From: an uncultured Heliobacteriaceae bacterium
GTDB lineage: Bacteria > Acidobacteriota > Blastocatellia > RBC074
Length of the DNA stretch: 64,000 bases
Direction: 5' to 3'
NCBI GenBank assembly: GCA_964563495.1
Contig: CAZLYK010000003.1
Span: 4,554-68,553 of the forward strand
Shown: in pieces, positions 1-64,000 of the stretch
Layout of the letters: the number at the start of each line of letters is the position of its first letter
Numbering within the stretch: the first letter of the stretch is position 1
Translations under genes and position numbers: made by a program
Notes under the pieces: generated by a model
What the model was told of the DNA's origin: nothing
The model's database searches: none
What the model saw: the letters and a program-made list of their open reading frames with translations, nothing else

Positions 1-493
1 ACTTTTTGATCGGTATGGCACTTCGAACAGGTCTCGGCGATCTTGAATCGACTGACCATGGAGCGGGAATCATCCTTGCGGAAGATCTCGTGCGAGCCGT
101 GGCAATCCGCGCAGCCGGCCGCCTTGCCCTTGCTCGATTTGGCATGAATGCTCTCTTCGTGCTCTTTGGCTATGCCTTCGTGGCAACTCGCACACGAGCT
201 GACTTTCTGCGGCGCCGGCTCGTGCGGATACTCCTTGATGTCGGTGTGGCAACCCGTACAATCGAGCGCGCTGTGAACCGATTGGCCAAAGCCGGTCTCA
301 TCGACGTAGACGCTGACCTGCTTGCCATCGACCTCTTTGGTCAGATCCTGGTTGTTGTGGCAGGCCAGGCATTCGGCATTACCCATACCCTTTTTGGCGG
401 CGGCTTTCTGCGCTGTCGTCGAGCGACTCCCAATCGTCAAAATTCCGGCGAGCAAGAAGAGGCAGCAGATAATTCCCTTGGCAATTGTTTTCA
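1..493 (-). CDS. Multihaem cytochrome c, partial; the C-terminus lies beyond the window start
   Basis: Absent from the ORF track because no stop codon falls in the window. Minus-strand translation from the ATG at 491-493 gives [20 protein letters not shown] (signal peptide) followed by CLACH, CTGCH, CASCH, CADCH and CSKCH haem-binding motifs. Confidence 0.7.
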
Positions 494-530
494 TATAGTT
501 CGGGGGTGGGATGAGCGGATCAAAATATCA

Positions 531-628
531 AAATAGACAGGATGACAGCGGTTTTCACGTTTGTCTGACCGCGTCCTCGGGTCAGACAAACGTGAAAACC
601 GCTGTCATCCTGTCCAAATCCTGTCTAT
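531..628. repeat. Palindromic intergenic element E1 (TIR AATAGACAGGAT...ATCCTGTCTATT with a 34-bp perfect core hairpin at 536-612)
   Basis: Left TIR at 531-542, right TIR at 617-628. The perfect stem is gacagcggttttcacgtttgtctgacc / ggtcagacaaacgtgaaaaccgctgtc around a 9-nt loop. The element lies between two cytochrome genes. Confidence 0.8.
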
Positions 629-637
629 TCTGCCTAT

Positions 638-988
638 TTACTTCTTGGCCAACTCGCGGACATACCCGACGAGCTGTTTGCACTTGTCCGCGCCGAGGCT
701 CTTTTCATAGCCCGGCATTTTGCCTTTGCCCTTGGAGGTGACCTCGAGGAGCTTGGCGTCGGTCATTCCCTGAACCTCTTTCGAGCGCAGGTCTTTGAGG
801 TTCAGTTTGGTACCCATGGCAGTCTTGCCGCTGCCGTCTGTGCCATGGCAGCTGGCGCACTTCTGGTTATAAAGCGTCTTGGTCTCCTGGAACATCGGGC
901 CGGCCCCGAGCGAACTCGGTGACCAGGCCACCAAAACCAAGGCGACGGATGCAAAGAAAATAGCCAGTTTTCCAAATTTGGGGTTCAT
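638..988 (-). CDS. Monohaem class I cytochrome c (periplasmic)
   Basis: ORF 638..1057; the likely start is the internal MNPKFGKLAIFF signal peptide, preceded by AAAGGAG. It has a single CASCH motif and GKGKMPGY (Met sixth ligand). It is a paralog of the ORF at 7367..7795. Confidence 0.75.
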   Translation of the reverse strand: MNPKFGKLAIFFASVALVLVAWSPSSLGAGPMFQETKTLYNQKCASCHGTDGSGKTAMGTKLNLKDLRSKEVQGMTDAKLLEVTSKGKGKMPGYEKSLGADKCKQLVGYVRELAKK

Positions 989-1097
989 CGTAAACTCCTT
1001 TAAGTTTAGTGATAGGTTAAGGGGTAAAAACGAACACTTTGATGATCCAATTACCAAATTGGTTCGATTTGATCAAGAGATCACCACCAGTTACAAA

Positions 1098-2771
1098 TTA
1101 ATTCTCACCTTTCCCGATCAGGCGGCGAATCCGCGTGTAGAAGAGCGAGACGACCAGGGCCATCAATCCGAGAAATAGAAAGGCCGCGACGCGGTACTTG
1201 GGCGCCAGGCGCGCCAGATCGACCAGGAATAGATAGACGACAGTTACCAGCATCACCCCCATCGCCATGAAACGATACTTGATATTCTGGAGCAGGTAAC
1301 TGAAGCTAAAATACCCGATCGCGACCGCCGTCCACGAGAGCGTCACATACTGGCCCGGGACGATCTGATACAAGGCGTAGAGAATCATGGCAAAAGCGAT
1401 AAAAAGATAGACGTTACGGAGCGACTCTGTCCGAAGCGTAAGCCGCTCTTTTTGCCAGTTGATAATCCGGGCGCTGGCGTGCGCGACGATGACGAAGCTG
1501 AAATTGACCAGGTTCGAAGACGGAGCGGTCGTCAGGTAAGCGAGCAGGATCCCGATAAAGATCAATGAGTTGACGACGACCAGAAATCTGGACCTGAACC
1601 AGAGAGCCATCGAGACGACGAGCAGGCTTTGCAGCGAGAGCCACAAAAAAGAGGTTGGGATTGCCGCGTATCCGTAGATCGCGATGCTCAGCGCCATAAA
1701 TCCAAAACAGGCATATATTGCCGGCGCCAGTTGCCGGTGTGTCTTCAGCCACTGGATGATCGAGATCAAGAGAAACAGCCCGGCTACACCCAGGTAGACT
1801 GCCGCGTACCTCTCCGGAAAGTGAGTCATGACCGCCAGGAAGGCGAGCAGAGAAAAACCCAGGCAGTTGAGCAAAATCTCGGCAATCGAGATCGAGAGGG
1901 CGGTCTCGGAGTCTGCTTCCTTCCGCAGGAGCGCGGGAAGAGTAAAGATTGCCGCGTATAGAAATAAATAGCCCAGGTTGTATTGATGTTCGGTCACGCC
2001 GCGCAGGGTATGCCCGGCCAGGGGATTGTTGAGCAGCCAGAGCAAATGGGTGGAGTAGGCCAGAATAGTCGTCGCCATGAGCAGCCGCCACCAGCCATAA
2101 CGGATCTCCAGGAAGACTCCGAGGGCGCAAACCACCACCACCAGCGGCAAGCCGATGTGTGTTTTGTCGATCAGCAATGCCGAGACCAGCGCCGAGACGA
2201 TCGCCAGGGTCGCCAGCCCCTGGGATTGCCGCCTGAGCGCGAGATAAAGTTGAAGCCCGACAACTATCAGGAGCAGGGAAAAAGCCGGATAGAGATAACC
2301 GATCAACGGCTCGGCTGAAAAGAAGTGCAGCCGCATGGTCGTGTAAAAGAGCAGCAGCAGGCTGCTGTTGACCGTAATCCGGGACAGGTGCGGGGTGTCT
2401 TTGCTCCAGATCTGCGCAAGATAGGACAACCCGGCGGAAGCCGCGTAGCCCAGAATGCTGGCGAGGATCGGGTATCCGAGGCTGAAGGTATAGGTCACCA
2501 GAAAGACGATGCCGAGAAAGAAAATGATGCTCCCGACCCAGGCCAGGCCGAACTCGCCTATCTTCATCTCGACGGAGCCCTGCCCATACTCCGATGGTTT
2601 CGAAGCAGAGGCGGGCGCCTGTCCGGATGCCGGGCCTGCGAGCTGAGTGACCTCCCCGGCCGGCGCCAATCCAAGGTAGTTTTCGAGACTGGCGATTCGC
2701 ACTTCGAGATTGGTCAGAGCCTCGGATATTTTCGTTTCATCCAGCCCCTGCCGAATTTCCGGATGTGTCAT
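1098..2771 (-). CDS. Polytopic integral membrane protein, DUF2339-like (about 14 predicted TM helices), soluble N-terminal coiled-coil region
   Basis: 557 aa dominated by hydrophobic helices after an 80-aa polar N-terminus. It is embedded in the cytochrome operon. Function is unknown. Confidence 0.5.
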   Translation of the reverse strand: MTHPEIRQGLDETKISEALTNLEVRIASLENYLGLAPAGEVTQLAGPASGQAPASASKPSEYGQGSVEMKIGEFGLAWVGSIIFFLGIVFLVTYTFSLGYPILASILGYAASAGLSYLAQIWSKDTPHLSRITVNSSLLLLFYTTMRLHFFSAEPLIGYLYPAFSLLLIVVGLQLYLALRRQSQGLATLAIVSALVSALLIDKTHIGLPLVVVVCALGVFLEIRYGWWRLLMATTILAYSTHLLWLLNNPLAGHTLRGVTEHQYNLGYLFLYAAIFTLPALLRKEADSETALSISIAEILLNCLGFSLLAFLAVMTHFPERYAAVYLGVAGLFLLISIIQWLKTHRQLAPAIYACFGFMALSIAIYGYAAIPTSFLWLSLQSLLVVSMALWFRSRFLVVVNSLIFIGILLAYLTTAPSSNLVNFSFVIVAHASARIINWQKERLTLRTESLRNVYLFIAFAMILYALYQIVPGQYVTLSWTAVAIGYFSFSYLLQNIKYRFMAMGVMLVTVVYLFLVDLARLAPKYRVAAFLFLGLMALVVSLFYTRIRRLIGKGEN

Positions 2772-2815
2772 AACCTCACCTCAAGATATTGTTAATGACC
2801 AGAGCCAGCCTTCTG

Positions 2816-4123
2816 CTATGGCTTGCTTTCGATCTTCTTGATCTTGAGATAGACCAGGGCGGCGAGAAAGAGGATGAAGAAGAGCGAGACCGCCAGGCCC
2901 TTTCGCCTGAAGCCCAACTCTGAGAGGGCTCTCTCTCCGGCTTTCTGGCTCTTCCTGGCAATTTCAAGGCCGGGATTGATCACTTTTTCGACCTCGCCGA
3001 CGGAGAATGTATGAATCAGGACGCGCGCATTGGTCATGCTGTCTTTCGCTTCGCTCAATTCGAATTTGGGCCGGCTAACCTCCATTCCTGCCCGCTCAGC
3101 CCGGTTGATGATGGCCAGCGCATTCTGATTGGCCGCCAGCAATGCATCCATCATTCCACGCATTTTCTCCGCAACCTGATACCCGTTATCTCCCTGAGTG
3201 TGACAGCTGACGCAGGTCGATTTTTCTCCGACTCCGATCATGTCATCGTGCGGCGGCAGGATGTCGTGATTGTTATGGCACTGGATGCACTCGCCGATCT
3301 GCATCGCGTCGAAAGCGGCCTTGTGAGGGCTGGCCTGGAAGAGCGTCGATTGGCGAACGTGGCACTGTCCGCAGACATTTGCGATCGATGCGACGCCCGG
3401 CGGCGTTGCTCCGTGGTTGCCGTGGCAATCGTTGCAGGTCGGCGCCGAAGTATCCTGACGATCATAGAGGGCTTTGGCGTGGACGCTCCGTTTGTACTTC
3501 TCGTACTGATCGGTAGGGATCTTGTAGCTCTTCATGTAGTCGGCGTTGGCGTGGCATTTGGAGCAGGTTTCGGCGACGTTCATCGAAAAAACGGCCGCCT
3601 GCGGATCGTTGATCGCCCGGACGCCGTGGCTGCCGTGGCAGCTGACGCAGGTGGCGACTTTTTGATCACCGCCTTTAAGCAGCTTGCCGTGCACGCTCGT
3701 GAAATACTCGCGTTCCTGATCGACGCGCAAAGCCGGGTTGAACTGCTTGATGAAGTCGGCGTTGCTGTGGCACTTACCACAGAACCCCGGCACATTTGCC
3801 GGCTTCGGTTTGGCGATGAAGCCTTTACGCGGGTCCATGGCCCGGGTCGGGTCATCCTGTGAAGCATCACCGCCATGGCAATTCGCGCAGGAGAGGCCGC
3901 GGGACTTGTGTATGTCGCCCTTCATTAATAGTTGCACCGGCTCACCGATCGGCCCTTCGATCTGTGAATGGCATTCGATGCAGGAGTCCTTCTTCTGCGC
4001 CGGCGCCAGGCCGAAGAGAAGTATCAAGAGCATCGCCGCGCAAAGCGACTTTCTCAATCCATGTCCGAGCCTTGGTGAGCGGGTGTCTAGCTTAATCTCT
4101 CGATCAATCTCATGCAGATCCAT
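2816..4123 (-). CDS. Nonahaem cytochrome c with a C-terminal transmembrane anchor
   Basis: Nine CxxCH motifs (CIECH, CANCH, CGKCH, CVSCH, CSKCH, CNDCH, CGQCH, CIQCH, CVSCH). A hydrophobic stretch [17 protein letters not shown] lies near the C-terminus. Confidence 0.8.
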
Positions 4124-4137
4124 ATTCCCAGCCTCCC

Positions 4138-5235
4138 CTAGTCAAGATAGCCATAGACGGTCATGGCTACGATAAACAGGACAACCACCAACCCGATAGC
4201 GGTGAAGATCGAGCTTCTTTTGCCTGGTCGCGTTGGTTTGTCTAAAAAGGGAACGAGGAGCCAGAACAGCCCGCCCAGCGCGAATGCCATGATGCCGATC
4301 ACCTCGCCATCGAAGATCAGGATTTTCGCCGGGATCAGTTTGAGCGTCTGGAACATGAAGAGGAAATACCATTCGGGTCTGATGCCTGCCGGAGCGGACG
4401 CGAACGGGTCGGCTTTTTCGCCCAGTTCCCAGGGGAAGATCGCCGCCAGAGCGGCCAGCACGCCGATTGCCAGGATCCAGCCGATCAGGTCGCGGAGGAT
4501 GAAATTGGGAAAGAACTTCATGGTTTTGAGATTCTTTCCCTCAAGGCTCGGCGGCACGCTCATGCCCTGTTTTTGGACGAGCAGCAGGTGGAGGACCAGG
4601 AGGGCGGTCGTGGCGGCCGGAAGGACCGCGACATGGAAGCCGTAGAACCGCGTCAGCGTCGCGCCGGTTACATCTTCGCCGCCGCGGAGGAACCGCAGCA
4701 TGAACTTACCAATGACCGGCACGACGCCGGCGATATCAGTTCCGACTTTGGTCGCGAAGAACGCCAGTTTATTCCACGGGAGCAGATACCCGCTGAATCC
4801 GAAACCCAGCGCGATAAACAGAAGCAGGACTCCGCTGACCCAGGTGAGCTCGCGCGGGGCGCGGTAAGCCTTGAGGAAATAGACGCTGAACATGTGGATG
4901 AAGAGCGTCGCGATCATCAGGTTGGCCGACCAGCTGTGAATCGATCGGATCAACCACCCGAACTGCACCTCGGTCATGATGAACTGGACGCTTTCGAAGG
5001 CGTTTTCGGCGCTCGGCCGGTAATAGAGCAGCAGCAGTATGCCGGTGACTACCTGGACGACGAAGAGGAAGAGCGTCATCCCGCCGAAGTAATACCAGAT
5101 CTCGTGGCGGTGGATCGGGACCTCTTTCTTACGCGCAAACTCCGCTAACGCTTCAATCCCCAACCGCTCGTCCAGCCAGTCTCTGAATGCCGCGGCTCTT
5201 GGGGCTGTTTTGGTCAGCCGTGGATTCATAGTCAC
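4138..5235 (-). CDS. Cytochrome b of a Rieske/cytochrome b (bc-type) complex
   Basis: Paired-His helices ([21 protein letters not shown] and [23 protein letters not shown]) typical of the cytochrome b/b6 N-terminal domain plus a subunit-IV-like C-terminal part. It is directly downstream of a Rieske gene. Confidence 0.85.
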
Positions 5236-5673
5236 CTATCCTTTCGAGACGATGATTTCGTCGCCGCGGGTGTTGACCACGTATTCTTCAAGTGGGCGGG
5301 GCGGCGGGCCGCCGACATTCTGGCCGTTCAGGTTGTAGCGCCCGTTGTGGCAGGCGCACCAGATCCCTTTCATCTCAGGCTGATACTGCACAATGCAATC
5401 CAGATGGGTGCAGGTCGCGGAGAAGGCTTTCAGTTCTCCCGCCGGCGTGCGGATCAACAGACCGGGTTTGTTGCCGAATTTGAAGATCTTCCCGGAGTTC
5501 GCCGCCAGTTCGTTGACTTTCCCGGCGACGACGGAATTCTGAGTCGCTTCGGTCACTTCCGGCGGGGTGATAAATTTGAAGATCGGGTAGAAAATGGCTA
5601 CCAGCGTAGCTCCCGCACTCGTTCCCAGCAGGTAGTTGAGGAAACTACGCCGGCGGTTCACCTCTCGATCCAT
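5236..5673 (-). CDS. Rieske [2Fe-2S] iron-sulfur protein
   Basis: CTHLDC and CACHNGRY boxes. A Tat-like [12 protein letters not shown]-terminus. The start is chosen at MDREV, 7 nt after AGGAGG. The gene abuts cytochrome b. Confidence 0.85.
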
Positions 5674-5705
5674 AAGCATCCTCCTTTTCGTGCAGGTCCT
5701 GGGGG

Positions 5706-7241
5706 TTACGGATTGCTCCCCCCTCCAGAATGGCAATCTATGCACTTGACCCCGCTGAAATCGCCCAGGTCAACCGGGTGCTTGAACGGTTTTCCCTGAA
5801 CCGGCATGACCGGCGCCCCGCCCTCTATCTGGTCAAGCACCGTGTGGCAGATGTTGCAATCGTTTCTCACTACTTTGCCTTCCCGGCTCATATGCTGCCC
5901 GTCGTGGCAGCGGAAGCAACCGGTGAAGTAGTAGTGGCTCAGGTTATCCGGGTGGGTTCGCCAATCGACCTTCATTTCCGGAAAGATGGTGTTGGTAAAG
6001 ATGCGCTGGACTTCCGAGATCGCCCCTTTGACGGACCCCTCGATTTTGGCGTACCGGTCTGAGTAATTGCTCCGATAATAATTTTCCAGGTCGGTCGCGA
6101 TCGTCCTCGTCGCCTCATTGGTAGTGGCATATGACTTGGTCAGCGTCTGGATCGCCTGCTGTTTGATGTACGGCAGCGTACGATCGAGCCTTCCGGCGAG
6201 AAGCGACTCGTCTACCGACCGATCCGGCGGAACATAGATGTGAGAGGGGCGGTTGTGGCAATCCACGCAATCCATCCGCCGCTTGGATGCCTTGGCGATC
6301 TCTTCCGGCGTGAGCGTCGAATCCTTGGCCACGTACTCGGTGATCTGGCCCTGCCTGTCTTTCATCTGTACCCAGGGGATGACCTGTCGCTGTTCATCGG
6401 TCGAGATGTAAGTAATCTCATTGGCGATGTTCATATGCCAGTGAATCCCGGTGACAAAGCCGGACTTGGCGCTGCCCCCACCGGTATTGATCAACATCCT
6501 GATCTGAGTCGGCGTATTGTTCTCGTCGGATGCAAAATGACTGAAGACCTTCATCTGAGCGCCAAAGAACTTCTCCGGCCAATGGCATTGCTCGCAGGTC
6601 TCCTGAGCGGGCCGCAGACTCTTGACCGGGGTGTGGATCGGCGTCGGGTATTTCTTGAAGAGAACGGCGTAGACCTGATATGCGCCGGAGAGCTTCGAGC
6701 GGACATACCACGTGGCGCCCGGGCCGACGTGACAATCGACGCATCCGACCCGTGCGTGAGGCGAGTTCTGATAGGCAATGAACTCCGGGTGCATGACCGA
6801 GTGGCAGGTCTGCCCGCAGAACATAACCGAATCGGTGAACTCATACGCCTGGTAACTTCCAAACGTGCTCAGGAAGAGAAAGATGAAGGACGAAACGACA
6901 AAGATAAAGACCCCGCGGCGTTGTCGCGGGTTGTTCAAATCGATCCTCGGATAGAACGGCATCCCGGCAACGGCGCCCTTATGCCGCCGCCTTCGTTCGA
7001 GGATCATTCCGAGCAGAACCAGCAGCAGGCCAACGATCATGATCGCGGGGAAGACAATGTAAGCGAAGATCCCGATATAAGGATGCTCGCGCTTCCCCAG
7101 CATGTCGACGAGGAAAAGAAAAATGATGCAGATCAGACTGGTCGTGGCAATGACCAACCCCGCCAAACTTATGAAATTGCGCGTCAGCCCGGGTACGTGT
7201 GGATTTTTCGCTTCTTTATCGAGAGGGTTCGGCGAGCTCAT
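5706..7241 (-). CDS. Membrane-anchored heptahaem cytochrome c (N-terminal TM helices)
   Basis: Two to three N-terminal hydrophobic helices followed by CGQTCH, CVDCH, CEQCH, CVDCH, CFRCH, CNICH and CIDCH. Confidence 0.8.
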
Positions 7242-7264
7242 CTTGGGGTATCCTTTCTCACTTT

Positions 7265-7349
7265 AATAGACAGGATGAACAGGATTTTTTCAGGATCGAC
7301 AAGCTGGAGTCCGATCATTCCTGAGAAATTCTGGTTGACCCTGTCTATT
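7265..7349. repeat. Palindromic intergenic element E2
   Basis: The element begins with AATAGACAGGATGAACAGGATTTTTTCAGGAT and ends with a CTGTCTATT terminus. It lies between the heptahaem cytochrome gene and the monohaem cytochrome c paralog. Confidence 0.75.
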
Positions 7350-7366
7350 TCCTTATCCCGGTGCGT

Positions 7367-7723
7367 TCACTTCTTTTTGGCTAATTCCCGCACGTGGGCG
7401 ACCAACTGCTTGACTTGATCCGCCCCCAGGCTCTTTTCGAAGCCGGGCATTTTGCCCTTGCCCTTGCTGATGATTGTCTGCAGTTGAGCATCGGTCTGTT
7501 TCTGTACCTCTGCCGAACGCAGGTCGCGAACCTGCATCTTCTTCCCCATGGGCGTGCCTCCGCTGCCGTCGACGCTATGGCAGGTTGCGCACTTGGTTTT
7601 GAAGGTGAGGTCGATTCCCTGCGGCATGGCGCCGGTGACAGCCGATGAGGATAAGACCGCCAGCGCCACCATTGGAAGCGCGAGTAAGGAGATCACCCAT
7701 TTGATTTTGAAGGATGAGATCAT
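7367..7723 (-). CDS. Monohaem class I cytochrome c (paralog of 638..988)
   Basis: The likely start is MISSFKIKW. It has a CATCH motif and GKGKMPGF, and ends ELAKKK like its paralog. Confidence 0.75.
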   Translation of the reverse strand: MISSFKIKWVISLLALPMVALAVLSSSAVTGAMPQGIDLTFKTKCATCHSVDGSGGTPMGKKMQVRDLRSAEVQKQTDAQLQTIISKGKGKMPGFEKSLGADQVKQLVAHVRELAKKK

Positions 7724-7837
7724 CTTACCATCTCCTTTCAAGAGAGGTTTCAAAGGTGTTGATTGATACGTAAGACCTGCGCTCCCAAAGCTCATGACAA
7801 GCTTTGGGAGCGCAGGTCGCGACGGATTGGAGACAAG

Positions 7838-9988
7838 TTAGAAAGTAAACCGCAAGCTGGTCGTCAAAATATTGGCGCGATAGTTCTGGAATGAGTTGAG
7901 AGAGATCGCCTCACTCTCGTTATAGCTGTAATGGCGATAGCTCAAATTCCCAGTCACGTTATTGCTGAACCGATACGCCAACCGAACTTCCGGGTTATGG
8001 CGACGCAGCGGGTACGAATTGACCTGATCGTTTGCCCCGAGCGTGACTGACGGGTTTCCTCGATCCATGATGTAGTAATAAGCCATCAACAGATCGAGTC
8101 GATTGGTCAGCCCGAATCGGGTATTGGCAAAGACCGAGTTGATCCGCGAATAGTAGAGCGACCTTCCGCTGATGCGCTGGGTGCCCAGGGTGTAATTGAT
8201 CAGCGCCTCGGCATAGAGATCGTGATAGTCATACCCGAGGTCGATCATGGCCCGCTGATTGGGTTCCCAGCTGACGGCTCCGGTATAGCTTCTCATATCC
8301 GACTCGTTTTTAACCAGAGGCGTTGGATTGCTTCGGTCGAGGGAAGTGAAAGTCCCGTTGAATCCGAGCTTTTCGGTCGCCTGGATTTGTGCGCGGATAC
8401 GGAACCTGGTGTAATCGAGCGGGGCAATCCGGATAAAAGCATTGTTGTTCTGCCCGTGCTCGACGTCGAACATGAAGCTCGACCGGCCGCCCGGGCGAAT
8501 CCTCACTCCACCGATGAAGGCGTGGGTGTCGATGGACTCCTCTTCATCTTTGATCACCGGATTGGTTGAGGTGGCGTTCCAGATACCCGCCAGTGCGACG
8601 TCCCGCTTCATCGCACGCCACCCTAGATTGGCGGAGAACTTCCTTCCGTAACTGATGTTGGCCTCGAGCGTGTTGCGGTATGAGGATAGATCGGTCAGAT
8701 AGCCGGAGGCGACGGTTCTCGAAAATGTATTGAGAATCGGGCCGGTCCCGGCTTGTTGAACCGAGGTGTTGGTGTAGTCCATGTCTCCCTGGATACGGAA
8801 GGCAGTGTAGTTGAAGGTATCGCTGATCGTCAGGTGTTTATTGATGTCGAGGCTGACGCCGGCGTCAATGATATTCCCGGGTCTTTCGGCGATGCCGCTG
8901 TCATTGGCGAGGCTGAGAGTGCGGGAGATGATGGTCTGCCCATTGTTGGCGCGACCGGTATCTCTTTCCCAGTAACCCGCCCTGATCCGCTCATCGTCGT
9001 GCAGGGCCCGGAAGACTAGATGCAGGCGATCGGCGATCGATCCCCGGATCCCCGCTCGGGTGACCAGAGAACGCGAACGGAACGGAGTATCACGAAAGAG
9101 CGTCGTGATCCGGCCGTTGTCCGTGGTGACATATCCGAGGTCTCCGCCGGCTCTGGAGGTGATGGTCGGATCGTTGCTGAAATTACGGTAAAGCTGCTCG
9201 GCGTTGAAATCCCATTTCCGGTAAGTCGCGTCGATGCCGACACGATAATCATTGGCATCCCAACGAGTATTACCGAAGAGTTGGAAGATGTCGCGTTCGA
9301 AGCTATAAGTGGGTGTGTAGCGCCCCTTGGCCATGCTCCGGCTGTAACCGGCGTTGAACCTGACCGCACGCTGCGGGAAGAGCTTGAGGTTGAAGTCCGA
9401 GATCTGCTGCCGCAGATCGTGATCGCGCCAGGTGACGCCGGGGATCGGCGCGGCATAAGTCCCGACCGAACGGTAGTAATTGAAACGCCGGATATTGGCG
9501 TCAAGGAGATAGAACCGGGTCTTTTCGGCGCGCATGTTAAAGTTCTGCGCCACGTCGCCGCCGGCGTTGTTGACGCTCACCTTCATGAAATCGAAGAGCA
9601 CGCCGGTGCCGGGGCGAGCGCGCATATCGAGCGAATAATCGAGGACCCGGAATCCGTCACGGACGTTGACGTCTGAGAGATAGCGCCCCTCACTCCCGCC
9701 GGTCTCGACGAAGCGATAGCCGAGCTCGATCGAGGTCGTCGTCGAATAGATGCCCCACATCCGTCCGGTTTCGGGCGCCGCCGGCTTCGGATCACTCGGT
9801 TTAGCCGAAGCGACTTTAGCCCGTTCGTACTGAACCTCCAGTTCCTTGGCCTGCTGTGTCGTCTCAGCCTTCTCGACACTGCTCTGCGCCATGACGATCA
9901 CGCCGCACAGCAGAACCAGTGTACAGATCGCTGCCCCCGTCAAAGTTCGGGAGAGCCAGAGAGAGATAGATTGCATCCTGGGTTTCAT
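7838..9988 (-). CDS. Large outer-membrane beta-barrel protein, MtrB/PioB/MtoB-like porin of a porin-cytochrome conduit
   Basis: 716 aa after the start at MKPRMQSISLWLS (signal peptide; AAGGAGG RBS). It has a C-terminal ...SLRFTF with terminal Phe and alternating hydrophobic residues typical of OM barrels. It lies immediately downstream of a periplasmic decahaem cytochrome. Confidence 0.6.
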   Translation of the reverse strand: MKPRMQSISLWLSRTLTGAAICTLVLLCGVIVMAQSSVEKAETTQQAKELEVQYERAKVASAKPSDPKPAAPETGRMWGIYSTTTSIELGYRFVETGGSEGRYLSDVNVRDGFRVLDYSLDMRARPGTGVLFDFMKVSVNNAGGDVAQNFNMRAEKTRFYLLDANIRRFNYYRSVGTYAAPIPGVTWRDHDLRQQISDFNLKLFPQRAVRFNAGYSRSMAKGRYTPTYSFERDIFQLFGNTRWDANDYRVGIDATYRKWDFNAEQLYRNFSNDPTITSRAGGDLGYVTTDNGRITTLFRDTPFRSRSLVTRAGIRGSIADRLHLVFRALHDDERIRAGYWERDTGRANNGQTIISRTLSLANDSGIAERPGNIIDAGVSLDINKHLTISDTFNYTAFRIQGDMDYTNTSVQQAGTGPILNTFSRTVASGYLTDLSSYRNTLEANISYGRKFSANLGWRAMKRDVALAGIWNATSTNPVIKDEEESIDTHAFIGGVRIRPGGRSSFMFDVEHGQNNNAFIRIAPLDYTRFRIRAQIQATEKLGFNGTFTSLDRSNPTPLVKNESDMRSYTGAVSWEPNQRAMIDLGYDYHDLYAEALINYTLGTQRISGRSLYYSRINSVFANTRFGLTNRLDLLMAYYYIMDRGNPSVTLGANDQVNSYPLRRHNPEVRLAYRFSNNVTGNLSYRHYSYNESEAISLNSFQNYRANILTTSLRFTF

Positions 9989-10005
9989 CTTAAGCCTCCT
10001 TTCCT

Positions 10006-11043
10006 TTAGCGGAAGAATCGATCTTTGTTGGACCCGTGAATTTCGAGATGGCAAAGCGTGCAATTCCCATATCGCGGACTGTTGATGTCGTGGCTGGTCG
10101 GGCTTGGCACCCCGATGCCGCCGCCGTCACCGGGTATTCCCGGCGTATTCGAATGGCATTCGATGCAGAGGAACCTGACCAGGTTCCGCGTCAGCAGTTT
10201 CGGGTTGGTCGAGCCGTGTGGCGTATGGCAGGCCTGGCACCCTTCGGCCTTGATCGGAGCGTGTTCAAACACGAACGGCCCCTGCTTGTCGGCGTGACAT
10301 TTGAGACAGGCCAGGTCGCCGTTGACCGAATTGCGCATCGATTTGAGCATAAAACCGCCGTGCTGATTGTGGCAATCGGAGCACTTCATGCCGCCTTCCG
10401 GAACTTTGTGGTGGAAGGGTTTGGCAAAGGTGGACTTTTGCTCGGCGTGGCACTGATAACACATATTCGGCTCGGTGTCCTTGAGCAGGAACTCCGTCCG
10501 CTTCGGGGAATGCGACGAATGGCAGTCCAGGCACGATACGCCGTGACGGGCGTGCTCGCTCCGTCGATAGTTGAAGCGCTCGTCATTCCGGCCCTGCGAG
10601 CCTTCGTGACATTTCAGGCAGATCGCCGTAGTTTCACTCGACGAAAGATCCTTGATATCGCGCATCTTCGCGGCCTCGACTCTGGCCGCGTCGTTCATCA
10701 AGGCGGTGGCTTCGGCGTCTTTACCGTCCTTGAACAGTTGTGCGATGGTCTTCTGGAATTCGGCGTGAGTCCTGGCGCCGCCGTGACACGCCTCGCACCC
10801 GCGCTGATCAACCGGGAACTTGTCGCCCAGTTTGGCGTGCGCCGTTAACGAGAAGAAGGCGTGCTGGCCCGTGTGGCACTCGGCGCAGGTATCGCTGCCG
10901 ATGTATTGGTTCGGGTCGTTGCTGACCGGCTTGCTCTGACCAGGTTTTGGCCTGACCGAAGCCAATGTCGTTCTTAAATTCAAGAACGTTGCGGCTGCAC
11001 CGATCAGGAACAACATTACGACGATCAGCTTGATGTGTCGCAT
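10006..11043 (-). CDS. Periplasmic decahaem cytochrome c, MtrA/PioA/MtoA-like
   Basis: 345 aa with a signal peptide and exactly 10 CxxCH motifs. The size and haem count match MtrA-family partners of MtrB-like porins. Confidence 0.8.
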
Positions 11044-11174
11044 AAGGTTCTCCTTTTAGATTCTCTCTATCCGACGATTTTCTGCGGCTGTTTTGGTCTG
11101 GCCGGACAGAACAGCTTGTTAAAAACAGTAAAAAAACCGGATGGCCTTTTGGGGGTCATCCAGGCAGCCGCAAT

Positions 11175-11987
11175 TTATTGATTGGGATAAAGTTTCTTTC
11201 TCAGCGAATCTTTCAGTTTGGTCCCCTGCTCGAAAGCCGCGTCTGCCTTGGCCCGGACAACCTCCAGATTGAAGGCGTGGAACCCGGCTTTTGACTCGAT
11301 CAGCATGGCGTGGACGACTTTCATCTCTTTCTGATCGTCGGCCACATCCATCTTGCGTTTCTCGGCCTCTTCGAGCAGGCGATCAGCCCAGGCGACGACC
11401 ATATTGGCTCGTCGAATCGCGGTCATAGCTTCAGCCGCCTTTTCCGGAATCTCTGGGCGCTTCGGCATCATGGCGTTGGTTGAATTGTGGCAGCTGGCGC
11501 ACAGCTCAGAGGTCTGCTCCGGTGTGTACATCACCTCGGAGGCCATATGAGCGTGACAGGTGCTGCAGCTCGGCCCGATCCCGACAGTCTTCAAATTCTG
11601 ATAATGCTTGCTCTCGATAAAGTTGCTGACAAAGGGCTGGTGACAGGCGTTGCATGTATCGGGCACATTCTTGGGAAAGACCCTGCTGTTGGCGTCCGCG
11701 GGAGGCAGAACGCCATCGTGGGCCTTCTTCTGATCTTCTGCGCCGGGGTTGCCGCCGTGACATTTTTCGCAGCCCACACCCTTTATCTTATGCACCGACA
11801 TATGCCATTCCGCGTACTTGCCGCTCATCTTGATCGGGGAGGTCAGCCTCGAATGGCAGTTGACGCATTCATTGTTTTTGAATACGGCCATTTCGTCCTG
11901 GCCGATCACGGGTCTTTTCGCTTCACTGGTGGGCGCCGTGACCCAAAACAAAAAGAAGAACGCCACTACAAAAATTTTCTTTAGCAT
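11175..11987 (-). CDS. Pentahaem cytochrome c with signal peptide
   Basis: The internal start MLKKIFVVAFFFLF is used. Motifs are CVNCH, CEKCH, CNACH, CSTCH and CASCH. Confidence 0.75.
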   Translation of the reverse strand: MLKKIFVVAFFFLFWVTAPTSEAKRPVIGQDEMAVFKNNECVNCHSRLTSPIKMSGKYAEWHMSVHKIKGVGCEKCHGGNPGAEDQKKAHDGVLPPADANSRVFPKNVPDTCNACHQPFVSNFIESKHYQNLKTVGIGPSCSTCHAHMASEVMYTPEQTSELCASCHNSTNAMMPKRPEIPEKAAEAMTAIRRANMVVAWADRLLEEAEKRKMDVADDQKEMKVVHAMLIESKAGFHAFNLEVVRAKADAAFEQGTKLKDSLRKKLYPNQ

Positions 11988-12392
11988 GGTCCTTTTCCTT
12001 TTCTTCCCGGTTCTTCTATTGGAGCGATGAATCCGCCGCCGTCCTTCCCACCTATCTAATGATTGAGACAATCATTTCACCAAGTTAGAGTCACTGCTCT
12101 TGCAAGTGACGATCCAAAACCGGCCCCCGCTGTTTTTTTTTATCTTGATCTGACCAAGGCAAAGCGCTCACACCGCACGAGCGTGATATTTGCGGACTTA
12201 ACGGCTGAATTTTATGTCTGTTGACCCGAATTAGTCTGTGATCCACGGCACACCTAACTGTGACGTAGCGCACAACTGCGGAAAATTATCTACCTTCCGC
12301 CACTCGACGCTGCGTAAATTTCCCCTAATGATTACGGGTTGTCAAGATTATCCTGACCGGGTCTCCGATGCCGGGGAATAAAAGAGGATAAC

Positions 12393-12461
12393 CGCCAGGA
12401 AGCCAGGCGGGCCAAGCGGCAATAAATCTCTCTTCGTCTTGGCCCGCCTGGCTTCCTGGCG
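12393..12461. promoter_or_regulatory. 24-bp perfect inverted repeat with a 21-nt loop in a 510-bp divergent intergenic region
   Basis: The arms are cgccaggaagccaggcgggccaag ... cttggcccgcctggcttcctggcg. Confidence 0.5.
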
Positions 12462-12509
12462 ATTATTCTTGTTGTTGAATGGTATCATGCGGAATATTTT
12501 GTAAATTCA

Positions 12510-12567
12510 GTTTTCTGATAGGGATGTAGCGCGGGTAAAAAAACCCGCGCTACATCCCTATCAGAAA
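12510..12567. promoter_or_regulatory. 26-bp perfect palindrome immediately upstream of the ATP-grasp gene start (operator or attenuator hairpin)
   Basis: The arms are ttttctgatagggatgtagcgcgggt ... cccgcgctacatccctatcagaaaa around an AAAAAAA loop. The palindrome ends 15 nt before the ATG at 12583. Confidence 0.5.
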
Positions 12568-12582
12568 ACTGAGAGAGCGAAT

Positions 12583-13917
12583 ATGAGAGAGAATGCGATT
12601 AGTGAATATCATACAAACCTGGCCACTGACGAAGGTCTGACGCCGGAACTTTTTACTCGGTTGAAAGGCTGGATGAGCGCGGCGCGGATGTTGTACGGCA
12701 AGCGCGAGCTGGGGATATCGCTTCGCCCGCATTTTTTGACCCGGGGTCAGTACGATTTACTGGTGGACAGGTCGCAGGTATTGGTGAGGGCCTTTGACAA
12801 AGTCGCCCTGGCCATGCTGGAAGCTCCGGTTTTGATGGACCGGGTGGGTTTGCGGGAGCGTGAGCGCCGGTTGGCGCTGGTCAACCCGGGGTATCCATTA
12901 CCGGCGATCAACACGCGGCTTGATGCATTTATCAGGGGCGATCAAATCAAGTTCGTCGAATTCAACGCAGAGAACCCATCGAGTCTCATGGATCAGGCCG
13001 GGTTGAATCAGATTCTCTTTGAGATTCGCGCTCTACAGATTCTGGCTGAGCGCTATCGCATGCGGCAGTTCACGCCGGTGGCGAGCCTGGTCAGCTCTCT
13101 GCTCAACACCTTCCACGAATGGGGAGGGGTCGGCGCACCGAATGTCGCGATTCTCGATTGGGCCGATCTGCCGACGCTGCACGAATTCGTCCTGCTCCGT
13201 AATTACTTCGTCGGCTGTGGAATACCGACGATTATCTGCACTCCGGATGAGCTGGAATACGGCCATGGACGCCTGCGACGCGGCGATTTCCGCATCGACC
13301 TGGTCTATAAGCGGATCATCATCCACGAATTTCTGGACCGTTATCAAGATGATCATCCGCTGATTCGGGCCTATACGCACGGCTCGGTCTGTCTGATTAA
13401 TCCCTTTCGCTGCAAGATGCTCCACAAGAAAGCCGGCTTTGAGATGCTGACCGACGATGCTCATGATCGATGGTTCACCGCCGAGGAGCTCGGAGTTATC
13501 CACCAATGTGTGCCGTGGACCCGTCGCCTGTTCGAACGCAAGACCATTTACCGAGGGCTGGAGATCGACCTGATCGAATACATCAGGAAAAATCGCGCCG
13601 ATTTCATCCTCAAGCCGAACGACGATTATGGAGGGCACGGCATCTACTTCGGCAATCTCGCCGGCGTCTCTGAATGGGATTCATATCTGGACGACGCTTT
13701 GACCGGCGATTACGTGGTTCAGGAAAGGATCGACCTGCAGACCGAAGACTTTCCCATATTTAATGAGCGGGAGTGGAGCTTGCAGCCGATGTATGTCGAT
13801 ACGAACCCATTCATTTTTCGCGGCAAAGTCGATGGCGCCATGGTTCGGTTGTCCGATTCTCCGATCGTCAACGTCACTTCGGGCGGGGGCGAAACGGGCT
13901 TTTTTGTTCTGGAATAG
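12583..13917 (+). CDS. Circularly permuted ATP-grasp superfamily protein (glutathionylspermidine-synthase-like fold)
   Basis: 444 aa carrying [16 protein letters not shown] and VVQERIDL motifs characteristic of this family. Substrate is unknown. Confidence 0.55.
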
Positions 13918-14128
13918 ATATTTTTGACTGTGCATAAATCCCCAGATCTTGTGAGTAATAATGCGCACGAAGTGAATTTTTACGTCCCGCCTTTGATATC
14001 CCAGCCTGAAGAAGATCCGGAACGGGTGTTGCATGGGCTAATTGAGCAGTTCCGTGCAATGCTTTAAATAAGTGGCAGATCCTTATTGCCGATTTTTTTT
14101 CAATCCCAGATTCAGAAAAGGGGGGCCC

Positions 14129-15249
14129 ATGGCTGGTTCGACATCCACCATTTGGCAGTCCATGCAATCGAAGGGATATTCCCGCCGCGACTTTATCCAT
14201 TTCTGCACGGTAGCGGCAACGGTTGCTGGCATCGAAGCAACGGCCCTGAACACGGTTGTCCAGGCATTTGAAAATAAACCCCGCCCACCTGTAGTCTGGC
14301 TGCATTTTCAGGAATGCACCTGCTGCAGTGAGTCATTTATCCGCTCATCGCATCCGATCGTCGCCGACATCCTGCTCGATTATCTATCGCTCGATTATAC
14401 CGAAACATTGCAGGCCGCCGCGGGTCATCAGGCCGAAAAGTGTTATCAGGACACGATCAAGAAGTACCCGGGCCAGTATATTCTGGTGGTCGAGGGTTCG
14501 GTTCCGATGAAAGACGACGGTATCTACTGCATGATCGCCGGCCGGTCGGCGGAAGAGATCCTCAAGGAAGCGGCGAAAGACGCCGCGGTAGTGATTGCGT
14601 GGGGCAGTTGCGCCTCAAACGGATGCATCCAGAGCGCGAAACCGAATCCGACCAACGCGACTCCGATTCACAAGATTATCAACAAGCCGGTCATCAATGT
14701 TCCCGGCTGTCCCCCGATTGCCGACGTCATGACGGGCGTGGTCACGCACCTGCTGGTCTTTGGCCGCCCGCCCTCACTCGACAACCAGGGTCGTCCGAAA
14801 GAGTTTTACGGTCGTCGAGTTCACGACACGTGTTACCGGCGGCCTTATTACGACGCCGGCCTGTTCGTCGAATCGTGGGACGATGAGGCCGCGCGCAAGG
14901 GTTATTGCCTCTACAAGATGGGCTGCCGCGGCCCCGTTACCTACAACGCCTGTTCGGTCACCAAATGGAACGGAGGCGTCAGTTATCCGATTCAATCAGG
15001 TCACGGTTGCATCGGTTGCAGCGAGAACGGGTTCTGGGATAACGGCCCGTTCTACCAGCATCTGGCTTCGTTCCCGGGCTTTGGGATAGAGAGCACGGCC
15101 GATACGATCGGGACTGTTGCCGGTGTCGTGACGCTTGCGGGAGTGACACTTCACGCAATCACCACGAACATCCGGAAGCACAAGTTGATCAAAGAAGAGG
15201 TTGTCGATTCGATCGAAACCGAAAAAGAAGTGGAAGGAGGTGATCAGCA

Positions 15250-15253
<4 letters not shown>
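14129..15253 (+). CDS. hyaA: [NiFe]-hydrogenase small subunit, membrane-bound group 1, with O2-tolerant-type cysteine pattern
   Basis: The start at MAGSTSTIW follows AAAAGGGGGG. It has a Tat motif SRRDFIHF, the ECTCCSESFIRS and WGSCASNGC motifs (both supernumerary Cys of a [4Fe-3S] proximal cluster), and a C-terminal TM anchor. Confidence 0.9.
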
Positions 15254-16965
<1,712 letters not shown>

Positions 16966-16976
16966 GGAGGCGCACC

Positions 16977-17711
16977 ATGTCGACGAGACCTGAAGCAATT
17001 TTCGAAGCCTACCCGGTCCACCATGCGAGCTACAGGAAGATTTATGTCTGGGAATTGCCAGTCAGAATCTACCATTGGCTCAATGCCTTGTGCGTCATCA
17101 CGCTGAGCGTGACCGGCTATTTGATCGGTAAACCACTGGCCATCTCTTACTCCAGCGAAGCCTATCAGCAGTACTGGTTCGGGACGGTCAGGTTCATTCA
17201 CTTCGTTGCCGCGTTTATCTTCTTCTTTAATTTCCTGGCGAGAATTTATTGGGGGTTTGTCGGTAACGAACATGCTCGCTGGAGTAATTTCATCCCATTC
17301 AGCGGGTCGCAATGGCGGGAGATACGAGAAGTGTTGAGAGTCGATATCCTACAAACCAAATTGGGCGAGTTGATCACGATCGGTCACAACTCGCTGGCAG
17401 GTTTGATCTACTTTCTCTCATTTCTCGTCGCCCTGTTTCAGGCGATTACCGGCTTCGCTCTCTATTCGAGTATGAGCAAATCGTTCTTCCCTCAACTCTT
17501 CGCCTGGATCGTGCCGCTGATGGGCGGCGATTTTGCCGTTCGCCAATGGCATCACGCGTTTATGTGGTTCTTTGTCGTCTTCATCATCGTCCATGTCTAT
17601 CTGGTCGTTTATCACGATTATGTCGAAGGACGGGGAACAACCTCCTCGATGGTCGGGGGGTGGAAATTCGAGCGGGATGATGAACTCAAACGGAAGCTGT
17701 CTCAGAAATGA
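16977..17711 (+). CDS. hyaC: Hydrogenase b-type cytochrome membrane subunit
   Basis: The start MSTRPEAIF follows GAGGAGG. It has four TM helices with conserved His, typical of HyaC/HupC. Confidence 0.85.
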   Translation: MSTRPEAIFEAYPVHHASYRKIYVWELPVRIYHWLNALCVITLSVTGYLIGKPLAISYSSEAYQQYWFGTVRFIHFVAAFIFFFNFLARIYWGFVGNEHARWSNFIPFSGSQWREIREVLRVDILQTKLGELITIGHNSLAGLIYFLSFLVALFQAITGFALYSSMSKSFFPQLFAWIVPLMGGDFAVRQWHHAFMWFFVVFIIVHVYLVVYHDYVEGRGTTSSMVGGWKFERDDELKRKLSQK

Positions 17712-18162
17712 GGGTGCATCCGGCGCTCTCATCCTCGGCATCGGCAACGTGCTCATGGGGGATGAGGGCGTCGGGGTCCGGGTCGTCGAGGAGTTGCAAA
17801 AAGCTTCACTGCCCGTCGGGGTGGAATGCCTGGACGGTGGGACGGGCAGTTTTTTGCTGCTCGACCCGATGCAGCGGGTAAAGAAGGTGATCCTGATTGA
17901 CGCGACCGTGGACAGCGAGACGGTGGGGACGGTCCGCCGGCTGGAGCCGCGTTTTTCAAAAGATTACCCGCGCACCCTGACCGCGCACGATATCGGATTG
18001 AAGGATTTGATCGATGCCTTCTACCTGCTCGGCGAAGCGCCGGAGGTAGTTTTGTATGCGATCTCGATTCCGGCGCTCCGGGAAATGAGTCTCGAACTTT
18101 CGCCCGAAGTCAGCGCGGCCGTGCCGCGAATCGCGAAGCTGGTTCGAGCCGAGATTGAATAG
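17677..18162 (+). CDS. hyaD: Hydrogenase maturation endopeptidase
   Basis: The ALILGIGNVLMGDEGVGVRVVE N-terminus and DGGT motif fit the HyaD/HybD family. The start is uncertain: the ATGs at 17677/17680 overlap the hyaC 3' end, and an alternative non-ATG start could lie near 17707. Confidence 0.75.
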   Translation: MMNSNGSCLRNEGASGALILGIGNVLMGDEGVGVRVVEELQKASLPVGVECLDGGTGSFLLLDPMQRVKKVILIDATVDSETVGTVRRLEPRFSKDYPRTLTAHDIGLKDLIDAFYLLGEAPEVVLYAISIPALREMSLELSPEVSAAVPRIAKLVRAEIE

Positions 18163-18169
18163 TAGAAGA

Positions 18170-18511
18170 ATGCACGAAATGTCGATCATTCAGGGCGTGC
18201 TGGAAATTGCCGAAGGCGAGGCGCGTAAACACGGCGCCGCAAGGATCAATGAGATCAAGCTCAGACTCGGTGAATTTTGCGGGGTTGTCCGTGAGGCGCT
18301 GGATTTTGCTTTCGAGGCTTTGAAGCGGGGCACGCTGGCTGCGGATGCCAGGTTGAATATCGAGACGATTGAGCTGGTCGTCGAATGTCCGGATTGTGCT
18401 CTGGTCGAGACCTTGAAAGGCGAAATCAGTTTTATCTGTCCGCGATGCGGTGGGTTATTGAAGATCATCACCGGGCGCGAGATGCAGATCGAATATATTG
18501 ATTTGGATTGA
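18170..18511 (+). CDS. hypA: Hydrogenase nickel-insertion protein HypA
   Basis: The N-terminus MHEMSIIQGVLEIAE fits HypA. It has a CPDC...CPRC zinc site. Confidence 0.85.
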   Translation: MHEMSIIQGVLEIAEGEARKHGAARINEIKLRLGEFCGVVREALDFAFEALKRGTLAADARLNIETIELVVECPDCALVETLKGEISFICPRCGGLLKIITGREMQIEYIDLD

Positions 18512-18525
18512 ATTGAGGTGATTGG

Positions 18526-19197
18526 ATGCATCAGGTTAATCTGGAGACCGATATGCTGGAGATGAATCAACATCTCGCCGAGGAGAACGCGGAGATCTTC
18601 CGGAAGCAGGGCGTTTTCGTCATGAATCTCATGTCGGCGCCGGGCGCGGGAAAGACATCGATCCTCGAACAGACGATTGGTCGGCTTAAGCAAGCTTGCC
18701 GGATCGGTGTGATCGAAGGCGATCTCGTCACGACCATCGATGCCGACCGGATCTCCGTACTCGGTGTACCTGCTTACCAGATAACTACCGGAACCGTCTG
18801 TCACCTGGACGCTCGAATGGTCCACAATGCGCTGCACACTTTTCCGATCAGCGGGTTGGACCTGCTGGTAATCGAGAATGTCGGCAACCTGGTCTGTCCG
18901 GCTGAGTTTAATTTGGGTGAAGATCTGAAAGTCATGGTCTACAGCGTAGTCGAGGGTGCCGAGAAGCCGATGAAGTATCCGGTCATGTTTCACGAAGCGG
19001 AGGCCGTCCTGCTCAATAAAATCGACCTCCTGCCTTATTCGGGCGTCAGCCTGGAAGATCTGCGGCGCAATGTACTCGCGGTCAACCCGCGCGCTCAGAT
19101 CATTCCCGTCTCCTGCCGAACCGGTGAGGGTGTCGATCAGTGGATCGACTGGCTGAAAGGAAGAATAGACAGGGTTAACCGGATTTCACCGGATTAA
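18526..19197 (+). CDS. hypB: Hydrogenase maturation GTPase HypB (short form without His-rich N-terminus)
   Basis: SAPGAGKTS P-loop and ENVGNLVCP motifs. The last 11 codons and the stop are encoded inside repeat element E3. Confidence 0.85.
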   Translation: MHQVNLETDMLEMNQHLAEENAEIFRKQGVFVMNLMSAPGAGKTSILEQTIGRLKQACRIGVIEGDLVTTIDADRISVLGVPAYQITTGTVCHLDARMVHNALHTFPISGLDLLVIENVGNLVCPAEFNLGEDLKVMVYSVVEGAEKPMKYPVMFHEAEAVLLNKIDLLPYSGVSLEDLRRNVLAVNPRAQIIPVSCRTGEGVDQWIDWLKGRIDRVNRISPD

Positions 19198-19263
19198 ACA
19201 GGATCAAAGGCAGCAGAAAAAATCCGGTTCAATCCGGTGAAATCCTGTCGATCCTGTCTATTT
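19164..19263. repeat. Palindromic intergenic element E3 (overlaps the hypB 3' end)
   Basis: AATAGACAGGG ... ATCCTGTCGATCCTGTCTATT with an internal inverted repeat ccggatttcaccggatt / aatccggtgaaatcc. Confidence 0.75.
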
Positions 19264-19311
19264 TTGATGATGAACACGAGTCCTCGATTACAACCCGGTG
19301 AGCGGTTGCGA

Positions 19312-21579
19312 ATGGTGATCCGCGGCGCGGTGCAGGGAGTTGGCTTTCGCCCGTTTATCTATCGCCTGGCGACCGGATTGGGGTTATCGGGATGGGTCAG
19401 GAATTCGTCACAAGGAGTCTTGATAGAGGTCGAGGGTGCGAGGGAGAGGTTGGAGGCTTTTTTGCTGGGGATCGAGAGGGAGAGGCCGCCGCGGTCATTC
19501 ATTCACAGCCTCGAATCGGCTTTCCTGGATCCAGTGGGATTGACCGGTTTCAAAATCCTGGAGAGTGCCGAGAGCGGCGCAAAGACCGTCCTCGTCCTGC
19601 CCGACATCGCGACTTGTCCGGATTGCCTGGGTGAAGTCTTCGATCCCGCTGACCGCCGCTATCTTTATCCATTCACCAATTGCACCAACTGCGGGCCGCG
19701 TTTCAGCATTATCGAAGCCCTGCCGTATGACCGCGTGAACACGACCATGAAGAAATTCACCATGTGTCAGGCATGTGCGGCAGAGTACCATGATCCGCTC
19801 GATCGAAGATTCCACGCGCAGCCGAATGCCTGTCCCGAGTGCGGTCCTCAACTGGAGTTGTGGGACAGGGCAGGAAAGATTCTCTCCCGGCGCGGTGCGG
19901 CGCTGATCGGGGCCGCCGAGGCGATCCGCCGCGGCGAGATCGTGGCGGTCAAGGGGTTGGGCGGATTTCATCTGATGGTCGACGGCCGCAACCACGCGGC
20001 GATCGATCGGTTGCGACGGCGCAAGCATCGTGAAGAGAAGCCGTTTGCGCTCATGTGCCCGTCGGTCAAACAGATTGAGAGTAACTGCCGGGTCTCAGAG
20101 ATCGAGCGCCGTCTATTGCTTTCGCCGGAATCGCCGATCGTCCTGCTCGAACGAGCATCGACAATTCCAAATCGCCACTCAGCCATCTCCAGGTCGGCAG
20201 CCCCGGGGAATCCGTATCTCGGCGTCATGTTGCCGTATACGCCGCTGCACCATCTGCTGCTCTCAGAGCTCGACTTTCCGATCGTGGCGACGAGCGGCAA
20301 TCTGACCGATGAGCCGATTTGCACAGACGAACTGGAGGCGCTCGAAAGGCTGAGCGGGATCGCGGACCTGTTGCTGGTTCATGATCGGCCGATTGCGCGG
20401 CATCTGGACGATTCGATCGTCCGCGTCATGGCCGGCCGTGAGCTGGTCATGCGTCGCGCCCGCGGGTATGCGCCGCTGCCGCTTCATTTAAGTCAAGCCA
20501 TGCCGCCGGTGCTCGCCACCGGCGCAGATTTGAAGAGCGCGATTGCGATCTCGGTCGGGAATGATGTCTTCATCAGCCAGCACATCGGCGACCTGGAAAC
20601 CGCGCCGGCTGATGAGGCCTTTCGGCGAGTCACCGAAGACTTTGAAAAGCTCTACGATTTCCAGCCTTCCCGTGTCGCGTGTGATTTGCATCCGGATTAC
20701 CGCTCGACCAGGTTCGCCGAATCTCTGGGGAGGAAGGTCGAGCATATTCAACATCATTGCGCGCACGTCGCGGCGTGTATGGCCGAGAACGAGATTTGGG
20801 GGTCGGCGCTGGGTGTCGCCTGGGACGGAACCGGATACGGGCTGGACGGGACCATCTGGGGCGGCGAGTTTTTGCAGGCCGCCGGCGGGGATTTTCATCG
20901 TGTCGCGCATCTTCGTACTTTCCCGCTGCCCGGTGGCGAGAGAGCCGTGAGGGAGCCGCGCCGGATTGCAATCGGGATGCTCTATCAAATCTACGGCGCC
21001 CGGCTGTTCGAGATGGAGGACCTGGCGCCGCTCAAAACATTGACTACTCACGAGCGCGGAATCCTGCGGACCATGCTGGAGCGCAAGGTCAATACGCCGC
21101 TGACCTCGAGCGCCGGCCGGCTCTTCGATGCCGTGGCCGCGATCACGGGCCTGCGCCAGACAGCCAGGTTCGAGGGGCAGGCCGCGATGGAGCTGGAATT
21201 TGCGCTCGGAGGCATGATCGACAATGAGACCTATCCATTCGAGATCGGGCCCGAAACGGGGCCGGGTTCTGCCGGAGTGATCGATTGGGAACCGATGATT
21301 CGCGCGATCCTGGATCACGTCGCTGACCATATTTCGATCGCTCAGATCTCGGCGCGCTTTCACAACACGCTGGTCGAATCGATCATCGCGGTCGCGCGAT
21401 TGACGGGCGAAGAGCGGATTTGCCTGTCCGGAGGCTGTTTTCAGAACAGGTATCTGACCGAGAGGGCAATCTCTCGTTTGCGCGAGGTCGGCCTGCGTCC
21501 TTACTGGCACCAGCGCATTCCGCCCAACGATGGAGGGATTGCGCTCGGCCAGGTTGTCGCGGCCGCTGGGATAATCTGA
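19312..21579 (+). CDS. hypF: [NiFe]-hydrogenase maturation carbamoyltransferase HypF
   Basis: Acylphosphatase domain (VQGVGFRPF), two CxxC...CxxC zinc fingers, a YrdC-like domain and a Kae1-like domain. The start is taken at MVIRGAVQG; an upstream ATG at 19267 is also possible. Confidence 0.9.
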   Translation: MVIRGAVQGVGFRPFIYRLATGLGLSGWVRNSSQGVLIEVEGARERLEAFLLGIERERPPRSFIHSLESAFLDPVGLTGFKILESAESGAKTVLVLPDIATCPDCLGEVFDPADRRYLYPFTNCTNCGPRFSIIEALPYDRVNTTMKKFTMCQACAAEYHDPLDRRFHAQPNACPECGPQLELWDRAGKILSRRGAALIGAAEAIRRGEIVAVKGLGGFHLMVDGRNHAAIDRLRRRKHREEKPFALMCPSVKQIESNCRVSEIERRLLLSPESPIVLLERASTIPNRHSAISRSAAPGNPYLGVMLPYTPLHHLLLSELDFPIVATSGNLTDEPICTDELEALERLSGIADLLLVHDRPIARHLDDSIVRVMAGRELVMRRARGYAPLPLHLSQAMPPVLATGADLKSAIAISVGNDVFISQHIGDLETAPADEAFRRVTEDFEKLYDFQPSRVACDLHPDYRSTRFAESLGRKVEHIQHHCAHVAACMAENEIWGSALGVAWDGTGYGLDGTIWGGEFLQAAGGDFHRVAHLRTFPLPGGERAVREPRRIAIGMLYQIYGARLFEMEDLAPLKTLTTHERGILRTMLERKVNTPLTSSAGRLFDAVAAITGLRQTARFEGQAAMELEFALGGMIDNETYPFEIGPETGPGSAGVIDWEPMIRAILDHVADHISIAQISARFHNTLVESIIAVARLTGEERICLSGGCFQNRYLTERAISRLREVGLRPYWHQRIPPNDGGIALGQVVAAAGII

Positions 21580-21581
21580 AA

Positions 21582-21630
21582 AATAGACAGGATCGACAAG
21601 ATTTCAAAAGAGATTAAACAGGGATAGAAC
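21582..21630. repeat. Truncated (left-half) copy of the palindromic element, E4
   Basis: AATAGACAGGATCGACAAGATTTC with no matching right terminus. It begins 3 nt after the hypF stop. Confidence 0.55.
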
Positions 21631-21654
21631 CTGGCATTGAGGGGAAACAGGAAA

Positions 21655-22782
21655 ATGACCGGAGTTTTGCCAAATCAGCGGCCGATTGACCAGATCGATC
21701 CCGATCATTTGGAGCGGATCAAGGGGCTCAAGCACATGATCGGAAACACGCCACTGCTGGCGATCAATTTTAAGTTCAGAGGCCGGCCGCGCGTCGTCTA
21801 CGCCAAAGCCGAAAATCTCAATCTGACCGGCAGCATCAAGGATCGCATGGCCTATCACATTTTAAAGAGGGGGTATCAGGAAGGCATGATCCGGGAAGGC
21901 GACACGATCGCGGAGGCGACCAGCGGAAACACCGGCATCTCATTCTCGGCGATCGGACGCGCGCTTGGGCACCGGGTGGTGATCTTCATGCCCGACTGGA
22001 TGAGCCAGGAGCGAGTCGCTTTGATTCGCAGCCTGGGGGCGGAGATCGTGCCGGTCAGCCGGGAGGAAGGCGGTTTCCTGGGCAGCATCAGGAAGACCGA
22101 GGCCCTGGCGAGTGGCGAAGATCGCGTCTTCCTGCCCCGCCAATTTTCGAATGAGGCGAACGTCGAGGCCCATGAGCAGACGACCGGCCCCGAGATCTGG
22201 TGGCAGCTCAACCATCTCGGGCTCGCGCCGGATGTCTTTGTCGCCGGGGTCGGCACCGGGGGGACGATCATGGGAGTCGGTCGCTATCTGCGCGACCGGC
22301 GGCCCTCAATCCGCCTGCACCCGGTCGAGCCGGCCGAGTCGCCGACTCTCTCGACCGGCCACAAAGTCGGCCAGCATCGGATTCAGGGCATCTCCGATGA
22401 GTTCATCCCATCTATTGTAGAGCTCGATCAACTCGATCATGTCATCGGCGTCAACGATGGCGACGCGATTCTCATGGCGCAGAATCTGGCGAGCTGTCTG
22501 GGTCTGGCAGTCGGCATCTCCTCCGGGGCCAATTTTATCGCCGCCTTGATCGCGCAGAACGAGCTCGATGAAGATGCCGTCGCCGTCACCGTCTTCCCGG
22601 ACAGCAACAAAAAATATCTGAGCACCGACCTGCTCAGAAGCGAGCCGGTCAGGGATGGCTATCTCTCGCCCGAGATCGAGTTGATCAGTTACCGGTCGTT
22701 CAAACGCGTCTGCAGCACCTGCTACGACCTGGACGACGTGCTGCAGACCTACCTGATCAACCAGCCCAGAGGGGTCAGTTGA
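21655..22782 (+). CDS. Cysteine synthase / cystathionine beta-synthase family PLP-dependent enzyme with a roughly 60-aa C-terminal extension
   Basis: GSIKDR PLP-lysine motif; SGNTG and GxGTGGT glycine-rich loops. The substrate cannot be assigned from sequence. Confidence 0.75.
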
Positions 22783-22804
22783 TCAGGAGAATCGGGATTC
22801 ATCT

Positions 22805-23983
22805 ATGTTTAAAGAAGCAACCGTCAGACAATTGAAGAGAGAGGAATTTCAGCGCGAGCTCGGGCGTTATGGCGGGATCGTTCCCGGACCGCTGGTGATC
22901 TGCATTGGCGGAATTCACGGCAACGAACCGGCCGGCGCGCGGGCGTTGCAAAACGTGCTGGCGGATCTCCAGGCGGCCAGGCCGGCTTTCAACGGTGAGT
23001 TTGTGGCGCTGGCGGGAAATCTGGGGGCGCTCAATCAGGAGACCCGTTATCTGCTTCGCGATCTAAATCGCATGTGGTTACCCGACCAGGTCGAGCGGCT
23101 CAAATCCGAATCGTTGAGCGGTTCCGAAGAAGCCGAATACCTGGAACAGCGAGAATTGCTGGCGGCGATCGAATCGGTGATTGCCGGTCGAACGGGTAAT
23201 CTGATCTTTCTTGATCTGCACACGACATCGTCGGACGGGGCCCCCTTTGCGCTGATCAGCGACACGCTGGTCAACCGGCATCTGGCCATGAGGCTCGGCG
23301 TGCCGATCATCCTTGGCCTGGAAGAGAACATAGAGGGGACGATCCTCAATTACATCAACGAGCTCGGATTTGCGGCGATCGGGTTTGAGGCCGGCCAGCA
23401 CCAGGCGCCGTCGTCGGTCAAACATCACGAAGCCGTGATCTGGCTGGCCCTGGTCGAAGCCGGATGTCTCGCCCCGCAGCGGGCTCCGGAGCCGGCGGCT
23501 TTAAGGTCCGGCTTGAAAAAAGCCGTCAACCGGATCCCCCGGGTCATGGAGGTTCGTTATCGACACGCGATTCAGGAATCCGATCAATTTGTTATGCGGC
23601 CGGGGTTCACCAATTTTCATCCGGTCGAAAAATCGCAACCGCTGGCAAGCGACCATCTGGGCGAGGTGAGGTCCCCGGAGGATGGATTGCTGTTTATGCC
23701 GCTCTACCAGAAATTGGGTGAGGACGGCTTTTTCCTGGTCCGTCAGGTCAACACCTTCTGGCTGAAAGTTTCTGAATACATGCGGCGGCTCAAATTTGAC
23801 CGGGTCGTGCCGTTTTTACCCGGCGTCGATTATCTGCCCGGGCGGCGTGACGCCCTGGTCATCGACACACGGATCGCCCGCTGGTTTGTCATTGAAATTT
23901 GCCATCTGCTCGGTTTCCGCAAACACTCTCAAGTCGAGGGAAGGCTGGTAGTCAGCCGCAGACGGCAATCTCCCGAAGATTAA
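22805..23983 (+). CDS. Succinylglutamate desuccinylase / aspartoacylase family zinc hydrolase (M14-like deacylase)
   Basis: [10 protein letters not shown] zinc-binding motif. AGGAGA RBS. Confidence 0.7.
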
Positions 23984-24005
23984 GGAAACGGAGGCATTCA
24001 TATTT

Positions 24006-25643
24006 ATGTTACCGATACGAAAAATAGCCGATCAGCTCAACCTCTCGGATGACCATCTGGTCTATTACGGTGAGCATACGGCCAAGTTGAAATTGGATCT
24101 GCTGGACGAATCAAGGAAGCCGAATCGCGGGAAGTTGATTATGGTCACGGCGATTACCCCGACCAGCCATGGTGAAGGGAAGACGGTGGTCTCGATTGGG
24201 TTGGCGCAGGCTATCACGCGCTGCGGCAAGACGGCGCTGGCGACGCTGCGCGAGCCTTCACTCGGGCCGGTCTTCGGTTTGAAAGGCGGCGCGACCGGTG
24301 GCGGTAAGGCGCAGGTGCTGCCGGCCGAGAAGATCAATCTGCATTTCACCGGAGATTTTCACGCGATCACGTCGGCTCATAACCTGCTGGCCGCAGTGAT
24401 CGACTCACACTTACACCACGGCAACGAATTACGATTCGATGTCGACAACGTCTTCTGGCCGCGAGCCATGGATATGAACGACCGGGCACTGAGACATATC
24501 ATCGTCGGGCTTGGCGGGAAGATGAACGGAGTGCCGCGCGAGACCGGGTTCGTGATCACCGCCGCTTCGGAGGTCATGGCGATTATGGGCCTGGCCAAAT
24601 CGCGTCATGATTTGCGGCGGCGGCTCGACGAGATAGTGGTCGGTTTCAACCTCGACGGCCAGCCGATACGCGCTCGCGATCTGCACATCACCGGCGCCTT
24701 GATGGTCCTGCTCAATGAGGCGATCATGCCCAACCTGGCGCAGACCACCGAAGGCACACCGGCGCTTGTCCACACCGGCCCGTTTGCCAACATCGCGCAC
24801 GGGACGAGCAGCGTTATCTCCCAGATGATGGCCATGAGGCTCGCCGATTACGTCGTCAACGAATCGGGTTTCGGCGCGGAACTGGGGGCGGAGAAATATT
24901 TCGATATAGTCATGCCGCATTCGGGCCTCAAGCCCTCGGCCGCGGTTCTGATCGCCACCGTCCGCGCGCTGGCTTCGCACGGCTCGACGCCGGATAATCC
25001 CAGCGAGGTGAGTGCCGCAGCGGTGCAGAGGGGGTTGGCCAACCTGGCCAAGCACCTGGAAAACCTCCGCAAATACAAAGTCCCCGTGGTCGTCGCGATC
25101 AATCGCTTCAACACGGATACCGATGATCAGATTGAAGTGATTCGCGGCTTCTGCCGTGAAGCGAGGGTCGAATCGGCAGTCGTAGAGGTCTATAATCAAG
25201 GCGGCGAGGGGGCGATCGAACTGGCTGAAAAGGTCATGGCGATCGCTGAAAAAAGCCGCCCGGAAGAGGTCACGCCGATCTATCATTCGGACATGAGCCT
25301 GGAAGAGAAGATCGGACGGGTAGCCACGGAGATCTACGGCGCCAGCGGCGTTAACATCGAGTCTGAAGCGCGCAAGAAGCTGAAGAAGTTCGCCTCGCTC
25401 GGGTTCGGTCACTATCCGATCTGCATGGCCAAGACCCAGTCGTCTTTGACCGACAATCCGAAGCTGCTCGGCGCTCCATCCGGATGGACACTGACCGTCT
25501 CGGACGCCCATCTTTCGGCCGGGGCCGGCTTCGTCGTCGTCGTCGCCGGATCGATGATGTTGATGCCGGGGCTGCCAAAAGTGCCCCAGGCCGGCAAATT
25601 GGACGTCGACGGGCACGGCGCGATTACCGGGATGAATTACTGA
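24006..25643 (+). CDS. fhs: Formate--tetrahydrofolate ligase (formyl-THF synthetase)
   Basis: PTSHGEGKTVVSIGL P-loop region and overall length typical of FTHFS. Confidence 0.9.
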   Translation: MLPIRKIADQLNLSDDHLVYYGEHTAKLKLDLLDESRKPNRGKLIMVTAITPTSHGEGKTVVSIGLAQAITRCGKTALATLREPSLGPVFGLKGGATGGGKAQVLPAEKINLHFTGDFHAITSAHNLLAAVIDSHLHHGNELRFDVDNVFWPRAMDMNDRALRHIIVGLGGKMNGVPRETGFVITAASEVMAIMGLAKSRHDLRRRLDEIVVGFNLDGQPIRARDLHITGALMVLLNEAIMPNLAQTTEGTPALVHTGPFANIAHGTSSVISQMMAMRLADYVVNESGFGAELGAEKYFDIVMPHSGLKPSAAVLIATVRALASHGSTPDNPSEVSAAAVQRGLANLAKHLENLRKYKVPVVVAINRFNTDTDDQIEVIRGFCREARVESAVVEVYNQGGEGAIELAEKVMAIAEKSRPEEVTPIYHSDMSLEEKIGRVATEIYGASGVNIESEARKKLKKFASLGFGHYPICMAKTQSSLTDNPKLLGAPSGWTLTVSDAHLSAGAGFVVVVAGSMMLMPGLPKVPQAGKLDVDGHGAITGMNY

Positions 25644-25677
25644 CCGATCTGTTTTCGTTATCGTAGGAGCAACTCTT

Positions 25678-25929
25678 ATGTGTCTTGCTGTTCCGGGAAA
25701 CGTCGTCAGCATAGAGGGCGAGGACCTGCTCCGCCACGGTAAGGTAAATTTCGGCGGCATCGTCAAGCACGTCAATTTGAGCTACGTGCCGGAAGCGAAG
25801 ATCGGCGATTACGTGATCGTGCATGTCGGTTTTGCGATCAGTATCGTCGATCAGGCGGAAGCCGAACAGGTCTTCGAATTCCTGCGCTCGCTCGATGAGC
25901 TGTCTGAGCTTGAAGGGGAACCGCGATGA
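25678..25929 (+). CDS. hypC: Hydrogenase maturation chaperone HypC
   Basis: MCLAVPG N-terminus. Confidence 0.85.
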
Positions 25930-27029
25930 AGTTCATCGACGAATACCGCGACGCCGAATCTGCTCAGACCTGCGCCGAAGCCATTGCCGGACTGATCACC
26001 CGGCCCTGGACGCTCATGGAGGTCTGCGGCGGTCAGACGCATTCGATCGTCAAGTTCGGCATCGATGAGCTCCTCCCAGCTGAGTTGACGCTGGTCCACG
26101 GGCCCGGCTGTCCGGTCTGCGTGACCCCTCTCGAGCAGATCGATAAGGCGATCGAGATCGCTTCGCGCCCCGAAGTGATCTTCTGTTCCTTCGGCGACAT
26201 GCTGCGCGTCCCCGGCAGCGAGAAGGATCTCTTCATGGTCAAGGCGGCAGGCGGGGATGTCCGCGTAGTCTATTCGCCGCTCGATTGTTTGAAGATCGCG
26301 CGCGAGAATCCCGGCAGGATCGTCGTCTTTTTCGCGGTCGGGTTCGAGACCACGGCGCCGCCGAATGCGATGGTCGTATATCAGGCGCGCGAGCAGGGGA
26401 TCGACAACTTTTCGATCCTCGTTTCACACGTCCTGGTCCCTCCGGCGATGGAGGCGATCCTCTCTTCGCCGGGCAACCGCGTCCAGGGCTTTCTGGCCGC
26501 CGGCCACGTCTGCACGGTCATGGGCTATACCGAATATGAGCCGATCGCCGATAAGTACCGTGTGCCGATCGTCGTCACCGGGTTCGAGCCGCTCGATATA
26601 TTGCAGGGCGTGCTCATGTGCGTCCGGCAGTTGGAGGAAGGGCGGGCAGAGGTCGAAAACCAGTATGCCCGTTCGGTCAGACGCGAAGGTAACCAGCACG
26701 CCCAGAAGGTGATCAATCAGGTTTTCCGGGTCTCACCCCGCAAATGGAGGGGGATCGGCGAGATCCCGCAAAGCGGCCTGACTTTGAGCGAAGACTATGC
26801 CGAATTCGACGCCGAGCGCAGGTTCGGATTGACCGGTTACACCGCCGATGAGCCGTCCGAATGCATAAGCGGGTTGATCATGCAGGGCGTCAGGAAACCG
26901 CACGAATGCACGGCTTTCGGCTCACGGTGCACACCCGAAAAACCTCTCGGCGCGCCGATGGTCTCGAACGAAGGCGCCTGCGCCGCCTATTACCGATATC
27001 GACGGAACCTGGGAAATAGACAGGATTGA
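25926..27029 (+). CDS. hypD: Hydrogenase maturation protein HypD
   Basis: [13 protein letters not shown] and FEPLD motifs. The last four codons plus the stop (NRQD*) are encoded by repeat element E5. Confidence 0.9.
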
Positions 27030-27090
27030 CAGGATTTGACCAGACCTGATCTTGTTCAGTCCTGCATCGATCCGGTTGATCATGTCTATT
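27015..27090. repeat. Palindromic intergenic element E5
   Basis: AATAGACAGGATTGACAGGATTTGACC ... GATCATGTCTATT (right TIR slightly degenerate). Confidence 0.75.
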
Positions 27091-27109
27091 TTCTCGACGG
27101 GTCTTGATT

Positions 27110-28165
27110 ATGGCCGAAGATCTAGATTTCAACCTTTCGTGTCCGATCCCGATCGGGCAATACCCGCAGGTTTTGCTGGCTCACGGCGGGGGCGGCAAGC
27201 TCATGCATCAGTTGATCGAGCAAATGTTCGTCCCCGCCTTCGGCAATCCGTTGCTCGGCTCGCGCCACGACGGCGCGGTCCTGGAGATGAATGGCGCGAG
27301 ACTGGCATTCACCACCGACTCTTATGTCGTCCGCCCGATCTTCTTTCCCGGCGGCGACATCGGCACGCTGGCGATCAACGGCACGGTCAACGACCTGGCC
27401 ATGTGCGGAGCCCGGCCGCTCTATCTCAGCGCCGGCTTCATCCTGGAAGAAGGATTGCCGATGGAGTCGCTCTGGCGGATCGTGCAATCCATGCAGCGAG
27501 CGGCTGAAGAGGCCGGCGTACAGCTCGTCACCGGCGATACCAAGGTAGTCGATAAGGGCAAGGGAGACGGCATCTTCATCAACACGGCCGGCGTCGGCCT
27601 GATCGATCACGCACAGGTGATCGCGCCTGCGAGCGTCAGGGCCGGCGACGCCGTCCTGCTGAGCGGTGATCTTGGCCGCCACGGCATCTCGATTATGGCC
27701 ACGCGTGAAGGGCTGTCGTTTGAATCCGAGATCGAAAGCGATTGTGCGCCGCTCGCCGATCTGGTGCGCCGGATGATCGAGGCCGGGGTCGAGCTTCACT
27801 GCTTGCGGGATTTGACCAGAGGCGGTCTGGCCAGCGCCCTGGTCGAGATCTCCGAGGTTTCGGGGCTCCAGATCAGGATAGACGAAAACGCTATCCCGGT
27901 CCGTGAAGATGTCCGTGGTGCCTGCGAGATCCTGGGTCTGGACCCGCTTTACCTGGCCAATGAGGGCAGATTCGTTGTCTTTCTTCCGGCCACCCACGCC
28001 GACCGGGCGTTGGCAATCCTGACCGCGCATCCGCTCGGTCAAAACGCCGCGCTCATCGGGCGCGCCGAGCAGGGCTCATCGAATCATGTCCTGATCAGAA
28101 GCTCGATCGGCGCCCTCCGGATCGTCGATATGTTCAGTGGAGAGCAACTGCCGAGAATTTGCTGA
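27110..28165 (+). CDS. hypE: Hydrogenase maturation protein HypE
   Basis: AIR-synthase-like fold. C-terminal PRIC with terminal Cys (the carbamoylation/cyanation site). Confidence 0.9.
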
Positions 28166-28185
28166 ACTAATCCGCTCAACCCTGC

Positions 28186-28539
28186 CTACCTCTTCTTCGC
28201 TATCGCCTGCCCGGTGAATGCGCTCGCGTGCGCTTCATACTTCTCCTGCAAACTGGAACAGACCAGATCGCATAGCTCGAAGATCGATTCGTCAGCGATC
28301 GAATAATAGACCGTATTGCCTTCCTGTCGACGCCCAACCAGCCCGGCATCCTGCAAAATGCGCAAATGCTTGCTCACATTCGGCTGCGTCGATTCCACCT
28401 CGGCTGCAATCGAATTGACACTCATCCCTCCGCCTTCCAATACCTGCAGTATTCGCAGCCTCATCGGATCCGAAAGCACCTTGAACCGAGCCGCCACCAA
28501 TTGCAACGCCTCCATCGTCTTGATCAACTGCCTCTTCAC
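28186..28539 (-). CDS. ArsR/SmtB-family transcriptional regulator
   Basis: MRLRILQVL and QPNVSKHLRIL winged-HTH motifs. Divergent from the DUF302 gene. Confidence 0.8.
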   Translation of the reverse strand: MKRQLIKTMEALQLVAARFKVLSDPMRLRILQVLEGGGMSVNSIAAEVESTQPNVSKHLRILQDAGLVGRRQEGNTVYYSIADESIFELCDLVCSSLQEKYEAHASAFTGQAIAKKR

Positions 28540-28564
28540 TCTTTCGATCTTCCCTTTCTTTAAG

Positions 28565-28612
28565 ATGGTGCTTGACTATATGATTCTATAGTTATATAGT
28601 AATTAAGTCAAG
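28565..28612. promoter_or_regulatory. AT-rich palindromic candidate operator in the ArsR/DUF302 divergent promoter
   Basis: ttgactatatgattctatagttatatagtaattaagtcaa. It has outer TTGAC/GTCAA arms and inner CTATA...TATAG repeats. Confidence 0.4.
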
Positions 28613-28781
28613 AGAGACAAAAATAATTGATTCCGGCAAACGGAATTTTTTCGTGGTGGTGGTGAGAGGTGGCATAGGACGTGCAGTTAACTGAGATAAA
28701 TTACCGGCGTTGATGGTCTTTGAACATGAGGCGTAGCGAGCGAAATCATAAAATTCGCTGATGATTGAGAGGAATAAAGAT

Positions 28782-29201
28782 ATGAAGCAAGGAACGGGAA
28801 AGCAGAGTGTACGTGACATGGGCTATGGGATGAGCCGGGAGTTGGACATTTCATTTGCCCAGGCGGTTGAACGCACGAAGGAGGCGCTCAAGGCCGAGGG
28901 ATTCGGCGTGCTGTTTGAAATCGACATGAGGGAGAAGATGAAGGAGAAGCTGGGGCTGGATTTTCGCAACTATATTATTTTGGGGGCGTGCAATCCGCCG
29001 ATTGCGTATCAGGCGTTGCAGGAGGAGATCGGTTTGGGTTTGTTGCTGCCGTGCAATGTAGTGGTGTACGAAGAGGGTGGTAGATCTGTGGTTGCGGTGA
29101 TCGATGCCGAGAAGATGATGTCGATCGTGGGTAACCCCAAGCTGGGGACAGCCGCCGCGCAGGTCAACGAGAAACTTGATCGGGCTCTGGCCAGTCTATA
29201 A
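28782..29201 (+). CDS. DUF302 domain protein
   Basis: Start at MKQGTG after GAGAGGA. Family assignment is by overall similarity and is moderate. Confidence 0.55.
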
Positions 29202-29229
29202 CTCAAATAAAATTTGAAAGGAGAAAGTC

Positions 29230-29439
29230 ATGACCGTTGAAAGGGCACTCAGGCTGATTGCGGGCACTTTTGTTTTGGCGTCTTTACTGTTGGGTATTTA
29301 TCACAGCCCGAACTGGTTCTATTTCACCGGCTTTGTCGCCCTCAACCTAATCCAGTCGGCCTTTACCAACTGGTGCCCGATGATGGCGTTCCTGCGTTGG
29401 ATTGGGCTCAAGGATGAAGGGCAGCCGCGCCTGGTCTAA
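29230..29439 (+). CDS. DUF2892 (YgaP-like) small membrane protein
   Basis: 69 aa with two TM segments and a NWCP motif. Confidence 0.55.
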   Translation: MTVERALRLIAGTFVLASLLLGIYHSPNWFYFTGFVALNLIQSAFTNWCPMMAFLRWIGLKDEGQPRLV

Positions 29440-29613
29440 AGACCGTTCTGCCTGTGAAATCTTCCCATTAAAGCGTGCGGGCGCCCAGGCGTTGGGTGAT
29501 TTTTCGCAACGGTGCCTGGGCGTCATAATTGGAATTTGTTCTATCTGATCGCCTGATAATCTATGGCATCTTTTTTGCGTGATTGACCAAGATGACGAGT
29601 TGGAGTTTGGTTA

Positions 29614-29640
29614 AATCCTGCAAAGATCATGTCTATTCTG
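29614..29640. repeat. Solo right-end fragment of the palindromic element, E6
   Basis: AATCCTGCAAAGATCATGTCTATTCTGCC resembles the right termini of E1 and E5. Confidence 0.5.
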
Positions 29641-29703
29641 CCTGTTGTCGGTCGTTTAATTAGGTGATGGATGGGAAATGAGGGCTAAAAAGGGACGAAA
29701 GCG

Positions 29704-31095
29704 ATGATAGCCAAAACCAGGAAGAATATTTCGATGGCGCTCGTAGTTTGGCTGTGTTTGTGGGGGACGGGATTTGGTTTGATGGCGGGTGCGCAGTCCC
29801 AGGGATCTGTCGGATCCGATGGTCTGAGATTGCCGGTGGCGGTGGAGATAGCTTTGCGGGGTAATCCGCTGGTGCGGGCGAGCGCGTCGGGCCGGGAGAT
29901 GGCGGATGCGCAATTGAGCGAGGAGAGATCCGCCCGTTTGCCGGTTTTACAGTTCAGTGAAAATTTCATACGCAGTAACAATCCGGTCTTCGTTTTTGGC
30001 TCGCTCCTGGAGCAGGCCCGTTTCGGGGCGAGCAACTTCGCTCTGCCGGGGCTCAACAATCCGGATTCGCTGAGTAATTACCGGACGGCGCTGACTCTCA
30101 AGATGCCTGTCTTCGATCAATGGCGATCATCGACCCGGATCAACCAGGCGAAATTCTTGCAGCGGCAAGCCGAGGCTCAAACCGATCAGGTGCACCAGCA
30201 GCTTCGATACGAGGTTCTCAAGTCTTTTTACGGTGTCCTGCTGGCGGAGGCCGGAAAAGAGGTCGCCGACGAGGCTGTCAAGCTTGCTCAAGCCGATATC
30301 AAGCGGAGCCGCGATCGGATGGATGCGGGAGTTGCAGTGGCTTCGGATCTGCTCGCGGCGGAGGTGCAGTTGGCCGAATTCAGGCAGCAGCAGATTCAAG
30401 CCGAGGGAGAGATAGTGACCGCGAGAGCCGCGCTCAATACCGTCCTGGGATTGCCGATCGAGACACCGCAAAAGATCGCCGGCGAGCTGGCCGAGAAGAC
30501 CTTCAGCGTCAGTGTCCAGGATGAACTGATGGAAGAGGCATTGCGGCATCGCCCGGATTATTCGCGTGCCGGGTTGGCTCTCAGTTCGAGCCGTGAGGGG
30601 GTGAGGGCCGCTCGCGGCGAGAACCTGCCGCGGTTCGACGTCTACACCAGTTTTGGGACGAGTGGGCGCAATCTATGGAGCGGGAGCGGGGATTATCTGG
30701 TCGGCGCCAGCCTGAGCTTCAATCTGCTGGATTTCGGGCGGTCGGCGCGGATCAACCGCGCGCGCGCGGCCGAGACCATGGCGATGAGCGAGCAGCAACA
30801 TCTGGCCAACCAGATCCGGTTGGAGGTAGTTCGCGCCAATCAACAGTACCTGACGGCACGTGAGCGGCTGGTCGTCGCCGGCCGCGTGATCAACCACGCG
30901 ACCGAGGCCCTGCGGATCGTGCAGGATCGCTACAACGAGGGGCTGACCACGATCACCGAAGTCCTGCGCGCTGAGACTGCTCTGGTTCGCGCTCGCCTCA
31001 ACCTGCTCACAGCCCGTTACGATCATTATCTGGGCTATGCCGGTGTGTTGCTGGTGACCGGAAGACTGACCGATGTGCAACCGTTTGTTTCCTGA
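29704..31095 (+). CDS. Outer membrane efflux protein (TolC-like OMF)
   Basis: Signal peptide followed by two OEP repeats with coiled-coil segments. Confidence 0.75.
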
Positions 31096-31109
31096 GATCC
31101 GGATGGGGG

Positions 31110-32318
31110 ATGAAGATGAAGAAGAAAATTGCCCTGATCACAACCATCGCGATCTTTTCAATCGTCGCAGCCTCGTGCTCAAAAAAAGAGAAGGCTTCGA
31201 GCGAGAAGGCGCCGGTTGTTAAAGGCGCAGAGTTGGAGAAAGTCGCGGCTTCAACGATCGGCGATTATATCGAGGCGACGGGGACCGTACGCTCAAAGAC
31301 CACGACCGTGCTCTCATCGAAGATTATGGGAACCGTGATTTCATTGCGCGTCCGCGAAGGAGACAGAGTCGGAGCCGGTCGGACATTGATCGAGATCGAC
31401 AACCGGGATGCGGCGGCGCAATTGCAGAAAGTGCAGGCCGGGTTGCGAGAGGCGCAACAGGCGCTGGCTGAGGTCGAGCAATCATCGAGCGCCGCCCAAT
31501 CGGCGAAGAATGCTGCTCAAGCCAACCGGCGTTTGGCCGAGACTACTTTGAACCGCTACCAGATGCTGCTCGATCGAAAATCCGTCAGCCCCCAGGAGTT
31601 CGACGAAGTGAAGGCGAAGTACCAGGTGGCTGAAGCCGAGGCCGAGCGCGCCGACAAGATGCTGCAGATGGTCGCCGCGAAAAAGAATCAGGTTCTGGCG
31701 CGGATCGATCAGGCCAACGCCGAGATCGCCAACGCCCAGGTCTATCTCGGTTACGCCCGGATCGCCTCGCCGATGAGCGGCGTGGTGACGACCAAACAGA
31801 TCGAGCTGGGAGCAACGGCCATGCCGGGAGCGCCTCTGCTGACGATCGAAGACGGGGCCCATTACCGCCTCGAGGCGGCGGTCGAAGAATCCCGGATCGG
31901 AAAGATCCGCCTCAACGACAAGGCCTTGGTTCGGATCGACGCGATCGGACCGGAGGAATTCGATGGGGTGGTGGCCGAGATCGCCCCCGCGGCCGATCCG
32001 GCCAGTCGCAGCTACTTAGTCAAGATAGATATTCGCTCGCCGAAAGCCCAGTCGATGCTGCGTTCGGGGCTTTACGGCTCCGTGCGGTTCGCAGCCGGGC
32101 AGAAGCAGGTTCTGACGATTCCGCAAAAGGCCGTGATTCAGCACGGCCAGTTGATCGGTGCCTTCGTCGTCGACGACGCCGGCGTCGCGCGCTTGCGGTT
32201 GATCAAACCCGGGAAGAGATACGGTGAACGGGTAGAGGTGCTCTCGGGGTTGAATGATGGCGATCGCATTGTCGTCGACGGCGTCTCAGGCGTGAGCGAT
32301 GGCAGTCGAGTGCAGTGA
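31110..32318 (+). CDS. RND efflux periplasmic adaptor (membrane fusion protein)
   Basis: Lipoprotein-like N-terminus, coiled coil, and beta-barrel/MP domains typical of the HlyD/AcrA family. Confidence 0.8.
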
Positions 32319-32334
32319 TAAAAAAGGGGGAATT

Positions 32335-32709
32335 ATGACTACCCTGAAATATGATACGTTTTTCAATCTGGACGCCCTTTCGCTGATCGCCAAAGGGCTG
32401 AGCCTGATCAGCATTCTGATCCTCGCGCTTTTCTTTATCGGCGAAGGGTTCAATCCATCGAAGATTCAGCTCAATGAATGGATCCTCTTTCTCTTCTTTC
32501 CGTTCGGCCTGATTACCGGGATGGTTGTCGCCTGGTGGAAAGAGGGGCTGGGCGCGATGATCGCGGTCGGCAGCCTGGTCGGATTTTACCTGGCCCATTT
32601 TCTGCAGACCGGAGGGCTGCCGCGCGGATGGGCCTTTCTGGCCTTTGCCGTGCCCGGATTTCTGTTTCTCGTCCATTGGCTGATAACCAGGTTCAATCGA
32701 CAGGATTAA
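32335..32709 (+). CDS. Small four-TM membrane protein of unknown function
   Basis: Start MTTLKYDTFF after AAGGGGGAA. The last 5 codons plus the stop (FNRQD*) are encoded by repeat element E7. Confidence 0.4.
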   Translation: MTTLKYDTFFNLDALSLIAKGLSLISILILALFFIGEGFNPSKIQLNEWILFLFFPFGLITGMVVAWWKEGLGAMIAVGSLVGFYLAHFLQTGGLPRGWAFLAFAVPGFLFLVHWLITRFNRQD

Positions 32710-32777
32710 CAGGATTTCAACAGGATTAAACCGGATGGTTTTCCATCTTGCTTTTGATCCGGTTAACCCTGTCTATT
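32695..32777. repeat. Palindromic intergenic element E7
   Basis: AATCGACAGGATTAACAGGATTTCAACAGGATTAAACCGGAT ... ATCCGGTTAACCCTGTCTATT. Confidence 0.75.
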
Positions 32778-32807
32778 TCCTGCTTTGATCTGTTCAGGTG
32801 AATAGTT

Positions 32808-36092
<3,285 letters not shown>

Positions 36093-36234
36093 TGGTGATT
36101 GAGAAATGAGCGATTAGGTAGACTCTGTCTGATTCAAGAAAAAGATTAATTGCCAAGAGAGCCAAGGATTAGTTTGTTTCGGTCTTGGCGATTAATCCCT
36201 CATTTAATTGTATTCTCTCAAAAGGGGGGACTAG

Positions 36235-36921
36235 ATGTTACGCAAAAATTTATCCTTATTAGTGATGGTGTTTCTGGTTTTGGCCGTGCTCGCTTTGACC
36301 GCTATCGCTCAAGGGCAGGGTATGGGGAGGGGCATGGGCCGCGGGATGGGCCAGGGGCAGGATATGCAGACGATCCACGAGCTCTTCGGCGACCATAAGC
36401 AGATCGTCCGGACGGTGACAAAGATCGAAAATGGCGTGGAGACCCTGACCGAATCCGATGATCCCAAGGTGCAAGCCAAGATCGTCGAGCACGTCTACGC
36501 CATGAAGAAGAGGCTGGAGACGAGACAGCCGATCCGCCAGTGGGACCCGCTTTTTGGCGCGCTCTTCCAGCACGCCGACAAGATCGAGATGAAGATCGTC
36601 CAGACTCCCAAAGGTGCGAGGGTTATCGAGACTTCCAAAGATCCATACGTCGTCAAGCTGATCCAGTCACACGCCGATGGAGTAACCGAGTTTGTCAATC
36701 AGGGCATGGCGGTCATGCATAAACGCCATGAATTGCCCGGCGAGAAGACAGATCAATCGGCTTTTCTGGGTAAAGGTGACGGCGTGACGACCTGCCCGGT
36801 GACGGGTGAGCCAGTCAACAAGGAATTCAACGCGGAAATCTACGGGCGCACGGTCTATTTCTGCTGCGCCAACTGCCGGGATACGGTGAAGAAGAATCCT
36901 GAGCGATATTTGAAACCCTAG
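36235..36921 (+). CDS. Secreted YHS/TRASH-domain metal-binding protein with a [14 protein letters not shown] repeat
   Basis: Signal peptide. C-terminal [10 protein letters not shown]...[19 protein letters not shown] (YHS domain). Confidence 0.6.
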
Positions 36922-36962
36922 AATTTTACTGACCGCCGGCCTTAGCCGGTAAGGAGAAGGTT

Positions 36963-37505
36963 ATGTCCGCAAGAAAAAGCACAAAAAAATATACCAACGA
37001 GACGTGGACAAAGCGTGTCGATCACGAGGCGGGAAAGCACCGTCCGGGCAAGGCCGAGGGCGAGCCGCTGGTCTGTCAGGTCTGCGGCGATTTCTACTTC
37101 GAGCGTCGCTGGTGGCTGCCGGATTCTGAGGGCGTCGCCCGGTACAAGAACTCGATAGATCCAAAATGGAGTGAGCCGATGGCGACCGTTTGCCCGGCCT
37201 GCGAGCGCAAAAAAAATGGCGTCCCGAGCGGTTATGTCCACCTCGATGGCGCTTTTCTGACCCAGCATCGAGAAGAGATCGACCAGCTTCTGCACAATGA
37301 AGCCGGGCGCGCGGCCGAGGACAACCCGCTCGCCCGCATCATGAATTGGTCTCAGGATGAAAAGGGGCGGCTCACGCTTGAGACAACCACGGAACATCTG
37401 GCTCAACGGCTCGGGCACGCACTCGAAAAGGCGTTCAAAGGCCAGGTCCGCTATGATTTCTCGCACGAGAACAAGCTCGCTCACGTCTATTGGGTCAGAG
37501 ATTAA
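36963..37505 (+). CDS. Hypothetical zinc-ribbon protein
   Basis: CQVCGD...CPACERK pair of CxxC motifs. AAGGAGAAGG RBS. Confidence 0.4.
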   Translation: MSARKSTKKYTNETWTKRVDHEAGKHRPGKAEGEPLVCQVCGDFYFERRWWLPDSEGVARYKNSIDPKWSEPMATVCPACERKKNGVPSGYVHLDGAFLTQHREEIDQLLHNEAGRAAEDNPLARIMNWSQDEKGRLTLETTTEHLAQRLGHALEKAFKGQVRYDFSHENKLAHVYWVRD

Positions 37506-37538
37506 TGCGATAAACTTTATCCTATTTCGCCCTTAATA

Positions 37539-37586
37539 CGGTTTTCAGAGTCGTCCGTCCTGTCAGACGCACGACTCTGAAAACCG
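37539..37586. repeat. Solo core hairpin of the element family (type II core), E14
   Basis: cggttttcagagtcgtccgtc CTGTCAGA cgcacgactctgaaaaccg. The loop carries the TGTCAG motif. Confidence 0.55.
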
Positions 37587-37603
37587 CGCTCATCTCAGTT
37601 GTT

Positions 37604-38551
37604 ATGAAAAAGCCGACGCCTTTTGGAAATCTCGAAGTTCTTGATGCGCACATACACTTTTTTTCGCACAATTTTTTTCAAACCCTGATCAATCAATCTC
37701 CCGGATTGAGTGCGGATGCAGCTCCTTTCGGCCGCGCCGCTGAGATGACGGGGTGGCGGATGCCTCCGGCCGACCCGGAAGAGCTGGCGCGAATCTGGAT
37801 CGCCGAACTCGATCGGCGCCAGGTCTCAGCCGGGATGATGATCGCCAGCGTTCCCGGTGACGAAGAATCGATCGCGGCCGCGGTCAAGGCCTTCCCGGAT
37901 CGAATCGCCGGGGCTTTTATCGTCGACCCCAACAGACCCGATGCAGAAGCACGAACGCGGCGCGCCTTCGACGAGATGAAGCTCCGTGTGGCCTGTCTTT
38001 TCCCGGCCATGCACAATTTTTCCGTGGCAGAATCCGAAGGCGCCCACGCGATCGCCGCGCTGGCGGGTGAGCGTCCGGGGACGGCCCTCTTCGTCCATTG
38101 CGGCGCCCTCTCCGTCGGCGCACGAAAGAAATTGGGCTTGCGATCCCACTTCGACATGCGACGCTCGAATCCGCTGGAGATATATCGTCTCGCCGCCGAG
38201 TTCCCCGCGGCCAACTTTATCGTTCCTCATTTCGGCGCCGGCATGTTCCGCGAAGCGATGATGCTCGCCGACCTCTGTCCGAACGTTATGATCGATACTT
38301 CGAGCAGCAACAAATGGATCAATTACGAAACCTCTCCCGTCGACCTGCCGACGATATTCAAACGGGCTCTGGCGGTAGTCGGTGACCAGCGGTTATTGTT
38401 CGGCACGGACTCGTCGTTCTTCCCACGCGGGTGGCAGGAGGATATCTTTCATACCCAGGTCAATGCCTTACTGGAGATCGGTGTGAGCGAGGAACAGGCC
38501 GGGGCGATTTTTGGCGGAAATTTACGCCGGTTGCTCAATGTAAAAAATTGA
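37604..38551 (+). CDS. Amidohydrolase-2 family metal-dependent hydrolase (TIM barrel)
   Basis: LDAHIHFF N-terminal motif. Confidence 0.6.
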
Positions 38552-38561
38552 GATAGAAGAA

Positions 38562-38629
38562 AATAGACAGGATTGAACCAGATTATTATCCCGTTCAATC
38601 CTGCAGAAATCCTGTCAATCCTGTCTATT
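38562..38629. repeat. Palindromic intergenic element E8
   Basis: AATAGACAGGATTGAACCAGATTATTATCCCGTTCAATCCTGCAGAAATCCTGTCAATCCTGTCTATT. Confidence 0.75.
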
Positions 38630-38650
38630 TTTATGTGCGAGGAGGGCGGA

Positions 38651-40030
<1,380 letters not shown>

Positions 40031-40297
40031 TGTCGGTTGTCGCCAATCGTAGACATCCCGCGATTACAAAACCTGCCTGGTTGTAAACATCAAGCGTCAA
40101 TAAACCGCTCAACTGCACCCGGAAAATTGCCGGTCAAATTTCAATATCTTTATTGATCCTGCAACTTAAGGGCAAATTTCGGAGTCTTGGCGGGCGCTGG
40201 CACGGTCGTTGCAGTATACCTCGGCGTCGGAAGCAGAATGAACGGTACCCCCTAGTGCTGTTCGCCTCACCGGAATCAGGGACTGGGGAATCAGAAG

Positions 40298-40501
40298 ATG
40301 AGAAAGATTCTGACAAATTTTTGGCGAGATGAAGAAGGGCAAAGCGTGGTTGAGTATTCGCTATTGATGACGCTGATCGGAGCTTCGATGGTTTTTATGC
40401 TCACATTGATGAAGGTCAGCCTCAGCCGCGTGATCGGGATATCGGATATCACCGTTCAACGATATGCCGAATGGGCCTACGAAAAATTTAAAACTAAATA
40501 G
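40298..40501 (+). CDS. Flp/Fap-family type IVb pilin (orphan)
   Basis: GQSVVEYSLLMTLIGA Flp motif in a 67-aa protein. No tad genes are in the window. Confidence 0.5.
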   Translation: MRKILTNFWRDEEGQSVVEYSLLMTLIGASMVFMLTLMKVSLSRVIGISDITVQRYAEWAYEKFKTK

Positions 40502-40724
40502 TCGCTGATTGATACTGATGATAGCGACAAACCGGATTGAGAATGTCGTAACGATGTTCTCGAATTGCTCTCGCGCTACACATTGAGGACCGCTCTCTGT
40601 TACGTTTATTGACCGCAACCTCCACGAGACGTCCCTCCTTGACGAATCCCCATGATTCCCTCCACACAATTTCTCAATGTGTAGCCGAGAGTCTGAGCAA
40701 GTTAAAAATACCGTGACAGGTATC

Positions 40725-40768
40725 ACAAAACCACCCTGTAGTGTTGAGCTACAGGGTGGTTTTGTTTT
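40725..40768. terminator. Bidirectional rho-independent terminator
   Basis: aaaaccaccctgtagtgttgagctacagggtggttttgtttt. It lies between convergent genes. Confidence 0.7.
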
Positions 40769-40771
40769 AAC

Positions 40772-41629
40772 TCAATTGCCGCGCTGGAATGGTTTGGATC
40801 TTTTGCGCCAGCCGCGCTGGGCCAGATCGTGAAGATGCTGAGTCGAGTAGCGCTCTCGTTTTTTTCCCTCGTCTTTCTCTCGCAATCCGATGATGCCGAA
40901 AGCGAAGGGGATGATAAAGAAGTGTAGCCTGCCGCCCGCGACCTCGAAAAGATGGGATAAAAGCGTCATGGTGACCTGCACCGGCATCGAGGCCGGGACG
41001 ATTTGCAAACCCGAGTGGAGACCTATGTAACGCGCTCCCATGAGATGCAATGGCTGATAATTCAGAATGGCGAAGAGGAGGAGGCCGGCGTAGAAGTTTG
41101 CCATGGCCGAAAGCGCGTCCTTGCGCCAGGCGATGACCAGCGAAAAGAAGATGATCGTGGTGATGATCAAAATGATCTGGGTGGCGAACATCGGGCGCAC
41201 CGATGAGACGGGGCGCAGCCTCGAGACCGCACCGGCGACGAATGAGAGCAGCAAGACCAGGCCGCAGATGCCGATCAGCGGCAGCCATTGTTTCTGTTTC
41301 GATTTTGACGCGCGCAGATCGGCGAACCAGAACGCGATCATGCCGCAGGCGCCGCCATCGATGACCCCCTGGACTACCGGTCCGACCATTCTGGGCACAG
41401 TCAGTCCGAAGAGCGATAAACTGTATCCGGCTCCGCGCAGCCCGTTGAGCTGCAGCAGATATTCCGCGATCACGGTCAAGAAAGATCCACTGGCAAACAT
41501 GAGCAGAAACCGGTGATCGCGTTTGTAATAGAGGAAATATCCGGCGATGGCCAGACTGACTGCCATCAGGATCAGGCGGGTTTCATAGTAACCCGCCTGA
41601 TCGAAGGTTCTGAGCATCAAAAAATCCAT
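40772..41629 (-). CDS. Multi-pass membrane protein of unknown function
   Basis: The internal start MDFLMLRTF is used. About 8 TM helices. Confidence 0.4.
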   Translation of the reverse strand: MDFLMLRTFDQAGYYETRLILMAVSLAIAGYFLYYKRDHRFLLMFASGSFLTVIAEYLLQLNGLRGAGYSLSLFGLTVPRMVGPVVQGVIDGGACGMIAFWFADLRASKSKQKQWLPLIGICGLVLLLSFVAGAVSRLRPVSSVRPMFATQIILIITTIIFFSLVIAWRKDALSAMANFYAGLLLFAILNYQPLHLMGARYIGLHSGLQIVPASMPVQVTMTLLSHLFEVAGGRLHFFIIPFAFGIIGLREKDEGKKRERYSTQHLHDLAQRGWRKRSKPFQRGN

Positions 41630-41696
41630 AACCAAGCGTCGTCCCTGAGTAACCGGCCAGATAATTGTCGATGCAGGGCGTAAAAGATCCGTCGAC

Positions 41697-42350
41697 TCAG
41701 AGCACGTCGTTGTGCGCCATGATTCTGGGCTGAGTATCAAGCAGATAGACATCCATAAAGGCTTTGACCCGCGCCAGCCATTCACGCGCTCTGAACCTTT
41801 TTGATTTTTCGATCGGGACTTTTTCCGAGCAGAAAGCCACGGCGTCCAGGCTGTGGTACCTGCTCAGGAAGAGGGCGCGGGAGACATGAAAATCGTCGGT
41901 GATGATCGTCAAATGATCAAGCCCATAGACTTCTTTCGCGCGGACGATCGAATCGAGAGTTCTCAAGCCGGCGTGATCCAGCGTGATCGCGGATTCCGGC
42001 ACGCCGTGCTTGAGCAATTGTTTCTTCATTTCGATCGTTTCATCATATCTTTGCGTGTATCCGTCTCCGCTGACCAGCAGGTGCTTGACCTTGCCGATGT
42101 GATAGAGATGCGCGGCAGTCTCGATCCGGCCCAGAAAGTGCGGGTTGGGTTTGCGGCCCGCCAGCCTGGGGCTTGCCCCCAGAACCAGCCCGACCTCGTT
42201 GAACGGCAATTGCGATTCATCCGTGTAAACTTTCGATGAATTGGAGAGGATGATCCATAGATTTATGCTTAAGATCAATACCGGGAAGAGCAGTAATAAC
42301 CAGACGGATTTCCAGCGCAGTTTGAGCAATTTTTTAGACAATGATTTCAT
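41697..42350 (-). CDS. SanA/YdcF (DUF218) family protein
   Basis: N-terminal TM segment followed by a DUF218 core with LLVSGDGYTQRYDE. Confidence 0.65.
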   Translation of the reverse strand: MKSLSKKLLKLRWKSVWLLLLFPVLILSINLWIILSNSSKVYTDESQLPFNEVGLVLGASPRLAGRKPNPHFLGRIETAAHLYHIGKVKHLLVSGDGYTQRYDETIEMKKQLLKHGVPESAITLDHAGLRTLDSIVRAKEVYGLDHLTIITDDFHVSRALFLSRYHSLDAVAFCSEKVPIEKSKRFRAREWLARVKAFMDVYLLDTQPRIMAHNDVL

Positions 42351-42386
42351 AATATTATCGGCGATGTCAGGCGCGGCAGAGACTAT

Positions 42387-43553
42387 TCAAGCTGCCGGAC
42401 TGACATTCGCTTCATTATTTATCACACCGCGCGACGATTGTGAAATCATGAATCCGATCGTGACCAGGGCGCAGGCGACATTGAAGACCACCACCCAGAT
42501 CATGAACTGTGGGCCCAATCTGTTAAAGTATTGTCCGATCAGCCAGGGCCAGAACATGCTTCCCGCCGAAGAGCCGACGAGGAACCAGCCGGTCAGCTTG
42601 CCGGTCAGGCCAAGCACGTGCTGGGCGTATCCGAACGTATTGGGAAAGACCGGGGCCATGGTCAGCCCCATTCCGATCGCCCCCGCCCAGATGAGAACCG
42701 GCGAGGCCGGCAAGATCAGCAGTCCGACCGCTAAGATAAGCCAGATCGAGAGGTGTGCGACGATCAATGGAGGGGCGCTGAATCGCATTGCCAACCAGAT
42801 GGTCGCCAGCCGGCCGACGCTGAATGCCGCCCAGAATGCCGAAGTAATATATGCGGCCGTTTGATTGTCCATCCCGCGCGCGGTCGAATAAGTGAAGATC
42901 CAGCCCATGAGGCCGGCCTCGCCTCCCACTTCCAGAAAGAAGAAAAAGACCAGCGTGAACACGATCAGGGCCGGCACCTTGGCGTCTTTTCCCGGATGGC
43001 GGTGGCGGGCTGACCGCGGGCTTGCAGAGAGCCAGACGAAGACGGCCGGCAGTATTCCCAGCAAGGCGAGCATGCAATAGGTCAGTTGCAAACTGTCGGA
43101 CTGATCGGCAAAAAGAGCGACCAGCACCGGAGCCAGCAGTCCTCCTGCGCCGAAGGCGAAATGCAGAGTGCTGATGAAAGGTCTCACCCTTTCACCGTGG
43201 ACCTGCACGATCAACGTGTTACCGCCGACGTTGATCGAGCCGGACGCCATTCCCAGAAAAAGAAAGACCATGCTCATGAGCCAGAGTAATTTGACTACCG
43301 GGACGAGCAACATTGCGACGGCCGATACGACCAGAGATAGAGCCAGCAACGGATGTCCGGCCAGACGGTCGTAGCACCTCCCGATCAGCCACGATCCGAT
43401 CATCGTACCCAGGGAGCGGAAGACGAAGAGATGGCTGATCTGGCTCATCTCTACGTGTGTCTGCGCGGCGAGAGCCGGAAGAGTCGGACCCAGTGAAGCT
43501 GAGCTTAGACCGAGCGCGATAAAGGCAAGCGAGTAGATAATTGTTTTGCCCAT
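42387..43553 (-). CDS. MFS transporter
   Basis: 12 TM helices with a typical MFS loop motif. Confidence 0.75.
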   Translation of the reverse strand: MGKTIIYSLAFIALGLSSASLGPTLPALAAQTHVEMSQISHLFVFRSLGTMIGSWLIGRCYDRLAGHPLLALSLVVSAVAMLLVPVVKLLWLMSMVFLFLGMASGSINVGGNTLIVQVHGERVRPFISTLHFAFGAGGLLAPVLVALFADQSDSLQLTYCMLALLGILPAVFVWLSASPRSARHRHPGKDAKVPALIVFTLVFFFFLEVGGEAGLMGWIFTYSTARGMDNQTAAYITSAFWAAFSVGRLATIWLAMRFSAPPLIVAHLSIWLILAVGLLILPASPVLIWAGAIGMGLTMAPVFPNTFGYAQHVLGLTGKLTGWFLVGSSAGSMFWPWLIGQYFNRLGPQFMIWVVVFNVACALVTIGFMISQSSRGVINNEANVSPAA

Positions 43554-43660
43554 TCGAGTAAAATGATAGCCTAAATGACTTAAAAGTGACGGGTGACAAG
43601 AGGTGCTTGGTTTTTGACGTCAACTGAAATAGAGTGTACGCGATCTGGAAAAAAGCTGGT

Positions 43661-44686
43661 ATGAGACCAAAAGTATTCGTGACACGCCATCTTCCGGAAC
43701 CGGCGATGATTCGGTTGGCTGAAGTCTGTCGGATCGAAGTTGGAACGGACCGTGGATCTATCAGCCGGGAGGCTTTGCTGGCGGGAGTCCGTGATGCCGA
43801 GGGGTTGATTTGCCTGCTCACCGATCAGATCGATCGGGAAGTGATCGATGCCGGTGCAAGATTGCGAGTGATCTCGATTGTCGCCGTCGGTTATAATAAT
43901 ATCGATGTAAGCGCCGCCCAAGCTCGCGGGATCTGCGTCACCAACACGCCCGATGTCTTGACCGATGCGACGGCCGATCTGACCTGGGCCTTGATCCTGG
44001 CGACCACCCGCCGCATCGTCGAAGCCGATGCATTCGTCCGCACCGGCGGGTTCAAGGGCTGGGATTTCGATCTCCTCCTAGGCTCGGGGTTGAGCGGAAA
44101 AACCCTCGGTCTGGTCGGTTATGGCCGGATCGGGCGGGCCGTCGCGCGTCGCGCGAACGGTTTCGGTCTGACGGTCGTCTATTGCAATCGGGATGACATA
44201 GCTTTTCGAGACGATCCGCAACACCAGACTCTGACCACGCCTCGACCAACCGGCCCATCACCTTTCAACCAGAGTGCGCGAATAGACGGACTCGCCGTTC
44301 GCCACGTCTCATTCACCCAGTTATTGGAAACTTCAGACATTATCTCGCTTCACGTCCCCCTGGCGGCGACGACGCGTCACCTGATCGACAAAGCGGCTTT
44401 CGCACGGATCAAACCCACTGCCTTCCTGATCAACACGGCGCGCGGATCGGTGATCAATGAAAAGGCGCTGGTCGATGCCCTCCAAGAGGGGAGCATCGCA
44501 GGCGCCGGTTTGGACGTTTACGAGGACGAGCCCACCGTCAGCGCAGCGTTGCTGGAGATGAGCAATGTGGTGGTGCTGCCGCACATCGGCAGCGCGACCC
44601 GCGAAACCCGTACAGCCATGGCCTTACTCGCGGTCGAGAATACGATCGATGCCCTCTCCGGGCGCACCCCGAGAAATGCGGTCTGA
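43661..44686 (+). CDS. D-isomer-specific 2-hydroxyacid dehydrogenase (glyoxylate/hydroxypyruvate reductase-like) with a roughly 35-aa insertion
   Basis: GLVGYGRIGRAVARR NAD-binding motif. The catalytic R/E/H triad context is present. Confidence 0.8.
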   Translation: MRPKVFVTRHLPEPAMIRLAEVCRIEVGTDRGSISREALLAGVRDAEGLICLLTDQIDREVIDAGARLRVISIVAVGYNNIDVSAAQARGICVTNTPDVLTDATADLTWALILATTRRIVEADAFVRTGGFKGWDFDLLLGSGLSGKTLGLVGYGRIGRAVARRANGFGLTVVYCNRDDIAFRDDPQHQTLTTPRPTGPSPFNQSARIDGLAVRHVSFTQLLETSDIISLHVPLAATTRHLIDKAAFARIKPTAFLINTARGSVINEKALVDALQEGSIAGAGLDVYEDEPTVSAALLEMSNVVVLPHIGSATRETRTAMALLAVENTIDALSGRTPRNAV

Positions 44687-44850
44687 TCCCGGCTTCCGCC
44701 GGGAAAACACTGCTTCTGTCAGCCGGATACTCCAGCGCCGGAGTTGACTGTATACCACCAAACCCTTTAAAATCACTGGTTACCAATTCGGTCCCGGGTG
44801 GCACTGGAGTTGCCTCTTATCAGGTCAGTCAGGGGGATGAAGAGGTCCAG

Positions 44851-45777
44851 GTGGATAAGATAAAGGTATCGTTAATATTCAACCCAACGGCGGGGTCGCT
44901 ACGGAGAGATCCGCGTCAGGTCGAGCGTCTGAGCGCGGCGCTGGCCGGGCGAGGGATAGAGGTCAGTACCGCTGCCACACAATCTGCCGGTCACTCGACA
45001 GTGCTGGCCGCAGAGGCTGTCGAGCGGGGTGTGGATGTAGTCCTGGTTTGCGGCGGCGATGGAACCGTCAATGAGGCTGCCCAGTCCCTGATCGGCGCCG
45101 AAACGGCGCTCGCCGTCTGGCCGGGAGGAACGGCCAATGTCCTCGCGTCGGAATTGAGGTTGCCCCGTTCACCTGAGGGCCTGGCGGATTTGATCGCAGC
45201 TGGAAGCATCCTCACCATCAGCGTCGGGCGGGCGATGAAACCTGAGACCGGTTGGCAACGTTATTTTCTCCTTATGGCAGGGATCGGGCTCGATGCCGCG
45301 ATCGTCCAAAGCGTCAATTTGAATTTGAAGCGGATGGCCGGGATCGGCGCTTATCTGGTTTCCGGCCTGGATTATCTGGCGCGGTTGCCGCTCACGCCGT
45401 TTGTGATCGATTTTAACGGGTGCAGGCACGAGAGCACTTTCGCCGTCATCTCGAACTCGGCACATTATGCCGTTTGGTTCAGGCTGGCCCCGGAGGCAAA
45501 GATGGATGACGATAAATTGGATATTTGCCTCTTCAATAGCCGGAGCCGGCTGGTCTATCTGAGTTATGCGGCCATGAGTCTGGCCGGCAGGCACACTCGC
45601 AGTAAAGGGGTAGTTTACCAGGAGGCGACTCGGGCGCGGGCTAATTCGAACGATGCGGCCCTGGTCCAGTTGGATGGAGAGGTGGTCGGTAATCTGCCTA
45701 TGCAATTTGAGATCGTTCCGCGGGCGCTCAAAGTAGTTGCGCCTCTTTTCGATCGGGATAAAGCAATAGCTTCGTAA
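44851..45777 (+). CDS. Diacylglycerol-kinase catalytic-domain lipid kinase (YegS-like)
   Basis: GTG start. LIFNPTAGS and VCGGDGTVNEA motifs. Confidence 0.75.
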   Translation: MDKIKVSLIFNPTAGSLRRDPRQVERLSAALAGRGIEVSTAATQSAGHSTVLAAEAVERGVDVVLVCGGDGTVNEAAQSLIGAETALAVWPGGTANVLASELRLPRSPEGLADLIAAGSILTISVGRAMKPETGWQRYFLLMAGIGLDAAIVQSVNLNLKRMAGIGAYLVSGLDYLARLPLTPFVIDFNGCRHESTFAVISNSAHYAVWFRLAPEAKMDDDKLDICLFNSRSRLVYLSYAAMSLAGRHTRSKGVVYQEATRARANSNDAALVQLDGEVVGNLPMQFEIVPRALKVVAPLFDRDKAIAS

Positions 45778-45788
45778 TTGAGAGATTT

Positions 45789-47192
45789 ATGAGTCGGATA
45801 CTTCATTTAATTGAGAATTTCGTCCTGGCGATCTATTTTTGCGTAATCTGGCTGACGCCGGCCAATTTGCGCAGCGCCTCGCGAATCATGTCCAGTGGGC
45901 GATGGCGGGTGACGACCTGGCTGCGCGAGCGGCGGGATTTTCTGCCGCTGGCTGCGCTCATGCTGACCGTGGCATTGTCGACCCTGGTTTTCGGGCAAAC
46001 GCCCGAGGGTACTGGAATCGCGACTACTTCGACTGCCGCATTGCCGGCCGATCTGATCGAACTACGGCGAGAAGGAAATGCCGCCCTCTATAACATAGAT
46101 TACCCGACGGCCAGGACAAAGTTCGAGGAGATCAGGAAACGGCTGCCCTCTCATCCGGCAGGAGACCTCTATCTGGGAACTCTGATCTGGCTCGAACACC
46201 TCAACAAGAGCCGGCGATTGCAGACCGGTCTATATAGCAATGAATCGAGCTTTTATGCCGGCGCCGACAAGGCCAGTGAGGACAATGAAGGAGACGCGGT
46301 CGACCCGGCTGTCGATAAGGCGTTTCGCGACCGGATGGCTCAGGCTAAAACAAAGGCCCTCGCTCTGGTCAATCGCAACAAGAATGACGCCGACGCGGTC
46401 TACTTTCTCGGCGCCGTCTACGGAGTCATGGCCGGTTACGAGGCGTCCGTCGCGCGTAAATTCTTCGCCGCCATACGAAATGGATCGCGCGGCGTTGACG
46501 CCCACGAAAAAGTGCTCAAATTGAACCCGAATTATTATGACGCCTACCTTTCAGTCGGCATGTACGATTACATCATCGGCAGTCTGCCATTTGCCTACAA
46601 AGCGCTGGCGACGATCGCCGGTTTTCGCGGGAACAAGCAGAGAGGGATCAGCCGGTTGCAGACGATTATCGGGAAAGACGTTGCCACCTCCGATGACGCT
46701 CGGGTCATGCTGCTGGCGATCTATCAAAATGAAAAACGCCATCAGGACGCCCTCGCCATCCTTCAGGAACTGAACGCCAAATACCCGAACAGTTACCTGC
46801 TCAAGCTGGAGACGGCCTCAACCCTGGTCACGCTCAAGCGCAGCGAGGACGCCTATCAGGCATTCGAGAACCTGCTCAAGGACGAGACGACTGCGGCGAT
46901 CGTCGATCTGATTCATTTTCAATACGCCGAGGCGCTCGCTCTGAACCTGGAATTCAAACGCTCGGCCGAGCATTTTCTCGCGGCCTCTCAATCCAAAACG
47001 GCCGATGCGAACCTGGCGACCCTGGCGCTCCTGCGAGCCGCCCAGGTCTATGACCTCGCCGGCAGCCGCGACGCTGCTCTGGCTCAGTATAAAGCCGTCC
47101 TCGCGCGACCCAATGTTTACGATACGCGCGAACAGGCAGAACGTGGATTGAAGGAGCCTTTCCGCCGCAAACAGGAAGAGAAGAAGGGGTGA
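45789..47192 (+). CDS. TPR-repeat protein with N-terminal membrane anchor
   Basis: Repeated helical TPR-like units. Function is unknown. Confidence 0.45.
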   Translation: MSRILHLIENFVLAIYFCVIWLTPANLRSASRIMSSGRWRVTTWLRERRDFLPLAALMLTVALSTLVFGQTPEGTGIATTSTAALPADLIELRREGNAALYNIDYPTARTKFEEIRKRLPSHPAGDLYLGTLIWLEHLNKSRRLQTGLYSNESSFYAGADKASEDNEGDAVDPAVDKAFRDRMAQAKTKALALVNRNKNDADAVYFLGAVYGVMAGYEASVARKFFAAIRNGSRGVDAHEKVLKLNPNYYDAYLSVGMYDYIIGSLPFAYKALATIAGFRGNKQRGISRLQTIIGKDVATSDDARVMLLAIYQNEKRHQDALAILQELNAKYPNSYLLKLETASTLVTLKRSEDAYQAFENLLKDETTAAIVDLIHFQYAEALALNLEFKRSAEHFLAASQSKTADANLATLALLRAAQVYDLAGSRDAALAQYKAVLARPNVYDTREQAERGLKEPFRRKQEEKKG

Positions 47193-47195
47193 AGA

Positions 47196-47329
47196 AATAG
47201 ACAGGATTGACAGGATTTGTGCAGGATTAAACAGGATTATTGGAAAAAGGTGTGGTTGGGATAACCTCTATCATGCCTATATTGATCATCCTGTTTAATC
47301 CTGCACAAATCCTGTCAATCCTGTCTATT
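47196..47329. repeat. Palindromic intergenic element E9 (longest copy; 42-bp perfect TIRs and a 50-bp unique core)
   Basis: AATAGACAGGATTGACAGGATTTGTGCAGGATTAAACAGGAT ... ATCCTGTTTAATCCTGCACAAATCCTGTCAATCCTGTCTATT. The tatC stop codon lies inside the right TIR. Confidence 0.85.
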
Positions 47330-48380
47330 TCTTCGAGCCGGCGAACTCTTCATCGGACTGGCGGGGTTTACCGAAGGCCCAGACGATCCCCACGCTCAGG
47401 AAATAGAGACCGAGCATCGGCGTTGCAAACATCATCATATTGAATGCGTCGGGAGTCGGCGTCAGGACGGCCGAAATGATCGCGATGCTGACGATTGCGA
47501 CCCGCCAGGCCCTGAACATCATGCGCGGGGTCAAGAGCCCGATCCGGCCGAGCACGAAGGCGATCGTCGGGATCTGGAAGACGATGCCGAGGCCGAGCAT
47601 GATCATAATGATCAGGTCCAGGTAGTCCTCGGCGTCGAGCAAAGTCCGAAAACCTCCCTCGACGGCCAGCCCCAACAGATAATCGCAAGCGGCGGGGAAG
47701 GCGATCCGGTATGCGAAACTCGCGCCGAGGGTAAAAAAGACGGTCGACATGACCAACACCGGGACGATGTATTTTTTCTCGTGCTTGTAGAGTCCCGGTG
47801 AGATAAACGCCCAGATCTGGTAGAAGAGGAAGGGGACGGCCAGCGCGATGCCGGCGTAGAGCGCGACTCTCATGTAGATCATGAAAGAACTGGTCACGCC
47901 ACGCAGCACGAGCTGGTTGCTCTCGTCGTCAAAAAAGATCTGTGTTTGTCCTTCCTGGAAGATCTTGCTCAGCGGAGTCTCGGCCGGGACTACGGTTTTA
48001 GCAACCGACCATTGATCGGCGAGGACGAGCATCGGCTTATTGTCCTTGGCCACCTTTTTGACCAGGATCGTCGTCCCGAGCGGGATCTTTACCCCATTGA
48101 CCGCGGTCTCCTGGGTAAAGGTGTACTGGAGTATCTCTCCATCTTTGATCTGGCCGATGTCGACCTGTCCTGACGCCGCTTGCTGCGCGCGCCGGGCTTT
48201 CTGTAATTGCTTGATCACCGGGACTGAAAGGAATTTATAGATCTCTTCTGAAAAAACGAAGCAGAGGGCGAACGCCACGGCAATCGAGACCACCGAATAG
48301 ATCAGCCTGCGACGCAGCTCGTCGAGGTGATCCAGAAACGACATCTGTAATCCTTCTTGCGCTGCTATCTCGTCGCTCAT
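47325..48380 (-). CDS. tatC: Twin-arginine translocase subunit TatC (with a roughly 100-aa insertion in the first periplasmic loop)
   Basis: MSFLDHLDELRRRL N-terminal motif. Six TM helices. Confidence 0.8.
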   Translation of the reverse strand: MSDEIAAQEGLQMSFLDHLDELRRRLIYSVVSIAVAFALCFVFSEEIYKFLSVPVIKQLQKARRAQQAASGQVDIGQIKDGEILQYTFTQETAVNGVKIPLGTTILVKKVAKDNKPMLVLADQWSVAKTVVPAETPLSKIFQEGQTQIFFDDESNQLVLRGVTSSFMIYMRVALYAGIALAVPFLFYQIWAFISPGLYKHEKKYIVPVLVMSTVFFTLGASFAYRIAFPAACDYLLGLAVEGGFRTLLDAEDYLDLIIMIMLGLGIVFQIPTIAFVLGRIGLLTPRMMFRAWRVAIVSIAIISAVLTPTPDAFNMMMFATPMLGLYFLSVGIVWAFGKPRQSDEEFAGSKK

Positions 48381-48385
48381 TTGTT

Positions 48386-48817
48386 TCAGATCCAGTGCCG
48401 TTTCTCAGATGTGCTCGCTGCTGAGGCGGTGGTGTGCCCAAGATTGGAATCCACTTGCGGCGAGGCCGGCGCTTCACTCGTCGTTGGGTTCGATGAAGAA
48501 TCGAGAGCCGGCTCGCCGGTCTGTTCAGACGCCTGGGCGGATTCCGTCGGGTAGGAATAATCCGATGAGACTGAATCAGGAGAGTAAGAGCCGGCCGATG
48601 AGCTGTAATCGTAGCTTGAACCGGAACTCGGGCTGTCGTCTGTTCGGACCCTTTCGAGCTCAACTTCCTGTTCCCAGGTCCGTTTAAAATCTTCAGAGGC
48701 GCGGCGGAATTGGGCCATCGCCTGTCCCAGGGATTTGCCCAGTTCGGGCAACTTCCTCGGGCCAAAAACGATCAGCGCAATCACCAGAATGAGGACTACT
48801 TCCGGGGCTCCCAACAT
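48386..48817 (-). CDS. tatA: TatA/TatB-family translocase component with a Ser-rich acidic C-terminal tail
   Basis: The start at MLGAPEVVLILVIALIVFGPRKLPELGKSLG matches the canonical TatA/B TM plus amphipathic helix. Confidence 0.7.
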   Translation of the reverse strand: MLGAPEVVLILVIALIVFGPRKLPELGKSLGQAMAQFRRASEDFKRTWEQEVELERVRTDDSPSSGSSYDYSSSAGSYSPDSVSSDYSYPTESAQASEQTGEPALDSSSNPTTSEAPASPQVDSNLGHTTASAASTSEKRHWI

Positions 48818-48957
48818 AACTACTAATCTCTCCTTTGGGTATTCTCGGGCCCGCAGCGGCTCCATGAAAAGTTGCAGGTCGCGACGAAAATCAAATATAA
48901 GTGACGTTCAAAGGTGAGTCAAGCAGGGTGTCTGTCGAGCCATTCGGCGCTCCAGGC

Positions 48958-49893
48958 TCAGCCTTTGACCTTGACGGCAAAATAGCCCTGACGGGTTCGG
49001 ACATTGAGTTTTGGCTGTGCGACACGGACCTCGATCGCGCGCCATCTCCCATCATATCGCTCGTTCGACGACTCGTAAGTCAGTGTGTACTGGTTGCGTA
49101 GTTCATCCACCATTTGTGTAAATGCGTCGCGAAGCTTGTTTCCTCCGGGGGTCCGGAAGAATTTACCGCCGGTCTTGGCGGCCATGGTTTTCATGACCTC
49201 CGCGCCGCTGTCTCGCAGGCTGGAGCCGTAGACCGAAGAGTCGCTCATATCGACGGCATAAATGGAAACGTGCGCTCCGATGGCGGTTCTCATCGCCTTG
49301 TCCAGCGTGGCGCGGCTCTGAGTGTCTGCTCCATCCGAAACGACGATGATTGCGCGGCGACGCTCCGGCCGCCGGGAGAGCTCTTCGGCCGCCTCGACAA
49401 TCCCGTCATAGAGCGGCGTATTCCCCTCGGCGCGCATATCCCAGACCGAATCGGGAATGTCGCGGATCTCGGTGAAGCCCTGTAGCTTCCTGACCTTGAT
49501 TCCGCCAAATGAATAGATTGCGAATGAGTCTCCCTCTCGTATTCCCTCGACGAAGTTGGCGCAAGCCGCCCGCTCCAAGGTCAGCTTCTTCTCCATACTG
49601 CCGCTCGCATCCAGGAGAATAGCGGCGGCAAAAGGTGTCTCCTCGAAATCGAAACTGAGGATCTGCTGCGGTGTGTTGTCCTCTCTGATCTTGAAATCAT
49701 CGGCCTTCAACCCGGTCACATACCGGTCCTTGAGATCTGTAATCGTGACATTGAGGACGACCAGGTTGGTGTCAAGCGTGATCGCTTCTTCGTTTGGCGC
49801 GGCTTTCTTTTGCGGGTCCTGCTTTTGTGCGGTTGTCGGCGCCACGGCAAGACCGGAGGCCAGTATCAACATGAGCGGTAGACGGCGAAACAT
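48958..49893 (-). CDS. Secreted von Willebrand factor type A domain protein
   Basis: Signal peptide. DASGSM MIDAS-like motif. Confidence 0.7.
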   Translation of the reverse strand: MFRRLPLMLILASGLAVAPTTAQKQDPQKKAAPNEEAITLDTNLVVLNVTITDLKDRYVTGLKADDFKIREDNTPQQILSFDFEETPFAAAILLDASGSMEKKLTLERAACANFVEGIREGDSFAIYSFGGIKVRKLQGFTEIRDIPDSVWDMRAEGNTPLYDGIVEAAEELSRRPERRRAIIVVSDGADTQSRATLDKAMRTAIGAHVSIYAVDMSDSSVYGSSLRDSGAEVMKTMAAKTGGKFFRTPGGNKLRDAFTQMVDELRNQYTLTYESSNERYDGRWRAIEVRVAQPKLNVRTRQGYFAVKVKG

Positions 49894-49907
49894 ATTATTC
49901 TATTAAT

Positions 49908-50408
49908 TCAGTTCAGGTAACCGCGAATTATCTTGACCAGCTGAATAATCTTGCCCGATTCGTCAACCACGCTCAGTGAGACGACGCGGCGCGAAGTTTT
50001 GGCGAGATTCTCATTCAATTTCTCACCGGCCTGGACCAGTTGCTTGAGAGCCTCATTGAGATCAGCGGGCGGTTGGTCGAGCGGTTCATCCGCTGACGCG
50101 CCGGATTCCGAAAGAATCTGGCGCGCCGATTTTTCGATATCTTTCAGTTTCTTTTCAGCGCTCCGCGGCAACATGCCCCCGGCACCCCTGGCTTCCTGCG
50201 ACAGGTTTTGGGCATCGTCTTTGAGATGTGCAGCTTTCTCGAGCAGCTTTTTATGCTCATTCTCCTCACGCTTGATCTGCATCCGCTTGAGCGTGTCGAG
50301 CATGGTTTCGTTCTGCTCCTCGGCCGGGGGCTGATCTACGCTCTGCGCCCAGACCGCCGGAGCAGCGAAGATGAAGCAGCAGTAAATAAAGATGGATCTC
50401 AGTAACAT
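49908..50408 (-). CDS. Hypothetical periplasmic coiled-coil protein
   Basis: Signal peptide followed by a charged helical region. Confidence 0.35.
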   Translation of the reverse strand: MLLRSIFIYCCFIFAAPAVWAQSVDQPPAEEQNETMLDTLKRMQIKREENEHKKLLEKAAHLKDDAQNLSQEARGAGGMLPRSAEKKLKDIEKSARQILSESGASADEPLDQPPADLNEALKQLVQAGEKLNENLAKTSRRVVSLSVVDESGKIIQLVKIIRGYLN

Positions 50409-50458
50409 CTTGTCCCCCGGTGATCAACCCGGGCGGTATCAAAAGCAGCCAGGCCGCC

Positions 50459-51031
50459 TCAATATTCACAGTTGAGGATCCGACGACGGGTATTTCCCTT
50501 GATGCTCAAATCGATCCCCAGGATCTTGCCGGCCAAACCGCGGATCACCTCGTCTTCCAGCCTGCCGTTAGACTGACCCTCAACCCATTTGTTGCTGTCC
50601 AGGGCATCGGCCACTCGCCCCTGTATATGAGCCGAAACAAAGAGCTGGGAACGTTTTTGATCCAGCGGCAGTGCGCTAATTTCAAGGTAGAACCGGCCTT
50701 GAACCCAGTTTCGAACCTCGGTCGCAGGCATCGCAGCCAGATAATCGAGATCATTGCGAGTCGTCACGCCTTTGCTGAAATTGATCGTTTTCGTGACCAG
50801 CTTGCCCTCGCTCAGCTTGCTCGATTCCTCGTTCAGGTCGATCTTGCAGGTTTTTAATACATCGCGCGCAGTTTGTAGGATCTGCTCGCGAGGCACATTC
50901 ATTGTGTAAGGATTGTTCAACGGCGGTTCTGTCTTGGGGCGGTCAAACTGAATCTGCGCCTGCGCCACAACTGACCAGCAGGCAACTGCCAGAAATGCAA
51001 CAAATAAAGATTGAATTCGAATGTTTTTCAT
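50459..51031 (-). CDS. Hypothetical secreted protein
   Basis: Signal peptide MKNIRIQSLFVAFLAVACWSVVAQA. Confidence 0.35.
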   Translation of the reverse strand: MKNIRIQSLFVAFLAVACWSVVAQAQIQFDRPKTEPPLNNPYTMNVPREQILQTARDVLKTCKIDLNEESSKLSEGKLVTKTINFSKGVTTRNDLDYLAAMPATEVRNWVQGRFYLEISALPLDQKRSQLFVSAHIQGRVADALDSNKWVEGQSNGRLEDEVIRGLAGKILGIDLSIKGNTRRRILNCEY

Positions 51032-51414
51032 ATATCGGTCTTTTCAATTGATTGGGAGAACAATCCAAGAAGACAAGCCATGTGAACAATAACAGGTCGA
51101 CTTAGAGCACATCAAGCCCCTTGCTCAGGAAAGGTCATGCCGCAGTTATCGGTGGCAAGCGGACTGGGCGACTGAGGGAATGGGGGATCGATGATTCAAT
51201 CCCCCATTCTCCTCGTCTCTTCGCCACCAATCACTGAAGCATTACCGGCATGGAAATATTTTCATAGCGGTTTAGCCATCATGTTGTAAGAATTACCGGA
51301 ATGAGCCGGCCCGGCATCGGCGTGTGGTTTTTTATTTAAATAGTAACTTACTGGAAATACAGGTTTTCTGCGATTTATCGGGGACTTGCCGCCCGTGGCA
51401 TTGTGATTGCAGTA

Positions 51415-51497
<83 letters not shown>

Positions 51498-51503
51498 AAA
51501 TCA

Positions 51504-51545
51504 GGCGCTACAGACTTCCCACGACTGTAGCGCCTTTTATTTTGT
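51504..51545 (+). terminator. Rho-independent terminator in a long noncoding gap
   Basis: ggcgctacagacttcccacgactgtagcgcc followed by a TTTTATTTT run. Confidence 0.55.
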
Positions 51546-51878
51546 CTAAATCTGTTTTAATTCTGGAAGTTTTGGTAGATTTAGGATGCATCTTCTTCGA
51601 GGCCCTCTATCTTGATGGCATACTTCAGATCAACTAGGTATGCCCCATTCTCACTATGTTCAGACCTTAAAAAGTTCATCGAGCTTTTATTCAATCAAAA
51701 AAATACAGTTTTGAAAAAGACATCAATCAGGAAAGTCCGAGATAGGGTCTGGTGAAAAAGATGGCTGTGCAGGCGGTGTGGTCGGCGCATGGGAGCGGGC
51801 CTGTTAAGGGATTGCGGTAGGGGATGCACCGCATTCGCGACATGCGCCGACCAGACTGTCTGATACTTTCTTGACACG

Positions 51879-51907
51879 CTTTCCCGCCATTGGCTATGTT
51901 GCTTGCC
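51879..51907 (+). promoter_or_regulatory. Candidate sigma70-type promoter for the gene at 51939
   Basis: TTGACA, a 17-bp spacer, then CTATGT. Confidence 0.3.
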
Positions 51908-51938
51908 TTAACTTCCGACTGAGAAATTGAGTGCATGC

Positions 51939-53444
51939 ATGCTTAGCGAATACCGCCAACGTCTCGGCGAATTTCAGACCGCCGTCAATCGGGATGCCTA
52001 TTTGGCCGGCTCGGGCCGTCGGGAGAAGAGAGCGTTTGGCCGTGTCTTGGGCGAATACAGCGATCTTTTTCGACTCTCGGTCGTGGCCGAATTGCGCACC
52101 GGGCTGGCGGAAACCTCCGAAGTTTTTCAGACCGAAAAGGCAGGTATTCGTCGACTGATCGCTTTTGCTCTGGAGGGGAATTTAGCCGCTCGCCTGCACG
52201 AGGTTTCGCTGGAGATCGAAAGTCATCAAGCGATCGCGCTGATCGAATGGGAAGGTCGGAAGATTACGGCGGCGGAGGCGGCCGAGCTGCTCTCGGTTGA
52301 GCCGGAATTGAAGCGTCGCCGGGAGCTTGAGGCGCGTCGCGCAGAGGCGATCAGGGGAGCCGATGACCTGCGCGCAGCTAGATTTGACAGGCTCCACATT
52401 GCCGCGGTCGATCTGGGTTATCGGAATTACCTGGACATGCTCGTGACTGAGCGAGGGATCGATGCCGAGAAGATGGTTTCGTCCGCCAATCGTTTTCTCG
52501 CATCGACTGAGAACCGGTTTGTCGTCGCGCTTTCGCCGTTGCTCACTCGCCAGGCGCAGATCTCTCTCGATGAAGCGAACCAAACCGACCTCGATTATTT
52601 ACGAGCTTTTTCCGGATATGACCACTACTTTTCGCCTGAGCGGATGCTTGAGGTCTACCGCGAGCTCTTCTCAGGACTCGGTTTCAAGACCGAGGTGCAG
52701 ACAAACCTGACGATTGAACCTGGTTCTGGATCTCGAAAAGTCGGCGGGGCAGCCTGTTATCCGGTGGTCATCCCGGAAGAGATCAGGCTGGTCGTCAATC
52801 TGACCGGCGGGCAGGCCAACTATCGCCGGCTCTGTCGAGTAGCCGGAACCGCCCAAAATTTTGCCTGGACCTCGCGCCATTTGCATCCCGAATTCCGATT
52901 TCCCATTGCCTGGAGCGACTCGGCCGCCAGGATATCCTGGGGACTGCTGCTGGAGAGCCTGTTTCTGGATCGGAGCTGGCTGCTCGGGACGCTGGGTTTG
53001 AGAGAGAGTGAGGAGTTCCGTCGAACGCTGGCGATCCTGCGGTTGACGCAGGTACGCCGGCTTGCCGCGAGGCTCAATTACGAGGTGGAATATCACTCCG
53101 GCGCGCTGGTGGGCAGAGCAGGGGAGCGTTATGTCAAGCTCTTAAATGAGGCTTTACACGTCACGGTTGAACAGACGGAGTACCTGAGCGGGCTCTCTGA
53201 TTCATTATCCGCCGGTGATTATTTTCGCGCCTACGCCTTCGAGTCACAGCTGCGTGAATACCTCATGACCAAATTCGGCTCTCGCTGGTGGGTCTCGCGT
53301 AAGGCCGGCGAGATGTTGATCGATCTCTGGAATACGGGACAGAGATACACTGTCGAAGAAATGGCCGATCTGATCGGTCTCGGAGGACTCGATTATGACT
53401 GGCTGGCGCGTGGTCTGGTCAGCCATCCGTTGGTTGAATCATGA
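51939..53444 (+). CDS. Hypothetical protein (about 500 aa), translationally coupled to aroB
   Basis: No metalloprotease HExxH motif. The stop overlaps the aroB start (ATGA). Confidence 0.45.
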   Translation: MLSEYRQRLGEFQTAVNRDAYLAGSGRREKRAFGRVLGEYSDLFRLSVVAELRTGLAETSEVFQTEKAGIRRLIAFALEGNLAARLHEVSLEIESHQAIALIEWEGRKITAAEAAELLSVEPELKRRRELEARRAEAIRGADDLRAARFDRLHIAAVDLGYRNYLDMLVTERGIDAEKMVSSANRFLASTENRFVVALSPLLTRQAQISLDEANQTDLDYLRAFSGYDHYFSPERMLEVYRELFSGLGFKTEVQTNLTIEPGSGSRKVGGAACYPVVIPEEIRLVVNLTGGQANYRRLCRVAGTAQNFAWTSRHLHPEFRFPIAWSDSAARISWGLLLESLFLDRSWLLGTLGLRESEEFRRTLAILRLTQVRRLAARLNYEVEYHSGALVGRAGERYVKLLNEALHVTVEQTEYLSGLSDSLSAGDYFRAYAFESQLREYLMTKFGSRWWVSRKAGEMLIDLWNTGQRYTVEEMADLIGLGGLDYDWLARGLVSHPLVES

Positions 53445-54559
53445 GCCCAATAAACGACAAATCGTTGCGGACAGTTCGGGTTGAACTGGGAGAGCGCAGC
53501 TATCGGATTGCAATTGGAGACGGATTGCTGTCTGCCGCCGGCGAGATCGCCCGCGACGCACTCGGTCCGAAAGCCAGGCGCGTGGCGATCATCACCAATT
53601 CCCTGGTCGCTCGGCATTTCGGCAAGAGAGTCGAGAGGAGTCTACGCCAGGCCGGATTGGCGACGCTGACGCACCTGATCGGCGACGGTGAGCGGGCAAA
53701 ATCGCTGCGCACCGCAGAGCGTGCCTGGGCATTCCTGATTGCCAACCGGCTTGAACGCGCCGATGGAATTGTCGCGCTTGGCGGCGGAGTGGTTGGGGAT
53801 CTGGCGGGTTTTGTCGCTGCGACATTTCTGCGCGGCGTGAATTACGTCCAGATACCGACGACGCTGCTCGCGCAGATCGACAGCTCGGTCGGGGGCAAGA
53901 CGGCGGTCAATCATCCTCTCGGCAAGAATTTGATCGGCGCTTTTCATCAACCTCGGGGGGTCATCATCGACCCCGCCGTCTTGAGGACTCTGCCGGTGCG
54001 AGAGCTGCGCGCCGGCCTCTATGAGGCAGTCAAATACGGGATCATTCGCGACCGGGCGCTGGCCGCTTTTATCCAAAACAATCTGGTCAGGATCGAGGCG
54101 CTCGATTCAGAATCCCTCAGTCATCTGATCGCTCGCTGTTGCCGGATCAAAGCCGAGGTCGTCGCCGCGGATGAACGCGAATCCGGTCTGAGACGGATAC
54201 TGAACTTCGGCCATACGGTCGGCCACGCGCTCGAAGCGGTAACCTCATACCGCCGGTTGAAGCACGGAGAAGCGGTCGGCTATGGGATCAAGTGCGCTTC
54301 GGCAATTGCAGAAAAAGTTGGTATAATCTCCGGCGCTGATGCCCACGCGATAAAACAAAGCGTTGAGGCTTTGGGCAAACTCCCCCGGATCGGCGATCTG
54401 AAACCCCAAGACGTCATCGCCGCGATGGCGCATGACAAGAAGATTGCCCAAGGAAAACTCCCCCTTATTTTACCTACTCGAATCGGCGAGGTGGTTGTGC
54501 GTCACGATATCGCGCCGGCTGTGATCCGGGCAGCGGTCCGCGAATTGCTTTTTGATTGA
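53441..54559 (+). CDS. aroB: 3-dehydroquinate synthase
   Basis: GGGVVGDLAGF and IPTTLLAQIDSSVGGKTAVN motifs. Confidence 0.85.
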   Translation: MSPINDKSLRTVRVELGERSYRIAIGDGLLSAAGEIARDALGPKARRVAIITNSLVARHFGKRVERSLRQAGLATLTHLIGDGERAKSLRTAERAWAFLIANRLERADGIVALGGGVVGDLAGFVAATFLRGVNYVQIPTTLLAQIDSSVGGKTAVNHPLGKNLIGAFHQPRGVIIDPAVLRTLPVRELRAGLYEAVKYGIIRDRALAAFIQNNLVRIEALDSESLSHLIARCCRIKAEVVAADERESGLRRILNFGHTVGHALEAVTSYRRLKHGEAVGYGIKCASAIAEKVGIISGADAHAIKQSVEALGKLPRIGDLKPQDVIAAMAHDKKIAQGKLPLILPTRIGEVVVRHDIAPAVIRAAVRELLFD

Positions 54560-54564
54560 GAAGA

Positions 54565-54658
54565 AAATAGACAGGATTAACAGGATTTTCACAGGATTAA
54601 ACAAGATCAAAGACAAACCAAAGAAGCATCCTGTGAAAATCCTGTTAATCCTGTCTAT
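54565..54658. repeat. Palindromic intergenic element E10 (32-bp perfect TIRs)
   Basis: AATAGACAGGATTAACAGGATTTTCACAGGAT ... ATCCTGTGAAAATCCTGTTAATCCTGTCTATT. Confidence 0.85.
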
Positions 54659-54682
54659 TTTCTCCTTTCCCGAGGAGAAGTT

Positions 54683-55069
54683 ATGCCTGTCTCAAACCAA
54701 TCTTTTCAACATCTGTCCTCTGAACGAGGCGTCAGCAGATTTCCATTTCTCCTGTTGCTGGCTTTGACCTGCGCCATCATCTATCTCATGGCAGTCTCCA
54801 TTCCCGTCTATCTCGGCACCCGGCAGATGGAAGAGGCGTCGGCCGAGATCGTTCATCGCGGCGCATTGCAGAATTTGAGCGAGGCGGATGTCAGCGCGCA
54901 GTTGCACGAGAAGGCGCGTGAGTTCGGTTTGCCCGAAAACCGGCGAGTCGAACTGCGGCGCGACGGCAAAAAGCTGACCGCCCGAATCAGTTATACCCAG
55001 GCGGTCAGGTTCCCCTTTTATACTTACCAATGGCCGGTTGAGATACGAGTCCAGGATCTAGGGTTCTGA
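54683..55069 (+). CDS. Small membrane-anchored protein (DUF4845-like)
   Basis: N-terminal TM followed by a roughly 90-aa periplasmic domain. GGAGAAG RBS. Confidence 0.35.
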   Translation: MPVSNQSFQHLSSERGVSRFPFLLLLALTCAIIYLMAVSIPVYLGTRQMEEASAEIVHRGALQNLSEADVSAQLHEKAREFGLPENRRVELRRDGKKLTARISYTQAVRFPFYTYQWPVEIRVQDLGF

Positions 55070-55248
55070 CCCGCTCCAGATTCCAAGCGGCTTTGACTTG
55101 CCATGACCCTGAGATTTGTTTAAACTATTCAGGTAATTGAAACCCCAGCTCAAGATCCCAATGCAACTCCTTGGAATAATATCCCTGTCTGAGGTTGTTC
55201 ATTTCATGTACCTTTATCAATCAATCAACCAGCAAGGAGGATTAAGTC

Positions 55249-55623
55249 ATGGCTAGTTTTGATGAACTCAAGGCGAAGTATAATGCCGTTTTGGAGAAGG
55301 GCCACGATATTGGTCTGAACGTTCAGAATATCAACATGGAGGGGGATAAGCTTCTCATCCGCGGCGTGGTTCCGTCGGATTACGCGAAGAATGCGCTTTG
55401 GGACGCCGTCAAAAAGATTGACGCCAACGTCTCGGACGCAGTGATCGATGTCAACGTTCAGTCGGGGTTGACTTATAAGGTCGTCTCGGGGGACACGCTC
55501 TCGAAGATCGCCAAGCGTTTCTATGGGAATGCCGGCGATTACCAAAAGATCTTCAACGCCAACCGCGATCAGCTCAGTGATCCCGATAAGATCAACGTCG
55601 GCCAGGAATTGAAGCTACCCTAA
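55249..55623 (+). CDS. BON-like plus LysM peptidoglycan-binding domain protein
   Basis: C-terminal YKVVSGDTLSKIAKRFYGNAGDYQKIFNANRDQL LysM. AAGGAGG RBS. Confidence 0.65.
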   Translation: MASFDELKAKYNAVLEKGHDIGLNVQNINMEGDKLLIRGVVPSDYAKNALWDAVKKIDANVSDAVIDVNVQSGLTYKVVSGDTLSKIAKRFYGNAGDYQKIFNANRDQLSDPDKINVGQELKLP

Positions 55624-55643
55624 TCAAATCATCGGACAGAATT

Positions 55644-55707
55644 GGACAGGGAGTAAAAAAAGACGGAGCAAGATTTTCTTGCTCCGTCTTTTTTTACTCC
55701 CTGTCCA
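55644..55707. terminator. Bidirectional rho-independent terminator
   Basis: Perfect hairpin ggacagggagtaaaaaaagacggagcaag attttctt gctccgtctttttttactccctgtcc between convergent genes. Confidence 0.75.
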
Positions 55708-55714
55708 TTCATGG

Positions 55715-56764
<1,050 letters not shown>

Positions 56765-56840
56765 TGTTTTTTAGTTTTCTGACTGTCGCTTGTCGATGGC
56801 CGGCCTGAAACAGATGTTCGACCTCTAACCGTTGACCCCG

Positions 56841-58772
<1,932 letters not shown>

Positions 58773-58981
58773 CAAATCGAATTTAGTGATGAGAAAATAG
58801 CCGCTCGCAATAGATCTTGAGGTTCTCTCAAGGCACACTGCCGCTCACATCAGTCGGCCACAGGAGCCCTTGTCCAGAGCAATCTTGATGCGATTTCGGA
58901 AGTTATCTAAAGAGAGGCGGACTGTAACAGATTGGCTGGGTGCTGTCAAAAACTATTTTCCGGACCCTCCGGCTCGCTGTT

Positions 58982-59095
58982 ATTCGACTGAAATCGAATG
59001 GGTTACAGCGGTTTTTCAGTTTCGTGCGTCTGACAGGACGCACGAAACTGAAAAACCGCTGTAACCCTGCAAACGTCCCGTTAATTCTGTCTATT
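58982..59095. repeat. Palindromic intergenic element E12 (type II core hairpin plus right TIR)
   Basis: 28-bp stem ggttacagcggtttttcagtttcgtgcg / cgcacgaaactgaaaaaccgctgtaacc with loop TGACAGGA, then AATTCTGTCTATT. Confidence 0.7.
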
Positions 59096-59743
59096 GTCTG
59101 CTTCGATAATTTCCAATCTGCGCCACTGCCTGCGCAGTTGCAGAACTTCGTCCGCCAGTTCGCTCAACTGAGCTTTGATCTTTGTCCCGTCTTCCAGCCC
59201 GACAAGGTGGGGGTAACGACGTGGGAGGGCCAGTTGGCGAACCGGCTCGCGAGCCGTCGCCGGAACACGGGTGATCATTTGATAAATTCGAAATTCCGCC
59301 GGTCCCAGATCTCGCTTGACCCATCTGAGGATCCTGCCTATTTCGGGGTCGCATTCGGAGACGGCATTGAGTAAAGCGCTGCAGATGAAGGCAGCGCAGA
59401 AGACCGTCTTGCCGAATTTGTTGTTTGGATCGCAACCCTGCGAGCCGATCACGCGGCAGGTTGGTGGACAGCAGCCCGTACCCTGTTCGTGGCAGCGGCG
59501 GCAGATCTCGAGAACGCCGCTTGCGGCAAAGAACCGGTCGAGTTCTGCGATCAGTTCATGGCGGGTGATCTCCCCGGGCGTTTCGGCTCTCTGGTATCGC
59601 TCATCTCTGGCGCAGCGCGGACAGAGCACAAAATCGCTCTCCTCGTGCGGTTCACCGCGGGGCGCAAGAGTGTAAAGCCGATACCGGCGGGCGTTTGCCG
59701 CACCGCAGGATTGGCAGGTTCCATCCTGTTTGAGTAAGACCAT
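59081..59743 (-). CDS. Cysteine-rich hypothetical protein (zinc-ribbon plus CxxC...CC cluster)
   Basis: CQSC...CPRC and CRRCHEQGTGCC motifs. The last codons and stop (NRQN*) are encoded by element E12. Confidence 0.4.
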   Translation of the reverse strand: MVLLKQDGTCQSCGAANARRYRLYTLAPRGEPHEESDFVLCPRCARDERYQRAETPGEITRHELIAELDRFFAASGVLEICRRCHEQGTGCCPPTCRVIGSQGCDPNNKFGKTVFCAAFICSALLNAVSECDPEIGRILRWVKRDLGPAEFRIYQMITRVPATAREPVRQLALPRRYPHLVGLEDGTKIKAQLSELADEVLQLRRQWRRLEIIEADNRQN

Positions 59744-59781
59744 TCTTTATTTTCACTGGAATCAGCGGATCAAAGAAGAGA

Positions 59782-59842
59782 AAAGACAGGATTAACCGGA
59801 TTTCGACAGGATTAAACAGGATCGCTGTCATCCTCTCTATTT
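59782..59842. repeat. Palindromic intergenic element E11 (variant TIRs)
   Basis: AAAGACAGGATTAACCGGATTTCGACAGGATTAAACAGGATCGCTGTCATCCTCTCTATT. Confidence 0.6.
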
Positions 59843-59895
59843 CTCTTTCTTCTCGAATTTTTTCGGTCAGATGATGACCTTCGTCCAAGCCGGCC

Positions 59896-61599
59896 CTAAA
59901 GATTGCCCCGCTTCAATTCATCAGCCAGGTAATCGCAGGCGCGCGCCGTGATCGCCATCATGGTCAATGTCGGATTCTGACAACCCTGTGAGACGAAGCA
60001 CGACCCGTCGGTGACAAAGACGTTCTTGGCATCCCAGAGCTGGTTCCACTTGTTGAGGACGGAAGTCCCGGCGTCGACGCCCATGCGAGCGGTCCCGACC
60101 TCGTGAATGCAGAAGCCGGGAGGCGCCGGAGAATTGCTCGCGAATTGAGTTTCAAAACCGGCGGCGTCGGCCATCTCGCGAATTGATTCAAGGGCGTCCA
60201 CGGCCATGGCGCGCTCGTTGTCGCTGTGCGTACATGCTATGTGTAGCACGGGGATGCCCCAGGCGTCGACTTTGTTCGGATCGATCGTGGCCCGGTTCTC
60301 TCTGCGAGGCAACATCTCGCACCAGGCGCCGAGCCAGAAGTTCACCTCGTTCGGGTTTTCGCGGACAAACTTCTTGAATTCGGCACCAAAGCCGGGACGC
60401 TGTTTGGCGTGGTCATAGGTGTAACCCAGCCCGGCGCGGCCCTGCATCCCGTAACCGCGAATGAAGTTCGGATGCCTGGCTTTTAGATTGCGGAAGCGCG
60501 GGATATAGACCCCGTTGGCGCGACCGTCGGAGTAATCGTATTCCATCCCTTTGAGCGTCGGCACGACGCCGCCCGCGCTGATCTGAAACATGTGGTCCAT
60601 GAGGTAGCGACCGACCAGATCCGAAGAGTTGCCGAAGCCATTGGGATGCCGGCTCGACTTCGAATTCAAGAGAATCCGCGTCGATTCGAGCGTCGAGGCG
60701 CAGAGCACGATGACCCTGCCGTATTCTTCATCATCCTTTTTGGTCAGCTGATCGACTACGCGAACGCCTTTCGCCTTGCCGGTTTTGTCATCGATCAGGA
60801 TTTCACGGACGACGGCGTTTGGGCGCAGGGCCAGGCGCCCGGTCTTCGCCGCTGCGGGCAGTGTCGAGCCGACGCTGCTGAAATAGGAATGGGTATCGCA
60901 GCCGCGGTCGCAATGGCCGCAATAATGGCACTGCGCTCGACCCTGGTGCGGTCTGGTCAGAATCGCGGCGCGGCCGATGATCACTTTGCGATCGTCCCAC
61001 CGCTTCTCGACCGCGTGCTTGAGCAGCTGTTCACCGCAAGTCATGGCCATCGGCGGCAGAAATTTGCTGTCGGGCAATTGAGGAAGGTTCTCGGATGATC
61101 CGCTGATCCCGACAAAATCCTCGACCTGCTCGTAATAGGGCTCCAGGTCTTTGAGACTGATCGGCCAATCCACGCCATAGCCGTCGCGACTCGCGGCTTT
61201 GAAATCGAAATCCGAAAGGCGGTACGACTGGCGTCCCCAGGTCAGCGAGCGACCTCCGACCTGGCGCCCGCGTATCCACCAGAAAGGTTTGTCCTCCGGC
61301 GTGGAGTAGGGATTATCCAGATCGTCGACAAAGAAATGGGCGCTGTATTCGTTGCCGGCGTAGCACCTGCTCTGAATCGGCTGGCGCGGCGCGTAGACCG
61401 ACCCTGGCGCCAGGCCGCGGTATTTGAGCTGATAGGGCTCAGTCAGCATGCGATAGTCTTTTTTCGGATCGACATGCCTGCCCGCTTCGAGGACAAGTAC
61501 TTTGAGCCCCTTCTCCGTCAGCACTTTGGCGGCCCAACCGCCAGTCGCTCCAGAACCGACGACGATTGCATCGTAGACCTTTCGCTTGGCTCTTTGCAT
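59896..61599 (-). CDS. GMC-family FAD-dependent oxidoreductase
   Basis: N-terminal [12 protein letters not shown] Rossmann motif. AGGAGA RBS. Confidence 0.8.
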
Positions 61600-61686
61600 C
61601 AATGGATTCTCCTGTTTATGGTGCGCTCGAACGACAATCTAACCCAGGAAGCACAGCGACAGCAATCTTGACCTGAACCGGAGGAA

Positions 61687-61774
61687 AATAGACAAGATTA
61701 TAGCAAGTTTCACGTTTGTGCGACCACGTCCTCGCGGTCGCACAAACGTGAAACTTGCTATAATCCTGTCTATT
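61687..61774. repeat. Palindromic intergenic element E13 (type I core hairpin, sister of E1)
   Basis: AATAGACAAGAT ... ATCCTGTCTATT with stem agcaagtttcacgtttgtgcgacc / ggtcgcacaaacgtgaaacttgct and loop ACGTCCTCG. Confidence 0.8.
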
Positions 61775-61851
61775 TTCTTCTCTTTTGCTCGAATGCGATA
61801 TAATCAGGTTGTGATTCAAGTGGTACGATGGTGGTGTCGAGAAGATTGTTT

Positions 61852-64000
61852 ATGATCAAAGAAAAATTGCCTGCGATCGGGCGGACGCTTTCGCTGGTTT
61901 TGCTGATTGGCACAATCGCCGTGATCGTGACGGCTTTCATCCGCGCGAGGAGGCAGCCGCGGCCACCGAGCCCCGTCCGGTCCGAGTCGGTACTCAAAGC
62001 CAATGTCACATCGGTAATCGAGGGATACAAATACGTCAAAACCGATACCGGCAGTGGGCGGGAAACACTGCGTCTGCTGGCGGCCAAAGACATTACTTAC
62101 GAGGACGGCCGGCACGAATTGGAGAAAGTCGATCTGACCGCCTTCGGGGAGCCACAAAAAGACAAGACGGCTAAGAGTATGCGGATCACCGCGGATCGCG
62201 GCCTCTATTTGCGCGACCCCGGAATCGTCACCTTTACCGGCAATGTCATAGTGACCAGCAGCGACGGTCTGGAAGTGACGACCCAGTTGCTCAAATACGA
62301 GCAGCAGACCGAGCTGGCGAGCACGGATCTGGATGTCCAATTCAGGCAGCACGATCTGAGCGGCTCGTCGATCGGCGCTCAACTCTACGCCAAGACTCAT
62401 CATTTGGCGCTCCTCAAGGATGCGCGACTGGTCAGCAGCAATCCGGATCCCGGCAAGGAGGGCGGCCTGCCGGTCGAAATCCGAGGCGATCGTGCGTCGT
62501 ATGCCGAGTTGGATGGTGTGGCGCGGTTTGAGGGCAACGCCGGTATCGTGCAGGGCGAAAAATCGGCGCGCGCCGACATCATCACCGGTGTCATCGATCT
62601 GGGGAGCAAGCAACTCAACCGCATCGAGATGCGAGGCAATTCGAGCCTCAAGTCGTTGGAGAAGGGGAGGGCGTCTGAATTCCAGTCACGTGACCTGGAC
62701 TTCTTTTTCGATCAGGCACAGCATCTGAAGTCGGCGGTCGGGAATGGCGCCGCGCGGGCGGCCTCGCTCGAAAAAGACGCGCCTCGGGAAGTGACCGCGG
62801 ATAAGATCGAGGCGATTTATCAACCGTCTGAAAATGGCAGTCGCTTGCGTTCGGTTGTGACCCAGGGGCGGACGGTCATGAAGATAGAGGTCGCCGAAGG
62901 GGCGCCGAGCGCGAGGCAGGTATCGGAGCGGGTGATCGAGGCCGACTCCGTCCAGTCGGCCTTCCGCGAGGACGGCAAGTCTCTGTCACGGACCGAAGCC
63001 TCAGGCAACGCCGTCATGACCGTGACCCCAAAACAGCTCACCCCGGCGGCTGAAAAGAAGAGGTTGAGCGCGGCCAAATTCATTGCGGATTTCTTCGAGA
63101 GCGGCAACAACATCAAGACCTTTATCGCCGACGGGAATGCGCTCGCCGAATTCGAGCCGGTGCAGAAAGAGAGTAAGCGGCCGAAAAAGACCATGAGCGG
63201 CAGGAAGATGACCGCAAATTTCAGTGAGCAGGTCCAGGATCTCAGCGATTTGACCGTCGAGGGCGGGGCCAAGTTCAGCGAGGGAGATCGCCAGGCGACG
63301 GCGGCACGGGCGATCTACACCGCGGTCAATCAAACTGTTGCCATGCGCGGCAAGCCCCAACTGTGGGACTCCTCGGCGCGCACGGATGCCGACGAGATCG
63401 ACGCCAACCTTGACACCGGCGAGAGTTTTTTGCGCGGCCGGGTGCGGACGACTTATTACAGCCGTGAGACGACCGGCGGCTCGGCTCCGTTTAAGGACCG
63501 TCAAGCGCCGGTGACCGTCGCCTCGAATAGCGCCGTGGTCAAGCATCGCGAGGCCGCAGCGCGATACTCCGGCAATGTCAGAGCCTGGCAGGAAGACGAT
63601 TTTGTCCGCGCCGACAATCTGGAACTGGACAAAGGCGAACGTGTCATGACGGCCTGGGGCAACGCCCAGTCGGCGTTCTACGATTTTGAGCGCGAGATCG
63701 AAAAGGGCAGGAAAGAGGAAGTACCGGTCTTCGCCACCGCCGAACGGATCGTCTACTCCGATGCGACGCGGACGACACACTACGAAGGCTCAGTCAGGAT
63801 CCGCCAGGGGGGCGATCGGATTGAGTCTGCGGTGGCCGACGTGGTCATGGACGAAGCGCACCGGTTGGTTCAGATGACGGCGGCGAACAAGGTCGTGTTG
63901 ACCCAGCCGTCAAGAATCGCTACCGGTGACCAGGTCGTCTATACCGCCGCCAACGACGCCGCGGTGCTCACCGGCAATCCGGCGATCGTCGACGACCGCG
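61852..64000 (+). CDS. Giant LptC/LptA (OstA-like) repeat protein, partial; it runs off the window end
   Basis: Absent from the ORF track because there is no stop before the window end. The plus-strand ORF from the ATG at 61852 is at least 716 aa with one N-terminal TM and repeated A..Y...A.F.GNV...QG...AD.I OstA-like units. The minus-strand ORFs at 61816..62613, 62820..63272 and 63001..63780 are its shadows. Confidence 0.55.

Follow-up and report, generated by a model that had tools for sequence, protein, structure and literature searches.

Genes and palindromes at the locus

The window, by which we mean the whole 64-kb stretch of DNA analyzed here, is an ordinary piece of chromosome. It carries dense multihaem c-type cytochromes and a cytochrome bc-type complex, then a NiFe hydrogenase with hypF/C/D/E (1098-12071 and 14072-28165), and encodes FTHFS, an RND pump, tatA/tatC, aroB, deoxyhypusine synthase and arginine decarboxylase as well. 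Two palindromes, E9 and E10, lie in the spacers next to tatC and aroB, respectively:

45789..47192, + strand: gene of a TPR-repeat protein, convergent with tatC
47191..47237: E9 left arm, GAAGAAATAG followed by four units, GACAGGATT, GACAGGATTT, GTGCAGGATTA and AACAGGAT
47238..47287: E9 centre, 50 nt, unique in the window and in all compared loci, without a GxxExxY gene remnant
47288..47334: E9 right arm, perfect complement of the left arm
47325..48380, - strand: tatC (PF00902), whose stop codon is the TAG of the element terminus AATAG
53441..54559, + strand: aroB (3-dehydroquinate synthase), upstream of E10
54562..54597: E10 left arm, perfect over 36 nt; the unit after it, TAAACAAGAT, is the fourth and has no partner
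54598..54627: E10 centre, 30 nt, unique
54628..54663: E10 right arm, with the ATG of the following ORF (54683) 20 nt downstream

The original prediction gave E9 two 42-nt arms with zero mismatches (47196-47237 and 47288-47329) around a 50-nt centre, and this is exactly what we found. The full perfect palindrome is longer, with 47 nt per arm (47191-47237 and 47288-47334) and 144 nt in total, and outside AATAG it reaches further into GAAGA/TCTTC. E9 makes up every base between the TGA of the TPR gene and the TAG of tatC: the first 2 nt of its left arm are shared with the TGA stop of the TPR gene, which lies upstream, and its right arm includes the tatC TAG stop together with the final two tatC codons on the minus strand. 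Tandem Repeats Finder independently called 4.0 copies of GACAGGATT in E9. For E10, the predicted 32-nt perfect arms and 30-nt centre were correct, whereas the coordinates were one base off (54566-54659 rather than 54565-54658); the perfect run amounts to 36 nt per arm (54562-54597 and 54628-54663).

As RNA, E9 folds with -98.6 kcal/mol (z = -17.8 against dinucleotide shuffles) and E10 with -58.6 kcal/mol (z = -12.8). Roughly 1e-18 perfect inverted repeats of 42 nt would be expected by chance (~64,000 x 300 x 4^-42), and a chance origin of the two palindromes is excluded. A Logan contig identical to the window breaks off 30 nt into E9, which a multi-copy repeat would lead one to expect.

A simple terminator scan gave no match at E9 or E10. 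Compared with the short GC-rich stem, 3-8-nt loop and U tract of an intrinsic (rho-independent) terminator, the stems are 36-47 bp long and AT-rich, the loops measure 30-50 nt and the tail is merely U-rich (UAUUUCUU), and we rejected this identity for both elements. The idea that the centres could carry a promoter found one weak promoter-like match (9/12) in E9 and none in E10. Searching the window against Rfam at the gathering threshold returned no match, and the sub-threshold matches were only to generic long hairpins (miRNA precursors). By inspection and general knowledge, the DnaA box, parS, the Pho box, the LexA box, restriction sites and integron attC were also rejected for misfits of sequence or arrangement.

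A family of inverted tandem arrays in the window

E9 and E10 share their design with a family whose arm is a tandem array of 9-11-nt units with the core ACAGGAT and whose terminus, AAT(A/G)GACAGGAT, stands at both element ends. Over all loci, the core-to-core spacing was 9 nt in 277 of 337 intervals (82%). The terminal 12-mer AATAGACAGGAT, with at most two mismatches, occurred 37 times in the window against 3.1 expected. We counted about 14 copies or fragments in the window, namely two intact elements (E9 and E10), six decayed copies, two solo arms and four composites:

532..629: composite in which a different, perfect 35-nt hairpin sits between family termini
7265..7349: full copy, decayed, with 81% complementarity between its arms
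19164..19262: full copy, decayed, with 4+4 units and 84% complementarity between its arms, upstream of hypF
21582..21625: half copy consisting of a left arm alone, between hypF and the gene after it
27015..27090: copy in the hypD-hypE spacer, decayed, with its initial 26 nt equal to the E9 arm
29600..29637: solo right arm (half copy)
32695..32777: decayed copy, left arm of four units, right arm eroded
38562..38629: copy of the E9 subtype, right arm 93% identical to the E9 arm, left arm truncated
55636..55710: hairpin (55643-55707) with the termini TGGACAGG...CCTGTCCA and an unrelated 31-nt perfect interior
59000..59095: composite, second-family hairpin, then a decayed family terminus
59781..59841: copy whose left arm is intact (four units) and whose right arm is truncated
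61687..61774: composite in which a second-family hairpin (48-nt arms, 94%) lies between family termini

The gradient from perfect to decayed copies that had been proposed was evident. Exact CAGGAT cores numbered 8 of 8 in E9, six in E10 and 0-4 in the rest, in which the arms are 81-84% complementary or only one arm is left. All window copies are intergenic and fit tightly into the spacers of housekeeping operons; family copies lie mostly between co-directional genes, the hyp cluster included, which the repeat family breaks at three spacers. The terminal TAG served as the in-frame stop of an incoming long ORF in 36 of 74 cases over all loci, compared with ~25 under uniform frames. The density in the window is ~1 per 5 kb, which would extrapolate to roughly a thousand per 5-Mb genome. 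Among the 56 window ORFs scanned, we found no transposase, RAYT, integrase or GxxExxY gene, nor was any GxxExxY remnant found in the 64 kb.

The window also holds a second hairpin family (536-614, 59000-59067, 61693-61768 and 37539-37586) with the arm core CGGTTTTCACGTTTGTSYGAC, whose perfect stems measure 31-35 nt and whose loops measure 4-9 nt. Three of its members sit nested within ACAGGAT-family termini and one is free-standing; this family was absent from every other compared locus. Other long, mostly perfect intergenic hairpins of unrelated sequence lie at 12507-12572, 12385-12469, 7774-7818 and 40718-40772. With unrelated perfect hairpins of 30-35 nt present as well, something in the source genome may favour perfect palindromes generally.

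Distribution across phyla

The exact motif AATAGACAGGATNNACAGGAT (19 specified bases), scanned in one genome per species, matched at least 102 loci in at least ~65 genomes of about nine phyla. Judging from record titles, the carriers among the matches listed include Acidobacteriota, Chloroflexota, Verrucomicrobiota, Bacteroidota, Chthonomonadaceae, Desulfohalobiaceae and Candidatus Sumerlaeota, Beta- and Gammaproteobacteria (with the isolate Thiobaca trueperi DSM 13587), Planctomycetota (with the complete genome CP050848.1) and MAGs labelled Firmicutes or Actinobacteria in their records. Nearly all of the listed matches are short palindromes with centres of 8-60 nt. The number of units per array ranges from 2 to 13, and solo arms are common.

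Only two matches were found in 2.9 million viral contigs, so phages are not the main carriers. On plasmids, there were one element match (a Thiodictyon plasmid) and eight GxxExxY matches, and these low numbers indicate that the family is mainly chromosomal. One ACAGGAT palindrome (L025:115-190; L-numbers label the compared loci, ~1.2 Mb in all) lies on a contig assigned, as recorded, to the archaeon Candidatus Methanoperedens sp. BLZ2.

Association with a gene for a GxxExxY protein

A few elements have long centres, and at L067 and L081 the centre is the gene of a GxxExxY protein (TIGR04256, PF13366); remnants of such a gene lie within the elements L101 and L062. In the ~1.2 Mb of compared loci, GxxExxY genes were the sole recurrent genes enclosed by arms, and no transposase was enclosed by these termini. 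For the reverse test, 80 metagenome loci with 77 genes were picked by protein, regardless of DNA motifs. At least three units lay within 160 nt of the gene for 69 of the 77 GxxExxY genes, compared with 3 of 89 control windows located 570-900 nt away. The position of the gene relative to the arms varies: it can be within the loop, follow a complete hairpin or stand between hairpins.

More distant GxxExxY proteins showed the same layout with other units (CACGGAT, CACAGAT and CGCAGAT), and unit class tracked protein clade: the nearest-neighbour concordance was 0.754, whereas 2000 permutations averaged 0.563 and did not exceed 0.739. This co-variation could reflect linkage or common descent instead of recognition. 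GxxExxY genes and elements occurred together in the genomes of L067, L189 and L192. L189, from Blastocatellia, has TGGACAGGATTTACATGATTTTCAGGAT, a ribosome-binding site, the GxxExxY gene and ATCCTGAAAATCCTGTCAATCCTGTCCA in succession between yceI and an aldehyde dehydrogenase gene, and the gene-bearing L192 shares a 5.17-Mb chromosome with the gene-less L003, L016, L064 and L082. On a plasmid of the cultured Fusobacteria bacterium ZRK30 (L191), an annotated GxxExxY gene is accompanied by variant units.

The GxxExxY protein has ~125 aa and matches the profiles TIGR04256 and PF13366. Its AlphaFold2 model (mean pLDDT 82) matched lambda exonuclease, Cas4 SSO0001 and archaeal Hjc resolvases in structure, all with PD-(D/E)XK folds, and the E of GxxExxY, the D and the ExK are kept in 76-77 of the 77 sequences. 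According to the model, the protein is thus predicted to have a PD-(D/E)XK nuclease fold with an intact E...D...ExK site. A sequence search of the PDB with this protein gave no match. The family is very abundant, and 7995 of 8000 scored candidates matched. In a 2012 survey of the PD-(D/E)XK superfamily, the function of GxxExxY/PDDEXK_3 was given as 'Unknown', and multiple transfers between divisions were noted (PMC3424549).

E9, with its 50-nt centre, and E10, with its 30-nt centre, have no GxxExxY gene in the loop, and the E9 centre gave no HMM match to a decayed GxxExxY gene even at E = 1 with filters off. Because their centres lack an HMM match, the two elements would be gene-less derivatives; the association at 69 of 77 genes and the tracking of clade by unit suggest that they are gene-less members of a nuclease-associated family.

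Two further genes were seen near such arrays. A 44-46-aa ORF (MKITQDVREYAA...GAEIYQ) lies on both sides of the cassette in the soil contigs L106, L108, L118 and L120; its TAG stop is the TAG of TAGACAGGAT, and it had no Pfam match. At L189:11991-12563, a 23S_rRNA_IVP gene (PF05635, four-helix-bundle) is placed between inverted GAGATTK arms (11991-12035 and 12311-12350), 1.6 kb from the GxxExxY cassette, and its called ORF runs through the right arm. The presence of a PF05635 gene within inverted GAGATTK arrays hints that the design is more general.

Orthologous sites and the age of E9 and E10

By its TatC, the window belongs to the class Blastocatellia of the Acidobacteriota. The nearest other TatC is 81% identical (L002), and the tatC/TPR spacer at that locus has a GC-rich terminator-like hairpin without a family element. 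A 14-kb stretch syntenic with the window was found in L185, a Blastocatellales MAG with a TatC of 76% identity. There, the site of E10 is an empty 44-nt spacer, the site of E9 holds a palindrome of the same design built from a different unit, TAGGCAGTA, and the spacer orthologous to the hairpin at 55636..55710 carries a canonical ACAGGAT element. The presence/absence differences anticipated among relatives were therefore observed, with the E10 site empty in L185 and the E9 site bearing other hairpins in L185 and L002, in relatives at 76-81% protein identity, a distance at which insertion boundaries and timing are unreadable. Identical occupancy everywhere, which had been named beforehand as speaking against mobility, was therefore not observed.

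In other genomes, whole elements recur. L064 and L089 are 95% identical over 97 nt, centre included, in two genomes with non-homologous flanks, and related centres are shared by several copies in OY969111.1 and in genomes of the Muproteobacteria type. For E9 and E10, none of the data compared contained another copy of either centre, so that neither their description as master copies nor copy-and-paste of E9 and E10 themselves is supported. Target-site duplications, which the original prediction had recommended looking for, never rose above permuted pairing in 76 elements (k = 2-6, offsets 0-5). Of the proposal that mobilization is recent or ongoing, the dispersed and decaying family, the perfect arms and the site differences were upheld, whereas target-site duplications, a transposase and shared E9/E10 centres were not found. 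The build of the arms from one tandemly repeated unit and the tie to a nuclease gene of many phyla go beyond that proposal. Separately, same-design palindromes with other units (L008:2730-2841 and L008:6560-6640) are missing from L032, the genomes of L008 and L032 being 92% identical.

No other stem in a set of 91 elements is perfect over so great a length as that of E9, and E10 shares second place with L088; in the folding test of 72 elements, E9 came first and E10 fourth. The elements ranked (72-91) come from more than 60 genomes. Across the family, own arms folded with -36.4 kcal/mol compared with -34.4 kcal/mol for chimeric arms from different genomes (p = 0.06), and ungapped arm identity was 0.67 within elements versus 0.63 between them; we therefore rejected general compensatory maintenance of the arms. 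In the orthologous elements of L008 and L032, the left arm is identical and the right arm has ~8 uncompensated changes. The family is thus dispersed without target-site duplication and without general maintenance of its arms. Because pairing is not generally maintained in the family, youth is the simplest and best reading of the perfection of E9 and E10, better than selection, and we infer that both are recent insertions.

A putative mechanism of spread and its alternatives

What the data show is a family with this anatomy, spread across phyla, linked to GxxExxY genes and present or absent at orthologous sites. After weighing the data, we consider it probable, with some reserve, that the family is a dispersed selfish palindromic element, with E9 and E10 as young copies that lack a gene and with the GxxExxY gene as part of its full form. 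In other genomes, other Blastocatellia among them, this full form has the gene in or beside the loop, and the unit arrays may be the cognate recognition sites of the GxxExxY nuclease. Supplied in trans by copies at other sites of the genome, the nuclease would spread gene-bearing and gene-less palindromes alike into intergenic spacers beside stop codons, without target duplication, by a route that might be cut-and-repair (homing-like) or directed by the hairpin or cruciform. An inserted copy would be co-transcribed with its neighbours into a very long RNA hairpin, with a presumed role at the RNA level; the E9 hairpin is possibly all that resembles a terminator between tatC and the TPR gene, which converge. 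After insertion, copies would decay via uncompensated mutation and internal deletion. Several points count against this overall reading: the 64-kb window contains no GxxExxY gene, remnant or transposase, the E9 and E10 centres are unique, unit and protein could co-vary by linkage and common descent, the window has unrelated perfect hairpins as well, and the place of the gene relative to the arms is variable. That the GxxExxY nuclease is the actual driver of the spread is a tentative proposal, about which we are more doubtful than convinced.

Some features would also fit structures that the host selects, such as a bidirectional terminator, an mRNA stabilizer or a protein-binding array, in which case selection and not youth keeps E9 and E10 perfect. 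E9 takes up the whole spacer between convergent genes, the same place in relatives has a GC-rich terminator-like hairpin (L002) or another palindrome (L185), each of the two arms leads into a U-rich tail, the folded RNAs are very stable, and there are other perfect hairpins in the window. However, own arms fold no better than chimeric ones (-36.4 vs -34.4 kcal/mol, p = 0.06), one arm has decayed without compensation in the orthologous L008 and L032, the terminator scan was empty at E9 and E10, and most copies sit within operons, as from hypF to hypE, where a strong terminator would be harmful. Such a local function, which we think unlikely, would also leave the multi-phylum ACAGGAT unit and the link to a nuclease gene unexplained. 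An origin in situ, with slippage expanding the units and template switching or fold-back synthesis inverting the copy locally, would give palindromes that are born perfect without any transposition. The recurrence elsewhere of whole elements with their centres at unrelated loci, even in two genomes at 95% identity, argues against it, and the conserved AAT[A/G]GACAGGAT at both ends and the precise placement at stop codons look like the insertion of a defined unit. We hold this origin to be quite unlikely, even though it would account for unique centres made of local sequence, for the common solo arms, for unit numbers from 2 to 13 and the satellite arrays of L036 and L054, and for the same architecture in palindromes with quite different units.

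Two kinds of known mobile repeats offer further explanations. A classical MITE, the deletion derivative of an IS moved in trans by a DDE transposase via its terminal inverted repeats, would likewise be small, intergenic, without an ORF and present in many copies. We consider it very unlikely here, for 76 elements gave no 2-6-nt target-site duplication at six boundary offsets, the 56 window ORFs include no transposase, and no element with the termini AATAGACAGGAT...ATCCTGTCTATT encloses a transposase in the ~1.2 Mb of compared loci; membership in this class fails on the missing target duplication and parental IS. REP/REPIN elements mobilized by a RAYT, an HUH tyrosine transposase, would explain a spaced intergenic doublet without target duplication and a dedicated small gene flanked by repeats (PMC3116915, PMC3337134). 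The gene flanked here, however, is PF13366 (PD-(D/E)XK) and not Y1_Tnp, each arm is a direct-repeat array with a period of 9-10 and not a small REP hairpin, and the window has no RAYT/Y1_Tnp. Moreover, the sequence is common to many phyla, unlike the lineage-specific REPs, which are mostly vertically inherited according to a preprint (bioRxiv 10.1101/2022.05.22.493013). With the defining RAYT and REP hairpins both missing, membership in the REPIN-RAYT system is excluded, and this is the explanation to which we give the least credence.

Comparison with known repeat systems

Our preferred reading, that of a selfish palindromic element with a GxxExxY gene in its full form, invites comparison with several known systems. 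Bacterial MITEs such as Correia elements, ERIC and RUP are intergenic sequences of 60-150 nt with inverted termini that are co-transcribed as long RNA hairpins. The family of E9 and E10 resembles them in size, inverted termini, intergenic site and co-transcribed hairpin but has no target-site duplication and no parental transposase IS, and its centres differ between copies in the source genome. The intervening sequences of 23S rRNA are hairpin-bounded insertions in rRNA helices that are excised by RNase III and are associated with PF05635 genes for four-helix-bundle 'IVS proteins'. Both kinds of sequence are hairpin-bounded and may or may not have a small ORF in the loop; in contrast, E9 and E10 lie between protein genes rather than in rRNA helices, and both the unit and the associated gene differ. 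The cyanobacterial STRR heptamer repeats, reportedly described by Mazel and colleagues in 1990, are said to form intergenic tandem arrays, sometimes in both orientations. These are likewise intergenic arrays of very short tandem units, although the unit has 7 nt instead of 9-10 nt, and sequence and host phyla differ. To our knowledge, STRR have not been described as having inverted arms or as being linked to a nuclease gene.

The closest known system by analogy appears to be REPIN-RAYT, which follows the same logic with a different enzyme fold, arm design and phylogenetic behaviour. Both consist of short palindromic doublets, non-coding and interrupted by a spacer, that occupy tens to hundreds of intergenic sites (Bertels & Rainey 2011, PMC3116915; PMC3337134) without target-site duplication, together with a small enzyme gene that is flanked by these repeats, inverted, and outnumbered by the non-coding copies. 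The enzyme is PD-(D/E)XK (GxxExxY, PF13366) here and HUH/Y1 there, and the arms are tandem arrays of 9-nt units here and single REP hairpins there. The unit described here occurs in many phyla, and its gene is multi-copy and bears marks of horizontal transfer; RAYTs, by contrast, are as a rule single-copy genes with vertical inheritance. In the literature searched, which comprised what is searchable outside subscription journals and database annotations, we found no description of a link between GxxExxY/PF13366 and repeats. This points to an association without an earlier description in that literature, of which prior knowledge is possible.

Should GxxExxY proteins be the engines of a new class of selfish elements, with a minimal nuclease gene, inverted arrays of its own 7-nt motif, moves between phyla and gene-less seeding, which is an idea that we entertain rather than endorse, they would constitute a nuclease-based counterpart of REPIN-RAYT and thus a second, chemically different system of enzyme plus palindrome. 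It would also provide a first functional context for GxxExxY/PDDEXK_3 and explain why assemblies break at such repeats in soil Acidobacteriota, Chloroflexota and other phyla, as the Logan contig does at E9. The same architecture may underlie the four-helix-bundle 'IVS protein' cassettes and other tandem-unit palindromes. The pair of protein and 7-nt motif would be testable in cultured strains, Thiobaca trueperi DSM 13587 with the element and the Fusobacteria bacterium ZRK30 plasmid with the variant cassette.

Related repeat structures in the compared loci

Palindromes of the same design, with inverted arms of tandem 7-9-nt units, occur with other units at L185:11054-11235, L185:4578-4870, L185:8278-8310 and L189:18047-18255. 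The units of such palindromes in L185, L189 and L008 are TAGGCAGTA, GTTTCCAG, AGTAGAAAG, GAAGAGGT, CGCAAAGA and GCAAG, and the inverted tandem-unit architecture seems to be more general than the ACAGGAT family.

Satellite arrays were seen at two loci. In L036:1-850 (Lewinellaceae), a 49-bp repeat made of half an arm occurs at least 17 times in tandem, and L054:5270-5384, at a contig end of a Gammaproteobacteria MAG, consists of (ACAGGATTC) x 13. At L046:1553-1659 and L093:513-619, both from one Chloroflexota MAG, the repeated unit exceeds the ACAGGAT palindrome: the copies also share flanking stretches of ~26 nt (left) and ~17 nt (right), which are themselves inverted (TTATCGG...CCGATAA), and this suggests nesting inside another palindromic repeat. 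Finally, compared with L008, the reverse strand of L032 has an insertion at ~6346-6420, in an apparent coding region, that consists of a GC-rich hairpin of 74 nt (CCGTTCCTCCC...GGGAGGAACGG).
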